Notes: generated by a model from the letters alone, not told the origin. DNA of 64,000 nt from an uncultured Methanosarcinaceae archaeon (GCA_963847185.1 CAWJYV010000008.1:480001-544000); one strand, 5' to 3'; shown: positions 1-64,000, counted from the first letter of the stretch. Program-made: numbers and translations.

Positions 1-1
1 A

Positions 2-745
2 TTGCAGGATTCTTTTATGAAAAAGGCAGTTAACGTAAAAAATGATCTCCTCGAAACCAGGCTTGTTGAAGCACGAGAGGAACTTATTGGTTTAAAAAAT
101 TTTCCTGATTCTGAGTTTGTCAGCGTTATCAAGGAGCTGGGGTTTAAGTGTGAACTATGTGCACGCTGCTGTACTAAAGAGTTTAATGACCATGTTTTTT
201 TGCTAGATGCAGATATCGCTGCAATAAGAAAAATAAACCCTGATGCTCTGGTGCCTGCTCCTTATTATGAGTTTTGCGACCAGAATGGCAAGTTTTATGT
301 CTCAGGCTATTCTTTGAAAACAAAGCCTGACGGCTCTTGCATTTTCCTTGACAACAAACGCTGTAAGATCTATGAAAAGCGTCCTTCAATCTGCAGGGTT
401 TACCCTCACATGCTCCACAGGGAAGCTGATGAATCAGGTAAGGTTGAATGGCGCCAGATAAGCGGCTTAAATGAACATGGAAGTTACCATTCGGAACTCG
501 AAGACTGCGAATGTAAAGCAATTGCCGGAGATACCAGGGCTTACGAAGAAGCTTACCTGGTGCAGATAATCCATTTTCTTGAGGCTATCCAGGCTCATTT
601 TCAAAAAAACGGTCTGAAACATGTTCAGAGGATATATGATCGCAGAATGAGGGAATTTCTTAAAGGTGAAAGTGAACTCGAAGTTTTTGTATATTCAGAG
701 AACGGGTTTGAAAAGTATAATCTCAAATCTGATATCTGTTCATAA
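2..745 (+). CDS. YkgJ-family (CxxCxxCC) Zn/Fe-chelating protein; true start may be a later Met
   Basis: FKCELCARCC and CIFLD..RCKIYEKRPSICRVYP motifs. Confidence 0.8.
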   Translation: MQDSFMKKAVNVKNDLLETRLVEAREELIGLKNFPDSEFVSVIKELGFKCELCARCCTKEFNDHVFLLDADIAAIRKINPDALVPAPYYEFCDQNGKFYVSGYSLKTKPDGSCIFLDNKRCKIYEKRPSICRVYPHMLHREADESGKVEWRQISGLNEHGSYHSELEDCECKAIAGDTRAYEEAYLVQIIHFLEAIQAHFQKNGLKHVQRIYDRRMREFLKGESELEVFVYSENGFEKYNLKSDICS

Positions 746-1435
746 AGCTTTATTTCTTTTACCTTTTACCTTCCATTTCAGGAGTACTCCACTCTCTATT
801 TTCTCTGCTGCGAGGAGTTCAAGTTCAAGGAGTTCAGCCTCTGAAAATCCTTTTCCGTCAGCAAAGGTTGGAGCTGCGCCCCCTCCTATAATTAAATTTC
901 CTACGAAAGTATATACTTCATCAACAAGGCCTGAGGAAAGCATGCCCCAGTTAAGGGTTGCCCCTCCTTCCACCATAAGAGTGTTTATCCCCATTTCCTT
1001 CAGTTTTCTTGCAAGCTCTGGAAGGTTGACTTTATCAGTTCCTGTCTTGATAACAAGAGCTTTTTTTTCCAGTTTTTCTACATTTTCAGCAGGTGCTGAG
1101 TTTGAGACTGCAATTATCCTTATTCCTTCCCCTTTTTTAAAAATATCAGCATCCAGAGGGGTTCTTGCTGAACTATCTACAATAATCCTTACCGGATTTT
1201 CACTTTTTCCGGCAGTTTTCCTGGCATTTTTTCTTTCTGGAGATTTTACAGTAAGGCTGGGGTCGTCTGAAAGGACTGTTCCAATTCCTACCATAATCGC
1301 ATCGGTTTGAGCTCTTAGCTCATCTACTCTTTCAAAATCGGTTTTTCCGGAGATTTTGACCTGTTTTCTTTCTTTTGTTGAAAGTTTGCCGTCAGCTGAC
1401 ATTGCAGAATTGATAAAAACAAAAGGCCTATCCAT
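740..1435 (-). CDS. arfC: 2,5-diamino-6-ribosylamino-4(3H)-pyrimidinone 5'-phosphate reductase (RibD C-terminal family)
   Basis: AMSADGK, DAIMVGIGTVLSDDPSLTV and LMVEGGATL motifs. Confidence 0.9.
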   Translation of the reverse strand: MDRPFVFINSAMSADGKLSTKERKQVKISGKTDFERVDELRAQTDAIMVGIGTVLSDDPSLTVKSPERKNARKTAGKSENPVRIIVDSSARTPLDADIFKKGEGIRIIAVSNSAPAENVEKLEKKALVIKTGTDKVNLPELARKLKEMGINTLMVEGGATLNWGMLSSGLVDEVYTFVGNLIIGGGAAPTFADGKGFSEAELLELELLAAEKIESGVLLKWKVKGKRNKAL

Positions 1436-1581
1436 TTTCGGGCTCCTGAAAAAAAGTATTTGGGAGACTTGATATAAGTTTTATCTCCCTTTGAGCAGAT
1501 TCTTTAATAATTTAAATTTGTTTTTATCTGTTGTTAGTTTATCTTAAAGGCCTGAAGATTTAAAAGCAGGTTTTAACCCGA

Positions 1582-2436
1582 TTATTGGGAATCTATTAGA
1601 GGCTTCAGGAGATCATAGTCTCTCAAAAGGCCCTGAAGCTTGCGGTTTGAGTTAATGATTGGGATCTGGTCAATCCTGTTCCGCTTCATCTTCCTTGCAC
1701 AATCGCTGACAGATGCGATGTAAGTGGCTGTGATCGGTTCCTTAATCATAATATCACTTCCGATCATGTTTGGGACTTTTATTCTTGACACACTATAATA
1801 TATACTCATGGTGTCCCGCATTGATTCCCAGGTCCAGGCATCGTCGTCAAGACCGGCAGACATATCTGACATCTCTACACTGTCCTCTATTACGCTCGCA
1901 GCAATAACGTCCCGATCCGAGATTATTCCTACAAGTTCCAGATTCCCATCAAGCACAGGGACAGCCTTGACGCCTGCGAGCTCCATAATCCTTGCGACTA
2001 CAGGTAAAGGCGTTTCACTATAAATTGCAACTACTTCTTCTTCTACATAGTCTTTGATAGGAATATCGATATTCATATCTGCGATTGTGCCTACCACATC
2101 TGCTACAGTAACAAGTCCTACGAGTTTCCCGTTGTCTACTACGGGGAGCCTTCTTATCTCATTTTCTAAAAGAAGACGTGCAGCAGTTTGCAGGTCCGAC
2201 CCAGGGGATATAGTTATCGGATCCCGTGTCATAAGAAGGGCCAGCTGTTCTTCTTCAGGTTTCTGAAGAAGGTTAGTCCTGGTTACAATCCCTACAATTT
2301 TGGAATCTTTAAGTACCGGAACCCCCGAGATGTGTTTGTTCTTAAGGATTTTAAGAACTTCGTCCCTTGAACCGGGAAGGGTTGCACTTGCTACATCCCT
2401 TACCATAATATCCTCAATAAAGATGTTTTTTGGCAT
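1582..2436 (-). CDS. CBS-domain protein (two CBS pairs)
   Basis: Repeated ISGVPV / IRRLPVVD / LVGIIS CBS motifs. Confidence 0.9.
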   Translation of the reverse strand: MPKNIFIEDIMVRDVASATLPGSRDEVLKILKNKHISGVPVLKDSKIVGIVTRTNLLQKPEEEQLALLMTRDPITISPGSDLQTAARLLLENEIRRLPVVDNGKLVGLVTVADVVGTIADMNIDIPIKDYVEEEVVAIYSETPLPVVARIMELAGVKAVPVLDGNLELVGIISDRDVIAASVIEDSVEMSDMSAGLDDDAWTWESMRDTMSIYYSVSRIKVPNMIGSDIMIKEPITATYIASVSDCARKMKRNRIDQIPIINSNRKLQGLLRDYDLLKPLIDSQ

Positions 2437-2512
2437 CTTATCTACCTTTATCCTCTGAATCCTGAGTTTCTTTTATTTCTTTTCCCAAAAGGCTTCCAGT
2501 TGACAGAATATA

Positions 2513-2965
2513 TTAGATTTCTTCGTTACCCCTAACTACCATTACCGGAACTTTTGAGCCTCTTATCACTTTTTCTGCAACGCTGCCCATTAAAAACCTG
2601 TCCAGTCCGGTTTTTCCAAGGGTGCCCATCACTATCAGGTCAGCGTTGTTGTTTTCCGCAAAATCGATTATCTCGTTACTTGGGTGTCCTTCCCAGAGTA
2701 CCTCCCTTACCTCTACTCCTGCAGCTTCTCCACGTTCCTTAACTTCATATACTGCTCTTTCCCCCTCTTTTCTCAGGATTTCATACATTGCTTCCCAGCC
2801 GGCATCCATTGGTATTGAGGAAAAAGAAGATGTATCTACTACGTAAAGAGCATGAATTGTAGCTCCGCTAAGCTTTGCAATTTCGATGCCGTGAGAGATG
2901 GCCCTCTGTGTGTTCTCGGATCCGTCTGTTGCAATTACTATATTCCGGTAAAGCTCGCTCGTCAT
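2513..2965 (-). CDS. Universal stress protein (UspA family)
   Basis: IVIATDGS, DLIVMGTLG..GLDRFLMGSVAEKV. Confidence 0.92.
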   Translation of the reverse strand: MTSELYRNIVIATDGSENTQRAISHGIEIAKLSGATIHALYVVDTSSFSSIPMDAGWEAMYEILRKEGERAVYEVKERGEAAGVEVREVLWEGHPSNEIIDFAENNNADLIVMGTLGKTGLDRFLMGSVAEKVIRGSKVPVMVVRGNEEI

Positions 2966-2984
2966 ATTTCGTTCTCCATTTGCT

Positions 2985-4094
2985 TTACGAATGAAATACC
3001 GATATTATATCATCGGGTCTTGCCCGCCTTGTGATTCCACTTATAGGGTCCTTTATTCCTGATAGATTATTGGAACTTCCATTCAGGATCATCAGATTAG
3101 CTTTATTCCCCTTTTCAATAGAACATGTGGAGTTTGGCCCCATTACAAAAGAACCATTAAGTGTGCAAATTTTAAATACTTGCCTATCATCAATTGAAAA
3201 TATTTTGGACATGAATTCCATTTCAGCAAACATATTTACAGAATTTAACATTACATTATCTGTTCCTGCAGCTACCCTGATTCCAGCATCAAGCATTTCT
3301 GCAATAGGTGCCATTCCAGCTCCTGTAATTAAGTTAGACCTGGGACACACAACAACGGGAATTCCTGCTTCAGCCACGTTATCAAGATCTTTTCTTGTGG
3401 CGTTTGTCATGTGAATAAGCAGATCAGGCTCCAAAGATAGTGCTTTTTCTATATCGCTCCTGTCTTTTTCTCCTGCATGAATTGCAAAGAATTTCTTCAG
3501 GTCTCGCGTATATGTAACGATTTCCTCAAGTAATTCAATGTCCAGATCATTTGTTCCGCTCATTCCAAGCCCTCTGGAATGTAGAAGAACTCTTTTTACT
3601 TCGGCCAGAACTACCTGAAGAGGTAGCTCGGGTTCTGCAGGTCTACCCAGTACCATAGATTTCAGTTCGAGTCCTTCAAGAGCTTTATTTAGGGCTGCAA
3701 CTCCTACAACCCCTCCTTCTCTAAAATCTGCAAAAGCACAGGTACCGGTTTCTATCATATCAAATAAGGACCTTCTTATGCATTCGATCAGGGTTTTATA
3801 TGGCGTTTCTCCAAGAATCCTGTGTTTTAACCCGTCAGGAGGTTTTACAAGTGAGTCAAGATCTCTCTGGATCTGAAAGTTAGAAACTTTTCCCAGAGGA
3901 GGATCTTTCAATACCGAGTCTCCAAGATGAGTATGGGCATTGACAAAACAGGGAGCTATTATATTGGAAGAATATGTATGCTCCTCTCCAATTTCCGTAA
4001 CTATTCCGTTTTTTACGCAGATATATCCTTCAATAGGTTCCAGTTCTGGGCCTGCAATTATTGTTCCGGGAATCATCTGTTCAGTGCCGTACAT
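2985..4094 (-). CDS. Amidohydrolase / metal-dependent deaminase family protein
   Basis: FVNAHTHLGD, IHAGE, VCPRSN, GTDN metal-binding motifs. Confidence 0.88.
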   Translation of the reverse strand: MYGTEQMIPGTIIAGPELEPIEGYICVKNGIVTEIGEEHTYSSNIIAPCFVNAHTHLGDSVLKDPPLGKVSNFQIQRDLDSLVKPPDGLKHRILGETPYKTLIECIRRSLFDMIETGTCAFADFREGGVVGVAALNKALEGLELKSMVLGRPAEPELPLQVVLAEVKRVLLHSRGLGMSGTNDLDIELLEEIVTYTRDLKKFFAIHAGEKDRSDIEKALSLEPDLLIHMTNATRKDLDNVAEAGIPVVVCPRSNLITGAGMAPIAEMLDAGIRVAAGTDNVMLNSVNMFAEMEFMSKIFSIDDRQVFKICTLNGSFVMGPNSTCSIEKGNKANLMILNGSSNNLSGIKDPISGITRRARPDDIISVFHS

Positions 4095-4454
4095 ATATAC
4101 GCACCTCTGCTAATTATCAAACGCCTGTGCTCAGTTGGTGGATGACCAAACATATGCATAATATATAACTTTTCCTTCAGATTATCTATAATACATTGAT
4201 TTTGGAATTAAACTACTGGAAATTTTCTTTCCGTATTTTAAATCTCTTTTTGACGATGCAATGAGTTTTGTCCTTTTACTGGTCTCATACATCTGTATCC
4301 TTTCTCTGTTATTTCTCAGGTATACTTTTTCTTTCTTATTACAAAATATTGCTCTTTAATGACTTTCATATGGCTATAGTTTAAACATGTTTATTTGAAA
4401 TCAAAGATTTTTTTCAGTTACTTTTATATATCATTAAGGATTTATATGTCCTTC

Positions 4455-4631
4455 ATCGCATTGTATAGGTCCTTGCACGAGATAATGGGATAACCTGACT
4501 GTGAGTGTACAGACAACCCCAATGCGGTACATCGGTAGTGTGACATTGCCTGGCACGAGGGTAACTGAAAGGGACTGCGGAAAACCAGAGGATGAACTTT
4601 CGGAGTTAGTGCGTCCGGGCTACAACACTAT
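4455..4631 (+). ncRNA. Putative structured sRNA, H/ACA-guide-like (two hairpins)
   Basis: GC-rich island in an AT-rich spacer. ATCGCATTG (4455-63) pairs with CAATGCGGT (4520-28), followed by ACA. A second hairpin is closed by TAGTGT/ACACTA. TATA-like TTTATATA lies at about 4423-4430. Confidence 0.55.
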
Positions 4632-4818
4632 TCTCTCCTGCTTTCAAAAATCATATCTGTCAATCATATTTGTCAGTTACTTTACTAATCATTTTGGTAT
4701 CAATTTCATAGTGGTTTTACCAATATCTGATTATATTTTTGCTACTTATGGATATTCTTCCCCCTCTCCGCGCTGATTCGTTATTGTTTTATAGAATACT
4801 TAGAAAGATATAACACAT

Positions 4819-5136
4819 ATGTCCTTTGAAGAGGCAATAAAAGACCTTAATTCAGCTGTTCTTGTTGATATCGAGGTTACACCCGGCTCCAAGTCAGTCT
4901 CGGTTCCTAGTGGTTATAATGAATGGCGTAAAAGAATTGAAGTAAAATTAACAAAAAATGCTCAAAAAGGAAAAGCTAATGAACAGCTGGTCGAGTGCCT
5001 TGCCAAACTCTTCGGAATCAGCAGTTCGGATATTGTTATCAGCAGTGGAGCGACAAGCAGTAAGAAATCTTTATTGATAAAAGGAATCTCTTACCAGCAG
5101 GCGGTTTCTATTTTTGCAGTCTACTTAAGGAGTTAA
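4819..5136 (+). CDS. DUF167 / YggU (UPF0235) family protein
   Basis: VTPGSK..GYNEWRKRIEV, GKANEQL, GATSSKK. Confidence 0.85.
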   Translation: MSFEEAIKDLNSAVLVDIEVTPGSKSVSVPSGYNEWRKRIEVKLTKNAQKGKANEQLVECLAKLFGISSSDIVISSGATSSKKSLLIKGISYQQAVSIFAVYLRS

Positions 5137-5326
5137 AGTAGGCAGTCTACTTAAGGAATTAAGTAGTATATAGATAGATAAATATATCTATAATTCAACA
5201 AATAACTAAATATAAAAATAAAATCTCTTTTAAGAATCGATAGAGTTATTAACAGTAATTTTTAGCTTTTAAAAAATACTTTGAAAAGTTAAGTCCAATT
5301 TCTCAATATTTTAGCTACAAAAAAGG

Positions 5327-5770
5327 TTGCAGAATAACGTGGTTGATCCTGAAATTTACAGAAAAAGGCTTGAAAGGATTGAAGAGCTACTCGCCGAACT
5401 TTTAGAGTATTCAGAAAAAGGAGCAATCATTATTGTGGAGGGAAAAAGAGATATTTTTTCATTGAAAGGGCTTGGAATCGAAGGTAACTTTGAACTTGCA
5501 ACAAGACATTCTCTTTTTAATTTTTCTGAGGAAATTGCAAGACGTGGCAGTGAAGTAATCATACTTACGGATTGGGACAGGCGAGGTGACATACTTGCTG
5601 CAAAGCTTTCAGAATACCTCAAAAGTTTTGGTTTGAAACCTGAGCTTCAGATCCGAAATAAACTGAGGCTTATTTCTCAAAAAGAAATTAAAGATGTGGA
5701 GAGCCTGTATACCTATGTTTCGAATCTAAGATTGAAGGCCGGCTCAAGTTTTGACGAAGATATTAAGTGA
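5327..5770 (+). CDS. Small TOPRIM-domain protein (UPF0292-like)
   Basis: IIVEGKRD and [15 protein letters not shown] motifs. Confidence 0.88.
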
Positions 5771-6015
5771 AAAATGAAATTATGAAGCTATGCGAGGCTT
5801 CTTTTGTAATAATAGTTCTAAACCATGTATGAAAATATTTTAAGAGTAGTGCGAAAACATATATAAAATATCTTGAATAGATCTAAGAACTGAAGACTTC
5901 AAGAAGATAAAGAAGATAAAGAAGATAAAGAAAAATGCATTTAAATAGGTAATTTCTTTTTCTTTATCTAAAAAACAAAAATTATGGATTATTCTCGATA
6001 GTCGTAGGAGTGTTC

Positions 6016-6432
6016 TTATTCTTTATGCATGGGATTGGGAACTTCTCCTTTCTCCTGCAGCATTTCCATACTTTGTGGGCTTTTTTGATGATTAAATGTC
6101 CGGTCAAATTCCGGATACTTTGAGAATCTGTCAGCCAGTTCTTCAAACATTTTGTGTCTTGGACTGATAATTATTATATGAGCAGGGGGATGAATTTTCT
6201 TCAACCTGCTTATCGCAGCTCCAGCATGATTATTCAATTCTACCAGTGCTGCTGAATTACATTTTGACTTGAGAGATACACCCATCACATTCACAAGAAG
6301 CTCATCAGCATAGTTTGGTTCTATGCATTTAGGAGTGGCTGAAAATTGGATATGTCCGTATCGTTCAAGGTCATGTAATGCTATTTTTACTTTATCCGAG
6401 TCGTCTGCCCGGACTAATGCGAATGATTTCAT
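6016..6432 (-). CDS. DUF356-like conserved methanogen protein
   Basis: LVRADD..K...AL.DLERY, KIHPPAHIIII. Confidence 0.7.
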   Translation of the reverse strand: MKSFALVRADDSDKVKIALHDLERYGHIQFSATPKCIEPNYADELLVNVMGVSLKSKCNSAALVELNNHAGAAISRLKKIHPPAHIIIISPRHKMFEELADRFSKYPEFDRTFNHQKSPQSMEMLQEKGEVPNPMHKE

Positions 6433-7377
6433 TTTTTACACACCACCAATACTGAAGTTATCCCCATTTCGATATGGATTTACCCCTATAATAATCTTTG
6501 TGTAAAGAACGGCAATTAAAGACCGAAATTTTCGGACAGATGCGGCATCTTAATCACTTTTAAGATGTTATATAGGAGCTTTAGGTCTGAATAATCCTTA
6601 TTCACCTGTTTCTCTTACGCAAGGCGTTTTCAAAAATTATAAGGGTTTATCAAAATTTCTTTTTTCAAGATTTAGTATTCGTTTCCAGGTAATGGAATAG
6701 CGTATTCTATAGTTATATGCATGGTATATATATTCTTTGAAATAATATTTCATTATTAAAAGCTTTTTTTAAAACTCTATTTTTTAAAATAAGTTGAATT
6801 ATGTTTTCCTTTGAGGCGAAACGTTCAGATATTAATCTCTAAATTGAGTTATTTACTGCTAGTTTAACTCTCAAATGACATTAATTTTACTCATATCCAG
6901 AAGGGTATCTACGACTCTTGACTTTAAAAGTCAAGAACTTGATATATAAATAAAGAACCTGATACATATGCCAAAAACTTGATATCTATTACCGTGGGTT
7001 ATGTTTCTTTCTCCAGTTATTACAATTCAGCATCATTTGAAATAAATATATCTTTTATTAGAACCTTTATATTTTATATACATGAACAATGTGCAGAAAG
7101 ACACATCATAAGATTGTCTGTACTCTCTTTTCGTTTAATACTTACTTTGTGAATGTAACGGGAAGAATTAATACACCTTTAGATTATGAATATAGCTCTA
7201 ATAAATACAATTAATTTTTCAATTTGATTCAATAAGGCAATTTATAATAAGACTCATCGCTTATTTCCCGATGCCTGATTAACGTTCAATATGTTGAATT
7301 AATGAAGCGATTAAGAAGTTAGTTGCTCAGCCCCCAGATTAAAGTTTTTAAGGGTTATCAAAAAAGATGGTGATTGT

Positions 7378-8721
7378 ATGGCTGAAGATATTAAGACTAA
7401 AGTTATAAAGGCAAAAAAAGCGTCAATTGAACTTTCCAGTGTGAGCGAGGAAATAAAAAACAGAGCTCTTGAGGCTATGGCCAGTGCTCTTGATAAAGAA
7501 AGGCAGGCCATTCTGGACGCAAATTCAAAAGATCTTGAAGCTGCAGTAGAACTGAAGAAAAAAGGGAAGCTTACCCAGGCCCTTGTGGATAGACTTAAAG
7601 TAAATGACTCGAAGATTAACGGGATGATTGCGGGCATAAGAGATGTGATAAAACTCAGGGATCCTGTTGGAGACACTCTGTCTACTCTTGAGCTTGACAA
7701 AGATCTTATTCTTTATCAGATAAGCTGCCCCATAGGCTTAATAGGGGTCATTTTCGAGTCCAGGCCTGATGTAGTACCTCAGGTAATGTCCCTTTGCCTG
7801 AAGAGCGGAAATGCGACTATCTTCAAAGGTGGAAGTGAGGCCAGAGAGTCCAATCGCACTATTTTCGAGATTTTAGTTAAAGCCATAGAATCCATAGACG
7901 GCATGCCGGAAGGCGCTTTCCAGCTTATGGAAACCAGAGAAGAGATAATGGATCTTTTGAGCCTTGATGCCTATGTTGACCTTCTTATTCCCAGAGGCTC
8001 AAACGAATTTGTCAAATTTATTCAGGAAAATACGAAGATCCCTGTACTGGGACATACCAGCGGAATCTGCCATATTTATGTGGATGAATATGCTGATCTT
8101 GATACTGCATGGAAAGTCTGTTTTGATGCCAAAGTGCAGTATCCTGCCGTATGCAATGCCATCGAAACTCTACTTGTAAACCGCGAAATTGCAGATTCCT
8201 TCCTGCCTAAAATGGCGGAAATGTATCTCGGGGCAGGGGTTGAACTGCGCTGTGACAAGGACAGCTATGATCTGCTTTCAAAAAGAGGTTTCTCTCCTCT
8301 TTCAAAAGCTACTGAAGAGGATTGGAGTCTTGAGTACAATGATCTTATCCTTTCCATAAAGCTCGTCAATGCGATGAAGGGAGCTATTGATCATATAAAC
8401 ACTTTCGGTTCCCACCACACTGATGGGATTATTTCAGAAAATGCATCCCGGAGAAAAGAATTCATAGGGCTTGTTGACTCATCGAGTGTCATGGTAAATG
8501 CCTCAACTCGTTTTGCGGACGGTTATCGTTACGGAAAAGGGGCTGAAGTAGGAATCAGCACTAACAAGATCCATTCCCGGGGACCTGTAGGGATGGAAGG
8601 CTTGCTGATTTACAAGTATATCCTTATGGGCAAAGGGCAGGTTGTTGCGGACTATGTGGGAGATAATGCAAAACCCTATACTCACAGGAAACTTGACCTT
8701 GAATTCAAAGATATGAACTAA
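7378..8721 (+). CDS. proA: Gamma-glutamyl phosphate reductase
   Basis: GVIFESRP, CNAIETLL, VNASTRFADG..G.GAEVGIST.KIHSRGPVG. Confidence 0.97.
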   Translation: MAEDIKTKVIKAKKASIELSSVSEEIKNRALEAMASALDKERQAILDANSKDLEAAVELKKKGKLTQALVDRLKVNDSKINGMIAGIRDVIKLRDPVGDTLSTLELDKDLILYQISCPIGLIGVIFESRPDVVPQVMSLCLKSGNATIFKGGSEARESNRTIFEILVKAIESIDGMPEGAFQLMETREEIMDLLSLDAYVDLLIPRGSNEFVKFIQENTKIPVLGHTSGICHIYVDEYADLDTAWKVCFDAKVQYPAVCNAIETLLVNREIADSFLPKMAEMYLGAGVELRCDKDSYDLLSKRGFSPLSKATEEDWSLEYNDLILSIKLVNAMKGAIDHINTFGSHHTDGIISENASRRKEFIGLVDSSSVMVNASTRFADGYRYGKGAEVGISTNKIHSRGPVGMEGLLIYKYILMGKGQVVADYVGDNAKPYTHRKLDLEFKDMN

Positions 8722-8855
8722 ACCTCTTTAATTTTATAATATCTTTATATATCTGGATTGAAATACCAGCACATTGAATGTAAGTTGTGGAAATCCGCAT
8801 TGCGGCTATTAGCTTTTTAGGCCGCACTTCCAAAATACCTTACGAGGCCTTGTGA

Positions 8856-10013
8856 TTGACAGATAGAAAAGAATTTCTTAGTGACGTTAATAAAATCGTT
8901 GTCAAAATCGGTACTTCCTCTATTACAAAAAAGAATTGTGACGATACGAAAGAAAACTGCAGCATTGACCCTTCCTATATGGAAAGCATTGCAGCCCAGG
9001 TATCCGAGCTCCGAAAGCATGGGAAAGAAGTAATTCTGGTGAGTTCGGGAGCAATAGGCGTAGGATTGAATGAACTGGGCATTGCCCCAAAACCTCGTGA
9101 AATTCCTATCAGACAGGCAGCGGCAGCTGTGGGGCAGAGCATTCTCATGCAGTACTGGAGCGAAGCATTTGCAAAGTATGGGATGAAAGTTGCTCAAATC
9201 CTTCTTACCTATGAATTCTATTCAGACCGTGTATCCTACCTGAATCTCAGGAACAGCATTTCTACTCTTCTGGAATATGGAGTCGTTCCGATTATAAACG
9301 AAAACGACTGTACCTGCACAAACGAGATTGAAGCGATCTTCGGAGATAATGATAAACTTTCTGCAATGGTTGCAAGCAAAATCGATGCTGATCTCCTTAT
9401 TATTCTTTCGGATATTGATGGTCTTTTTGATAAAAATCCAAAAACGCATAGTGACGCCAGACTGCTTTCCCTTGTGGAGAGGATCACTCCTGAAATAGAG
9501 AGTTATGGGGGTGACCCTACAAGTTTCAAGGGTGTAGGAGGAATGAGGACGAAAATAAAAGCTGCAAAGATCTGCAGTATGGCAGGTTGCTATGTGTTGA
9601 TTGCAAATAGCGAAATCAAGAACGTGGTGCTGAAGATTCTTTCCGGGGAAGAAATAGGAACGCTTTTCCTGGCTGAAAGGCATATTCAGAAGAATCGCTC
9701 CAGGTGGATTATTCTCTCAAGGGCTTCAGGTACTGTTCATGTAGACGCAGGGGCAAAAGCCGCGGTCCTTAAAAAAAACAGCCTCCTTCCTGCAGGTATT
9801 GTAGGGGTTGAGGGAATTTTTGACAGAGGGGATGTTATAAAGCTCGAGTGTGAAGGCAGAATCTTTGCAAAGGGAATTACAGACTATACCTCTGAAGAGC
9901 TTATGCAAATAAAAGGAGCTCATACGAACGAAATTGAAGGTATTCTGGGCTACAAAAACTACGATAATGTAATAAAAAAAGAAAATGTAGGCATACTGGA
10001 AGAAGTAAACTAA
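8856..10013 (+). CDS. proB: Glutamate 5-kinase with PUA domain
   Basis: VVKIGTSS, PIINEND, FGDNDKLSA, GGMRTK. Confidence 0.97.
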   Translation: MTDRKEFLSDVNKIVVKIGTSSITKKNCDDTKENCSIDPSYMESIAAQVSELRKHGKEVILVSSGAIGVGLNELGIAPKPREIPIRQAAAAVGQSILMQYWSEAFAKYGMKVAQILLTYEFYSDRVSYLNLRNSISTLLEYGVVPIINENDCTCTNEIEAIFGDNDKLSAMVASKIDADLLIILSDIDGLFDKNPKTHSDARLLSLVERITPEIESYGGDPTSFKGVGGMRTKIKAAKICSMAGCYVLIANSEIKNVVLKILSGEEIGTLFLAERHIQKNRSRWIILSRASGTVHVDAGAKAAVLKKNSLLPAGIVGVEGIFDRGDVIKLECEGRIFAKGITDYTSEELMQIKGAHTNEIEGILGYKNYDNVIKKENVGILEEVN

Positions 10014-10185
10014 ATATCGGGATTTCTAAGAGTTTAGATGAGTTCCTATTATTTGGAATATTTGGAATCCATTCTTAGAACCCATTCTTAATTATCAATC
10101 TTAAATTCCTTAAAAATCATTCTATAATAGCTAACTCTGAAGCAAATATTCCTTGATATTTACTCTTATCTTTGGAAATTAGGAG

Positions 10186-11007
10186 ATGTTATACATGGAA
10201 AATCGAAATATCGGATTTATCGGAGCAGGTAAAATGGGCTCTGCTCTCATGCAGGGAATCATTAAGGCCGGAATTGTTAAACCTGAAAATATTGGCGCAA
10301 GCGATGTATACGAGCCATTTTTAAATGAATTGAAGACAAATCTGGGAATCCGGGTCTCAACTGACAATGCTGTCATTGTCCAGGGATCGGACATTCTTAT
10401 CCTTGCAGTGAAACCTCAGACTCTTGATTCCGTACTTGCAAATCTAAGGGCTTACATAGGTCCTGAAAAACTTGTAATTTCAATTGCCGCAGGCGTACCT
10501 CTCTCTACCTATGAAAATGCCCTTCCAGAAGGCACCAGGGTCATACGTGTAATGCCTAATATAGCAGCCACGGTCTCAGAAGCTGCCTCCGGAATTTCTC
10601 CTGGCAGGAATGTCACTGCTGAAGACTTAAAAACAGCTCTTGAGATCTTTTCTGCAGTTGGCACAGCAGTTCAGGTGCCAGAGTCTCTTATGGATGCCGT
10701 TACAGGGCTTTCAGGAAGCGGGCCTGCTTTTATCTTCCCTGTAATTGAAGCAATGGCTGATGGGGCTGTCCTTGAAGGTATGGACAGGAAGAGTGCTCTT
10801 ACCCTGGCAGCCCAGACTGTACTTGGAGCTGCAAAAATGGCGCTTGAAACAGGCATGCACCCGGGAGAACTAAAAGATATGGTCACTTCTCCTGCCGGGA
10901 CTACAATTCAAGGTATTCATGCTCTTGAGGAAGCCGGAATCAGGGCTGCTTTTATGAATGCAGTTATAAGGGCAAGTGAACGCTCAAAAGAACTCGGGAA
11001 AAAGTAA
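10186..11007 (+). CDS. proC: Pyrroline-5-carboxylate reductase
   Basis: IGFIGAGKMG, RVMPN, SGSGPA, VTSPAGTT. Confidence 0.97.
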   Translation: MLYMENRNIGFIGAGKMGSALMQGIIKAGIVKPENIGASDVYEPFLNELKTNLGIRVSTDNAVIVQGSDILILAVKPQTLDSVLANLRAYIGPEKLVISIAAGVPLSTYENALPEGTRVIRVMPNIAATVSEAASGISPGRNVTAEDLKTALEIFSAVGTAVQVPESLMDAVTGLSGSGPAFIFPVIEAMADGAVLEGMDRKSALTLAAQTVLGAAKMALETGMHPGELKDMVTSPAGTTIQGIHALEEAGIRAAFMNAVIRASERSKELGKK

Positions 11008-11079
11008 ATCTCTTTTATTTTTCCGGTTTTCTTATTTTTCTTTTTGAATCTGGCAGCTAAAAGCGAAAAAAGTTTTAGA

Positions 11080-11769
11080 TTATTTCTTGCTTTCCTTTTT
11101 CAGGCACATAAACCAATCAAGACAGTAAATACTCTCTTCTGTTTCTTCAAGTCTTTCTTTTACTTCTAGCATTGAACGAGGAGGTGAAATTATTACATCA
11201 TCTCCTGGCTGCCAGTTTGCCGGAGTTGATACTTCTTCAGCGTCACTTTTCTGCATGGCGCTAACAAGTCTTTTGATTTCCTGCGTATTCCTTCCATTTT
11301 TGATAGGATAGTAAATTATTGCCCTGATTTTTGACTCCGGATCTATGATAAATGCTGCCCTTACAGTCTGGATTTTTGATTCTTTTCGCTGAACCATTCC
11401 GTACTTCTTCACTACTTCCATTCTCAGGTCAGCAATCACAGGGAACTTGATTTCTATCTTTTTCATCCCTTTGTACTCTATTTTTTCCTCAATTCTCTTA
11501 AGCCATGCAATGTGGGAAAAAATACTGTCTACGGAAAGCCCCAGCAGTTCGGTATTCATTTCTTTAAATTCTTCCTGCATACTTGCAAAGGTCATGAATT
11601 CGGTAGTACATACTGGTGTGAAATCTGCAGGATGGCTGAAAAGGATCACCCATTTCCCTCTATAGTCTTCAGGAAAATTGATTGATCCCTGAGTTGTCAC
11701 AGCTTTAAAAGATGGTGCATCTTCCCCAATCAAGGGTATATGTATCTGCTCATACTCCGTTTCTACCAT
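11080..11769 (-). CDS. Peroxiredoxin (archaeal Prx6/TSA type), paralogue 1
   Basis: FSHPADFTPVCTTE, PANWQPG, CLDWFMC; start moved to MVETEYE by alignment with paralogue 2. Confidence 0.93.
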   Translation of the reverse strand: MVETEYEQIHIPLIGEDAPSFKAVTTQGSINFPEDYRGKWVILFSHPADFTPVCTTEFMTFASMQEEFKEMNTELLGLSVDSIFSHIAWLKRIEEKIEYKGMKKIEIKFPVIADLRMEVVKKYGMVQRKESKIQTVRAAFIIDPESKIRAIIYYPIKNGRNTQEIKRLVSAMQKSDAEEVSTPANWQPGDDVIISPPRSMLEVKERLEETEESIYCLDWFMCLKKESKK

Positions 11770-12655
11770 ATTTTCACCTTGTGTTTTCAATGCCCCAATG
11801 CTTCTTGTGTATGGAAACTGCTCCACAGTTATAGAAGCAAAACGCTAGAAGCGCTGCCAGTCCCCTTACTATCCCCTATGCAAATTTTATATTTTTGTTC
11901 TTATATATCTCTTATGATGCACGGAAGAACAGCTTTTCTTGTAGAAAATTTCATTCTTGAATTCTTTATTAAACTCCCTTTTTGAAAACACTTGTTTTAA
12001 ACCCCACAGTTCAGTAAGAAGATATTATTAAGCTCAATTATGCCAAATTTAAGAAGAAGAAGCGTATTTTTCTTTTCTGTCTGCATACAGAAGTTGAAAT
12101 AGAGTTTTATCTTTTAAGAAAGCACGATCGAAAAAATGAGAGAATTTTTATAAAAGAACATCAACTTTCCCTGCCTGCAAACTGCAAGGTTCTGGTTTAT
12201 CTTGGATACTGCTCTATTCTTTAATGATTATTTATTATAAATGATAAATAGTTTTATATACGAGTGTTTCCTTATTTCATTATACATAAAATTGGCATTT
12301 AAGAATTCAGGGTTGGGTATTGAGGGATCATATTTTATTTTTTATTTTTATACTTCGCTTAAGATGATCTTTGGTGAACGAAGTTTTAGACCTTCTTCGG
12401 CCACCCGAAGGGATCTCACATGGGGCAAGAGATCCCTTCCTTCTTATATGGGTTCTTCTTTTTTACATTTATAATTTACTTCTTTTTTATTGTAAGTTTT
12501 ATTGAAATACCCTGTGTTTGACACTCCCTGATTTCTAATATGTTAAACTGGTTTATTTCTTCAATAAAATAAACTGATGACCTCAAAACTAAACCTTTGA
12601 TTAAGCTTTCACAGAATTCTTATGTCTAAAAAATAAAAAAAGTTGAATTTTCAGA

Positions 12656-13345
12656 TTATTTTTTGCTATCTTTCTTCAGGGCCAAAAACCAGTCAAGACA
12701 ATTGACTCCTTCTCCTGGGTTTTCAAGCCTTTCTTTGACTCCCTCCATTGAGTTCGGCGCTGGAATTATTACGTCTTCACCTGGCTGCCAGTTTGCCGGG
12801 GTTGCAACTTTTTCATTTTCATTTTTCTGCAGGGCAATCAGGAGCCGCTTGATTTCCTGCATATTTCTTCCTGCTGACAGCGGATAATAGAGAACTGCTC
12901 TAACTTTTGCCTCGGGATCTATAATAAATACAGCTCTCACAGCCTGTGTGGTTGATGCATTTGGCTGCACCATACCGTATTTTTTCGCAACATCCATCTT
13001 CAGGTCAGCAATTAGCGGGAACTTGACTTCTACATTTTTCATTCCTTTGTACTCTATTTTCTCCTCAATCCTCTTAAGCCAGGCAATATGTGAGAAAACG
13101 CTGTCTATGGAAAGTCCTATAAGTTCAGTATTCATATTTCTGAACTCTTCCTGCATACTGGCAAAAGTCATGAATTCGGTAGTACATACTGGTGTAAAAT
13201 CTGCAGGATGGCTGAAAAGGATTACCCATTTACCTTTGTAATCTTCCGGAAAGTTGATTTGTCCCTGAGTTGTCACTGCCGTAAAAGAGGGCGCATCGTC
13301 TCCAATAAGAGGCATACGTATCTGTTCATACTCCATTTCTACCAT
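12656..13345 (-). CDS. Peroxiredoxin (archaeal Prx6/TSA type), paralogue 2
   Basis: Same motifs, CLDWFLA ending; start MVEMEYE preceded by GGTGA RBS. Confidence 0.93.
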   Translation of the reverse strand: MVEMEYEQIRMPLIGDDAPSFTAVTTQGQINFPEDYKGKWVILFSHPADFTPVCTTEFMTFASMQEEFRNMNTELIGLSIDSVFSHIAWLKRIEEKIEYKGMKNVEVKFPLIADLKMDVAKKYGMVQPNASTTQAVRAVFIIDPEAKVRAVLYYPLSAGRNMQEIKRLLIALQKNENEKVATPANWQPGEDVIIPAPNSMEGVKERLENPGEGVNCLDWFLALKKDSKK

Positions 13346-13777
13346 ATTCTCACCTATATTCATTCCATTGAGTGCGTACTGAAAGAAAACACAGCTTTTT
13401 AGGGTTTGGAGACTGAATTCAGGTTTTTTGGGTAAAGCTTTGAAAGTATTTCCCTTCTTCTTTGTCTCCACAACTATCTATGGTTATTTCCATTCTTATA
13501 TATCTCTTCCGAAAAACGGACAAAAATACTCTCTCGCTGGAAATTCTGTTCCTTAAACGCCATCGTCTGCTTATTTTTTATGTGAATGAGAAAGGTTATG
13601 AATCTATTTTTCAACCCCTATATTTTCTAAGTTAATTATTTTTTAAAATATGTGTTTTAATCGGGGTTTGGACACATTAGAACATTCTAACTTAATATTT
13701 TTAAAAATGGAGTTCTCTTAATACTTCTTTCTCGAAAGTAATTTATGTTAGTAGTTCTTTTCTTATATGGGGTTCAA

Positions 13778-14758
13778 ATGAGAGAGTTTTCCAGGCCAAA
13801 AGTTGTAGTTAGTAAATGCCTTGAGTTTGACCGCTGCCGATATAATGGGGATATGATCAGCAGTCCAATAGTGTCAAAACTTAAGGAATATGTATCTTTC
13901 CTGCCTGTTTGCGCGGAAGTGGAGATAGGGCTAGGTGTCCCAAGAAATCCAGTGAGAATAGTTCTTGATAAGGGAGAATACCGGCTTGTTCAGCCTGCAA
14001 CTGGTAAGGATGTAACCGAAGATATGAAGGCTTTTTGTACTGATTTTCTTGATTCGGTAGGAGAGGTTGACGGCTTTATTCTAAAATTCAGGTCTCCTTC
14101 CTGCGGGCTTAAAGATGTAAAAGTTTACCCCTCCGCAGGTAAGTCAGGGGCAATTGAGAAAAAATCCGGATATTTTGGGGGAGAAGTCCTGAAAAGATAT
14201 CCTTTTTTGCCTATTGAAGATGAAGGAAGGCTCAGAAATGCCCGTATAAAAGAGCATTTCCTGACAAAGCTTTTTTTATTTGCTTCTTTTCAGAAAATAA
14301 AACTCGAGGGTAGTATGAAGGATCTCATAAGGTTTCATACCGAAAACAAGTATCTTCTCATGGCTTACAGCCAGGCAGAACTCCGGAAACTGGGAGTGAT
14401 TGTTGCAAATAAAGAAAACAAACCCTTTAAAGAATTGATTTCCGATTACGAAGCACATCTTTACGTTGCTTTAACAAGACCTCCAAAATACACTTCAAAC
14501 ATTAACGTGCTCATGCATGCTCTCGGGCATTTTTCAGACAAGCTTTCAAGCGGAGAAAAAGCCCTGTTTTTTGACTGGATTCAGAAATACAGGGAAGGAA
14601 AAACATCTCTTTGCCCGGCAATAAATACAATCAGGTCATGGATAGTACGCTTTGAAGACCAATACCTTATGCATCAGACCTTTTTTGAGCCGTACCCGGA
14701 AGGGTTGATGGAAATAGACCCGATAAACTCCCACCTGAGGCAAGATCTCTGGAAATAA
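13778..14758 (+). CDS. DUF523 + DUF1722 (YbbK/YbgA; 2-thiouracil desulfurase-like) protein
   Basis: VSKCL...CRYNG, PVCAEVEIGLGVPR, SPSCG, EDEGRL; start at MREFSRPK. Confidence 0.88.
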   Translation: MREFSRPKVVVSKCLEFDRCRYNGDMISSPIVSKLKEYVSFLPVCAEVEIGLGVPRNPVRIVLDKGEYRLVQPATGKDVTEDMKAFCTDFLDSVGEVDGFILKFRSPSCGLKDVKVYPSAGKSGAIEKKSGYFGGEVLKRYPFLPIEDEGRLRNARIKEHFLTKLFLFASFQKIKLEGSMKDLIRFHTENKYLLMAYSQAELRKLGVIVANKENKPFKELISDYEAHLYVALTRPPKYTSNINVLMHALGHFSDKLSSGEKALFFDWIQKYREGKTSLCPAINTIRSWIVRFEDQYLMHQTFFEPYPEGLMEIDPINSHLRQDLWK

Positions 14759-14809
14759 GTCCTATTAGACAACCATTAAACCATACGCTTCTGGATGAGG
14801 GGATATTTG

Positions 14810-15898
14810 ATGAAAATCGAAGTAAAATTGTTGTTCTTATTTTTACTCTTCTCTCTGCTCTGGGTTTTTCTATTCTGGCCCAATTCTGAGATTTCAAAGG
14901 AGTTTGATAGAGAGATAGGGGAAAGTTTTCTTGAAACATATACTGTAAAGCTTGAATCCCCCGCTACCCTGATCTCAGAAGATCAGGTAAACTCCGAAAG
15001 ACTGTCCCGAACTTATTCCTGGGATTATGACGAATACCGCTGGCATCTTTCTCTAGCTCTTGACGATAATCTTTATGATCTGTATAGCTCAAGAACAAGA
15101 AACAGAGATTATGATCTGTTTGCTTCGGACCCTTACGATGACTGGTTAATTGAAAATATTGCAGATACTCTTTATTCTCTCTCCAGAGAATACGGGCTTG
15201 AAGAATGCAAAGTTCCGGAACTTTGTGTATCCTTTGTTCAGTCCTTAAACTACACGTCCGATATTACAAGTTCGGGCTTTGACCAGTACCCCCGTTTTCC
15301 CTATGAAACCCTTTATGAGAATGGTGGAGATTGTGAAGATACCTCTATTCTTTCTGCGGCAATTCTTCAGGAGATGGGCTATGATGTTGTTCTTCTGGAA
15401 CTTCCAGAGCATATGGCTATCGGGATAAAGTGCGACAATGAAAATGAAGGGGAGAGTTTCGAATACGAAGGCAAAGATTATTACTATCTGGAAACTACAG
15501 GCAGCAGCTGGAGGATAGGGGAAATTCCTGAGAAATATGCAGACCAGCCTGTAAAAATAATTCCTGTGTACAGAAGACCCCTGATGAATCTTGATTTCCG
15601 AGCTCAATGTGAATACTCAAAAAAAGATGGAGTTGTAGATGTTAACGTCACTCTGAGAAATGTGGGCTCGGAAACAGCGAAAAATACAACTGTTTATGTT
15701 GCTCTTCAGGCTGCAGACGAGGTGAGTGTGTGGGACGATGTTAATAGTTCTTCCATAACTCTCGAGCCTGAAGGAATTTATAATTATACTGCAACCGGAC
15801 TCACTGTTCCTGCAGGAAAAACCTTCAGGGTGTACGTACAGACACAGGGAGAAAACCTGCTTTCTGAGAACATAACCAGCGAGTGGGTTAAAGTTTGA
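14810..15898 (+). CDS. Secreted or membrane-anchored transglutaminase-like protein
   Basis: N-terminal hydrophobic segment; PYETL...GDCED, HMAIGI, YYYLETT. Confidence 0.75.
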   Translation: MKIEVKLLFLFLLFSLLWVFLFWPNSEISKEFDREIGESFLETYTVKLESPATLISEDQVNSERLSRTYSWDYDEYRWHLSLALDDNLYDLYSSRTRNRDYDLFASDPYDDWLIENIADTLYSLSREYGLEECKVPELCVSFVQSLNYTSDITSSGFDQYPRFPYETLYENGGDCEDTSILSAAILQEMGYDVVLLELPEHMAIGIKCDNENEGESFEYEGKDYYYLETTGSSWRIGEIPEKYADQPVKIIPVYRRPLMNLDFRAQCEYSKKDGVVDVNVTLRNVGSETAKNTTVYVALQAADEVSVWDDVNSSSITLEPEGIYNYTATGLTVPAGKTFRVYVQTQGENLLSENITSEWVKV

Positions 15899-16010
15899 AA
15901 AATCCCTTTTTGCCAAATCCTGTGAGTTACTTATAAATCATATATCCACGAATTATAATGGTAAGGTAAATCGATTATTCAATAACTCTACAATATTTTG
16001 GGGTGGTTAA

Positions 16011-16199
16011 ATGGATAGACTATACAGATCTAAAACTAACAGGATTATTGCAGGGATATGTGGTGGTTTAGGAGACTATTTTAAAGTTGACCCAACACTT
16101 ATAAGGCTGCTATGGGTCCTTCTCACTCTATCCGGTGGGGCAGGATTGGTTGCTTATATTATTGCCTGGGCTATAATCCCTGAAGAACCTTCAGTATAA
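16011..16199 (+). CDS. PspC domain protein
   Basis: RLYRS..RIIAGICGGLGDYF.VDPTLIR...YIIAWAIIPEE. Confidence 0.92.
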   Translation: MDRLYRSKTNRIIAGICGGLGDYFKVDPTLIRLLWVLLTLSGGAGLVAYIIAWAIIPEEPSV

Positions 16200-16328
16200 A
16201 AAAGCAATGCTTTTTGTTTCCTATGTTGCATCTTTGCAATTAATGTTTAGATGAGTTTTAAAAAATAGTCTTCCAGAAAAGTTTCTGGAAGTTTACTGTT
16301 TGTTGATCATTTAAAGCCTGGATTCCTT

Positions 16329-17618
16329 TTACTGATTAAAAAGTTGATCCACAAACCACTCAGGATCAAACTTTTTCAAATCCTCATAACCCTGTCCTAC
16401 TCCAAAAAAGAGAATAGGCTTACCTGTGATGTAAGCAATGGATATAGCTGCTCCACCTTTGGCATCAGCATCGATTTTTGTCAGAATGGACCCATCGATT
16501 GGCACGGCTTCGTTGAACTGAGCAGCCCTTTCGACTGCATCATTTCCTGCAACTGCTTCATCTACGAATAGTATAAGGTCTGGAGTGCTTACTCTGCAAA
16601 TCTTCTCCATCTGTGCCATAAGATTAAGGTTTGTATGCATGCGGCCGGCTGTGTCTGAGAGCACGAAATCGATTTTATGGGCTTTTGCATACTGTATTGC
16701 ATCGTAAATTACTGCTGCAGGGTCAGCCCCAGATTGATGTTTGATCATTTTCACTCCCAACCTGTCTGCATGAATCCCCAGCTGGTCAATTGCACCTGCT
16801 CTGAAAGTATCTCCTGCCGCCAGAACTACGGAATACCCTGACTTGAGCAGCCTGTGAGTCATTTTTGAGATTGATGTTGTTTTTCCTGTCCCGTTAATTC
16901 CAACAAAAACAATATGGACAGGTTTTTCTTTGCTTTTTATGCATTCATCAAAATCATAGAAATTGGCAGATACTACGTCCATAATAGCTTTTTTCAGGGC
17001 TTCTTCTACAATTTCTCCGGTATTGCTTCCAAGATGTTTTGTGGTGCCTGTAAGCTGATCTTTTACGGATTTTGTAATGGCTTCGGAGACTGAGAGGGCA
17101 AGGTCGCTTTCCAGAAGTCCCATTTCAAGTTCCCAGAGGGGTTCTTCAAGGTCTTTCTCATCCAGATAAACCTCTCTGCTAAAGACAAGAGCTTTTGCCT
17201 TCTGTGCAAACCCAACTTTTGAGACTTTTTTGAAAAAAGATTTTTTCTCTTCAGGTACTTTTTCTTCTTCCTGTTTCTCTTCTCGCTTATTCTGTATATC
17301 CTTCTTTCTTTCTTCAAGTTTTTTCCTGTACTCTGCTTTTTTTCTGTCTTCTTCTTTCTCTACAGGTACAGGTGTAGCCATTACAGGTTCTGCATGTTTG
17401 ACTTCGGGACGTTCCTCTTCCAGAGGCGTTTCAATAGCTTCCTCTTCTAAAATGGGCTCAGCATCTTCTTCAAAGACCTCATCTCCAAGGCTTTCTTCTG
17501 TCTGAGGTTCGGGTTCTTCTACAGGCTCGACAGCTACGGCTTTGTCATCAATGGTTTTGCTGAGCGTCTTTTTAAAAATCCCAAGTTTCTCTTTAATTTT
17601 GTTGAACACAGGATCCAT
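16329..17618 (-). CDS. ftsY: SRP receptor FtsY
   Basis: Acidic N-terminus, GINGTGKTT, DTFRAGA, DTAGR, TKIDADAKGG. Confidence 0.97.
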   Translation of the reverse strand: MDPVFNKIKEKLGIFKKTLSKTIDDKAVAVEPVEEPEPQTEESLGDEVFEEDAEPILEEEAIETPLEEERPEVKHAEPVMATPVPVEKEEDRKKAEYRKKLEERKKDIQNKREEKQEEEKVPEEKKSFFKKVSKVGFAQKAKALVFSREVYLDEKDLEEPLWELEMGLLESDLALSVSEAITKSVKDQLTGTTKHLGSNTGEIVEEALKKAIMDVVSANFYDFDECIKSKEKPVHIVFVGINGTGKTTSISKMTHRLLKSGYSVVLAAGDTFRAGAIDQLGIHADRLGVKMIKHQSGADPAAVIYDAIQYAKAHKIDFVLSDTAGRMHTNLNLMAQMEKICRVSTPDLILFVDEAVAGNDAVERAAQFNEAVPIDGSILTKIDADAKGGAAISIAYITGKPILFFGVGQGYEDLKKFDPEWFVDQLFNQ

Positions 17619-17759
17619 CCCAAAAAAGTTCAGTAAAAAATAAGTAATTGATAATTAGACTTATATAATTAATTATTCTAAGTGAAAGAGTTTTGCTCTC
17701 AAAAAGATTTTGAGCTATTGAGCTCTTTAACAGGTTTTTTACCTGAGCCGGATCTCTTC

Positions 17760-18191
17760 TCAGGCCTGGCCAGGTTGCTGAAGTTTTTCAGCTTCAGCTT
17801 CCAGGACCTGCATACCCTGTACGTATTTAGTCAGTGAAGCGTTCATCTGTTCAAAAATTTTCGTAAGCTGTTCTTTGCGGCGGTTCAGGGTTTCAATGGC
17901 TTCATCTGCTGTTCTCTCTGCGCTGAAGCCTGCTCCGAGATTTACAAGGACCCTGTCTGCATTTTTTATTTCGGCATGAACATATGAGCCAAAACCTACC
18001 GGAACCATCGTTTCGGCGATCTTGCCTTCCGCTGAGGCTGCTTTAAGTTCATTGATGGTTACGATTGCCTGGTCACAGCTTGAAACGGAAGCCTGGACCA
18101 TATTCATTTCCTGCTTCAGACCTTCGGCCTGTCTCTGGAATTCCTGATACCTTGCTGCCAGATTCCTGACATCTTCACTGACTTCTGCCAT
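17760..18191 (-). CDS. pfdA: Prefoldin subunit alpha
   Basis: Coiled coils flanking MVPVGFG / VLVNLGAG hairpins; conserved context. Confidence 0.93.
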   Translation of the reverse strand: MAEVSEDVRNLAARYQEFQRQAEGLKQEMNMVQASVSSCDQAIVTINELKAASAEGKIAETMVPVGFGSYVHAEIKNADRVLVNLGAGFSAERTADEAIETLNRRKEQLTKIFEQMNASLTKYVQGMQVLEAEAEKLQQPGQA

Positions 18192-18196
18192 ATCCT

Positions 18197-18373
18197 TCAC
18201 TCCTCAACGATACTTTCGATCTGGATCTGGCTTCTTTTAATACTGTGCCTGCTTCCAAAGACAGAATAAACTTTATCTTTTGCGTTCTTTTCATTCTGAC
18301 TTTCGACATTCTTTGTGAATTTTTCCCAGTTACTTCCTGCTTTAAACTTACCTTTGACAACGAAATTCTTCAT
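18197..18373 (-). CDS. rpl18a: 50S ribosomal protein L18Ae (LX)
   Basis: [26 protein letters not shown]. Confidence 0.9.
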
Positions 18374-18427
18374 CTTGGTCACCACTCTTGCTGTAGCTTT
18401 ATTCCGGAACAGATGGATAATTGATGT

Positions 18428-19087
18428 TCACTCTATGAATCCGAGTGCTTCTTCGATTCTCCCTAGTTCGGGTCCTGTAGTGTCTGAACCTGCTAAATAG
18501 TTCTTTGAATTTGCGAGCAGGCCTGAACCGAGCATCTGTGTCCCGAAATTAGTAGTCCCTATATTTACCGGAAGCCCAAAGATATTTTCCAGCATTTCCC
18601 TTTCTGAAGATGTCACTTTAGGATGCACCAGAAGCCCTTTGTTGGTGACAACTCCTGCCATCCCAACATTCTTTATTCCGGCAATTGTACCTCTATATAC
18701 TTCGACCTTAAGGGTTCTGGCAATATTCTCAATGGCCCTGTCTGAAAGTTCGGGATGCACGATAGCTGCAGAATCGTTTGCAAGAACGATATTTCCTACT
18801 GCATTAATCTTATCGGGAAAAATCTCAACATGAACTCCAGTTAGTTCTTGCATTTCCCTGGCATCGGTTCCGTGTGAAAAAAGGAAGCCGTTTGAGTTTC
18901 CTCTGGAAAGAGCTCCCACAACTACGCTCCCGTTCACAAGAGTCTCAATGACTCTTACATCAAGCGAATCCCCAATTATGGCACAGACCTCGGGGTTTGT
19001 CCGGGTAGGGACGAGAGCAACGTCTTCTGTGCAGGTTGCAAAAACCCCAATCATTGGGGTATCGTAGATATCCACTGTTCGAATCAT
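18428..19087 (-). CDS. eif6: Translation initiation factor 6
   Basis: [33 protein letters not shown]. Confidence 0.95.
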
Positions 19088-19119
19088 ATTCTTGAAGCTT
19101 CGCATTTTTCTTTTATTTT

Positions 19120-19389
19120 TTATTTAGCGAGTTCTGCCTGTAACTCGCCATCTGCGAATTTTACAGCTCTGACCCGGATGGAGAGAGGGGGCTTTTCACA
19201 GCCTTTTTCCCATAGGCATTCATTAATGGATTTGTCTAACTTTATCTTTATAGCCTCAACCTTCATATGCCTGACGAGAAAATTCCGTACCTCAATAACT
19301 GCCCTGTTGGCCCTTTTCCATGAAGGTACTTTCCTTGCTTCCCTTAGAGGGATAGTATATATCTGTTCTTTTACCATGTCGTCTGCCAT
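19120..19389 (-). CDS. rpl31e: 50S ribosomal protein L31e
   Basis: [25 protein letters not shown]. Confidence 0.95.
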
Positions 19390-19408
19390 TTTTTCCCACC
19401 TACCTCGC

Positions 19409-19612
<204 letters not shown>

Positions 19613-19834
19613 TTATATCTGATAATTAGCTGATTGTGATCTCAACCCTTCTATAATTGCAGTTTTACCCCGCCGAATTAAACGGTAATTTTTGAATCCA
19701 TATCCGGCAAATCTGATAAGGGTTTTAGTTAATCTGCAGCAGTATAAGGGTTGAATATAACTCGATTATCGTATAAATCTTTATTCCAGAATTTCCCTTT
19801 CGGGCAGACTTCCTTATTTTCAAATATTTCCTTT

Positions 19835-20437
19835 TCAGGATAGTTTTTTCCTCGAAAGCACATGAGACTGGATGTGGGCAGGAAATAATTTTTTAATTTC
19901 CTCTATCCCGTGTCTCTGTCTTATTAATTCCCTTAGTTCGGCTTCGTAGTCTGCCTTTTGAGTACTCTCACTTGGCCCTTCTTCAATTTTCAGATAGCGT
20001 TCGACAAGAATACCGATGGTTTTTTTATTATATCCTTTCAGAGGACAGGTGTATTGAATTCCTAATCGGTCCTCAATACTCCGTATCTGTGAAATTGAAA
20101 GCACAGGAACTCTGTCATCCCTTCTTGTCCCGTCAGCAATTATTTTTACTTCCGGATCCGAAGCAAGGGTTTCTACAGCTTTTTCGTGGATATAATTGAT
20201 AGCACTTTTTGGGAAACCCTCTTTTATTATTTTCCCATAAGCCGTTTCAAGGATTTCTTTTTCCAGAGAGAGAATCCTGTGTGGAAAACCCAGTTCTTTT
20301 GCAGTTTTTGCCGCTAACTCCCAGTTGGGAAGCAAACCGAAACTGCAGGTTACAAGTTCTATCTCAAAAAACGGCTCCATCAAGAGGGCAGAAAGCGAGC
20401 TGTCCTTGCCTCCACTAAAGAGGACAGAGATTCTCAT
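19835..20437 (-). CDS. PP-loop adenine nucleotide alpha-hydrolase family protein
   Basis: VLFSGGKDSSL, ADGTRRDDRVP, DYEAELR. Confidence 0.85.
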   Translation of the reverse strand: MRISVLFSGGKDSSLSALLMEPFFEIELVTCSFGLLPNWELAAKTAKELGFPHRILSLEKEILETAYGKIIKEGFPKSAINYIHEKAVETLASDPEVKIIADGTRRDDRVPVLSISQIRSIEDRLGIQYTCPLKGYNKKTIGILVERYLKIEEGPSESTQKADYEAELRELIRQRHGIEEIKKLFPAHIQSHVLSRKKLS

Positions 20438-20442
20438 TGTAC

Positions 20443-20802
20443 TTAAACCCTGGTTATGGATGTCTTACGTTTTTTTGGCTGCATCTTCGCAAGAAGCGTT
20501 TTAAGCTGTTCGTCGGTGATTTGAGACTGAAGCCTTCCACTCTGAGCAAGCGAAATTAGCTGCATTTCGAGCTGTTCTCCAAGAGAAGGTCTTGACATCT
20601 TCAGGGTTGTCATGCGTTCTCTGGCCTCAGGAGTCAGGATTTGCCTCAGGATAGCCTGCTTCTGAGCATCCATCTCGGCTCTGGCCTGTTCCTGCTGGTA
20701 AGCTGCCTGTATGTCAGACGGCTGGTTCTGCGCTTGCTGTTTCTGGATGTCGGCAAGCCGTCTCTTTCGGATTTCTTCGAGTTCATCATCCATCGTAGGC
20801 AT
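20443..20802 (-). CDS. PDCD5-like DNA-binding protein
   Basis: DDELEEIRKRRL, ILTPEARER, ITDEQLK. Confidence 0.92.
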   Translation of the reverse strand: MPTMDDELEEIRKRRLADIQKQQAQNQPSDIQAAYQQEQARAEMDAQKQAILRQILTPEARERMTTLKMSRPSLGEQLEMQLISLAQSGRLQSQITDEQLKTLLAKMQPKKRKTSITRV

Positions 20803-20917
20803 GGAAATCACCAAAAGACCGGTTTTTCGGAGTATTCTGGATAAGATTTGATATTCGATTTAATCTGTTTGAAAGGGAGCCCTGAACATTTCATGCCCCT
20901 CTCCAAAGGATTTTTCT

Positions 20918-21367
20918 TCAGTATTTTGCAAGCTCAGGCATCTTCTCAAGAAGTTCATGCTTCAGTTCATTGGCTGCGTTGTCAAGCATGGAACGCCCTT
21001 TTGGAGAAACAGTCCTTCCGTTCTTTATCTTCTGCAGAAAACCTGCTGCTTCAAGCTGCTGTACTGCCTTTCTGGCAATCGAACCACTGCCTTTTGCTTT
21101 GTGGCTTGGCTGTGATCCTTTGTCCTTCTTTCCGCCGTATACGGATCGAAGCCTTTCAATTCCTACAGGTCCATCGGTGTAGATCTTCCTGAGAATTGCA
21201 GCACATCTTATGTACCACCAGTTGTCTGCGGTTGGTGGAAGTTCTTTGTGAACTCCGGTCTTTACGTTCTCTGCCCATTCAGGGGGAACAACATTTTCAT
21301 TTTCCTTTAGAATGTCTGCAACCTTTCCGATAAATTCTGTTGCAGGGACATCGAATACTGTAGTCAT
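20918..21367 (-). CDS. rps19e: 30S ribosomal protein S19e
   Basis: [28 protein letters not shown]. Confidence 0.97.
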
Positions 21368-21934
21368 GTAGATTAGCTCCTGTCAAGTTTTTACTTTTGC
21401 AGGCCGCAGGCGATAGAGCCGATTCTCTCCCCTGACCTGTCAGAAGTATGGTTTTCTCCCGAAACGAGGTAACTCTTTCTCTTTTCGAGAAGTCCTTTGC
21501 TGATCTTCGTAGCTGGACTGGACTCTGAGGATTTGGACCATATGGCCCGATAATGCCGGTAAATGTGATTTAGTTTGAATTGGAAAGACGTTGATACATT
21601 TTATTAGATACTGTGTCTAGGTAATCATATATATATTACACAGCTATATCCCACAGGCGATTTTGCAGTATGAAAAGTTCAGAACCGAAAAACAACCCAT
21701 AATGTATCAAACTGGCTTTTGTCGATTAATACGACTGCCAACACTGAGCGTAATTACCCTCAAGCTATAAAAGCATTTTGTGAATTTACATAAAAAATGC
21801 CAGGTGAGCACATTCTGGAAGCCGAGGAGGAAATTGAATCCGGTGTCTTGCCGAGACAACGAAAAACTAAAAGGTATCTACTCAATTTCAAGAAGCATCT
21901 TGAAGAACAAGGTTTAGCTCCCTGTGACCGTTAA

Positions 21935-22822
21935 GAGCGTGTCTTAAAATTATATAATTCGAGATACATTATAAAATCCTTAGATACAAATGAAGAACAG
22001 CCACTATACCTTCAAGAGAAACGAGAATCACTTTTTACAGTTAAAATTATCTGACGTATGTAATGAGGTTAGACTTCCTGTCAGGTATATCGACAACTTC
22101 TTCTTTCTTATACCCAAGCACAGCCGAATCGTAAGGCTTGTAGCCCTCAGGTATTTTCAGTTCCTTTCGCAATTCGGGACCTTGTGGTGAATAAAACGCT
22201 AACAGAACGAAGAAAATCCAACACGACCCCAGCCCGATTGACTCTGCGGCTAGTAGCAAGTTCTGAGTAGCGGCGGCGCAATCCGCGTCAAGAGGTATGG
22301 GTGCCTGCTCATTGCCAGAGATTATGACTAGTGTTGGTGCACCGTACAAACAATTGAACTTCTCATTATTTCCTAGTCCCTTTAAATGTTCAAAACCGTG
22401 TTGCTTAGCTGCTTCTTTAGCCGCAATATTCAGTCTGTCCAGCAGTTCCTTGTTTTGAATTACTGTAAAATGCCACGCCTGACCCCCGGCGTTAGGAGCA
22501 TACAACCCTGCTTCCAGCACTGCCTGCAATTCTTCCTCCTTGATCTGTTCATCTTTGAAGCTTCTGATACTCCTGCGCTGTTTAATGATTTTTAAAGTCT
22601 CATTGACAATCATCAAAGAATCCCTCCTTTAGTTTTAATTTATAAGAAGAATATCCAGAGCCTTTGGAAGACTATACGTTATTCACTTTTAGCTGCTACT
22701 GGTCTTCTGTCAAACATATGAAGTATGAAAAACTTTTATTTGATTTGGTGGTTTTTAGAAATTTAAAGTTAACGTTGCCCATTATCCAGTTATAGAAATG
22801 GTTTGAATTTTAAGACAGCCTC
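21935..22822. mobile_element. Non-autonomous IS-ended cassette carrying a nitroreductase gene
   Basis: Terminal inverted repeats GAGCGTGTCTTAAAATT / AATTTTAAGACAGCCTC; TAA target duplication at 21932-34 and 22823-25; no transposase. Confidence 0.8.
22047..22613 (-). CDS. Nitroreductase family protein
   Basis: RRSIRSFK, APNAGGQAWHF, AATQNLLLAAESIGLGSCW; AAGGAGGG RBS. Confidence 0.92.
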   Translation of the reverse strand: MIVNETLKIIKQRRSIRSFKDEQIKEEELQAVLEAGLYAPNAGGQAWHFTVIQNKELLDRLNIAAKEAAKQHGFEHLKGLGNNEKFNCLYGAPTLVIISGNEQAPIPLDADCAAATQNLLLAAESIGLGSCWIFFVLLAFYSPQGPELRKELKIPEGYKPYDSAVLGYKKEEVVDIPDRKSNLITYVR

Positions 22823-23124
22823 TAAGGGATATTTCAATGCTACCCGAAGTTTTTACCATAGCAATGATATTGAAGTACCAGGGTCAGGTAGTAATAGAGT
22901 AAATTAAAGTAAAGTAGAGTAAATTAAAGTAAAGCGCTTGAAAAAAATAAAGACATCCCAATAAGGAATATTTACAAGAAGTCTTAAAAAGTCTTAAAAG
23001 TTTGTGCCCCATTGAAAAAAGTGAAAAGTTTGTTAGAACTATAAATTAGAATTTTTGTTAGTGAGTGCAGTTTAGAAATTGTTTTACCCTTTCGCGCTGC
23101 TCTCCGGTTTTTTCCGGGTATGGC

Positions 23125-23355
23125 TTAGGGCTTCTCTAAAGTCCTCGCTTGCATGGCCCTTACTTCTTCCAATCCAATTGCCTGTCCACCCACTCCCCAG
23201 CTTCCACTCTTTACTTCCTGGACTACTACCAATGTATAGTTACGGAGATTTTCTCCCATAAACGAGACTATAACGTCTGTCACGTCCTCGATAAGATTCT
23301 TGATCTCTTCCTCAGAGAATACCCCTTCAATGATTTTGATATCAACAAGTGGCAT
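23125..23355 (-). CDS. 4-oxalocrotonate tautomerase family protein
   Basis: Start MPLVDIK gives the catalytic Pro-1; EV..GSWGVGG. Confidence 0.85.
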   Translation of the reverse strand: MPLVDIKIIEGVFSEEEIKNLIEDVTDVIVSFMGENLRNYTLVVVQEVKSGSWGVGGQAIGLEEVRAMQARTLEKP

Positions 23356-23861
23356 TTCTTTTACCCCCAATTTACCGTTTGGACTTTTATATCCGCGTTT
23401 TTATTTAATTATATCTTATTTTTCCTCTATAAATACACTATTTATAAAGAGAATCAGAATGTGTTTTTCAAGGGTTAGTCATTACTGAAGTTGAATCAAT
23501 CGTCCTAAATGAATACAACGCATTTAGAAGTAACAAGTACTTCAATGTGATATAGAGAACATGGACCATAGCTGTAATGATGCTCGTCTGCGAGAGGAAT
23601 AAAATTAAGTTGGATGCTCAGAATATTGAAAAGTTCATTAAAAGGATATTCTCTAAAGCAAAGACTATCAGATGAGTAAGAGAGGCATTGAAAAACAGTA
23701 CAAACGGATTTCAGAGAAGTATAAAGATGCTGACATTGATTGAAGATAAGTAATAAGGTTATTAAAATTTTAGTGGTGTTGTATGAGTAAATGAACAGCT
23801 TTCTTGAACTTCTCTTTTTCGATTTTCAATTCTTTATTAAAAAGTGAAGGTATTTGGGAAT

Positions 23862-24992
23862 TTATTTTGTACCTTCTACATCTTGTTTTCCATTATCATA
23901 ATTGTTAACTGTGCTTTTTAATTTGTCTGCATAGTCATATATGGAGTTCAAATCATCTATGGGAACTTTCTCTTCATCTTTATCTCCAGTAAACAAGCCT
24001 AGATATTTTTGCTTAGAATTGAAGTACATGCGGCAAATAGGTTTTCTGTTATTATCATCTAATAGCACACCGCAGTAAGATTTCTTATCCCTAATAGCAA
24101 TCCTTTTTAGATTTAAGCTTTCACGAAGAATAGCCTTGATAATATAGTATCCCTGTAGCTCTTCTTCAGTTGTCATAATTCCTTCTGGATTATTATCTGA
24201 AACATCAGATGAAGATGTCTCTTTGCCTTCGTTCAAACCTGAGGGTTGCAAATATTCCGTAGAATTGGAAGAAAGTGAATCCTCAGTCATAGCAAATTTT
24301 AGCCTTTCATTTATCCTATCATTAATGAACTGATTGAGAGCATTTTTTGTAAGAACAGTAAATTTTTCACGGACATTTTGAGTAAAAGGAGAATTAGTTA
24401 CTTTCTTAGTAAAATATTTAACAAACTCTTCAGAAGGAGAATTGATTTCATTAGCAAGTATCTGCTTAATTTCTTTTGTATATTTTAATTCACATGCTAC
24501 ATTTGCCAAATCGTCAATATTGAAGGATTCTTTCTTAAATCTCTTTAATTCATTTATCAGAGGTTCTTTGATGTCTAATAAGTTTATCTCCAAAAATGCT
24601 TTGTCATCCATTTTATTTGGAGCATCAATATCTGTATAAAAACGATATATAATTCCGTTTGTTAAAATTCCAATCTTTGCTTCACTTACAGTAAAATACC
24701 TGAAAAGTTGAGAGGCATATTCTTTATCCAGATCAGCACCAATATTTTTACATTCTATTAATATTATTGGTTTACCATCCTGAAGAATAGCGTAATCAAC
24801 TTTTTCCCCTTTCTTTGTGCCGTAATCAGTTGTAAATTCAGGAACAACTTCAGTAGGATCAAAAACATTGTATCCCAATATGTTTAAAAGAGGCATTACA
24901 AGAGCATTTTTTGTGGCTTCTTCAGTTTTGATACTTTCAGATAACTTTGGAATTTTTGCAGACAATACTTTTATTTGATCTATAAAATCCAT
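23862..24992 (-). CDS. Stand-alone type I restriction HsdR N-terminal-like (PD-D/ExK) protein
   Basis: TEEATKNAL, EVVPEF..D.GTKKGEKVDYAI, ILIECK, QLFRYF, LTNG..YRFY. Confidence 0.8.
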   Translation of the reverse strand: MDFIDQIKVLSAKIPKLSESIKTEEATKNALVMPLLNILGYNVFDPTEVVPEFTTDYGTKKGEKVDYAILQDGKPIILIECKNIGADLDKEYASQLFRYFTVSEAKIGILTNGIIYRFYTDIDAPNKMDDKAFLEINLLDIKEPLINELKRFKKESFNIDDLANVACELKYTKEIKQILANEINSPSEEFVKYFTKKVTNSPFTQNVREKFTVLTKNALNQFINDRINERLKFAMTEDSLSSNSTEYLQPSGLNEGKETSSSDVSDNNPEGIMTTEEELQGYYIIKAILRESLNLKRIAIRDKKSYCGVLLDDNNRKPICRMYFNSKQKYLGLFTGDKDEEKVPIDDLNSIYDYADKLKSTVNNYDNGKQDVEGTK

Positions 24993-25547
24993 TATTTTCT
25001 ACTCCTTTATGGAAAATTCTTCAAGGCCTAAAAATATCATAACATCTTTACAGATATATCTTCTGCTTTTTCTTTTATGTTCTTTCCTTTATTTTCAAAT
25101 CAAATTTTTCATCATTCAGTTTCAATAGAACACGAATTTTATCAGAGATTCTAGATCAATTATTGAAACGACAAAGAGAATAATAAGAGAAATAGAAAAT
25201 AATTCAAACAATTAATCTTTCTTTTTTTGAAGAACCTGTTGATAAGCTTTGAATCATCCAGATGTCATCAGTTAGGGTAACTAGCAGGGAAAATATCCAT
25301 GTAAGAACCTGAAATCTCCATTTTTAAGTTGAAGCAGTAGAAAGTAACTGACCGAAAAAATAATCTGTATTTCTACAGTTTGCGAGATTTCAATGAATAT
25401 TTTTGCACCTTTGATCCAATGGATCGAAGCTTTAAAAAATGGATATATGTATGATTAACTGCACACAGCAGTTAATATACATATTTTTAAGTAACTGGCA
25501 TGATAAGTATTAGTATATACCAGAGTAAATATTCTTTTTTAAGAGAA

Positions 25548-26847
<1,300 letters not shown>

Positions 26848-27063
26848 TTAATAATGTTTTGTTTCCCGAGTTTCGCTTCGGGAGCACGAGGTCCTTTTCC
26901 CTCGCTTCGCTCGCTCAAGAGGACTAGTTCTGGTTTAGAATCTTGGTTAGCTTTCCAAATTGAGATTGGGGGTCTGTTACTCTTTTTTCTTGTTCTGCTC
27001 TCTTAGGAAGACTAATTTATGATTTAGAATAAGTACTACTTTCGGGTGGGCGAAACAAAAAGT

Positions 27064-27441
27064 TTAGAAGAATGAGCCTCTAAATATCAGGAGGCTAAGG
27101 AGCATGAGAATAATTGCAAGGATTGTTACGGTCTTTGCACTTTCTTTGTCGCTTCCGAAGATGATGGGGATCGGACCGATCATTATTACTCCTCCTGTCT
27201 TGATTTCTGGCTCGATTTTTCTCACAGGAGGTTTCTCGTGGAAGGGTCCCTTAGAATCTGGAATGTTCTGAACGTCAGTTTTTTTTCCGAATGAGCTTTC
27301 TCTTTTTGAGTGATCCTGTTTCGATTCAGAGTCCCGGGGCGTTCCCAGGGATATACCAATTATGATTAGTATAAATCCGATGAGTATTATGAAGATTCCA
27401 ACCAAAAAAAGGGTAGTTCCTATCAACGTTTTATTCTCCAA
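27064..27441 (-). CDS. DUF131 (TIGR00304) membrane protein
   Basis: GGVIMIGPIPIIFGS motif, hydrophobic termini. Confidence 0.85.
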   Translation of the reverse strand: MENKTLIGTTLFLVGIFIILIGFILIIIGISLGTPRDSESKQDHSKRESSFGKKTDVQNIPDSKGPFHEKPPVRKIEPEIKTGGVIMIGPIPIIFGSDKESAKTVTILAIILMLLSLLIFRGSFF

Positions 27442-27668
27442 ATGAATAGATAAAGGATCATTATTAATAGTCCGATCCCGAGCATACCTGTTGTTATCTC
27501 AGGCGAAGAGCCAAAGGCTATGGGAATTGGGCCAATCATAATTAACCCGCCAATCTGACTGGTTCCTGGATTTTGTGACGCTGTAAAGAGTGCTCCTAAA
27601 AATAATATCAGAAAACCTGCTAAGATGAGTGCTGCCCCTACTCTTAGAAAATCTTCAGATTTTTGCAT
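27423..27668 (-). CDS. DUF131 membrane protein
   Basis: GGLIMIGPIPIAFGS motif. Confidence 0.85.
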   Translation of the reverse strand: MQKSEDFLRVGAALILAGFLILFLGALFTASQNPGTSQIGGLIMIGPIPIAFGSSPEITTGMLGIGLLIMILYLFIWRIKR

Positions 27669-28320
27669 ATGAAATGATATATTTCTTTTATTATTAAATG
27701 TATCTTTGTTTGTTCCTGTGTCTGTTTTCTGGAAGGTATCTTTATACCTGATGCTCAGGTAATAAGGTATAAATGGAAAAGAAAGGTATGGGTCCTGAAA
27801 TAAATCCCAACATCGATATATATTATGCAGGTATCAGAAATGCTTTGTATCAGTAAGTAGTCTTATTGGATAAAAAGTGGGTTTCAGGTTTTGCAGGAAC
27901 TTATATATACCCTTTTTATATTTATAAGTTCATATTAATTCCCGGTATCTTAATATATCCTGTGAGAAGAGAACTCTTTAAATGTCATTCCTGCATTTGA
28001 TATGTGTGAGTTGTCATATGACGGGTTATCTTATGAAAAGATTGTTCTTTTCCTGATTTTTCCCGTTTTGGGCTTTACTTCTTGTAAAAGTCTGAATACT
28101 AATATCCTGTAATTTACTGATAAATATACAGGAATATTTACAGGTCTACAAATAACTACTTAAAGTTTGATTAGTGCAATGGGTAATAATCTGAATCTTA
28201 ATAAACTAACAATTCAGTTGACCTTCAATCGACTGATCCAGAAATCAACAATTCCAGAGTGAATTAACTTTTAAAACATGTTATCAAATTAATTTTATAC
28301 GACAAAACAGGTGTTTTCAA

Positions 28321-29562
28321 ATGTCAGACGACGGTACAATGAGATCTTCCCTGGAAGATATCAAAACCAGGGTAGAAGTAGAGCTTGAGTGTGGGGAGAT
28401 TAATGCTGAAGATGTGAAATCTCTCTTAACCGAAATAGAGATAATGAAGGTTCAGAATGAAAATATGAAGGCTCGGCTCCTTGAGGCAAGTGTGGCAACA
28501 GGCAGGCACCTTCAGGAAATCAACAAATTAAAAGCTCACCTGGAACAGCTTACTCAGCCTCCTCTTTTTATTGCAACCATTCTTGAGGTGAACGGAGAAA
28601 TTGCCCTTATCAGGCAGCACGGAAACAATCAGGAAGTACTTACCCAAATTCCTGATGAGTGCCTTGGAAAGATCGAACCCGGAATGAGGGTTGCTGTAAA
28701 CGGGGCTTACTCAATAATCTCCATAGTTAGCAGGGCAGCTGATGTTCGTGCTCAGGTTATGGAACTTATTAACTCTCCTGGTGTGGATTATAGCATGATT
28801 GGAGGGCTGGATGAGGTGCTTCAGGAAGTCCGAGAAAGCGTTGAATTGCCGCTCACGGAACCTGAACTCTTTGAAGACCTGGGAATTGAGCCTCCTTCCG
28901 GTGTTCTTCTCCACGGTGCTCCTGGAACTGGAAAAACCCTTATTGCAAAAGCTATAGCCTCCCAGGCGAAGGCAACTTTCATCCGCATGTCAGGTTCGGA
29001 CCTGGTCCAGAAGTTCGTTGGTGAAGGCTCAAGGCTTGTCAAAGATATTTTCCAGCTTGCCAGGGATAAGTCCCCAAGTATCCTATTTATAGATGAAATC
29101 GATGCTGTTGGTAGCATGAGAACTTATGACGGAACCAGCGGCTCGGCAGAAGTAAACAGGACAATGCTCCAGCTTCTTGCGGAGATGGACGGTTTTGATC
29201 CCAAGGGCAATGTAAAAGTGGTTGCTGCAACCAACAGGATTGACCTTCTTGATCCAGCTCTTCTCAGGCCTGGCAGATTTGACAGGTCTATTGAAGTTCC
29301 GCTTCCTGACGACATAGGCAGAATCGAGATCCTTAAAATCCATACCCGTAAGATGAACCTTGCCGATGATGTAGACTTTGAGAAACTTGCAAAGGTTATG
29401 GCAGGGAGAAGCGGGGCAGAGATCAGCGTAATTGTCAAAGAAGCCGGAATCTTTGTCCTGCGCAGGCGCGGGAAACAGATTGCCATGGCAGACTTCATGA
29501 AAGCCTATGACAAAGTCGTAAATATCAAGGAGCCTTCAATTCCTCATGCCATGTTCGTATAA
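28321..29562 (+). CDS. pan: Proteasome-activating nucleotidase (AAA ATPase)
   Basis: Coiled coil + OB fold, GAPGTGKT, FIDEIDA, DPALLRPGRFDR. Confidence 0.95.
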   Translation: MSDDGTMRSSLEDIKTRVEVELECGEINAEDVKSLLTEIEIMKVQNENMKARLLEASVATGRHLQEINKLKAHLEQLTQPPLFIATILEVNGEIALIRQHGNNQEVLTQIPDECLGKIEPGMRVAVNGAYSIISIVSRAADVRAQVMELINSPGVDYSMIGGLDEVLQEVRESVELPLTEPELFEDLGIEPPSGVLLHGAPGTGKTLIAKAIASQAKATFIRMSGSDLVQKFVGEGSRLVKDIFQLARDKSPSILFIDEIDAVGSMRTYDGTSGSAEVNRTMLQLLAEMDGFDPKGNVKVVAATNRIDLLDPALLRPGRFDRSIEVPLPDDIGRIEILKIHTRKMNLADDVDFEKLAKVMAGRSGAEISVIVKEAGIFVLRRRGKQIAMADFMKAYDKVVNIKEPSIPHAMFV

Positions 29563-29670
29563 ATGATTTAAGAAAGCGAAAACTAAAATTAGATATTTTT
29601 CAACCTGAAGGAAAACTGCCTTTCAGTTGTGCCAGGGAGGTAAATCTCCTTCCATCACTCATTTTATTAC

Positions 29671-30386
29671 AAGGGAGCGCAGAGGGTCACGAATACCCCA
29701 ACCTTTAGGTTGGGGATGAAGTGAACCCTCGCCTCTTCGTTTTTCTCTTTAAATCTCTAAATCATTACTTTTTTTGTAAAATGAGGTTTTTTTGGCACCA
29801 TGGCCACAGGTGGTGCCAGCCAGCCTATAGCCTGGATGTGATATGCGTTGGAATTGAACAGTTTTAGCCATGGCTATGGTCAGATAACTTACCATCTCGT
29901 TTTGGTGCCAAAGTATCGATACAATATATTCTACAATAAGCGAATTAAAAAGGATTGCGAGTTGATTCTCAACAATATTTGTATGGAGCAAGGCTACAAG
30001 ACTTCATGCTATGGAAATTGTAGATGATCACGTTCACTTGTTCGTGGAATTTCATCCAAGTAACTCTTTGTCAGAAGTAGTTCAATACTTGAAAGGAGGA
30101 AGTTCTTATAGACTTTTCAAGCTATCATCCTGAATTAAAGAAACGATATTGGGGTGGAAGTCTATGGTCAAGAGGAAAATTCTATCGATCAGTTGGAAAT
30201 GTAACAGCTGACACAATCAAACATTATATTAAGGAATCACAGAAGAAACCGAAAGAAGAGTTCTAAGTCTTCTGAATCAACGAAATTTGGTCAAAGAATA
30301 ATTGAAGATTTCTAACCCCAAAAAACCGGGCGTGCGGCCCGAAGCATACCCCATCCTTTAGGGTGGGGTGGCCGCACGCAATTTGA
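29671..30386. mobile_element. IS200/IS605-family element, tnpA only; ends approximate
   Basis: Related subterminal hairpins CCCCAACCTTTAGGTTGGGG and CCCCATCCTTTAGGGTGGGG flank tnpA; TTAC lies immediately 5'. Confidence 0.8.
29848..30266 (+). pseudogene. tnpA: IS200-type HUH (Y1) transposase with two frameshifts
   Basis: YHLVLVPKYR, DHVHLFV (HUH), LKGGSS, LWSRGKFYRSVG, IKHYI. Confidence 0.88.
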
Positions 30387-30467
30387 TTTTTTTAGATGTC
30401 AGACGAAAGGTTTATATTTTATAAATTACTTGAAGATATGCTCTTAGGCAAAACGTAATAACAAGAT

Positions 30468-30542
30468 GCTCCGATAGTGTAGCTCGGCCAATCATTCAGG
30501 ACTCTCACTCCTGCGACTGGGGTTCAAATCCCCATCGGAGCA
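30468..30542 (+). tRNA. tRNA-Glu(CTC)
   Basis: GCTCCGA/TCGGAGC acceptor stem, CAGGA-CTCTCAC-TCCTG anticodon arm, GGTTCAAATCC T-arm. Confidence 0.97.
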
Positions 30543-30661
30543 CTTTTCTCTTTTATAGTTCTTTTGATGTTACATATTTAGGACTTATATTGTATTCGAA
30601 AATTCATGTATTAAATCCTTAACAGTCAATAGATTTAAATTTAAACCATACTGTTTATTAT

Positions 30662-30790
30662 GAACTCATCCCAGAACTCAAAATTGCTTCTCTGAATCCT
30701 ATATTCCGAATAACAAATCGAGTTCAAATCACGAAAAACAATTCTAAAAATTTAATTATTTGATAATAAAATTGGTTTTGGGATAAGCTC
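30662..30790 (+). mobile_element. MITE family A, copy 1 (about 130 bp)
   Basis: TIR GAACTCATCCCAGAAC / GTTTTGGGATAAGCTC, TAT on both flanks; similar to 37777-37908 and 43399-43611. Confidence 0.75.
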
Positions 30791-30798
30791 TATATTTG

Positions 30799-32079
30799 GG
30801 GGTTCTCAAATTAGAATTTTGATTAAAAATTTATCCTTTTTTTCACTAACCTGGTCTGGAACGTACTTCTTTTTTTCAATTGCGATAGCTTTAAATATCA
30901 TAAAAATTGTCGCTTTCATGTGTAACAAAATATGATATATAAAGGAGTCCTCTTTGAGGACTCCCTCGAAAACTATCTGGGCAGAGAAAGTATCTCAATT
31001 TGCCAATTCCTGTACTTCCTCTGCATTGACGATATTTCAAAGCACGTAGAACGTGCTTTTTATACCAACAAGAGTTGGCACTTTAAGTATAGTGTTTCTT
31101 CTATGATAAAACTCTTTGTTGTGAAATGTTTCAGGAAACTTTCATATGATAAAACCATTTCTTCCCTAACAGAGGAAGAAGCTATTCTATCTTTTTTTGA
31201 TGAAAATGGTCAAATAAAACTTCCTTCAGGTGGAACCCTTCATCATTTTGTGAAATACAGGCTTGGAGAAGAAGGAATCAATGAGATTATGATGTTGCTA
31301 GGTGAAAAAATCCTTAAACTTTCATCTGAAAAGGAAGCCAAGATTGATTCTACCCCACTTGAAGCTTCAAGATACGATAAACACGCTGACTACAATCCAC
31401 ATTACGAGTGTAAAATGGATAAATCCCACATTACAATGGTTGGTACCTACCCTGTTATTATGACTTATACAAATGGTCTTGCATCTGATTCTCCAGAACT
31501 TATCAAACATATAGAAGCTTTGCAAAAAATGAATGCGAATATAGAATCATATTCTGCAGACGGAGGTTATGATTCATTTCTGAATCATGCGTATATATGG
31601 TTTCATCTTAAAGCAAAACCAGTTATTTCTTACGCATCAAATGCCGTAATCAATAAAGAAGGAAAAATGAAACGAATAGATCACTGGGTCAATAAAATGT
31701 GGAAAATAGGAGGAGATATTTAACGCAAAAATGGAAGACAAACTCGAATTTCTCTACAAAAACGGAAGGATGTTACAGGTTGGAATGTATCTGAGAAACC
31801 AGAATATCAACGATGATTCATTCAAAGAACTATATAAAAAGAGAGCTGAATGTGAAAAGATACATGGCCATATTAAGGATACAGTAAAATTCGACGTCAG
31901 AAAAGTAAGAAAGCAGAGTAGAAAATTATACTCACTCCTGAACTTCGTTGCAGTATCAGCTATTGGTGCTTACAGAATTGCAAAACAAAGTCCAAAACAG
32001 AAATTCATTTGGAGGATATTTTTAAAGAAATGATTGTCAAATTAGATCAGGGAGTTTTCAAACCTAATTTGAGATCCTC
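30799..32079 (+). mobile_element. Insertion sequence (DDE transposase; family not assigned)
   Basis: 16-bp imperfect TIRs GGGGTTCTCAAATTAG / CTAATTTGAGATCCTC; 5-bp TSD ATTTG at 30794-98 and 32080-84. Confidence 0.88.
30932..32025 (+). pseudogene. DDE transposase with frameshifts near 31720 and 31950
   Basis: IDSTPLEA, ADGGYDS, YKKRAECEKIHGHIK; corrected C-terminus reads YQLLVLTELQN...FGGYF*. Confidence 0.85.
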
Positions 32080-32228
32080 ATTTGAACTTCATAAGTGAAG
32101 TGCATAATCTATAGATGAATGAAAAAATATATTATTTTGGCAAAAACGACATTCGAAGCATGAATCGAAGAATGAATTTACTTAAGACAGGTAGAGTTAA
32201 GGTTTCTAATTGCTAATTTTTAAATATT

Positions 32229-32777
32229 TTAATGAAAATCGTCTTTATGAAATATGCTCTCTGTCTTGATCCCATAAGCTGTAAACATGTTTTCAATCCA
32301 TATTGTAGCTATTTTGGAAAAATTAACGCCAAAATCATGGGTTATTATCAGCTTATAATGGCCTTCGCAATCTGTGTAATCGATAGTATCGATCCAGCTA
32401 GTTATCTTGAGATTGACGATCAGCCCATCTATAACTTCTTTTAGACTACATTCCTCAAGAGACTTCTGAAAGTATAACTCTATTGTATATTCTATGGTTT
32501 TATTCCGGATAAAAAGCTCACTTAGCAGCTCAATATCAGCAGTTTCTATTAGCAATTTAAATGTAGTTTTTTCGATAATAACTAATGATTTTGCCTTTTT
32601 AAGGCGCATCCAATATTTTTCTTCTAGGGATAATGCAGGTCCCTTTTTTGAGCTGTTTTCCAGACATTCCAGTGCAAATTCTAAGGTTTTTTGCTGTGTT
32701 TCATATTTTTCGGCTTGTTTTTTTAATAATTCCCAATGTTTCTGCGAGATTGTAGTGGAAATTCGGTGTGTTTTCAA
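32229..32777 (-). CDS. Putative ribbon-helix-helix regulator with a C-terminal ligand-binding-like domain, divergent from the protease
   Basis: N-terminal beta-alpha-alpha pattern HRISTTISQKHWELLKK...QQKTLEFALECL; C-terminus may be frameshifted (alternative frame KTIFIKIFKN*). Confidence 0.55.
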   Translation of the reverse strand: MKTHRISTTISQKHWELLKKQAEKYETQQKTLEFALECLENSSKKGPALSLEEKYWMRLKKAKSLVIIEKTTFKLLIETADIELLSELFIRNKTIEYTIELYFQKSLEECSLKEVIDGLIVNLKITSWIDTIDYTDCEGHYKLIITHDFGVNFSKIATIWIENMFTAYGIKTESIFHKDDFH

Positions 32778-33050
32778 AATCGTTCACCCCAAATTTCAGA
32801 CTTTTTTGAATTCATACAATTTCTCGAAATCGGGCAAATGATCATATGCTTAAAACCTGCAATTATTTACACATATTTCTACGGTGTTGGACGTATTTGA
32901 TTTGAGTACAACCACAAGTAAGAATTAGTTCACTAATTATTTTTCCATCCGCACATCAAACGAATATGCGCATTCTGTACATATGTTATCTGGATAGCAT
33001 ATTTCTACCTGCGTATTTTATTTTAGCTTTGTTCACAGTAAAAAAATGCT

Positions 33051-35239
33051 ATGAGACTTGCAGATCAAAGTGAAATATTGGATGTAATCATGAAATCAAC
33101 AGAGATTATGGAGAACATTGAAGGAGATGCAAATATTTGCATTGCAGTCCTTGACGGTCCGGTTGACCTAAATCATCCTTGTTTCAACAAAACCAAGATA
33201 ACAAAAATAGAAACTTTAGTTTCAGACGTTACTGAGAGAGGACCAAGTGCATACCACGGAACTCATGTTGCTAGCTTAATCTTTGGCCAGCGTAGCAGTT
33301 CCATTCATGGTATTGCTCCTGGCTGTCGTGGACTTGTAATTCCTGTTTTTGCAGATGGGCCTGATGATTCGATTACCCCCTGTTCTCAGATTGATCTCGC
33401 TCACGCCATCACACAAGCCGTTGAACACGGAGCCCATGTAATAAACATCAGTGGTGGGGAACTGGTTTCCTCTAGTGAACCTCATCCTCTACTTGACAAG
33501 GCTGTTCGTCTTTGCGCCGAAAACGGTGTTTTAATTGTTGCAGCTGTGGGAAATGACGGATGCCAGTGCCTCCATGTGCCAGCCGCCATTTCTTCGACCC
33601 TTGCAGTAGGGGCAATGGATGCCCGGGGAATACCACTTGACTTTAGTAATTGGGGGAAGCCGTATCAGATTAATGGTATTCTTGCACTTGGTGAAAAATT
33701 ATTGGGAGCTGTGCCTGGTGGGGATGTCACCATCAGAAGCGGCACCAGCTTTGCCACTCCTATTGTTTCTGGTATTGTTGCTTTGCTGTTGAGCATCCAG
33801 AGACAAAGGGGAAACAAACCTGATCCCCACGCTGTGAGGGATGCCATTCTCCAGAGCGCTTACCCTTGTATCCCTTCCGAAAGTTTAGATTGTTCTCGTT
33901 ATCTAAGAGGCCGTCTCAAAGTTGGAGGGGCATATGATCTTGTCACAAGAAAACAACAAGCTGTGACTTACAGTACTAATTCAGTACAACAAATTCAAGA
34001 GAGTGTGAACGTAAGACTGGTGGAATCTTCCAAAAAACTGCCTGTTCTTGGCGTGCAGAATGCGGAATTCACAACACTTAATCCGGAGATAGCAGCGCCC
34101 TCTACTCTGAGTTCCACTTTGGACGCAATGAAAGCTCTGGAAAATCCTGATTCTATTGAGTCAAAATCAATAGATATAGAGAAGAACGAACAAACGAAAA
34201 ACCAGACACCGGAGGATAATATGACCGAAAATATAGAAGGAACATGTGGTTGTCCAGAAGGAAAGAAGATTGAAGACAAAATTCACGAGCCAACAACTGA
34301 TAAAAGTAAGCTCCAGATCCATGCATCTGATGTACAGGCGACAGAATTTATGATTCCAAACCAAGAGTTTGCTACATCATCTGTCATGCCCTCGGAGGTC
34401 CATCCAGCTGCATGTTCTGCGAATGGACAACAATCCCTCGTATACGCCCTTGGTACACTAGGTTACGATTTTGGGAGCGAAGCACGGCGAGATGCTTTTG
34501 TCCAGAGCATGAAGGATGATAGGCCGAACCCAGACGACCCTGTGCAATTGCTGACCCATTTAGAAAATAATCCTGAGTACGCGGAGTCACTCATATGGAC
34601 CCTCAATATTGAGGAAACCCCTATTTATGCAATCCGCCCTATGGGCAGTTTTGCCTCGAAGACTTACGAGCAGCTACGCGAATTTCTTGATGCACAGCAG
34701 GCAAAAAAAGTAGAAAAAGTTTCGATTCCAGGGGTAATTGTAGGAAAAGTAAAACTCCTTTCAGGCCAGGTGGTACCGGTCATTATCCCAGAACTGCGGG
34801 GAATGTACTGCTGGCGTGAAGAGGCTGTGGTAAAAACTGCAGTGCGTGCAGTGTTAGGTTCGGAGTTCAAAAGTGCCGATGATGATACACTGAAAGCAGT
34901 ACATGCAGGTGCTCGCAACTTCTTAATGCGGGTGTATTACGAGTTCATGAACCTAGGCCGGACTCCACAGGAGCGTGCCATGAACTTTGCCGGAACAAAT
35001 GCATTCCAAGTTGTGGACGTCTTTGAGCAGGCGGTTAAAGAGAGACTGACGCTAGATAGTATTATACGGAAAAAAGCGCGATCTGTAGGCCAGATTCGGA
35101 ATGTTGGGATGTGAAGCTGAAGTTTTTCGATCCGGCCAATATACAACAGGTCGCCAGAAAGGTGTATCGCTTTACTATCGATGTAAGTGACGTGGTGCCC
35201 GTTTCAGTTGGAGAGATACGGTCTTGGTCGGTTTACTAA
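33051..35239 (+). CDS. PatA/PatG-family cyanobactin-type maturation protease (S8 domain + linker + PatG_D/PatG_C DUF); 1-nt frameshift at about 35064
   Basis: Triad IAVLDGPVD / HGTHVASLIFGQ / SGTSFATPIVSG; GNDGCQCLHVPAA, FSNWG; DUF motifs VYALGTLGYDFGSEARRD, LIWTLN, RAMNFAGTNAFQ; shifted frame continues CRPDSECWDVKLKFFDP...YRFTIDVSDVVPVSVGEIRSW to TAA 35237-39. Confidence 0.9.
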
Positions 35240-35258
35240 GCCGGATAAATCTAATTAC

Positions 35259-35293
35259 GTGCCACCAAAGGGGTTCATCGCCTTTGGTGGCAC
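35259..35293 (+). other. Perfect 13-bp stem-loop between the protease and precursor genes
   Basis: GTGCCACCAAAGG-9 nt-CCTTTGGTGGCAC. Confidence 0.8.
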
Positions 35294-35430
35294 TCACGAA
35301 TTTACAACTATTGTCACTATGATGAGGATGGTGATAATAAGCAGAAACAGTTTGTTTCAAACCGTCACCTGTGTGGTGACAGAACAGCTCCCCTTACGGG
35401 AAAGAACAAAAAGAGATAGGAGGAATTATT

Positions 35431-35640
35431 ATGAAATTAAAAACAAGCAAAACCTGTTGTGAGAAAGTCAGTACAGCGAAAATAGAGTCTGGAATCTGTC
35501 AATCTGGTCTTTGTGAAATGGGTTGCAGTCTAATTCCAAATGCCACTGCAAAGAATATCTGCCTAGCAGCATGTCCAGTAGCAGGCAGTTTAGCAAGCAA
35601 GATTCCGGTGGTAGGCGGGATATTGGGTGGCCTGTTATAA
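35431..35640 (+). CDS. Cys-rich RiPP precursor peptide 1 (69 aa)
   Basis: GGAGG RBS; paralogous to 35653-35865; AKIESGICQS then GLCEMGC..CLAAC and Gly-rich tail; leader motif KQAKPVVR lies in the +1 frame between compensating indels. Confidence 0.8.
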   Translation: MKLKTSKTCCEKVSTAKIESGICQSGLCEMGCSLIPNATAKNICLAACPVAGSLASKIPVVGGILGGLL

Positions 35641-35652
35641 GGAGGAAATGTT

Positions 35653-35865
35653 ATGAGAGTACCAAAACAAGCAAAACCTGTCATGAGAAATGCCCGTATG
35701 GCAAAGATTGAGTCTGGAATCTGTCAATCTGGTCTTTGCGAAACGGGTTGTAATCTAATTCCAAATGCCACTGCAAAGAATATCTGCCTAGCGGCATGTC
35801 CAGTGGCAGGCGGTTTAACAGGTCTGATTCCGGGAGTAGGCGGGATAATAAGTCGCCTGTTTTAA
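35653..35865 (+). CDS. Cys-rich RiPP precursor peptide 2 (70 aa)
   Basis: AAGGAGG RBS; MRVPKQAKPVMR...GICQS-GLCETGCNLIPNATAKNICLAACPVAGGLTGLIPGVGGIISRLF. Confidence 0.88.
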   Translation: MRVPKQAKPVMRNARMAKIESGICQSGLCETGCNLIPNATAKNICLAACPVAGGLTGLIPGVGGIISRLF

Positions 35866-36141
35866 TAGCGAGATAGATAGTGCAACAAGAATCGAAGCCA
35901 AAATAGGTCAAATTGAACATTTCCAAGTGAGTGTGGCCTAATTAACAATACCATAAGAAATGCCACATAGCATTTAATGTCGAATGCTTGTGTAGGCAGT
36001 CTTTTTGGATGTAATGCGTTGGGACTTATTGCCAGAACCTTCAAAAAACAACGCGATTGGATAGCTGCAATCAGTATGGTTGCAAGCTATCCCTTATAAT
36101 TTCTAGTAGGTATTAAAAACCAGAAATAAGAAGGAAATGTT

Positions 36142-36305
36142 ATGATAGTATCAATGCAGGCAAAACCTGTTATGAGAATGTCAGAAGCAAGAATCGAAGC
36201 AGGAATCAGTCAGTTTAGCATTGCGAAATAGGTTTAACTTAATAAAATGCTGCAGGAAAGGCTGTTTGCCTGGCCGCATACTGCGGTTTTGGAAAGGTTC
36301 TCTGA
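36142..36305 (+). pseudogene. Degenerate precursor paralogue 3
   Basis: AAGAAGG RBS; MIVSMQAKPVMRMSEARIEAGISQF, then frameshifted CEIG.NL..NAAGKAVCLAAYCGFGKVL*. Confidence 0.72.
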
Positions 36306-36545
36306 TATTGCTGCAGTACAGACAATTTGTGGATTAATATCTATGTAATCTGGGGCATTTGTTCGTGTTTTTTTAACACACATCTCCCCCACTGATTATT
36401 TGGCAAAAATAATGAAATTGACTTCTTAGAGTTGATGTATAGTTTCGATCGTTCCGGTTGGAAGCTATCTAAATACTCATTTTTTGAGTAGCCCAAAATT
36501 GGGTGCCTCAGAGTAGCCAGAATAAGAACCAAGGAGGAAATTGTT

Positions 36546-36701
36546 ATGAGAACACCGATGCAGGCAAAACCTGTTGTGAGAAATGTCAGTAAGGCAAAAA
36601 TCAAGGTAGGAGTCTGCCAGTCTTCTGATTGCCACGAGAGTTGCAGCACAAAGACAGGGTTTCAGAAGAATTTATGCTTGGAGATGTGCGACTCCGCTTA
36701 A
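36546..36701 (+). CDS. Cys-rich RiPP precursor peptide 4 (51 aa, not in ORF track)
   Basis: AAGGAGG RBS; MRTPMQAKPVVRNVSKAKIKVGVCQS-SDCHESCSTKTGFQKNLCLEMCDSA*. Confidence 0.85.
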   Translation: MRTPMQAKPVVRNVSKAKIKVGVCQSSDCHESCSTKTGFQKNLCLEMCDSA

Positions 36702-36903
36702 AGATTTTTATGCTGATCAGTTAAAAGATTAACAGAATATGACTACACTTACGGCTTATTCTACCGCAAGCAAAGTAAGACATATTTCATGCTTTTAGTA
36801 TAATGTCCGCTGCTAAATTATTTACAAATACGGTGAAATTTAATGTTAGACGATTGCTAAATAATATAAATATGGTAATAATATATTTTCAAGAGGGGAA
36901 GTT

Positions 36904-37733
36904 ATGGGAAAAGGTATGGCGTTAACAATCGGACTGAATGCCGTCGACCGAAGCATTATGCGGGATGGTCGGGAGAATTGGCTGCATGCGAATTCGATGC
37001 AGTCGATTATGCAGAGATTGCGAAGTCTAGAAATTTTGAGGTTAAGACCCTCCTTACCAAAGAAGCTACCAGGACAAATGTAATCGATGAAATCTCCAAG
37101 GCAGCAAACTCGTCGAAGGCCGGAGATATGTTCATGTTGAGTTATTCTGGTCATGGCGGCTGGTTGACGGATTTGAATGACGACGAAGAGGATGGAATGG
37201 ACGAGACCATGTGTTTGTATGATGGTCATTTAATCGATGACGAATTAAACGCTCTATTTGCAAAGTTCGGTGAAGGAGTTCGAGTTCTATATTCGGACAG
37301 CTGTCACAGTGACGGTTAAAAAATGGTGTTTTTAGAAACGATTGAAAATAAGCCGGAAAACCGAGGAAAAAAATCCTCAAGCTCGTACCGTTACATGCCT
37401 AATGATATTTGATCCGGTTTATATGGCAAACCAGGCTTTTTATAACAAGATATTACAAGACGAAAGCTTATGAATGCCGGGGACGATATCAAGGCTACTT
37501 TGTTGCACATATCGGGATGCCAAGATAACCAGTTTTCGAGAGATGGGATGAGGAACGGCCTTTTTACTTCCAAACTATTATACGTGTGGAAACACGAAGG
37601 TTGCGATAAAAATTACAGACAGTTTTACGATGGAATCTGTAAACGAATGCCATCTACGCAAACTCCAAATTTTTATATCACAGGTAAGATCGATCCAAAA
37701 TTCGAGAAGCAACAAGTCTTTAAGTTTGATTAG
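36904..37733 (+). pseudogene. Metacaspase (peptidase C14) gene with several frameshifts
   Basis: MGKGMALTIGLNAVD(P)KHYAGWSGELAACEFDA, SYSGHGG (His), DETMCLYD, SDSCHS (Cys), ISGCQDNQ.S.DG..NGLFT, QTPN. Confidence 0.85.
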
Positions 37734-37776
37734 TTTTAACTGTAACTATTCAGTTTATCAGAAGGGGCTTATTGAT

Positions 37777-37908
37777 GAGTTTATCCCAAAACCAAAGTTT
37801 CTTCTCAAATTAATAAAAGTTTTAGAACTATAGTCTATGATAAAAAACTCGATTAATCGTTCATAATTCGAGATTCAGGGAACCGATTTTGAGTTTTGGG
37901 ATGAGCTC
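37777..37908 (-). mobile_element. MITE family A, copy 2 (inverted relative to copy 1)
   Basis: GAGTTTATCCCAAAAC ... GTTTTGGGATGAGCTC. Confidence 0.78.
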
Positions 37909-37960
37909 TATATTTATTTAATTTTGTAATAACTGAAATCAAGAGTACAGGATTGAAATA

Positions 37961-38956
37961 ATGATAACAAGAAATATGCAAGATACTAAGGATATCGAAA
38001 AAAAACTTCGTGGTTATCTTTTTGGCACAGCCTGTGCTGACGCTCTCGGACGTTCTGTAGAACATCTTACTCTTGAGCAGATTAAAGAAAAATACGGCGA
38101 AAAAGGCATTCTTGAATACCCCCTGGATTCTCCCTGGACTGACGATACTCAATTAATGCTTGTGCTTTCAAGAGGTCTGCTTCGTGGAGCAGAACTTGAA
38201 CTTCCCGAACTTATGGGCCGTATAGCAGAGGAACTTGTGCTCTGGCTGGATGAACCTGATCTGGGAGCAGGAGCAACTTCCAGAGGTGCAGCTCTAAACC
38301 TTAAGGGTGGAGTTCACTGGAGCAAATCCGCAGTCACGTCAAAAACATGCGGAAGCCTGATGCGGGTTGGAATTCTTGGTTTCGTTTATCGGAATGACCC
38401 TGAAAAACTTATTAAAGCTGCCCTGTTATCAGGCAGAATTACTCACAACCATCAGGTTTCAGATGCTGCATCCATTGCAGGGGCATATGCAGTGAAACTG
38501 GCTCTTGATGGAATTGAACCTGAAGAAATGTTTGAACCTCTTCTCAGGGTAACTGAGGGGATTTCTCAGGAATTCACGGATGCCCTGGAGAAATCGTATG
38601 AAACGGCTCATTCCGAACTGGAAAATGAAGATGCATTGAAGAAGCTGGGACAGGGCTGGTATGCAGATGAAACCTTTGCCCTTGCCTATTTCTGTACTTT
38701 GCGTTACCATGATGACTATAAAAAAGCAGTGCAAATTGCAGTAAACATAACTGGAGATTCGGATTCAGTAGGCAGTGTTGCAGGAGGTATTCTTGGAGCG
38801 AAGCTGGGAATTGAGGCAGTGCCTGTCTCCTGGATTGAAGCTCTCAGAGATAAAGAGAAACTGGAAGAAATGATTTGTCCTCTGCTTGAAAAGTATTTTC
38901 AGGTTTCAGGCAGTGAAAACGCTCCTGAGCTTAAAGATTATTGGGATAATAAGTGA
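37961..38956 (+). CDS. ADP-ribosylglycohydrolase family protein
   Basis: GTACADALG, WTDDTQ, CGSLMR, GDSDSVG. Confidence 0.92.
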   Translation: MITRNMQDTKDIEKKLRGYLFGTACADALGRSVEHLTLEQIKEKYGEKGILEYPLDSPWTDDTQLMLVLSRGLLRGAELELPELMGRIAEELVLWLDEPDLGAGATSRGAALNLKGGVHWSKSAVTSKTCGSLMRVGILGFVYRNDPEKLIKAALLSGRITHNHQVSDAASIAGAYAVKLALDGIEPEEMFEPLLRVTEGISQEFTDALEKSYETAHSELENEDALKKLGQGWYADETFALAYFCTLRYHDDYKKAVQIAVNITGDSDSVGSVAGGILGAKLGIEAVPVSWIEALRDKEKLEEMICPLLEKYFQVSGSENAPELKDYWDNK

Positions 38957-38965
38957 GGTCCTGAG

Positions 38966-39403
38966 ATGGATTTTTCTGAAAAAGGGGTTTACTGTCTAGT
39001 ATTCGAAAATCAAGAATGTAACCTCGAAATTGGAAAAAAAGGTGAGTTTTCGTTTAGTTCAGGTTTTCACGTATATGTGGGCTCTGCTCTTGGTTCAGGA
39101 GGCTTGAAAAGATTAAAAAGGCATATGGACTTCTCCAGGAATAAAGACCGAAATCCCAGATGGCATGTGGATTATCTTCATTCGAGCCCTTCTTTCAGGA
39201 TGGTTTCAGCGGTTTGTGCCCCTACTCTTTCCAGGCTTGAGTGTGAACTTGCCAGCAGGATCGGAGGGGGTTTTGTGTCTGGCTTTGGATGTACGGATTG
39301 TACATGTAGATCTCATCTTTTTTGCAGGAAAGAAATTCCGATTTCAGAGATTACTGAAGTTTTTGAAAATCTGGGACTTTCAGCTTTTGTGATTGAGCTT
39401 TGA
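38966..39403 (+). CDS. GIY-YIG nuclease family (DUF123) protein
   Basis: KGVYCL, YVGSALG, RWHVDYL, GFGCTDCTCRSHL. Confidence 0.88.
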   Translation: MDFSEKGVYCLVFENQECNLEIGKKGEFSFSSGFHVYVGSALGSGGLKRLKRHMDFSRNKDRNPRWHVDYLHSSPSFRMVSAVCAPTLSRLECELASRIGGGFVSGFGCTDCTCRSHLFCRKEIPISEITEVFENLGLSAFVIEL

Positions 39404-39416
39404 GCCTCTTATTTCC

Positions 39417-39482
39417 TTTTCCTATTCTTTTCCTATTCTTTTCCTATTCTTTTCCTATTCTTTTCCTATTCTTTTCCTATTC
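39417..39482 (+). repeat. 11-bp tandem repeat (TTTTCCTATTC)x6
   Basis: Direct reading. Confidence 0.95.
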
Positions 39483-39624
39483 TTCTTTTTTTCTTTTCCT
39501 TTCTTTTCCTTATAATTAAAAGGAAAGCTTAAAGTGAAACAAGATTTTATCTTAAAATAAGTTATCTGAAAAACAAGATTTTTCTAAGTTACTAAAATTA
39601 TATTTGTTTAATCAGGGGACTTCT

Positions 39625-41175
39625 ATGGAACAGTTCTCTTTTATTGCCTCTATGCCTGACAGATCCGGAGCGTTACACAGGGCAGCTGAGATTATCACTC
39701 GATATGAGGGGAACATTAACAGGATACAGTATGACCGCAGAATAGATCGACACATCGTATTTTTTGAAGTGACTGCTGTTTCAAAGGCTTATGAAAAGAT
39801 TCGCGAGGAACTGGGGAAAATCGGTTATCTTCAGACTTCTCTGCAGCCTGTAGCTTTTCTGAAATTCCATGTCTATCTTCCTAACTGTCCTGGAGCTTTG
39901 TTTGATTTTTTGAACTATATTACTTCTTCAGAGGCAAATATCACTTTTCTTGATTTTGATGATCGAGGGCAGCATCCAGAACGGCTCTTAGTAGGTCTCA
40001 ATATAGAGAACACCGGCCTGATTGATTCACTACTGAATCAGCTAAAGTCCAGGTACAGGCTCGAGATTATCGAGTACGATACAACAGGGGAAAAACTTGA
40101 TGATACGGTGTTTTATCTTCGGTTGGCTCAGAAATTGAGGTCTTTTATTGGGAGTGCTGAAGACGTTTTCTTGATGAGATTCCTGCATGATATTAACCAT
40201 ATTGCCCAGGAACTCTCAAATCTTCAAAAAGATCCGATTGAAGTTTTTGAAAATATCCTTAAGGTCGGAGATTGCTTAAACCGGACATCGGGAGAGAATT
40301 TTTACGCCGATGTACAGAGAATTCGAATAAAGGACGATATCGAGCTCTTTTGTTTTCAGCCTCCCTGCGGAGGTAATATCTATCTCTTTGATACTCCTTC
40401 AGAAAGGGTTATGATTGACACAGGTTATGGAATCTATTTTCAAGATATTGTGAATATGTTCCAGCACTATGGGCTTGGAGATCTAAGGCGGCTTAAAAGA
40501 ATTTACATTACTCACGCCGACGCCGATCACTGTGGTGCTTCAGGTTTTTTCCCTGTCCCCTCTTATCTTAATCGTGAAACTCTTCTGGTTATGCGGGAAA
40601 CCAGCAGATCTTACGGGTCCAGTAACCAGGGATGTATTCTGGAAGAAGTTTATACGAAAATAATTAATCTTTTTTCCAGGTTTACTCCTCCCTCGGACAT
40701 AATACTCTTTCCTGAAATCTACTCCTCTAATGAATTAATTGAAAAAAGGGGTGCATTTCCTGTAATTGACAGATTCCAGATCGCAAACCTGAATTTTGAG
40801 GCTCTTGAAGGTCTGGGAGGGCATATGCATGGCGAAGTTTTCTATTTATGTCCTGAGGAGGGGCTAATCTTCCCTGAAGATGCATTAATCAATTTCAAGA
40901 GCTTGACCTCTGATAGGACAGAGTATAACGTTCTGGCTGATTACCTCATGACATCTGTAAATGTTGACAGCAAGCTTGCGCGGGAAGAGAGAAATGCTCT
41001 CCTTTCTCTCATTTCTGACATTGATGTAAAACTTATAGGAAAAAATAGAAAATGCTTGATTTGTTGTGGGCATGGCTCTATATCAGTACTCGAAAACGGA
41101 AAACTTGTCGAATACAAAAGTTCCGAAAGATATATTGCAGGACATAAACCTTCTGCTTTTCAAGACAAGTTATAA
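39625..41175 (+). CDS. ACT-domain + metallo-beta-lactamase-fold protein
   Basis: Two ACT starts (PDRSGAL, PNCPGAL); IDTGYG, THADADH, GGHMHG, CGHG. Confidence 0.85.
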   Translation: MEQFSFIASMPDRSGALHRAAEIITRYEGNINRIQYDRRIDRHIVFFEVTAVSKAYEKIREELGKIGYLQTSLQPVAFLKFHVYLPNCPGALFDFLNYITSSEANITFLDFDDRGQHPERLLVGLNIENTGLIDSLLNQLKSRYRLEIIEYDTTGEKLDDTVFYLRLAQKLRSFIGSAEDVFLMRFLHDINHIAQELSNLQKDPIEVFENILKVGDCLNRTSGENFYADVQRIRIKDDIELFCFQPPCGGNIYLFDTPSERVMIDTGYGIYFQDIVNMFQHYGLGDLRRLKRIYITHADADHCGASGFFPVPSYLNRETLLVMRETSRSYGSSNQGCILEEVYTKIINLFSRFTPPSDIILFPEIYSSNELIEKRGAFPVIDRFQIANLNFEALEGLGGHMHGEVFYLCPEEGLIFPEDALINFKSLTSDRTEYNVLADYLMTSVNVDSKLAREERNALLSLISDIDVKLIGKNRKCLICCGHGSISVLENGKLVEYKSSERYIAGHKPSAFQDKL

Positions 41176-41394
41176 AGAAAGTTGAAGACAATTGGGATTT
41201 GAGCAAATGAGTTTAGAGCAAATAGCTTGGAATTGATAAAAATAAATAATCCTGCAGATTTAATCAAGCCATTTTTTAATGATTTCCGCAAAATCCATCT
41301 TAGTTTTGATCGGGGGTAAATCCGATCTTTGTCTTATACTCAAACTGTATTTCAAATATTAGCAAATGCTATTAGCCATTTGTAAACAGGAGAT

Positions 41395-41712
41395 TTATTC
41401 TCCTCCTCTACCTCCGAAACCCTGGCTGCTTCCTCCAGATGATGAGCCACCTCCTCCAGACCCGCCAGTTCCTGTTCCACCGAAACCCTGACTTTTTCCT
41501 CCTCCCCCCTGGCCAGTTTGTTTACTGGCTGATTCCATCGCCTGCATAAGAGAGTCAACTGAGTCATATTCTCTATCAGGGATCATTTGCAGGGATTCAA
41601 TTATGTCGCTTGAAGCTTTTTGTTTTCTAACCTGCTCCATAATCTGGTTTTTTGTCGCTGGAAACTGCATGTTCCTAAACATTTCCTGCATCATGCTTGG
41701 ACTTGCCCTCAT
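41395..41712 (-). CDS. DUF2795-domain protein with Gly-rich tail
   Basis: MQFPATKNQI, IPDREYDS. Confidence 0.75.
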   Translation of the reverse strand: MRASPSMMQEMFRNMQFPATKNQIMEQVRKQKASSDIIESLQMIPDREYDSVDSLMQAMESASKQTGQGGGGKSQGFGGTGTGGSGGGGSSSGGSSQGFGGRGGE

Positions 41713-41959
41713 ATCTTTTCACCTTCCCCATGTTTTGTGGATTTACCCCCATTCCGACATTTATATTAATCATATAAATAAATACTCAATTATATATTTT
41801 AGAACCATTTCTACTGATGCCTAAAATTCTTCTATTAATTTACGCTATTTTATTGGATAAAGCTTGTAAAATTCTATATTGGAAGTTAAAACAGAAATTC
41901 CCAAAAAGAGATCCACAAACGTATATTGGAAAGTTTAAGTAAACATTTTTAAAAAGAAA

Positions 41960-42044
41960 TGCGAGGGGTGCGATTCGAACGCACGAATTCCTACGAAAAT
42001 GGGTCCTAAGCCCATCGCCTTTGACCTGGCTGGGCAACCCTCGC
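41960..42044 (-). tRNA. tRNA-Leu(TAG)
   Basis: Reverse complement GCGAGGG...ATGGG-CTTAGGA-CCCAT, long variable arm, GTTCGAATC. Confidence 0.97.
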
Positions 42045-42113
42045 ACTAATGTTCTGATTTTGTGTAAAACTAGTACAAAAAAAGAAGAAATTTAGTTTTT
42101 ATTCAACATTAAA

Positions 42114-42185
42114 TGCGCCGACCGGGATTCGAACCCGGGTTTTGGGCTTGGAAGGCCCAAGTCATAGCCACTAGACCATCAACGC
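42114..42185 (-). tRNA. tRNA-Gly(TCC)
   Basis: Reverse complement GCGTTGA...GGGC-CTTCCAA-GCCC...GGTTCGAATCC. Confidence 0.97.
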
Positions 42186-42762
42186 AAACTGCAACACATC
42201 TAGAGGTATTTGTTATATATATTATTTTCGCTTGATCTTTTTTGTTTTTATTTTCCCCTAATTTCCTTCAGGTTTTGCTTTGGACGCATAAGTTTATTCT
42301 TTCTTCCCAGAAGGAAATAAATTATTTGATCTTAAGAATATTTTCTGTTGAGGTCTTTCCCTTATTTTTCTACTACTTCTTCCAGGCTATATATGTCCCA
42401 AATTTTTTTATTATAACCAGTTTTCATAAAAATTATAAATAATGGAGTAATTATATGGAAAAAAGGAATATTTGAGAACGCATTTAATTATTAGGGAACT
42501 CATTGTATCAAAAATATCTTACATATAGGTATTAATTTAAGTCAGTCTATTTTTCGTCCAAAAATAGTTATTTGAGATCAAATTTTTCGCTTAATTTGTA
42601 ACTCTGTCATATATTTTGCAGGACTAAGTAGAGTTTGAGACCAATACTGAATCCTGCGTACCCTAAGGTAAGGCACCCAAAGGCAAGAAATAGATAACTT
42701 TTACATTATATTAAAGTTTTCTAAGTCTTGCCTCTTAATTCAAAATTAAGAGGTATTTTAAT

Positions 42763-43294
42763 ATGAAACCAAGAACTTCTGGATTAATAACTTCCTTGCT
42801 GATAGTGCTAATCACCTTAACGGGTCTAGCTGCAGCAAGTGCAGGTGGGGAGATTATGCAAAATGTGATCAGAGTATCAGCATTACTCTCAACTCAGGAA
42901 GCAATAATCCTGGTAGTGAAAGTAAATCTATCCATGAACTGAAAGCAGTGTCTCTTTCTATAATAATGAGTGGGAAGACTAAAATGAGTGTTTCCGGTTC
43001 TAAAATCACTTTTAGTACATCAACCACTACCATTCCTTCTGTTAAAGCCCCCTAATTCAGGCAACCTCAAAACTCTGGTACAAGAAAAGTAAAAACTCTA
43101 AAGAGGTTTTCAAGATTGTGGCATATAAAGAAGGGACGAAAGTCAGCAAAGTAGAAGCCAAAGGCACTTTTAGTGTCCGTCAGTCTGGATATTTCCGAGT
43201 AATTGGACACCATCTTCTCGTTTCTCCTCCTAATCATAAATCTTCTGAAGTTGAAGATATAACCTATAGTGATTGGAAATACGTTTCAGTTTAA
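42763..43294 (+). pseudogene. Decayed gene for a secreted protein of unknown family
   Basis: GAGGT RBS; signal-peptide-like MKPRTSGLITSLLIVLITLTGLAAASAGG; coding-like fragments ending ITYSDWKYVSV*. Confidence 0.4.
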
Positions 43295-43398
43295 TCTTCT
43301 AAGATAGTAAATACTTTGTTAACGATGATAGTTAATTGTAGTAAGTTTTGTTGCTTTGTTCAATTTGAGTATTGAATGAAGCATATTATTTTATCAAT

Positions 43399-43611
43399 GA
43401 GCTAACCCAAAACTCAAAATTAGGTCGTGTACGCGAGTTATTGATCAATTCCGAAAAGCGAGTATATCTTCCGTATTTGAGAGAAATGTGGAGAGATTTA
43501 TATGCTTACAGTTTTAATAACCCATGCCCAAGACGCAATATGTTTCAAATTATAAAAATTGTTCTGAAGTTCTTTTTAATGAGACTCTAAAGCTGGTTTC
43601 GAGATGAGCTT
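43399..43611 (+). mobile_element. MITE family A, copy 3, interrupted by a family B MITE
   Basis: GAGCTAACCCAAAACTCAAAATT ... GGTTTCGAGATGAGCT. Confidence 0.6.
43423..43535 (+). mobile_element. MITE family B, copy 1
   Basis: Closely similar to 56319-56433 (GGTCGTGTAC..GAGTT.TTGATCAATTCCGAAAA). Confidence 0.75.
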
Positions 43612-44289
43612 AATGTCTGTTTTTTAGCTTTTCTCGAACAAGCCAATTAAAGAAATACGGTTATAAGAAATGAACAAAATTACTCACTGAAAATAGCGAA
43701 ATGCCTCATTCATATTGTCAACCTTCGTTAAATCTAACCTATATATTCATTATATATATTTCAGAGTAAAATCTTTTGAATCTGCTTTTAACAACATCAT
43801 TTTTTCGATCAATTAAAGTCAATTTTTTCCGTAAAATTTTTTGTTTTTTATTACTTTTTTCAATAAAAAATATTCTTTTTTGTATATCTCTCTCTAAATA
43901 TTATTACGTCAATCCACAAAGAATACTCGAGTGCTCACTGGAGCAATAATTTTCATCCTTGAACACATAACTAAAGTTATTATTTTTATTTGTTAACTAC
44001 TATTTTTCACTGATAGGCTTTCTTTTACGGATTTACTTTTATTTGGGCCAGGGCATGAATAATATAATCTTATATAGGGCTAGACATAAGTTCTCAAAAC
44101 AGGTTTCTCCTCTTATGCCGCCCTGGCTTCAAAGGGGACCCAACGAAAACGTATGGAGATCTTGTAGAAATGGAACCTTTCATTCTGGTATTTGGAATCA
44201 GGCTCTTTACTTTTGCATATCTCCTTTTGTTATTGAGAACACATTCAAAGCTTAACAAAAAGTTAATGTAAGGATCAAATTATACGGTT

Positions 44290-44676
44290 TAAACGAATTA
44301 AAAAGAAAATATTGCTCTCGCTTACTTTTATCGCTGGTGTGTTCTTTACAGGGCTATATGGCGTTAAGTCTTCGGAAGGTTAGTTATCTTACGGTATCTG
44401 AACTCATGTCCGATCCTCAGGCCCGTCTCGGGCAAAATGTAAATGTAGTGGGAGTTGTAGAATACGAAAGCCTCGAGGTGACTCCCGATATGAAGGTTTT
44501 TGAACTAACGGACGAAAATAATGGGAATTTCAAAGTTCGTGCAGAGTATAACAGGCAGCCTTCCCTCCAACCTTGTAGAAGGAAAAAAGGTGAGTATCGG
44601 CGGAACTATGGTTTCTGGATCTACGTTTGAGGCAAATAAAATTATTACTCGATGTCCATCCAAGTATACGGAGTAG
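44290..44676 (+). pseudogene. ccmE: Cytochrome c maturation heme chaperone CcmE (CxxxY type), disrupted
   Basis: TM segment, YLTVSEL, VNVVGVV, FELTD, Y.GSLPSNLVEG, FEANKIITRCPSKY; 4-bp GTTA duplication at 44379-86, +1 near 44550, no clear start. Confidence 0.8.
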
Positions 44677-44681
44677 TATTG

Positions 44682-45539
44682 ATGAATATTGAAGAGTGGG
44701 AAGAGTACAGATATGTTGAATCCGGGATAAGTTCATTCATTGCTCAAATGAGTGACTCCGCCCTTAAAGATATGGTCAAACATGTCTGTAATACCGGAGG
44801 AAAACGAATCAGGCCGGTCATCCTCCTTCTTGCCAGTGATATCTGCTCAGGCTCGTATTCTCAGAGCCTTGGTGCAGCTCTTGCTGTTGAAATGATGCAT
44901 TCGGCCTCCCTTGTCCATGACGATCTGGTGGATCAGGGGCTTCTAAGAAGAAATCTACCTTCTGCACCTAAAAAGTTTGGTCCTTCAAGGGCACTTCTCT
45001 GTGGGGATTACCTTATTGCAAAATCCATCGAATTCATTTCTCCCTATGGGGAGAAGGTAATTAGGGATTTTGGAATTGCCGGGATGAATCTGGCTGAAGG
45101 AGAAGTACTTGACTTGAGACTGGATGAGGACAGTTTTGAAGAAAGCAATTATTTTGATTGCATCTATAAGAAAACAGCTTCTTTGTTTGCGATCAGTGCA
45201 TCTATCGGAGCTTATACCGGAGGAGCAAATGAGGAGTTAGCGGCTCGTTTCAACTTCTTTGGAACTTCTCTTGGAACTGCATATCAGGTTGTTGACGATA
45301 TCCTTGAATTTCTAGATGTAGTTGAAGGTAAAGAGTCAAAGTGCATATCTGAAACTCTGCCGCACGTTTACATGAAGAACATGTCCAGAGAAGAAGCAGT
45401 ACAGAGATCCATAGATGCAGTAAAGTTGCATGTTAATGCCGCAAAACAAACCCTTGTGACTTTTAAAGAATGTCCCTCGAGGGATAAACTTTTCCAGATT
45501 ACTGATTATATGACTGTTGATATGCTAGGAAATATCTAA
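44682..45539 (+). CDS. Polyprenyl (geranylfarnesyl/GGPP-type) diphosphate synthase
   Basis: GGKRIRP, SLVHDDLVD..LRR, KTASLF, YQVVDDILE. Confidence 0.92.
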   Translation: MNIEEWEEYRYVESGISSFIAQMSDSALKDMVKHVCNTGGKRIRPVILLLASDICSGSYSQSLGAALAVEMMHSASLVHDDLVDQGLLRRNLPSAPKKFGPSRALLCGDYLIAKSIEFISPYGEKVIRDFGIAGMNLAEGEVLDLRLDEDSFEESNYFDCIYKKTASLFAISASIGAYTGGANEELAARFNFFGTSLGTAYQVVDDILEFLDVVEGKESKCISETLPHVYMKNMSREEAVQRSIDAVKLHVNAAKQTLVTFKECPSRDKLFQITDYMTVDMLGNI

Positions 45540-45670
45540 TTCACTCAGCTCTTCCTGAATAATGAATTGGTATTTTGCTCAATCTATTATATATATTCAT
45601 AATATCTCTTAGTTTTTATTTAACTTCTCAATTTATTCAACTTTTGCCACTAAATTTATCAGGTGTATTC

Positions 45671-46849
45671 ATGCGAGTATATGATAGTCCGGTTCTTAAA
45701 GTAAATGCCAGTACAGAAAACGAAAAAATGGTGCTAGATGCTGAGGGTCCCCTTTCCCAGCTTGCAAAACCTTTCCTGAAGCGTATAAATAGTATTTTTG
45801 CGGAAGAAAAACCTATTTCAATGGACGAAGATGAGATTATTTTCTCTACGTGGATCCCGCCTATTCCTGGACCTGTCTTCAGCAGGGTAATAAGTGCTGA
45901 GATCTCAGCTATCAGGAAGAAAAGAGTGCCTGATCAATTCTCAATAGGAATTACTGCCCGCTGTCCCAACCGCTGTATTCATTGTGGAGCAGCTGATATC
46001 AAGCCGGAAAAAGAACTGACTCTTGACGAAATCAGCGATGCTGTGGACCAGAGCCTGGATCTTGGAGCCTATCTTGTTTCCTTTGACGGTGGGGAAACTA
46101 TGCTTCGAAATGACCTTGTTGAGATGGTTGCCAGAGTGGATAAATCAAGGGCAATTGCAACCTGTTTCACTTCGGGTTTCAAGCTTTCTGAGGAGAGGGC
46201 AAAAGAGCTTAAGGCTGCAGGTCTCTATGCTGCAAGAATCAGTATTGACAGTCCTTTTGAAGTTGAACATGACCGTGTTAGGGGACGAGATGGCGCATAC
46301 AAGGATGCAGTCGCTGGAATAAGGAATGCTCGTAGCGCAGGAATCCTTACTGACATGTTTGTGGTAGTTTCTCCTCACAACATCGATAATCTTGAAGAAT
46401 TCTACACTCTCGCAGCTGATCTCAATATGCATGAACTTTCTATTTATGAAATCATTGCAGTTGGCCGCTGGCTTGATCATGAGGATGAAGTAATCAGCGA
46501 AAAAGATGTATCAAGGCTTGAGAAGTTCCAGAAAGCCATGAATAGTAAACCTGAAGGACCCAGAGTTACCGCTTTCCCATACTTCATGGGGCCTTCCCTT
46601 TTCGGTTGCTTTGCGGGCAGACGCTGGATGCACGTTGCTTCAGACGGGGAAGTCATGCCCTGTGCCTACACTCCATTATCCTTTGGAAATATCTGTGATG
46701 AATCTCTGGAGACTATCTGGAAGCGCATGGGTAAGCATAATGCCTTCAAAAAAGACACTCCCTATTGTATGATGCGTAACCCTGATTTCCGGAAGGAGTA
46801 CATCCATACGATCCCTCAGGGCGCAAAAATTCCTTATAGGCTTAAGTAA
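45671..46849 (+). CDS. Radical SAM / SPASM-domain protein
   Basis: CPNRCIHC motif, GCFAG, DGEVMPC; start MRVYD after AGGTG RBS. Confidence 0.9.
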   Translation: MRVYDSPVLKVNASTENEKMVLDAEGPLSQLAKPFLKRINSIFAEEKPISMDEDEIIFSTWIPPIPGPVFSRVISAEISAIRKKRVPDQFSIGITARCPNRCIHCGAADIKPEKELTLDEISDAVDQSLDLGAYLVSFDGGETMLRNDLVEMVARVDKSRAIATCFTSGFKLSEERAKELKAAGLYAARISIDSPFEVEHDRVRGRDGAYKDAVAGIRNARSAGILTDMFVVVSPHNIDNLEEFYTLAADLNMHELSIYEIIAVGRWLDHEDEVISEKDVSRLEKFQKAMNSKPEGPRVTAFPYFMGPSLFGCFAGRRWMHVASDGEVMPCAYTPLSFGNICDESLETIWKRMGKHNAFKKDTPYCMMRNPDFRKEYIHTIPQGAKIPYRLK

Positions 46850-47609
46850 CACTTCTTATGCATTTTTTTTAATTCTATTTTTTGATTAAATTTCTTGAAA
46901 AACCCTCTATATGGATTTTTTCCTGTAAAAGCCCTTTTATCTTGTTTTAATCTGCTCTGGTTTCAGCCTGAGATATTCATACCATTGTTTGCATACGAGA
47001 CCTGCAAGCTCAAGAAGAGTGAATAACATCCTATTTTAGGAATATCCTTTTTTTAGAAGGTTATTTTTCTTTTAAAACTTGCCCATTTACAAAAAATTTT
47101 CAAAGCGTTTGGTCGAATTTATTTGAATTATATCTTTACTTTCTGAGCTTTTTAGGGCACTTTCTCTGAAAATGGGGGGTTTTAACTCTTTTTTGTCATC
47201 CATATCTTCCCTAATTTTGTTAGTTAACTTTGAAATCTTTTTCCTTCAATAATCCCTATCTTCATTCAAAATAACTGTGGTTATGCTTCTCATTTTCTCT
47301 TATATATTCCGGTTATATAATTTTCTAATTCTTAATTATATTCCACTGTTTGTATTTAATTATTTTTTACTGTCTTATTTAATCTTTTGGATTTTGACCC
47401 TATATTTTGCTATTTATATTTTTTATTTTCTTAAAAAATTCTTATATCTTCAGAATATGATGATTAATCGTTATATATTCACGCCTCTCCCTTGATAAAA
47501 CCGAAGCTGTTATATAGTTCTATTACGAAGGATTTGTTAACTACCTCCATTGGAGTAGGGATTTTTAATTATTAATTTATATATTAAATTTTGAGAGACG
47601 GAGATTCAC

Positions 47610-47939
47610 ATGGCTAAAAATGAAATCTTATCTGAAATCAAAAAAGCTGAAGGGAGCGCTAAAGCAATGGTTGACGATGCCATTGACGCAAAAAACAAGC
47701 GCATCTCCGATGCTCGGGCTGAATCCAGGGAAATCCTGAAGCAGGCCGAAATCGATGCACATAAAGCTGCACAAGACTCTTTTAAAGAAGGTGAAAAAAA
47801 GATCCTGGAGGAAAGAGATAAGATCGTCAACGATGGTGAAAAAAACGCATTAGCCATGTCCCAAAAAGCTCAAGCTAATATCGACAAATCCGTCAATTAC
47901 CTAGTACAGGAGTTTGAGAGGGCGGTCCTTAATGAGTAG
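47610..47939 (+). CDS. atpH: A1AO ATP synthase subunit H
   Basis: Charged coiled coil, first gene of the operon. Confidence 0.88.
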
Positions 47940-49881
47940 ACCTAAAGAGATGACAAGGGCCGTTATTGTCGGACACAAAAGCATTCTAAAAGAAACCATC
48001 GACGCATTGCATGATTCAAATCTCTTTCATATCGAAGATTTTGTCGAAGACGAATCTGGTTTTAAGATCAGCAAGCCATTTAAAAATGCAGAAGAAGCCT
48101 CTAAAAAGCTTGTGAAGATCCGTTCTATCGCCAATTATCTGGGGATTGAAAACAAAAAACCGGTAGTTCAGAAAACTGACTCTGTTCTGCGCGAACTTGA
48201 TTCGAAACTGAATGAATTGGACAGGACAATTTCAACTAAAACAGAATCAATTTCTCAGCTTGAAAATGAATTAAAAGATCTGGATTCCCAGAAAAGGGAA
48301 ATTCTGCCTTATCTGTCCATCAATCTTGACTTCGAATATTACCGTGGCTATGAGAACCTCAAGGTTTTCGCAGGCACTGTAAAAGGCAGCCTGGAAACAA
48401 GTCAGATTTCGAGCATCACCAATGCTTACGAACTGTACTATGACCCTCAATCAAAAACAGTTGTACTGTTTGTAGCCATAAATGATGCCGACAAAGTCTA
48501 TGAATTACTTCAGAGTCTTGGATTCAAAGAACTTAGAGTTCCAGAAAGAGGTGGTGTCCCAAGCGAGCTGTTAAGATTCATTGAACAGAAAGAAGCCGAA
48601 GTCACCAAAAGGATCGAATCCTTAAAGGCTGAAATCGAATCCTTGAAAGTCAAGTATGCCGATTTTATCCTTGCCAGCGATGAAGTTCTGAGTATCGAGA
48701 GTCAGAAAGCAGAACTGCCTCTTAGGATAGCTACATCTGCAAACGCATTCATAATCGATGGCTGGACTCCCGCCGAGGATTATGATAAGGTTGTAAGTGT
48801 AGTTAACAGTGCCACTAAAGGCAAGGCATACGTTACCAGCCTCGAAATTGAAGAAGAGGAGGAAGAACATGCCCCTGTCGAATACAATAACTCAAAAGTT
48901 GTGGCACCGATGCAGCAGATTATGGATCTGTATTCCAGGCCCAAATATACTGAACTCGATCCATCCTCAGCGCTTTTCATTACTTTCCCGCTGATATATG
49001 GGATGATTCTTGGAGACATCGGATATGCATTAATACTGGGGGCAATGGCTCTGGCTATCAGAACAGCAGTAAAGTCAGATGCAGTGAAGCCTCTCATGGA
49101 TATTCTTATCTATTGTCAGATATCATCACTTATCTTTGGAGTTATTTATGGTGAGTTCCTGGGATTCTCGCTCGCAAGTTTGCATACAGCGCATGGAGTA
49201 GTGCCAGGCTTGATTCCAGGTTGGGAAACTATCATTCTCTTTGAGAGTATCGGAGGCGAGGAATTTACTTTCCCAATTCACAGAACTCACATGGTAATGA
49301 CTATGATTGGAGTGAGTGTCTTAGTAGGACTGCTTCATCTAAACCTTGGTTTCTTGATGGGTTTTTCAAACATCGCCAGACACCATGGAATGAAACATGC
49401 AGTTCTTGAAAAAGGCAGTTGGATCATTATCGAACTCGGTGCTCTCGTTGCAGCACTCGGCTATTTTGGCGGCAATTCAGTACTCACCTATGTCGGTGCT
49501 GGTATTCTTGTTCTTGGTATCGTGATGCTCACCATGGGTGAAGGTATCAAAGGTCCTATCGAATTGCCATCTCTTATGGGTAATGCACTTTCGTATGCCC
49601 GTATTATCGCAGTCGGTCTGTCTTCGATTTACATCGCAAGTACAATCAATGATATTGTTTTCAAAATGATCTGGACTGATCACTCTAAGATCGGCTTTGC
49701 AGCAATAGCTGCAATAATCGTGTTTATACTCGGACACGGTCTTAACACTGTCTTGAGTATTATCGCACCCGGACTGCACGCACTCAGGTTGCAGTACGTA
49801 GAATTCTTCGGAAAATTCTATGAAGGCGGGGGCAGAAAATTCAACCCATTCGGATACATAAGAAAATACACGGAGGAATAA
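47932..49881 (+). CDS. atpI: A1AO ATP synthase subunit I (a)
   Basis: [30 protein letters not shown]. Confidence 0.96.
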
Positions 49882-49885
49882 AAAC

Positions 49886-50131
49886 ATGGTAGACGGAGCA
49901 ACAGCAGGTCTCTTTTTGGACGCAGCAGGAATGAAAGCACTCGGTGCAGCAATCGCAATTGCAACAACTGGATATGCATCTGCAATAGCTGAAAGAGAAA
50001 TCGGTACCGCAGCAATTGGTGCAATGGCAGAAAACGAAGGGTTATTCGGTAAGGGCCTGATCCTTACTGTAATTCCAGAAACCATTGTCATTTTCGGTCT
50101 CGTCGTTGCACTGCTTATCAACTCTGCTTAA
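49886..50131 (+). CDS. atpK: A1AO ATP synthase subunit K (c, proteolipid)
   Basis: Two TM helices with IPETIVIFG. Confidence 0.95.
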   Translation: MVDGATAGLFLDAAGMKALGAAIAIATTGYASAIAEREIGTAAIGAMAENEGLFGKGLILTVIPETIVIFGLVVALLINSA

Positions 50132-50330
50132 TTTAAGAGCATATTTGCTCTTAAATTTCTTAGAGCATTGCTTTAAGCTTACGTGGGCGTTTTTTCCTTG
50201 CCAGGCGGGCTTGGAGTGGTTATAATGCTCTAAGTTCCCCCTTAGGTATCGTTGCACTCTAAGAAGCTTAGAGTTTTTGCTCTAGGCTTTAGAGCACTTT
50301 TTTGCTCTAAATTTATTTGGAGGTGTAAGC

Positions 50331-50882
50331 ATGGGACTAGAGATCGTTACAAAAGACATCCAGGAGGGTGCAAGAGCCGAGGTTTCCCGCATAAAAGCCG
50401 AAGGCGATGCAAAGGCCTCCGAGATAATAAATGAGGCTAAAGAAGTACAGAAAAAGATGCTCGGAGACAGCCTTGCCAAGGCGGAAGAGGACCTCAAAAA
50501 TCTGCACCAGCAAGTAATATCAAGTGCAAACCTGGAAGTTAAAAGAATTACGCTTAACAGGCGCAAAGAACTTCTTGATAAGGTTTATACTCAGACAATT
50601 GAATCAATCAAGTCAATGCCGGCATCCAAAAAAGAAGAACTGCTGAAACATATCATTGGCAAGTACGAGGCTAGCGGTGCTAGAATTTATTCTTCTAAAG
50701 CTTCAGAAGAGACCGTCAAGAAATTAACTTCATTAACTTATGCTGGTAATACTGATTGTATCGGTGGCGTTGTTCTGGAAAATGAAGACAGGACAGTCAG
50801 GTTAGACTTCACATACGATTCAATCCTGAAGAATGTATATGAGCGTTCATTGAAGCAGATATCTGATATTTTATACGGGTGA
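50331..50882 (+). CDS. atpE: A1AO ATP synthase subunit E
   Basis: MGLEIV..I, IGGVVL, LDFTYD. Confidence 0.94.
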   Translation: MGLEIVTKDIQEGARAEVSRIKAEGDAKASEIINEAKEVQKKMLGDSLAKAEEDLKNLHQQVISSANLEVKRITLNRRKELLDKVYTQTIESIKSMPASKKEELLKHIIGKYEASGARIYSSKASEETVKKLTSLTYAGNTDCIGGVVLENEDRTVRLDFTYDSILKNVYERSLKQISDILYG

Positions 50883-50888
50883 TTTTCG

Positions 50889-51971
50889 ATGCGGCTTTTG
50901 GAGAGACTCTGGGGGCAAAAACCCTCACGAAAATCCGATAAGAAGAAAAAAGGCACTTCTAATTATGCTTATGCCGTAACCCGTGTCCGCGCGATGAAGA
51001 GTAAGTTGCTTCCTAAAGAATCGTATCCCCGGCTTCTCAATATGGGGATTGATGAAATTACCCGCTTTATCCAAGAGTCTGAATACAAAAATGACGTTGA
51101 CGAACTGGCAATGAAATATAGTGGTGGCGATCTGGCAGAACACTCATTGAACAGGAATCTTGCGCTCACCTACGATAAGTTGGTAAGAATTACCTCAGGA
51201 GAACTGAACTACCTGATTGTTGCATACCTGAAAAGGTATGATATCTGGAATATAAAGACACTTCTCCGAGGTAAAATCTACAACGCATCTGTTGGAGATA
51301 TCCTGGAGTCTCTGATTGCTGCCGGGGAGTTTACTTACACTTCCATGTCAGAACTTGCAGCCAAGGCTACATATCAGGAAGTCATTGAGGCCCTGAAATA
51401 TAGCGAATATTACCCCCTGCTGCAAAAGTTTGACGGAACTAACCTGGCAGATATAGAAAACGAACTTGACAGAATATATTACTCAAGCCTGTTTGAAGCA
51501 ATCGGAGAACCAAGAACCAAGGACCGCAAGCTCTTTGTCAGGGTCATCAAACTGGAAGTCGATGTTAAGAACTTGACAAATCTTTTCAGGCTGAAAAAAG
51601 CAAAAGTTGAAAAGCTTGATGAAATCATGCCTCTCATGATTGAAGGCGGTCTCGAGCTCAAGCCCGAGAAACTGGCGGCTCTTCCGTATGACGAGTTTGT
51701 CAATGAACTTCAAAGAACTAAGTACTGGGATGCTATTTCAGGCGTTACCGGTCCGGATACGACTTCTTTGACCACTCTTGAAGGCAGGCTCATAAGATAT
51801 TATCTTGAATCAGCAACCACTTATTCGCACGTATCTCCGATCTCAATTGTACCTATTCTGGATTATATTATCCATAAAAATAATGAGGCCACTAACCTCA
51901 GGATTATTTTCAGGGGTAAAGAGGCTGGCCTCAGTGATGATTTAATCAAAGACCAGTTGGTGGTTATCTGA
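50889..51971 (+). CDS. atpC: A1AO ATP synthase subunit C
   Basis: [33 protein letters not shown]. Confidence 0.95.
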
Positions 51972-52276
51972 TGGAATTGGCAGTGATCGGAAAGAGCGAT
52001 TTTGTTACGGGATTCAGGCTTGCTGGTATCAGGAAAGTTTACGAAGCTACTGATACCACGGCCATCGAGTCCGCGGTAAAATCTGTGCTTCAGGATAAGA
52101 GCGTCGGGATTATTGTAATGCATAATGATGACATTGGTAATCTGCCGGAAATTTTAAGGAAAGACTTGAATGAGTCTGTCCAGCCCACAGTAGTAGCCCT
52201 GGGAGGCAGCGGAGCAGGCTCAATGAGTTTAAGATCAAAAATAAAACAAGCGGTAGGTGTTGATCTGTGGAAGTAA
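51971..52276 (+). CDS. atpF: A1AO ATP synthase subunit F
   Basis: [25 protein letters not shown]. Confidence 0.95.
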
Positions 52277-54003
52277 AAGGTGAAATTTATCGTGTGGCTG
52301 GACCTGTCGTCACCGCTATCGGCTTGCAGGCAAGAATGTATGACCTGGTCAAAGTCGGTAATGAAGGGTTGATGGGTGAAGTCATCCAGATAGTTGGGGA
52401 CAAGACCATCATCCAGGTATACGAAGAGACGGGAGGTGTCAGGCCAGGGGAACCCTGTGTATCTACAGGGAGGTCTCTGACCGTGGAACTTGGTCCGGGT
52501 GTTCTTTCCAGTATTTATGACGGGGTTCAAAGGCCTCTGCACGTCCTGCTTGAAAAGATGGGCAGCTTCATCAAGAGAGGTGTCAGCGCAGACGGACTTG
52601 ACCACAAAAAAATCTGGGAATTCAAACCTGTGGTCAAGAAGGGAGATGTTGTAAAAGGCGGAGAAATAATCGGAGTTGTTCAGGAAACCGTAAATATTGA
52701 ACACAAGATCATGGTACCCCCGGATATCTCAGGTACAGTCGCTGATATTAAGAGCGGAAACTTCACTGTTATAGACACTGTCTGTACCCTGATTGACGGG
52801 ACCGAGCTGCAAATGATGCAGAGATGGCCTGTTCGTAGACCCCGGCCTGTGGCGAAAAAACTACTTCCCACAAAGCCATTGGTCACAGGACAGAGAATCC
52901 TTGACGGGCTTTTCCCTGTAGCAAAAGGCGGAACAGCTGCAATCCCCGGGCCTTTCGGATCGGGTAAGACGGTTACCCAGCAGCAGCTTGCAAAATGGAG
53001 TGACACCGAAATTGTGGTCTACGTTGGTTGTGGGGAACGAGGAAACGAAATGGCAGACGTTCTGCATGACTTTCCGGAACTCGAAGACCCGCAGACTGGA
53101 AGGCCGCTCATGGAGCGTACTGTCCTTATAGCCAACACTTCAAACATGCCTGTGGCTGCAAGAGAAGCATCTGTGTACACCGGGATCACCATTGCGGAAT
53201 ACTTCCGTGACATGGGGTTAGACGTGTCCCTGATGGCAGACTCCACCTCCAGGTGGGCAGAGGCAATGAGAGAAATTTCCTCCCGTCTGGAAGAAATGCC
53301 TGGTGAAGAAGGTTATCCTGCATACCTGTCTGCAAGGCTTGCCGAATTCTATGAGCGTGCCGGTGTTGCAGAAACCCTTTGCGGTAAAATAGGTTCAATC
53401 ACTGCTATTGGAGCAGTATCTCCTCCTGGCGGTGACTTCTCAGAGCCTGTTACGCAGAATACCCTGCGTATTGTGAAAGTGTTCTGGGCTCTGGACGCCA
53501 AATTATCTCAGAGACGTCACTTCCCGGCTATCAACTGGCTGACCAGCTATAGCCTGTACAAGGAAAGCCTCGACGGCTGGTTTACTGAGAACGTGGCTTC
53601 TGATTACGTGGCTATGAGGGAAAGAGCAATGGGAATGCTCCAGGTAGAATCCGAACTGCAGGAAATCGTGCAGCTCGTAGGTTCCGACGCTCTTCCGGAT
53701 GAGCAGCAGCTCCTGCTTGAAATTACTCGTATGATCAGGGAAATCTTCCTGCAGCAGAATGCATTCCATCCAATTGATACCTATAGCCCGTTCTCTGAGC
53801 AGTACAGGATTATGCAGGCAATCATGAAGTTCGGGGACACTGCACAGGAAGCTTTGAAATCAGGTGTCCCTATCTCGGAAATTGTCAAGATGCCATCTAA
53901 GGATGAGCTTCCCAAGGTTAAGTTCGAGGAGAACTTCGATGCTTCTATGAACGCTGTCCTGGCAAAGATGGATAAGGAGTTTGCATCCCTGAGAGGTAGG
54001 TAA
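52267..54003 (+). CDS. atpA: A1AO ATP synthase subunit A (no intein)
   Basis: [31 protein letters not shown]. Confidence 0.98.
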
Positions 54004-54005
54004 GC

Positions 54006-55388
54006 ATGGTAAAAGAGTATAAGACAATCACTCAGATTGCAGGGCCTCTTGTCTTTGTCGAGAAAACAGAGCCTGTAGGCTATAAAGAAATCGTTAACGT
54101 CAATTTGCCTGACGGAACCACCCGCAGAGGCGAGGTGTTGGACTCTTCAACGGACATCGTGGTTGTCCAGATTTTTGAAGGTACTGGCGGCCTGAACAAA
54201 GATTGTGGTGTGGTTTTTACAGGGGAAACTCTGAAACTTCCTGCATCCATTGACCTTCTCGGCAGAATCCTTTCAGGTGCCGGTGACCCTCTGGACGGCG
54301 GGCCCAGAATCGTGCCAGACCAGCTTCTGGACATCAACGGGGCCGCAATGAACCCATACGCCAGGCTGCCTCCAAAGGATTTCATCCAGACAGGCATCTC
54401 CACAATCGACGGGACAAACACCCTGGTTCGTGGACAGAAACTGCCTATCTTCTCAGCATCAGGTCTCCCACACAACGAAATTGCCCTGCAGATCGCAAGG
54501 CAAGCTTCTGTGCCAGGGTCCGAATCTGCTTTCGCAGTGGTCTTTGCAGCAATGGGTATCACCAATGAAGAAGCCCAGTATTTTATGAGTGACTTCGAAA
54601 AGACCGGTGCTCTGGAAAGGGCAGTTGTGTTCCTTAACCTGGCAGATGACCCTGCTGTCGAGCGTCTCATCACTCCACGTATGGCCCTCACAGCAGCCGA
54701 GTACCTGGCATACGAGCACGGCATGCACGTTCTCGTCATCCTGACTGACATTACTAATTATGCAGAAGCTCTCCGTCAGATGGGTGCCGCCCGTAATGAA
54801 GTGCCTGGCCGCCGTGGGTATCCTGGTTATATGTACACTGACCTTGCAACCCTCTATGAGCGTGCTGGTATTGTCAAGGGTGCCAAGGGATCCGTTACTC
54901 AGATTCCGATCCTTTCAATGCCCGGTGACGACATTACCCACCCGATCCCTGACCTGTCCGGGTATATTACCGAAGGCCAGATCTTGGTTGCCAGGGAACT
55001 GCACAGGAAAGGTATCTATCCGCCAATCAATGTGCTGCCGTCCCTGTCGAGGCTGATGAACTCAGGTATCGGAGCAGGCAAGACAAGGGAAGACCACAAG
55101 GCTGTTTCTGACCAGATGTTCGCAGGTTATGCAGAAGGGCGTGACCTGAGAGGTCTCGTAGCTATCGTCGGTAAAGAAGCTCTGTCCGAGAGAGACTTGA
55201 AGCTCCTCGAGTTTGCTGACCTTTTCGAAAAGCACTTTGTCACCCAGGGAAGAAGCGAAAACAGGACTATTGCAGAGACCCTGGACATCGGTTGGAAGAT
55301 TCTCGCACACCTGCCAATAAACCAGTTGGGTAGGATTGACAACAAGTACATCGAAAAATACCATCCTGCAAAGAAAAAGGCTCAGTGA
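54006..55388 (+). CDS. atpB: A1AO ATP synthase subunit B
   Basis: [34 protein letters not shown]. Confidence 0.98.
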
Positions 55389-55393
55389 TTGTC

Positions 55394-56023
55394 ATGGCTC
55401 AGGACGTAAAACCAACTCGGTCGGAGCTGATTCAGCTCAAGAAGAAGATCAAGCTCTCTGAAAGTGGGCACAAGCTCCTTAAAATGAAGAGAGACGGTCT
55501 TATTATTGAGTTCTTTAAGATCCTTAACGAGGCAAGGAACGTCAGAACCGAGCTGGACGCTGCCTACGCAAAATCTGTGGAAAAATTCAATCTCGCCTCT
55601 GCCGTGGAAGGAATGATTACCGTCAGGTCAACAGCCTTCACAGCGAAGGAATCTCCTGAAATTCAGCTTTCAGGGCATAATATCATGGGTGTCGTGGTGC
55701 CAAAGATAAACTCTACAGGCGTCCGCAAATCCCTCACTGAAAGGGGTTATGGTATCATCGGGACAAGCTCGTACATCGATGAGACTGCAGATGCATATGA
55801 GGATCTCGTAGAAAAGATCATAATCGCAGCAGAGCTTGAGACAGCAATGAAAAGGATCCTCAATGAAATCGAGAAGACCAAGAGGCGTGTGAACGCTCTC
55901 GAATTCAAGGTAATTCCCGAACTCATTGCAACCATGAAGTATATCCGTTTCGTCCTTGAGGAGTTGGAGAGGGAGAATACATTCCGGTTGAAGAGAATCA
56001 AGGCGAGAAACGCAGCAAAATAA
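55394..56023 (+). CDS. atpD: A1AO ATP synthase subunit D
   Basis: PTRSEL, GHKLLKMKRDGL, TKRRVNALE. Confidence 0.96.
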   Translation: MAQDVKPTRSELIQLKKKIKLSESGHKLLKMKRDGLIIEFFKILNEARNVRTELDAAYAKSVEKFNLASAVEGMITVRSTAFTAKESPEIQLSGHNIMGVVVPKINSTGVRKSLTERGYGIIGTSSYIDETADAYEDLVEKIIIAAELETAMKRILNEIEKTKRRVNALEFKVIPELIATMKYIRFVLEELERENTFRLKRIKARNAAK

Positions 56024-56035
56024 GTTTAGTTTCGT

Positions 56036-56203
56036 ATGGCAACGTGTAAGGATCGACCGAACCTGGTTGAAAGAGCAGTACTTAAATTGGGTGAACCCGA
56101 AAACCAGGCCCGCCTGCTTCAGGCAGCCTGGAAGATTTCCCTCTTGATGATGGTTATGGGGTTCATTATTATCCTAAAAACAGTTTCTCTAAATTTTATG
56201 TGA
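56036..56203 (+). CDS. Small 55-aa membrane protein at the end of the ATP synthase operon (ahaG-like; not in ORF track)
   Basis: MATCKDRPNLVERAVLKLGEPENQARLLQAAWKISLLMMVMGFIIILKTVSLNFM*; position matches the small terminal gene of Methanosarcina aha operons. Confidence 0.7.
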   Translation: MATCKDRPNLVERAVLKLGEPENQARLLQAAWKISLLMMVMGFIIILKTVSLNFM

Positions 56204-56318
56204 CTTGAACTTCAGGATTCTTTCCATATCCTCTGTTCCGGCACAAATTTTTGTTTTTAGCTTAAACTGCCTCTTTTCAATCTTTTTTTATTTTTAGATT
56301 TAAACGCTTTCAATATTT

Positions 56319-56433
56319 GGTCGTGTACATGAGTTGTTGATCAATTCCGAAAAAGCGAGTGCATCTCCTGTATTTAAGGAAAATGTAGAGAGATTCTTGT
56401 GCTTACGGTTTTCAATAACTCACACCCACGACC
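56319..56433 (+). mobile_element. MITE family B, copy 2 (115 bp)
   Basis: TIR GGTCGTGTACATGAGTTGTTGA / TCAATAACTCACACCCACGACC; 8-bp TSD CAATATTT on both sides. Confidence 0.85.
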
Positions 56434-56500
56434 CAATATTTTCCTTCGTTTTATTTAAATTAGAAAGCTATTTTAACGACCAGTATCAATCCTAATTTCT

Positions 56501-58804
56501 ATGCAAAATGAAGCAAGGCTTCTCCATGTGACCGGTACAGTGCAGGGTGTTGGTTTTCGTCCTTTCATATACCAGCTTGCAAAAGCACATGAACTGTTCG
56601 GATACGTAAAAAATCTTGGAAATTACGTGGAGATCCTTATAGAGGGGAATAACAGAAGTATCGAGAGTTTTCTTCAAGATCTTCCTGAAAAAAAACCTCC
56701 TCTTGCCAAAATTAATGAAATCAAGACAAAAAATGTTCCTTTTTCAGGTCACCTGAAATTTGTTATCGTACACAGCGAATCCGGAGTTTTTGAAAATTCC
56801 ATAATTCCTCCGGATACGGCTATTTGCGAACAGTGCAGAACAGAGATCTTTGACTTTTCTTCCAGATATTATCACTATCCTTTTACTGTCTGCACAAACT
56901 GCGGACCCCGTTATACAACTGTCAGAACCCTCCCTTATGACCGGGAAAATACAACAATGGCTGATTTCCCTCTCTGCCCGGAGTGCGAAGCAGAGTACAC
57001 TGACCCTCTAAATAGAAGATATCATGCCCAGCCTGTCTGCTGTCCTAAATGCGGGCCAGAGCTCGAGCTTTTAGATCTTGATGGGAATGCACTGGCAAAG
57101 GGCTATGCTGCACTTGCTAAAGCTTTCGATTTACTTCAGCAGGGTTCGATTTTTTCTATCAAAGGATTCGGAGGTTTTCACATTGCCTGTAATGCCAGAG
57201 AGGAAGAGCCTGTAAAGGAACTTCGAAGACGGTTGATGCGTCCTGAGCAGCCTTTTGCGGTTATGGCAAAAAATGCAGATATGGTAGAGTCCTTTGCAGA
57301 GCTTGAAGGTCCAGGTAAGGAATATCTTATATCATATCGCCGTCCAATTACCGTTCTCCCCAAGTCGGAAAAGTTCAATCTGGCAGAATCCGTTTCTCCG
57401 GATCTGCACAATATAGGAGTCATGCTTCCATATACAGGCACACAGAATCTGCTTTTTGATCTTTTATCTGATGCTGTATATGTTATGACCTCGGCAAACC
57501 TTCCAGGAAGGCCCATGGTTGTTGAAAACAAAGAAGCTCTTGAAAGACTCAGGGGAATTGTCGATTTTCATCTGCTGCATAACAGGGTTGTTGCAAACAG
57601 AAATGATGATACAGTTGTCAGGATTGTTAACGGAAGAGCTGCTTTTATCCGACGTTCCAGGGGTTTTGTGCCTGAGCCTATAGAGTTGCCTTTCGAAGTT
57701 GAAGCTTCCGTAGGAGTAGGGGCTGAAATGAACTCCACGGTAACAGCGGCAAAAGGAAAGCTTGCCTATATTTCTCAGTACATAGGAAACACGAGCCATT
57801 TGGAGACCTTTAAATACCATTCCGAAGTCGTCCGGCACCTTATCAGGCTTACAGGAATAGAGCCTTTACACTGGGGCTGTGATCTGCATCCTTCATTTAA
57901 CACAACTCGTTTTGCAATGAAAATGGGTAGGGAAAATACACTCCCTGTTCAGCATCATTACGCCCATATCCTGGCACTTATGGCTGATAACTCCCTCCCG
58001 CTGGATTCAAGAGTTCTTGGTATTTCCCTTGATGGAGTTGGATATGGAGGTGACGGTACAGTCTGGGGAGGGGAGTTATTTGAATCTTCTTATTTCGGGT
58101 ATGAACGGATTGGGCACTTGCTTCCTCAACCCATGCCAGGCGGAGACCTTGCATCAAGGGTGCCTTCTAGAATGGTGCTGAGTATCCTTTTCGAGAAACT
58201 GGGGCTGACAGAACTCGAAAAGCTTCCTTTGAATTTCCCGCAGGGGAAGCGGGAGTTTTCAGCGGTTATGAAACAGCTTGAAAGGGGGGTAAATGTTATT
58301 CAAAGTAGCAGTACTGGAAGAGTGCTGGATGCGGCGGCAGCAATGCTTGGCATCTGTGTAAGAAGAACCTATGACGGAGAACCTGCTATGAAACTTGAAG
58401 CTGCCGCGAAGAGAAGCACTCACACGGTGGACCTACCTCTGGTTTTCAGGAAATATGGTAGGTCAGGACTACCTGTGCTTGATACGACTGAGCTTCTTCT
58501 GGGAGTTTATGAACTTTCCGGAAAGTACTCTTCTGCTGATTTAGCTTTTGCAGTTGAAGACTATCTTGCAAAAGGAGTTTCGGAACTTGCTGTTTCGCTT
58601 GCCAATCAAAGAGGCCTTGAATTGATAGGTCTGAGTGGAGGAGTTGCATATAATGATCACATTACATCCTGCGTTGCAGGAATTGTCAAAGAGGCAGGTC
58701 TCGAATTTCTAATCCACCGCCAGGTTCCCTGCGGAGACGGATGTATTTCTTTTGGGCAAGCTCTCGCGGCAGGGTTGAGGCAAAATTCTGAACGGATTTT
58801 TTGA
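56501..58804 (+). CDS. hypF: Carbamoyltransferase HypF
   Basis: GTVQGVGFRPF, zinc fingers CTNCGPRY, MTSAN, QHHYAH, DGTVWGGE. Confidence 0.97.
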   Translation: MQNEARLLHVTGTVQGVGFRPFIYQLAKAHELFGYVKNLGNYVEILIEGNNRSIESFLQDLPEKKPPLAKINEIKTKNVPFSGHLKFVIVHSESGVFENSIIPPDTAICEQCRTEIFDFSSRYYHYPFTVCTNCGPRYTTVRTLPYDRENTTMADFPLCPECEAEYTDPLNRRYHAQPVCCPKCGPELELLDLDGNALAKGYAALAKAFDLLQQGSIFSIKGFGGFHIACNAREEEPVKELRRRLMRPEQPFAVMAKNADMVESFAELEGPGKEYLISYRRPITVLPKSEKFNLAESVSPDLHNIGVMLPYTGTQNLLFDLLSDAVYVMTSANLPGRPMVVENKEALERLRGIVDFHLLHNRVVANRNDDTVVRIVNGRAAFIRRSRGFVPEPIELPFEVEASVGVGAEMNSTVTAAKGKLAYISQYIGNTSHLETFKYHSEVVRHLIRLTGIEPLHWGCDLHPSFNTTRFAMKMGRENTLPVQHHYAHILALMADNSLPLDSRVLGISLDGVGYGGDGTVWGGELFESSYFGYERIGHLLPQPMPGGDLASRVPSRMVLSILFEKLGLTELEKLPLNFPQGKREFSAVMKQLERGVNVIQSSSTGRVLDAAAAMLGICVRRTYDGEPAMKLEAAAKRSTHTVDLPLVFRKYGRSGLPVLDTTELLLGVYELSGKYSSADLAFAVEDYLAKGVSELAVSLANQRGLELIGLSGGVAYNDHITSCVAGIVKEAGLEFLIHRQVPCGDGCISFGQALAAGLRQNSERIF

Positions 58805-59011
58805 ATTCCCTATTATTTTGCTTTTTTAAACTCAGTTTATATTAACTCCTTAAAGTATATTATTAGTAATCTTTTCAACATCAGTCATTCTTTTTTTCTA
58901 TTATTTTTTTAACTCTGACTATCAATATTTAATCACACTGAAATTTGATCAGAAAGACTGTAATACAAAATTAAATAAATGATACGTGCTTATGATAGAA
59001 TGGGAGCATAA

Positions 59012-59461
59012 ATGGGGCAAGGTAGTATACGAATTAGAGTTGTAAAAAGTAGAGATGAGATTACCGGTCTGCAAGCTGAGGAGAAGGCAGTACATCTCGC
59101 TTTCAGGCCCTCGGACAGGGACCTTTTCAGTCTGGTCAAGACCTGTCCCGGGATAGGATTAATTCAACTTCCGGCATCTTCCTACGAGGGGCTATCTAAA
59201 TTTATCAAGATGTACCTTGTATCTTCAGGCATTCATCTGGTAAAAGGAGATGTCAGTGGGCACTGGCATGATCTTAATAATTATTTTGTAATACCTGCTT
59301 ATGTGCTTGAAAAAATAAAGGAATTAGAAGTTCAGGGGAGAACTGAAGAAGAAATCATTGGTGAGATAACAAACATAAGGAAAATAAGCCCTGATCTTAT
59401 TATTCACCTTCTTCACAGTCCGTTTCTGACATCTGGCCCTGAGAGCCCCCGAATGAGTTAA
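59012..59461 (+). CDS. DUF1699 family protein
   Basis: IRVVKSRDEI..L...EKAVHLAFRPS; paralogue of 62031-62438. Confidence 0.8.
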   Translation: MGQGSIRIRVVKSRDEITGLQAEEKAVHLAFRPSDRDLFSLVKTCPGIGLIQLPASSYEGLSKFIKMYLVSSGIHLVKGDVSGHWHDLNNYFVIPAYVLEKIKELEVQGRTEEEIIGEITNIRKISPDLIIHLLHSPFLTSGPESPRMS

Positions 59462-59489
59462 GCTTACATATAAACATCTTGCTTTTGAT

Positions 59490-61187
59490 TCAGACTCCTA
59501 AGCGTTTCCACCACTTTCTTGAAGCTTTCTGTTCTTCTATCTGTCTTAACCCCTCAGATGCGTATTTTTGCTGCATCTTATATTTTCTATTCTCTTCAGT
59601 GAGCCTGGAAAATTCCTCTTCTTTACTTGCAAGTGTTCCTTTTAATTGTTTTATCAGTTCTTCTTTTTCTTTAAGCTGAATTGCCAGAGCTTCTTCTCCC
59701 TTATAATCCGAGAGCTGTTTCTCAAGTTTCTTTACTTTTTCTTCACTTGCAGCAAGCATGGTTTGTACAGTGTTTATCTTCTTTTCTTTGACAGTAAGTT
59801 TCTCTTCAAATCTTTTCATCTCCCCAACTTTTGCCATCAATTCTCCGGCCAGAGTCTCAGTATCTTTTTCCTTTGTTGAGATGATTTCTTTGAGTTTTCC
59901 TATCTCTTTTTCTCTTGCTGATAACTTTTCCTCAAAAATTCTAACATTTTCTGTTTTTCCTTTGATTTCCGTAATGAGGCTGTTTCTCTCCTTTTCCTTT
60001 TCATTAAGCTCAGATTCAAGCTTTTTTGTTTCGGCAACCTTGAATGCAAGTTTTTCCTGAAGAGTGGCCATTTCAAGATCTTTTTCATCAACTGTTCTCT
60101 CAAAGACCTTTATTACTTCTTCTTTATCAATTAGTTGAGTTGTTAACCCTTCTATGGAATCATTTTTTTGATCTATCTGGATTTCTAGGTTCTGTATTGT
60201 TTTATACAGTTGCGCAACCTTATTCTCAAAATTTCTTATTGCCTCCTCTTTTTGAGCAAGCTGGCCTTCAAGTCCACTTATTTCTTCTCCTTTTTGGACA
60301 AGTTGATTCTCCAGCTTTTTTATCGCTTTTTCTTTTTGAACAAGGCAATTTTCATAGCTTTCTATCTTCTTGTTCTTTAGATTGACTTCATGCTCAAATT
60401 CCCTGAGTTTTTCTTCGCTTTCAGCAGTAAGTTTTCCAATATTTTCAAATTCTTTTTTGCTGCCTGTAAGCTCTTCATCAAGATTTCTGGTGATTTCCTT
60501 TGAATCAGAAAGCTGCTTTTCAAGAGTACATATTTTTTCAGTTCTGATATTAAGTTCTTCTTTTAACCTGTATTTTTCTTCATCTCTAGCTGCAAGTTTG
60601 TCTTGAAGCTCTTTTACCTTCTCTATATATTCTATTAGTTGCGTTTCCATATCGTCTAGCTGACCACCTTTATTACCAAGCTGGAGGAAATCGGAACTTT
60701 CCTTTGAGTTTTCTTTATTTTCTTCTGTAGTAGATAGCAAAGGAATTTCTTTTTTACATTCGACGACTTGAAATTTCTCTTTTGGAAGCAGACAAATTTG
60801 TCCTTTTTTGTTTTCACAAATTTCGGCCCATGCAAGGATAGAGGCTATTGGTGTTATTCTCTTAAACACAGTATCTCCTATCTTGCAGCCGTAGACTTTA
60901 CTGGCAATGTAGCCTTCCATTGTATTCAGGTCGAGGTTAGAGTCTCCCAGTCTGGAGTTTGTTGCGTTTCCTTTCCTTACCTGTCCACTGTTTTCTTTTA
61001 GACAATTGACAGCTTCAGAAAATATCTTCCAGGGAATAAACGGTTGATTTTTCAGGTTGTCAACATAGATTCCGTCCTCTTCTTTTCTGGCTTCAAAAAA
61101 TTGTTTCCCATTAATCAGCGGAATTTTTGTTGGATTTCCTTTTTCATCAAATTGTTTTTTTATTCTTGTGACAACTGGGTCTTCCAT
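59490..61187 (-). CDS. Long coiled-coil protein with a globular N-terminal domain
   Basis: About 380 aa of K/E-rich heptads; C-terminus SRKWWKRLGV. Confidence 0.8.
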   Translation of the reverse strand: MEDPVVTRIKKQFDEKGNPTKIPLINGKQFFEARKEEDGIYVDNLKNQPFIPWKIFSEAVNCLKENSGQVRKGNATNSRLGDSNLDLNTMEGYIASKVYGCKIGDTVFKRITPIASILAWAEICENKKGQICLLPKEKFQVVECKKEIPLLSTTEENKENSKESSDFLQLGNKGGQLDDMETQLIEYIEKVKELQDKLAARDEEKYRLKEELNIRTEKICTLEKQLSDSKEITRNLDEELTGSKKEFENIGKLTAESEEKLREFEHEVNLKNKKIESYENCLVQKEKAIKKLENQLVQKGEEISGLEGQLAQKEEAIRNFENKVAQLYKTIQNLEIQIDQKNDSIEGLTTQLIDKEEVIKVFERTVDEKDLEMATLQEKLAFKVAETKKLESELNEKEKERNSLITEIKGKTENVRIFEEKLSAREKEIGKLKEIISTKEKDTETLAGELMAKVGEMKRFEEKLTVKEKKINTVQTMLAASEEKVKKLEKQLSDYKGEEALAIQLKEKEELIKQLKGTLASKEEEFSRLTEENRKYKMQQKYASEGLRQIEEQKASRKWWKRLGV

Positions 61188-62030
61188 GCGTGGGCCTCAT
61201 GACAGTCTTAGTTTCTGAAATATAATGAATATAACATTTAATAAAAGTTGTGTAACTTACCGCATTTCTTTTCTCTTTTCCTTTTACTTCTGTAACAGAT
61301 GTGCATGAAGAGATTCAGGAAAAATAGGTATTAAAAAAGTTAATTAAAGGAAGCTTAATGAAATAGGTTTATGGAAAAAATTCGTAAAGTTATCAACTAA
61401 AATACAGGAATACCAGGAGATTTTTCAAGTTTGAAATATAATTTCTCTTGTGGAGAGGATGGTTTATTACTTTTGGTGGATTCTCGATGGATTTCTAGGG
61501 ATTATGTATATATATTTTTTGTTTTGTTCATAATAGGCACATTTATAATATATAATATTATTAATTTAATGTAAATGTAAAAGAGTAAAAAAGTTAACAG
61601 TTGTGTAAAAAACTTATTCCTGAAACAATTTTAGGAATATATGTAGTAAATTATATATACTCTCAATAAATTGATAAGTCGGTCACTTACTTAAACAATT
61701 TCGCGATTCATTGCCCCATCTGTCTAATATTTACAGCCTTAATAATGCCCTGACCTGAAAAAAATAAGATAATTCCTAACTAAATTCTGATTTTTTATTA
61801 GTTTTGTTCTTTATGGATTTTAGAAAGTATCTCTGGTTATTTCCGCATATTCTTTCAAAAATAACGCACTAACTGCTGTTTTTTTATTATTTATCTCCTA
61901 CTTCTCTTGAAATAAATGAAAAGGTATAATTTTATTTCTTTCTAAATAATTCCGGTAATTATAGAAAAATATTTAACGAAGAATTTTTTACTATCATATG
62001 AAAAAAATAAGTAGATCTGGAGGATAAACT

Positions 62031-62438
62031 TTGAAAATAAGGGTTGTGAGTTCACGAGAAGAAATCTTTACACTGAATCCAAATGAAAGAATAGTGCATC
62101 TGGCTTTCAGGCCGTCGAACAAAGATATTTTTTCATTGGTTGAGAACTGTCCAAAGATTGAAGTTATACAGCTTCCGAAATCTTACAGGCGCACGGTCTC
62201 AAAGTCAATAGAAATGTTTCTTGAAATGCAGCGTATCCAGCTCATTGAAGGAGATGTCTGGGGCCACAGGAAAGATATTAACGAGTACTATCGCATTCCT
62301 TCTTCAATCATTGAAGAAATAAAAGAACTGAAAATTGAAGGTAAATCCACTGAAGCTATTGAGGAAAAAGTTTCAAGGGAAAGTAAACTTAACCCTGAAA
62401 TGGTTGCTTACATCCTTAGAAAGGATGTTATTGCCTGA
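62031..62438 (+). CDS. DUF1699 family protein
   Basis: MKIRVVSSREEI.TLNPNE..VHLAFRPSNKD, GDVWGHRKDINEYY; GGAGG RBS. Confidence 0.85.
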   Translation: MKIRVVSSREEIFTLNPNERIVHLAFRPSNKDIFSLVENCPKIEVIQLPKSYRRTVSKSIEMFLEMQRIQLIEGDVWGHRKDINEYYRIPSSIIEEIKELKIEGKSTEAIEEKVSRESKLNPEMVAYILRKDVIA

Positions 62439-62699
62439 GACTCTGAAACTATAGTTTCAAAATCTTCTTATTTTTATTTCTTTTTTATTTTTGTTTGTTT
62501 TTTCTTGATTTATAACTTCTTTATCTTTGATATTTCTTTACTTTTTCACTTCTTAATTTTTATTCATTTTCTATTTTCAATACTCTCAAATTTTTATTAA
62601 TCTTTTATTTATGATACTCTTTCATTTTCTCTGGTAGTGCTTTTTAATCTTTTATAGACTTTTATAGTTTGCACTAAATCAAATTAAATTAGCTCTCAA

Positions 62700-63169
62700 G
62701 CTGAGCATCTAAATAATATGTAAGCTTTCAAAGTTAAAAACGATCTTTTCTTTCTTCTCAATTTCAATAAAGTCTGTGTCAATGGCAGTTTCTTGTGCTT
62801 GCAGTTTTCAAAGACTCACTCTCACCATCGAATTATCTTTGGTCAAAATATAGATCAAAGTGAAATCTCAACGACTTTACTTGAAAGACAAAATCTTACT
62901 TTTAGGCAGGACAACAATAGAATCTCAAGGAAAACAGCAGGAATTTCAAAGAAGATCAAGTGCCTATATAATCAGGTGAGACTCTATTGTACCTGCTTTA
63001 CTTTTGCAGGCATCATAGAGCATTAATAAAAGACTAAAATAGATGTTCGGGACAAAAGACACATGCAGAAGAAGCTGGAATCACGGAAAAGAAATGGACA
63101 TTAACTGAATTAGTATATTTAAGGAATGTTAAATGCATCAATTAATTAAAAATTAAAGGAGATGTGTCC
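62700..63169 (+). pseudogene. IS1-family transposase C-terminal remnant; boundaries approximate
   Basis: ISTTLLERQNLTFRQDNNRISRKT, then frameshifted EAGITEKKWTLTEL. Confidence 0.65.
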
Positions 63170-63170
63170 G

Positions 63171-63282
63171 TTTTTCTGTTTTTCTGTTTTTCTGTTTTTC
63201 TGTTTTTCCATTTTTCTGTTTTTCTGTTTTTCCATTTTTCTGTTTTTCCGTTTTTCCGTTTTTCCGTTTTTCCGTTTTTCCA
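63171..63282 (+). repeat. 8-bp tandem repeat TTTTTC(TG/CA/CG) x14
   Basis: Direct reading. Confidence 0.95.
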
Positions 63283-64000
63283 AGTTTATATAAAACTTGC
63301 CACTTATTAATTATTTTTATAGCATATATATTTTTTTATAAAGTTGTCTTAAATATGATTATATTTATTTAAATTCTTTTATATCTCTTTCTGAAAAAAT
63401 ATTGTGTTTTAATCTTTGATCTGGAGAATTTTTGGATTCAAAGCCCTAGCAAATAAATGCATTACAAAAATTTCATCTTTTACTTGAATACTATCAATCC
63501 CTACTTTGACAGATCATGCTAATTTCTACAGTAGTTTCATACTAAAAACACGTTGTATCGACGTATAACCTTATGATGAAATACTAAATTTCAATAATCC
63601 ATAAACACATAATATAAATTTATATTAAATAGAGAAAACAGAATAATAAAGCATATTTGTGTATTACAAAACGTATATTCTGTCAAATTTCGATTACTTT
63701 AGCATGAAAGTAAGCTTTAAACCTGAATATATAATAGAAAATAGTAAAATACCAAGCTTTAGGTGGGATTTCCAGGTTCGAATAGGGCCACTTTTACTTC
63801 AATCAGTTACTAAATAATCGATTTAATGCTACTAAATTATTATTATGCTTGACCAAGCTTACTAAATTCTCTTTTCACATTCTGAAATAATTTCTAATAA
63901 AATGCCTTAATCTGGCGTTTCTGCTTTGAAAAAGTTAAATTGCTTAGTTTATGCAAATGACTATGGTAAAAGAGGGTCAGTTATGTACTTATGTATTAGA

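Follow-up and report, generated by a model that had tools for sequence, protein, structure and literature searches.

Among the closest described systems to the locus studied here are the cyanobactin pathways of the patellamide type, which comprise a PatA protease, a PatD heterocyclase, a PatE precursor and a PatG oxidase/macrocyclase. Linear cyanobactins are known as well, muscoride being one of them, and aeruginosamide and viridisamide reportedly two more. According to excerpts of the published accounts, PatA-like enzymes cut after the sequence G(L/V)E(A/P)S (PMC10885120, PMC4282754), and the muscoride pathway uses a YcaO-like enzyme, MusD (PMC10885120). In the literature that we searched, no published description of a cassette consisting of such a protease and Cys-rich peptides was found. 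Here, we have analysed a window of 64,000 nucleotides from an uncultured Methanosarcinaceae archaeon (the whole stretch of DNA, from whose first letter all coordinates are counted), in which a PatA-type protease gene is followed by an array of short peptide genes. We consider it fairly likely that the two form a peptide-maturation cassette of cyanobactin ancestry, in which a PatA-type subtilase would release linear cores from the products of the downstream precursor array.

The protease gene (33051-35239, plus strand) encodes an S8 catalytic domain, a linker, PatG_D and PatG_C, in that order. Its first ORF (33051-35114, 687 aa) matches the Pfam models Peptidase_S8 (7.7e-31), PatG_D (7.8e-20) and PatG_C (7.3e-15), and the remaining part of PatG_C (Pfam profile positions 79-115 of 115) is encoded by a 42-aa ORF at 35111-35239. 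The NCBIfam model TIGR03895 (protease_PatA), whose cut-off is 421.05 bits, is matched with 603.8 bits over profile positions 1-551 of 606, the rest of the profile being encoded in the shifted frame. The original prediction of an S8 protease with cyanobactin-type C-terminal domains, together with the check on PatG_D and PatG_C that it proposed, is borne out by these matches. In a comparison with PDB entries, the protein scored 323.8 bits against PagA (4H6W) and about 310-312 bits against PatA (4H6V, 3ZXX and 3ZXY), with an alignment that is continuous from residue 21 and includes the Asp-His interval; the macrocyclase domains of PatG/PagG reached 164-166 bits, with no alignment before residue 47, and the DUF region scored 153 bits against 4UVQ. 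The triad residues Asp35, His69 and Ser233 match the corresponding PagA/PatA positions, and of 58 aligned relatives, at least 90% retain the Asp and the His, and all have the Ser. Furthermore, the spacing between Asp35 and His69 is short and the macrocyclase insert is absent, as had been foreseen. Judged by these alignments, the protease is of the PatA subtype, far nearer to PatA/PagA than to the PatG macrocyclase. It is the sole TIGR03895 match in its own genome, in which this search found no second, PatG-type protease/macrocyclase; the other S8 genes of the genome resemble it in the catalytic part only, with 36-38% identity. Comparison with relatives makes 33090 the likelier start, and a clear SD sequence is absent upstream of both 33051 and 33090. 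The frameshift that splits PatG_C had been placed at 35111; alignment to seven relatives instead shows that a single base is lacking within or next to an A6 run at 35070-35075.

Downstream of the protease and on the same strand, four mutually homologous short ORFs start at 35431, 35653, 36142 and 36546, each ATG being preceded within a few bases by a GGAGG-like motif (GAAGG for 36142). The starts, the strand, the homology and the SD-like motifs are thus as originally predicted, but only the genes at 35653 and 36546 are intact. Peptide gene 1 (35431-35640, 69 aa) encodes a 4-Cys core of the C-x3-C...C-x3-C type that ends in a hydrophobic tail rich in Gly; when its DNA is aligned with that of the ortholog at locus L021, deletions of 2 nt and 1 nt appear which put nine leader codons out of frame, so that the conserved P4, Q6, P9 and R12 are lost, and its product is probably not processable. 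The intact gene 2 (35653-35865, 70 aa) encodes a leader of residues 1-26 that ends in G-I-C-Q-S, and a core with four Cys and a Gly-rich hydrophobic tail; it shares 86% identity with its L021 ortholog, with a dN/dS of 0.44. A remnant of a further leader-coding segment, i.e. a vestigial peptide gene, was detected at 35886-35910 (plus strand) as a member of the direct-repeat family D4, in which it matches the leader-coding part of gene 3 at 80% identity. Gene 3 itself (36142-36231) is a decayed remnant of 29 aa, disrupted by several indels and cut short by a premature TAG, and the intact gene 4 (36546-36701, 51 aa) encodes a leader end G-V-C-Q-S and a short 4-Cys core of the C-x3-C...C-x3-C type. 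Since dN/dS was 0.15-0.55 in all six peptide ortholog pairs of equal length, the substitution pattern argues that the peptide ORFs are real genes.

The precursors share one plan, a conserved leader of about 26 residues followed by a variable, Cys-rich core. The leader consensus, M-[KR]-x-P-x-Q-A-K-P-V-x-R ..., holds the cyanobactin-precursor motif L-P-x-Q-x-x-P-V-x-R; in an alignment that includes the precursor of a canonical Gloeothece cluster, every sequence has P4 and R12, and at least 90% have Q6 and P9. The model TIGR03678 matches 7 of 25 peptides and NF042906 matches 6 of 25, weakly and below cut-off, with best E-values among the matches listed of 0.025 and 0.0057, respectively. No peptide reaches the curated cut-off (35-75 bits) of TIGR03678, NF042906 or TIGR04446, and the precursor-family matches listed (best E-values 0.0057-0.059, 13.7-16.2 bits) cover leader residues about 3-16 only. 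A pattern that we devised ourselves, x-[ILVM]-x-x-S, occurs at residues about 22-29 in 55 of the 59 distinct peptides and is absent from the other four. In these 55, Ser at P1 is universal by construction, because the site was found with this very pattern, while Gly stands at P5 in 43, Ile/Val at P4 in 48 and Gln/Pro at P2 in 45; the resulting leader end, G-[IV]-x-[QP]-S, is a putative cleavage site. As anticipated, an [AS]YD/AYDG follower was found in none of the 59 distinct peptides, nor is a signal peptide conserved in them.

When the cores are delimited by the predicted site, their Cys count is even in 55 of 55 (four in 29, six in 23, eight in two and two in one), whereas 8 of the 59 whole precursors have an odd count, and the control small ORFs of the window give 17 even and 27 odd counts. 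The cores are 23-52 residues long, some with Gly-rich hydrophobic tails, and show at least five or six Cys frameworks, which diverge strongly among the paralogs of one array. The commonest core type carries C-x3-C...C-x3-C on two predicted helices; the AlphaFold model of a peptide is of low confidence (mean pLDDT 58). Family membership of the protease, likeness of the motif and Cys parity together suggest that the leader is cut after the conserved Ser. We thus propose that the cytoplasmic PatA-type subtilase would recognise the leader and make this cut, upon which a linear core would be released and its 4, 6 or 8 Cys would pair up; products that are linear and merely leader-cleaved are expected because PatG, a PatD-type YcaO and a follower are all lacking. 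One protease probably trims the common leader off many different Cys-rich peptides in this way, and these might act outside the cell or at the membrane in competition or signalling; archaeocin, signal or metal-binding roles are all conceivable. Stable disulfides are not expected in the reducing habitat of a methanogen, which counts against the cassette reading.

The protease is present in 9 of the 59 genomes of the genus, and the peptide profile matches in exactly the same nine, on the contig of the protease and adjacent to it in every case; the remaining 50 genomes have neither. Peptide genes lie directly 3' of the protease in all eight related loci of the genus, in all eight assessable metagenome loci, in a further Methanosarcinales MAG (L029) and in an Acidobacteriota MAG (L032); the co-location elsewhere that was to be checked is therefore general among these loci. 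The arrays comprise up to nine precursor genes, with one core per precursor except at L029 and L042, where there are two tandem cores. Four of the nine genomes (G000, G149, G152 and G153), three of them draft MAG-like assemblies, have a broken or partial protease, which may reflect weak selection. The loci have no exporter, immunity gene or thiol oxidase in common. No YcaO gene (PF02624) lies near the locus, in agreement with the original prediction, the only match in the genome being on contig C7, outside the window. Hence, the proposed protease-only PatA-type pathway with a cognate peptide array is supported by the co-occurrence and by TIGR03895 and YcaO searches that returned no second protease of the family and no heterocyclase in the cluster. 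The system is not peculiar to methanogens: unannotated equivalents are encoded on cyanobacterial and Streptomyces plasmids (the latter with Cys-free cores) and in the Acidobacteriota MAG, and the cassette spans several bacterial phyla. It was probably gained once by the Methanosarcinales from bacteria, or else transferred in the opposite direction.

The two genes that flank the cassette had been counted as parts of it, and neither belongs to it. The divergent gene (32229-32777, minus strand, 182 aa), described earlier as a regulator, is a resident flank gene, because it occurs in 31 of the 59 genomes, some of which have it at this syntenic position but lack the protease; it is without a Pfam or NCBIfam match, and Atlas feature matches at 0.96 to AF_0136_C clusters offer a lead that it is possibly a ribbon-helix-helix/AF_0136_C-type protein. 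The metacaspase after the peptides (36904-37733, plus strand) is there as reported, with Pfam C14 (PF00656) matching two pieces, but a three-frame reading identifies it as a Peptidase C14 pseudogene, whose frame shifts once near 36950-36980 and is interrupted by stop codons at 37317, 37410 and 37443. It has no match in any of the eight related loci and is cargo of a variable island, outside the cassette. The cassette site is a hypervariable spot between the resident gene and the ARH-DUF123-MBL genes. IS fragments were noted near the locus.

In this genome, the cassette is eroding as far as its sequence can tell, with the protease frameshifted, two of the four precursor genes damaged and the metacaspase dead. 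That it is already a relic, in which the protease is without its last ~58 PatG_C residues, the peptide genes are drifting and nothing is matured, has in our view a little less than an even chance. The one-base frameshift relative to seven relatives speaks for it, as do the scrambled leader of gene 1, the truncation of gene 3 and the further remnant, the three nonsense codons and one frameshift in the neighbouring metacaspase, the IS fragments close by, and the protease of G152 and G153, of which only fragments are left. However, an A7 run in place of A6 would restore the frame and give exactly the length of the relatives, so a sequencing error or slippage is possible; moreover, neither the catalytic domain nor PatG_D is damaged, genes 2 and 4 are unbroken, with the ortholog identity (86%) and dN/dS (0.44) given above, and losing the C-terminal domain need not abolish cleavage.

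Apart from decay, the peptides may be given another function, as intracellular metal-binding or redox-buffering molecules that use their Cys as ligands and are activated by leader removal rather than secreted as antagonists. The host is a strict anaerobe in reducing surroundings, which suits this explanation. So do the lack of a conserved signal peptide, exporter or immunity gene, the 4-Cys and 8-Cys cores, which could make up one or two tetrahedral sites, and the Cys-rich proteins of methanogens that are modified rather than oxidised, as stated in an excerpt of PMC13692751. We nevertheless regard it as unlikely: six Cys, found in 23 of 55 cores, are better suited to three disulfides than to Cys4 sites, the frameworks vary among paralogs of one array as they do in toxin and defence peptide families, some cores bear the hydrophobic tails, the cores of the Streptomyces relatives are amphipathic and free of Cys, and cores of this Cys-rich type are also found in cyanobacteria, which are oxygenic. 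More improbable still is that the protease does not act on the products of the short ORFs. Protease and peptides would then merely travel in one mobile unit, and the peptides would either work by themselves, for instance as toxins of membranes or as regulators, or depend for processing or modification on an enzyme from another locus. One candidate is the radical-SAM/SPASM protein encoded 9 kb downstream (45575-46849), of a type that crosslinks Cys-rich substrates in methanogens (PMC13692751). However, its gene is a core gene present in 59 of 59 genomes, and the peptides occur in 9 of 59. Besides, the protease and peptides are found together, side by side and without exception, in archaea and bacteria alike, and the leader has its N-terminal motif and a PatA-like site in common with cyanobactin precursors.

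The reading as a maturation cassette of cyanobactin ancestry can be compared with several known systems. With the patellamide-type pathways it shares the PatA-type S8 domain with PatG_D/PatG_C, and with cyanobactin precursors, including that of a canonical Gloeothece cluster, the leader motif; the putative site at the end of the leader is patterned like G(L/V)E(A/P)S, the site given in the papers cited above, in its P5 Gly, aliphatic P4 and P1 Ser, and a conserved leader is joined to a hypervariable core in both. The locus differs in that a PatG-type second protease/macrocyclase, a heterocyclase and a follower are not present, and in core size, 23-52 residues with 4-8 Cys compared with macrocycles of 6-20 residues; the multi-gene precursor arrays, mostly with a single core in each precursor, and the archaeal host set it apart as well. 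Linear cyanobactins such as muscoride are linear products from the PatA family, as would be those proposed here, but they are very short, heterocyclised and prenylated/methylated, and are also processed at the C-terminus, whereas this locus shows neither enzymes of that kind nor a C-terminal recognition sequence. Leader-cleaved unmodified bacteriocins, conotoxin-like superfamilies and plant alpha-hairpinins (C-x3-C...C-x3-C) also combine a conserved pro-region with a hypervariable mature peptide and an even number of Cys. This is an analogy only, with no sequence relationship and a different protease family, and neither a double-glycine leader nor a C39 transporter is present here. The stand-alone PatA-family cassettes of bacteria follow the same plan, a protease and then short gene(s) within about 70-300 nt that are 'hypothetical' or unannotated in database records; the leader motif, the G-[IV]-x-P-S-type site and the Cys-rich core are as in the methanogen. 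Such peptide genes are found in Gloeocapsa PCC 7428 (L047, ORF 10864-11169), Acaryochloris marina (L049, ORF 9963-10151; the same in L053), Nostoc cf. commune SO-36 (L050, 8414-8605) and the Acidobacteriota MAG (L032, 1144-1344), and their proteases show 42-51% identity over the matched stretches, that of Nostoc SO-36 reaching 56% over 55% of the query. In the two Streptomyces loci (L051 and L052), the leader is longer and finishes with G-V-E-A-[ND], and the Cys-free, amphipathic cores measure 13-19 residues; the bacterial cassettes usually carry a single peptide gene, in contrast to the arrays of the methanogen.

The gene at 33051-35239 on the forward strand encodes a member of the PatA/PatG protease family, and more specifically of its PatA subtype. 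Its main open reading frame (ORF; 33051-35114, +, 687 aa) matches Peptidase_S8, PatG_D and PatG_C, and a second-frame ORF of 42 aa (35111-35239, +) encodes the final third of PatG_C. The match to TIGR03895, the NCBIfam model of PatA/PatG family cyanobactin maturation proteases, reaches 603.8 bits, the curated cut-off being 421.05, so that all four profiles bear out the family named in the original prediction. Among PDB structures, the catalytic domain scores far higher against PagA (4H6W, 323.8 bits) and PatA (4H6V, 3ZXX and 3ZXY, 308-312 bits) than against the macrocyclase domains of PatG and PagG (160-166 bits), with which the alignment starts at residue 47; the alignment to PagA and PatA is unbroken from residue 21. 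The subtype therefore follows from these scores together with the pattern of alignment, and the macrocyclase insert is indeed missing, as had been claimed. The catalytic triad is formed by Asp35, His69 and Ser233, the C-terminal region gives 153 bits against 4UVQ, a structure of the PatG DUF, and no second TIGR03895 gene was found in the same genome.

The reading frame of the protease is broken by the loss of one base in or beside the A6 run at 35070-35075, as revealed by alignment to seven relatives; seven A at this position would restore both the frame and the relatives' length, and the break may be a true mutation, a homopolymer error or slippage. Downstream, four short ORFs start at 35431, 35653, 36142 and 36546 on the same strand, each preceded by a GGAGG-like motif; neither Pfam nor NCBIfam gave a match to any of them at E 0.1. 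The proposed array of four peptide genes with their own ribosome binding motifs thus holds as to number and motif, but only genes 2 (35653) and 4 (36546) are intact: gene 1 (35431) has lost 2 nt and, in a second deletion, 1 nt, which shifts nine codons of its leader into another frame, and gene 3 (36142) is a 29-aa remnant with several indels. An additional leader remnant lies at 35886-35910. The metacaspase gene that follows (36904-37733, +) contains one frameshift and three in-frame stops; the housekeeping genes flanking the locus are whole. From the damage to the protease, to genes 1 and 3 and to the metacaspase, we conclude that the locus is partly decayed in its own genome. That this copy of the cassette (the protease and its peptide array) no longer functions is accordingly a serious alternative, to which we give slightly less than even weight, two of its four peptide genes being intact. 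A look-up of sequencing runs returned three metagenome runs with small shares (0.06-0.09), none of them RNA, and a scan for sigma-70 promoters and terminators, a model that is not applicable to an archaeon, did no better than on shuffled sequences.

Whatever the state of this copy, the protease and the peptides are strictly co-located and co-occur. TIGR03895 was found in nine of 177 genomes of the family, all nine belonging to the genus of the window and including its own genome; this corresponds to eight of the 58 other genomes of the genus and to none of 118 genomes across 15 other genera, and the model was also absent from 400 further sampled genomes of the phylum. A peptide profile built from 25 peptides matches the same nine of 59 genus genomes, on the contig of the protease, and none of the 50 others. 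In all eight related loci one to nine peptide genes lie directly downstream of the protease, and a Methanosarcinales metagenome-assembled genome (MAG) outside the synteny (L029) encodes a protease plus two peptide genes; together with the bacterial loci described below, this confirms the co-location that the original prediction implied. Furthermore, the leader retrieved 11 metagenome loci, and the protease or fragments of it were present in all eight that have at least 700 nt upstream, the other three being too short to judge. A Methanosarcina barkeri ortholog of the protease is named "PatA/PatG family cyanobactin maturation protease" by NCBI, and the 22 peptides present in databases are named "hypothetical protein" at most. 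The largest array, L025 (7938-4172), comprises nine peptide genes with at least four Cys frameworks, a truncated tenth gene and an IS4-like transposase, as well as a protease with a +1 insertion in PatG_C; this assembly is a MAG, and the indels at L025 may be errors.

In the alignments the leader is conserved as M-[KR]-x-P-x-Q-A-K-P-V-x-R; some 10 variable residues separate this motif from G-[IV]-x-[QP]-S, behind which the cores are mutually unrelated in sequence. A motif x-[ILVM]-x-x-S occurs at residues ~22-29 in 55 of 59 distinct peptides; Ser at P1 (counting back from the predicted cleavage site) is fixed by construction of this search pattern, and Gly is found at P5 in 43, Ile/Val at P4 in 48 and Gln/Pro at P2 in 45 of the motif-bearing peptides. 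Published PatA-like enzymes cut after G(L/V)E(A/P)S, according to PMC10885120 and PMC4282754. Cysteine parity provides an independent check on the predicted site: the count is odd in eight of the 59 whole precursors and even in 55 of 55 cores past the site (4 Cys in 29, 6 in 23, 8 in two, and 2 in one truncated core), and the window's small ORFs that encode three or more Cys, taken as a control, divide into 17 even and 27 odd. Likeness of motif and Cys parity both suggest that the precursors would be cleaved after the conserved Ser. An [AS]YD follower is absent from all 59 distinct peptides. The Cys frameworks number at least five or six, and the commonest of them, C-x3-C ... C-x3-C, is predicted with low model confidence to form two helices and bears a Gly-rich hydrophobic tail in some cores. 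An AlphaFold2 model of peptide 2 (28 rows) has a mean pLDDT of 58.3, with two helices (pLDDT ~70) that span the four Cys of the core, and is too weak for a fold search. Two tandem 4-Cys cores (8 Cys) stand behind one leader in the precursors at L029 (5986-6204) and at a further locus, L042 (4941-5240), the only precursors with more than one core.

The peptide genes are under purifying selection and their leader is conserved: dN/dS was 0.15-0.55 in all six orthologous peptide pairs, and within a peptide class the constraint on the core equals or exceeds that on the leader. A complex prediction from the alignment of the intact protease of the related locus L021 and the peptide alignment scored 0.18 against a mark of 0.32, which makes no call either way. 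A search of the leader profile against PDB sequences gave chance matches only (E ~1), and a leader scan of viral contigs found no relative.

The locus has neither a PatG nor a YcaO, the single YcaO of the genome being located on another contig; the lack of a follower and of a nearby YcaO is upheld. The loci share no conserved exporter or modifying enzyme. The radical-SAM enzyme with a SPASM domain encoded 9 kb downstream of the Cys-rich peptide genes (45575-46849, +) was rejected as a peptide modifier, because it is a core gene present in 59 of 59 genus genomes (81-97% identity in 55, fragments or paralogs in the rest) with paralogs at ~40% identity in each genome. The metacaspase had been counted as part of the system; besides being broken here, it is missing from all eight related loci. 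Also rejected as a cassette part was the divergent "regulator", a 182-aa gene (32229-32777, -) found in 31 of 59 genus genomes, protease-less ones included. In three of the latter the order is PAN ATPase, 182-aa gene, 2.3-2.6 kb of unrelated ORFs, ARH, DUF123 and MBL, which makes the 182-aa gene a resident at the edge of a hypervariable spot; a feature search points, as a lead only, to RHH/AF_0136_C-type archaeal proteins. A second, broken copy of it lies at L025.

The hypervariable spot, flanked by the 182-aa gene and the ARH gene, is occupied by the cassette in some genomes, by DUF6765, metallophosphoesterases or a membrane protein elsewhere, and by the dead metacaspase here; its cargo, which also includes unknown ORFs, differs per genome. 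Island intervals are at L033 9886-12521, L034 10498-12752 and L035 10445-12802, and between the arrays and the ARH gene at L020, L021, L022 and L045. A membrane protein of 180-197 aa downstream of the arrays was rejected as a general immunity gene because only two loci (L020 and L021) have it. Between the PAN ATPase and the 182-aa gene, an interval of <1 kb in relatives, the window carries mobile-element debris (29848-32033), comprising two fragments of an IS200-type Y1 transposase (29848-30133) and an IS5/IS1182-like transposase split into two ORFs (30932-31723 and 31731-32033), with a tRNA gene at 30468-30542. Two tRNA genes (41960-42185, -) lie within an ORF-poor stretch (41175-44652), and a 376-aa protein (23862-24992, -) has type I restriction HSDR_N domains.

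Taken together, the cassette probably combines a PatA-type leader protease and the linear peptides that are its cognate substrates. The released products would be linear with their Cys paired, and would presumably act outside the cell or at the membrane. The weak points of this reading are the reducing habitat, the missing export route and the decay of the protease in four of nine genomes. Being one enzyme plus genetically encoded substrates, such a minimal cassette can be tested directly by mass spectrometry after co-expression. The family as a whole holds more interest than the eroded copy in the window. To our knowledge, almost nothing is known about secreted peptides of methanogens. In the full-text literature, supplements and subscription papers being outside its coverage, we found no cyanobactin-family product from Archaea and no description of PatA-only, Cys-rich or archaeal cassettes, an earlier mention of which in such sources is possible. 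The accessible text of PMC4282754, PMC10885120, PMC4603692, PMC13692751 and bioRxiv 10.64898/2026.07.27.741052 does not describe the cassette.

More tentatively, PatA-type proteases might define a cross-domain and hitherto unrecognised class of "protease-only" cassettes, in which a cyanobactin-style leader is removed to give linear peptides that are unmodified or merely disulfide-bonded. In Methanosarcinales, cyanobacteria and Acidobacteriota these would be hypervariable mini-proteins built on cysteine frameworks, and in Streptomyces short peptides of amphipathic character. Methanosarcina, with as many as nine different cores arrayed in one genome, could then supply the first archaeal members of the cyanobactin peptide family, which would be candidates for methanogen archaeocins or signals. 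If true, the role of the cyanobactin protease family would reach beyond the making of macrocycles to that of a general module that removes the leader from linear peptides with cysteine frameworks. Dozens of short genes beside annotated "PatA/PatG family" proteases are publicly unannotated, even on complete cyanobacterial plasmids, and the conserved leader offers a simple handle for mining them.

In a FastTree phylogeny of the top 120 protease matches and six locus proteins, rooted on a long Streptomyces branch, the archaeal proteases fall into a single clade of 42 rows (SH-like support 99), next to sequences that are mostly cyanobacterial; the tree settles neither the root nor the direction of transfer. 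Single peptides match cyanobactin precursor families weakly, over leader residues ~3-16 only and far below cut-off (TIGR03678 by seven and NF042906 by six of 25 peptides, TIGR04446 by the Gloeocapsa peptide). When they are aligned with bacterial examples and the precursor from a canonical cluster of Gloeothece PCC 7822, Pro4 and Arg12 never vary and Gln6 and Pro9 hardly do; judged from sequence, the leader reads as homologous to cyanobactin precursor leaders without being a member of those families. In an Acidobacteriota MAG (L032) the gene after the protease likewise encodes a peptide, which agrees with the archaeal leader over its first 13 residues. A tblastn search of plasmids with the protease returned 12 records, and seven regions were inspected. 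The Gloeothece region is a canonical cyanobactin cluster, with PatG, PatB, PatC and a heterocyclase alongside the protease, whereas the remaining six are of the protease-only type, with short genes lying downstream. The downstream peptide ORF is unannotated in Gloeocapsa PCC 7428 and in two strains of Acaryochloris marina, and annotated as "hypothetical protein" in Nostoc cf. commune SO-36. Both Gloeocapsa (L047, 8296-8886) and Nostoc (L050, 6255-6500) have a gene for a CAP-domain protein immediately upstream of the stand-alone protease, the Nostoc protease having lost the C-terminal half of its catalytic domain. The cassette on two Streptomyces plasmids (L051 5950-10161, L052 4962-9079) is conserved and has four parts, namely a SARP/BTAD-type regulator, an S8 protease of ~830-850 aa related to PatA, a conserved 95-106-aa protein, and 2-4 tandem peptide genes with cores of 13-19 residues. 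Their four and two "hypothetical" peptides differ from the archaeal ones in that the leaders end in G-V-E-A-[ND] and the cores are Cys-free and amphipathic.
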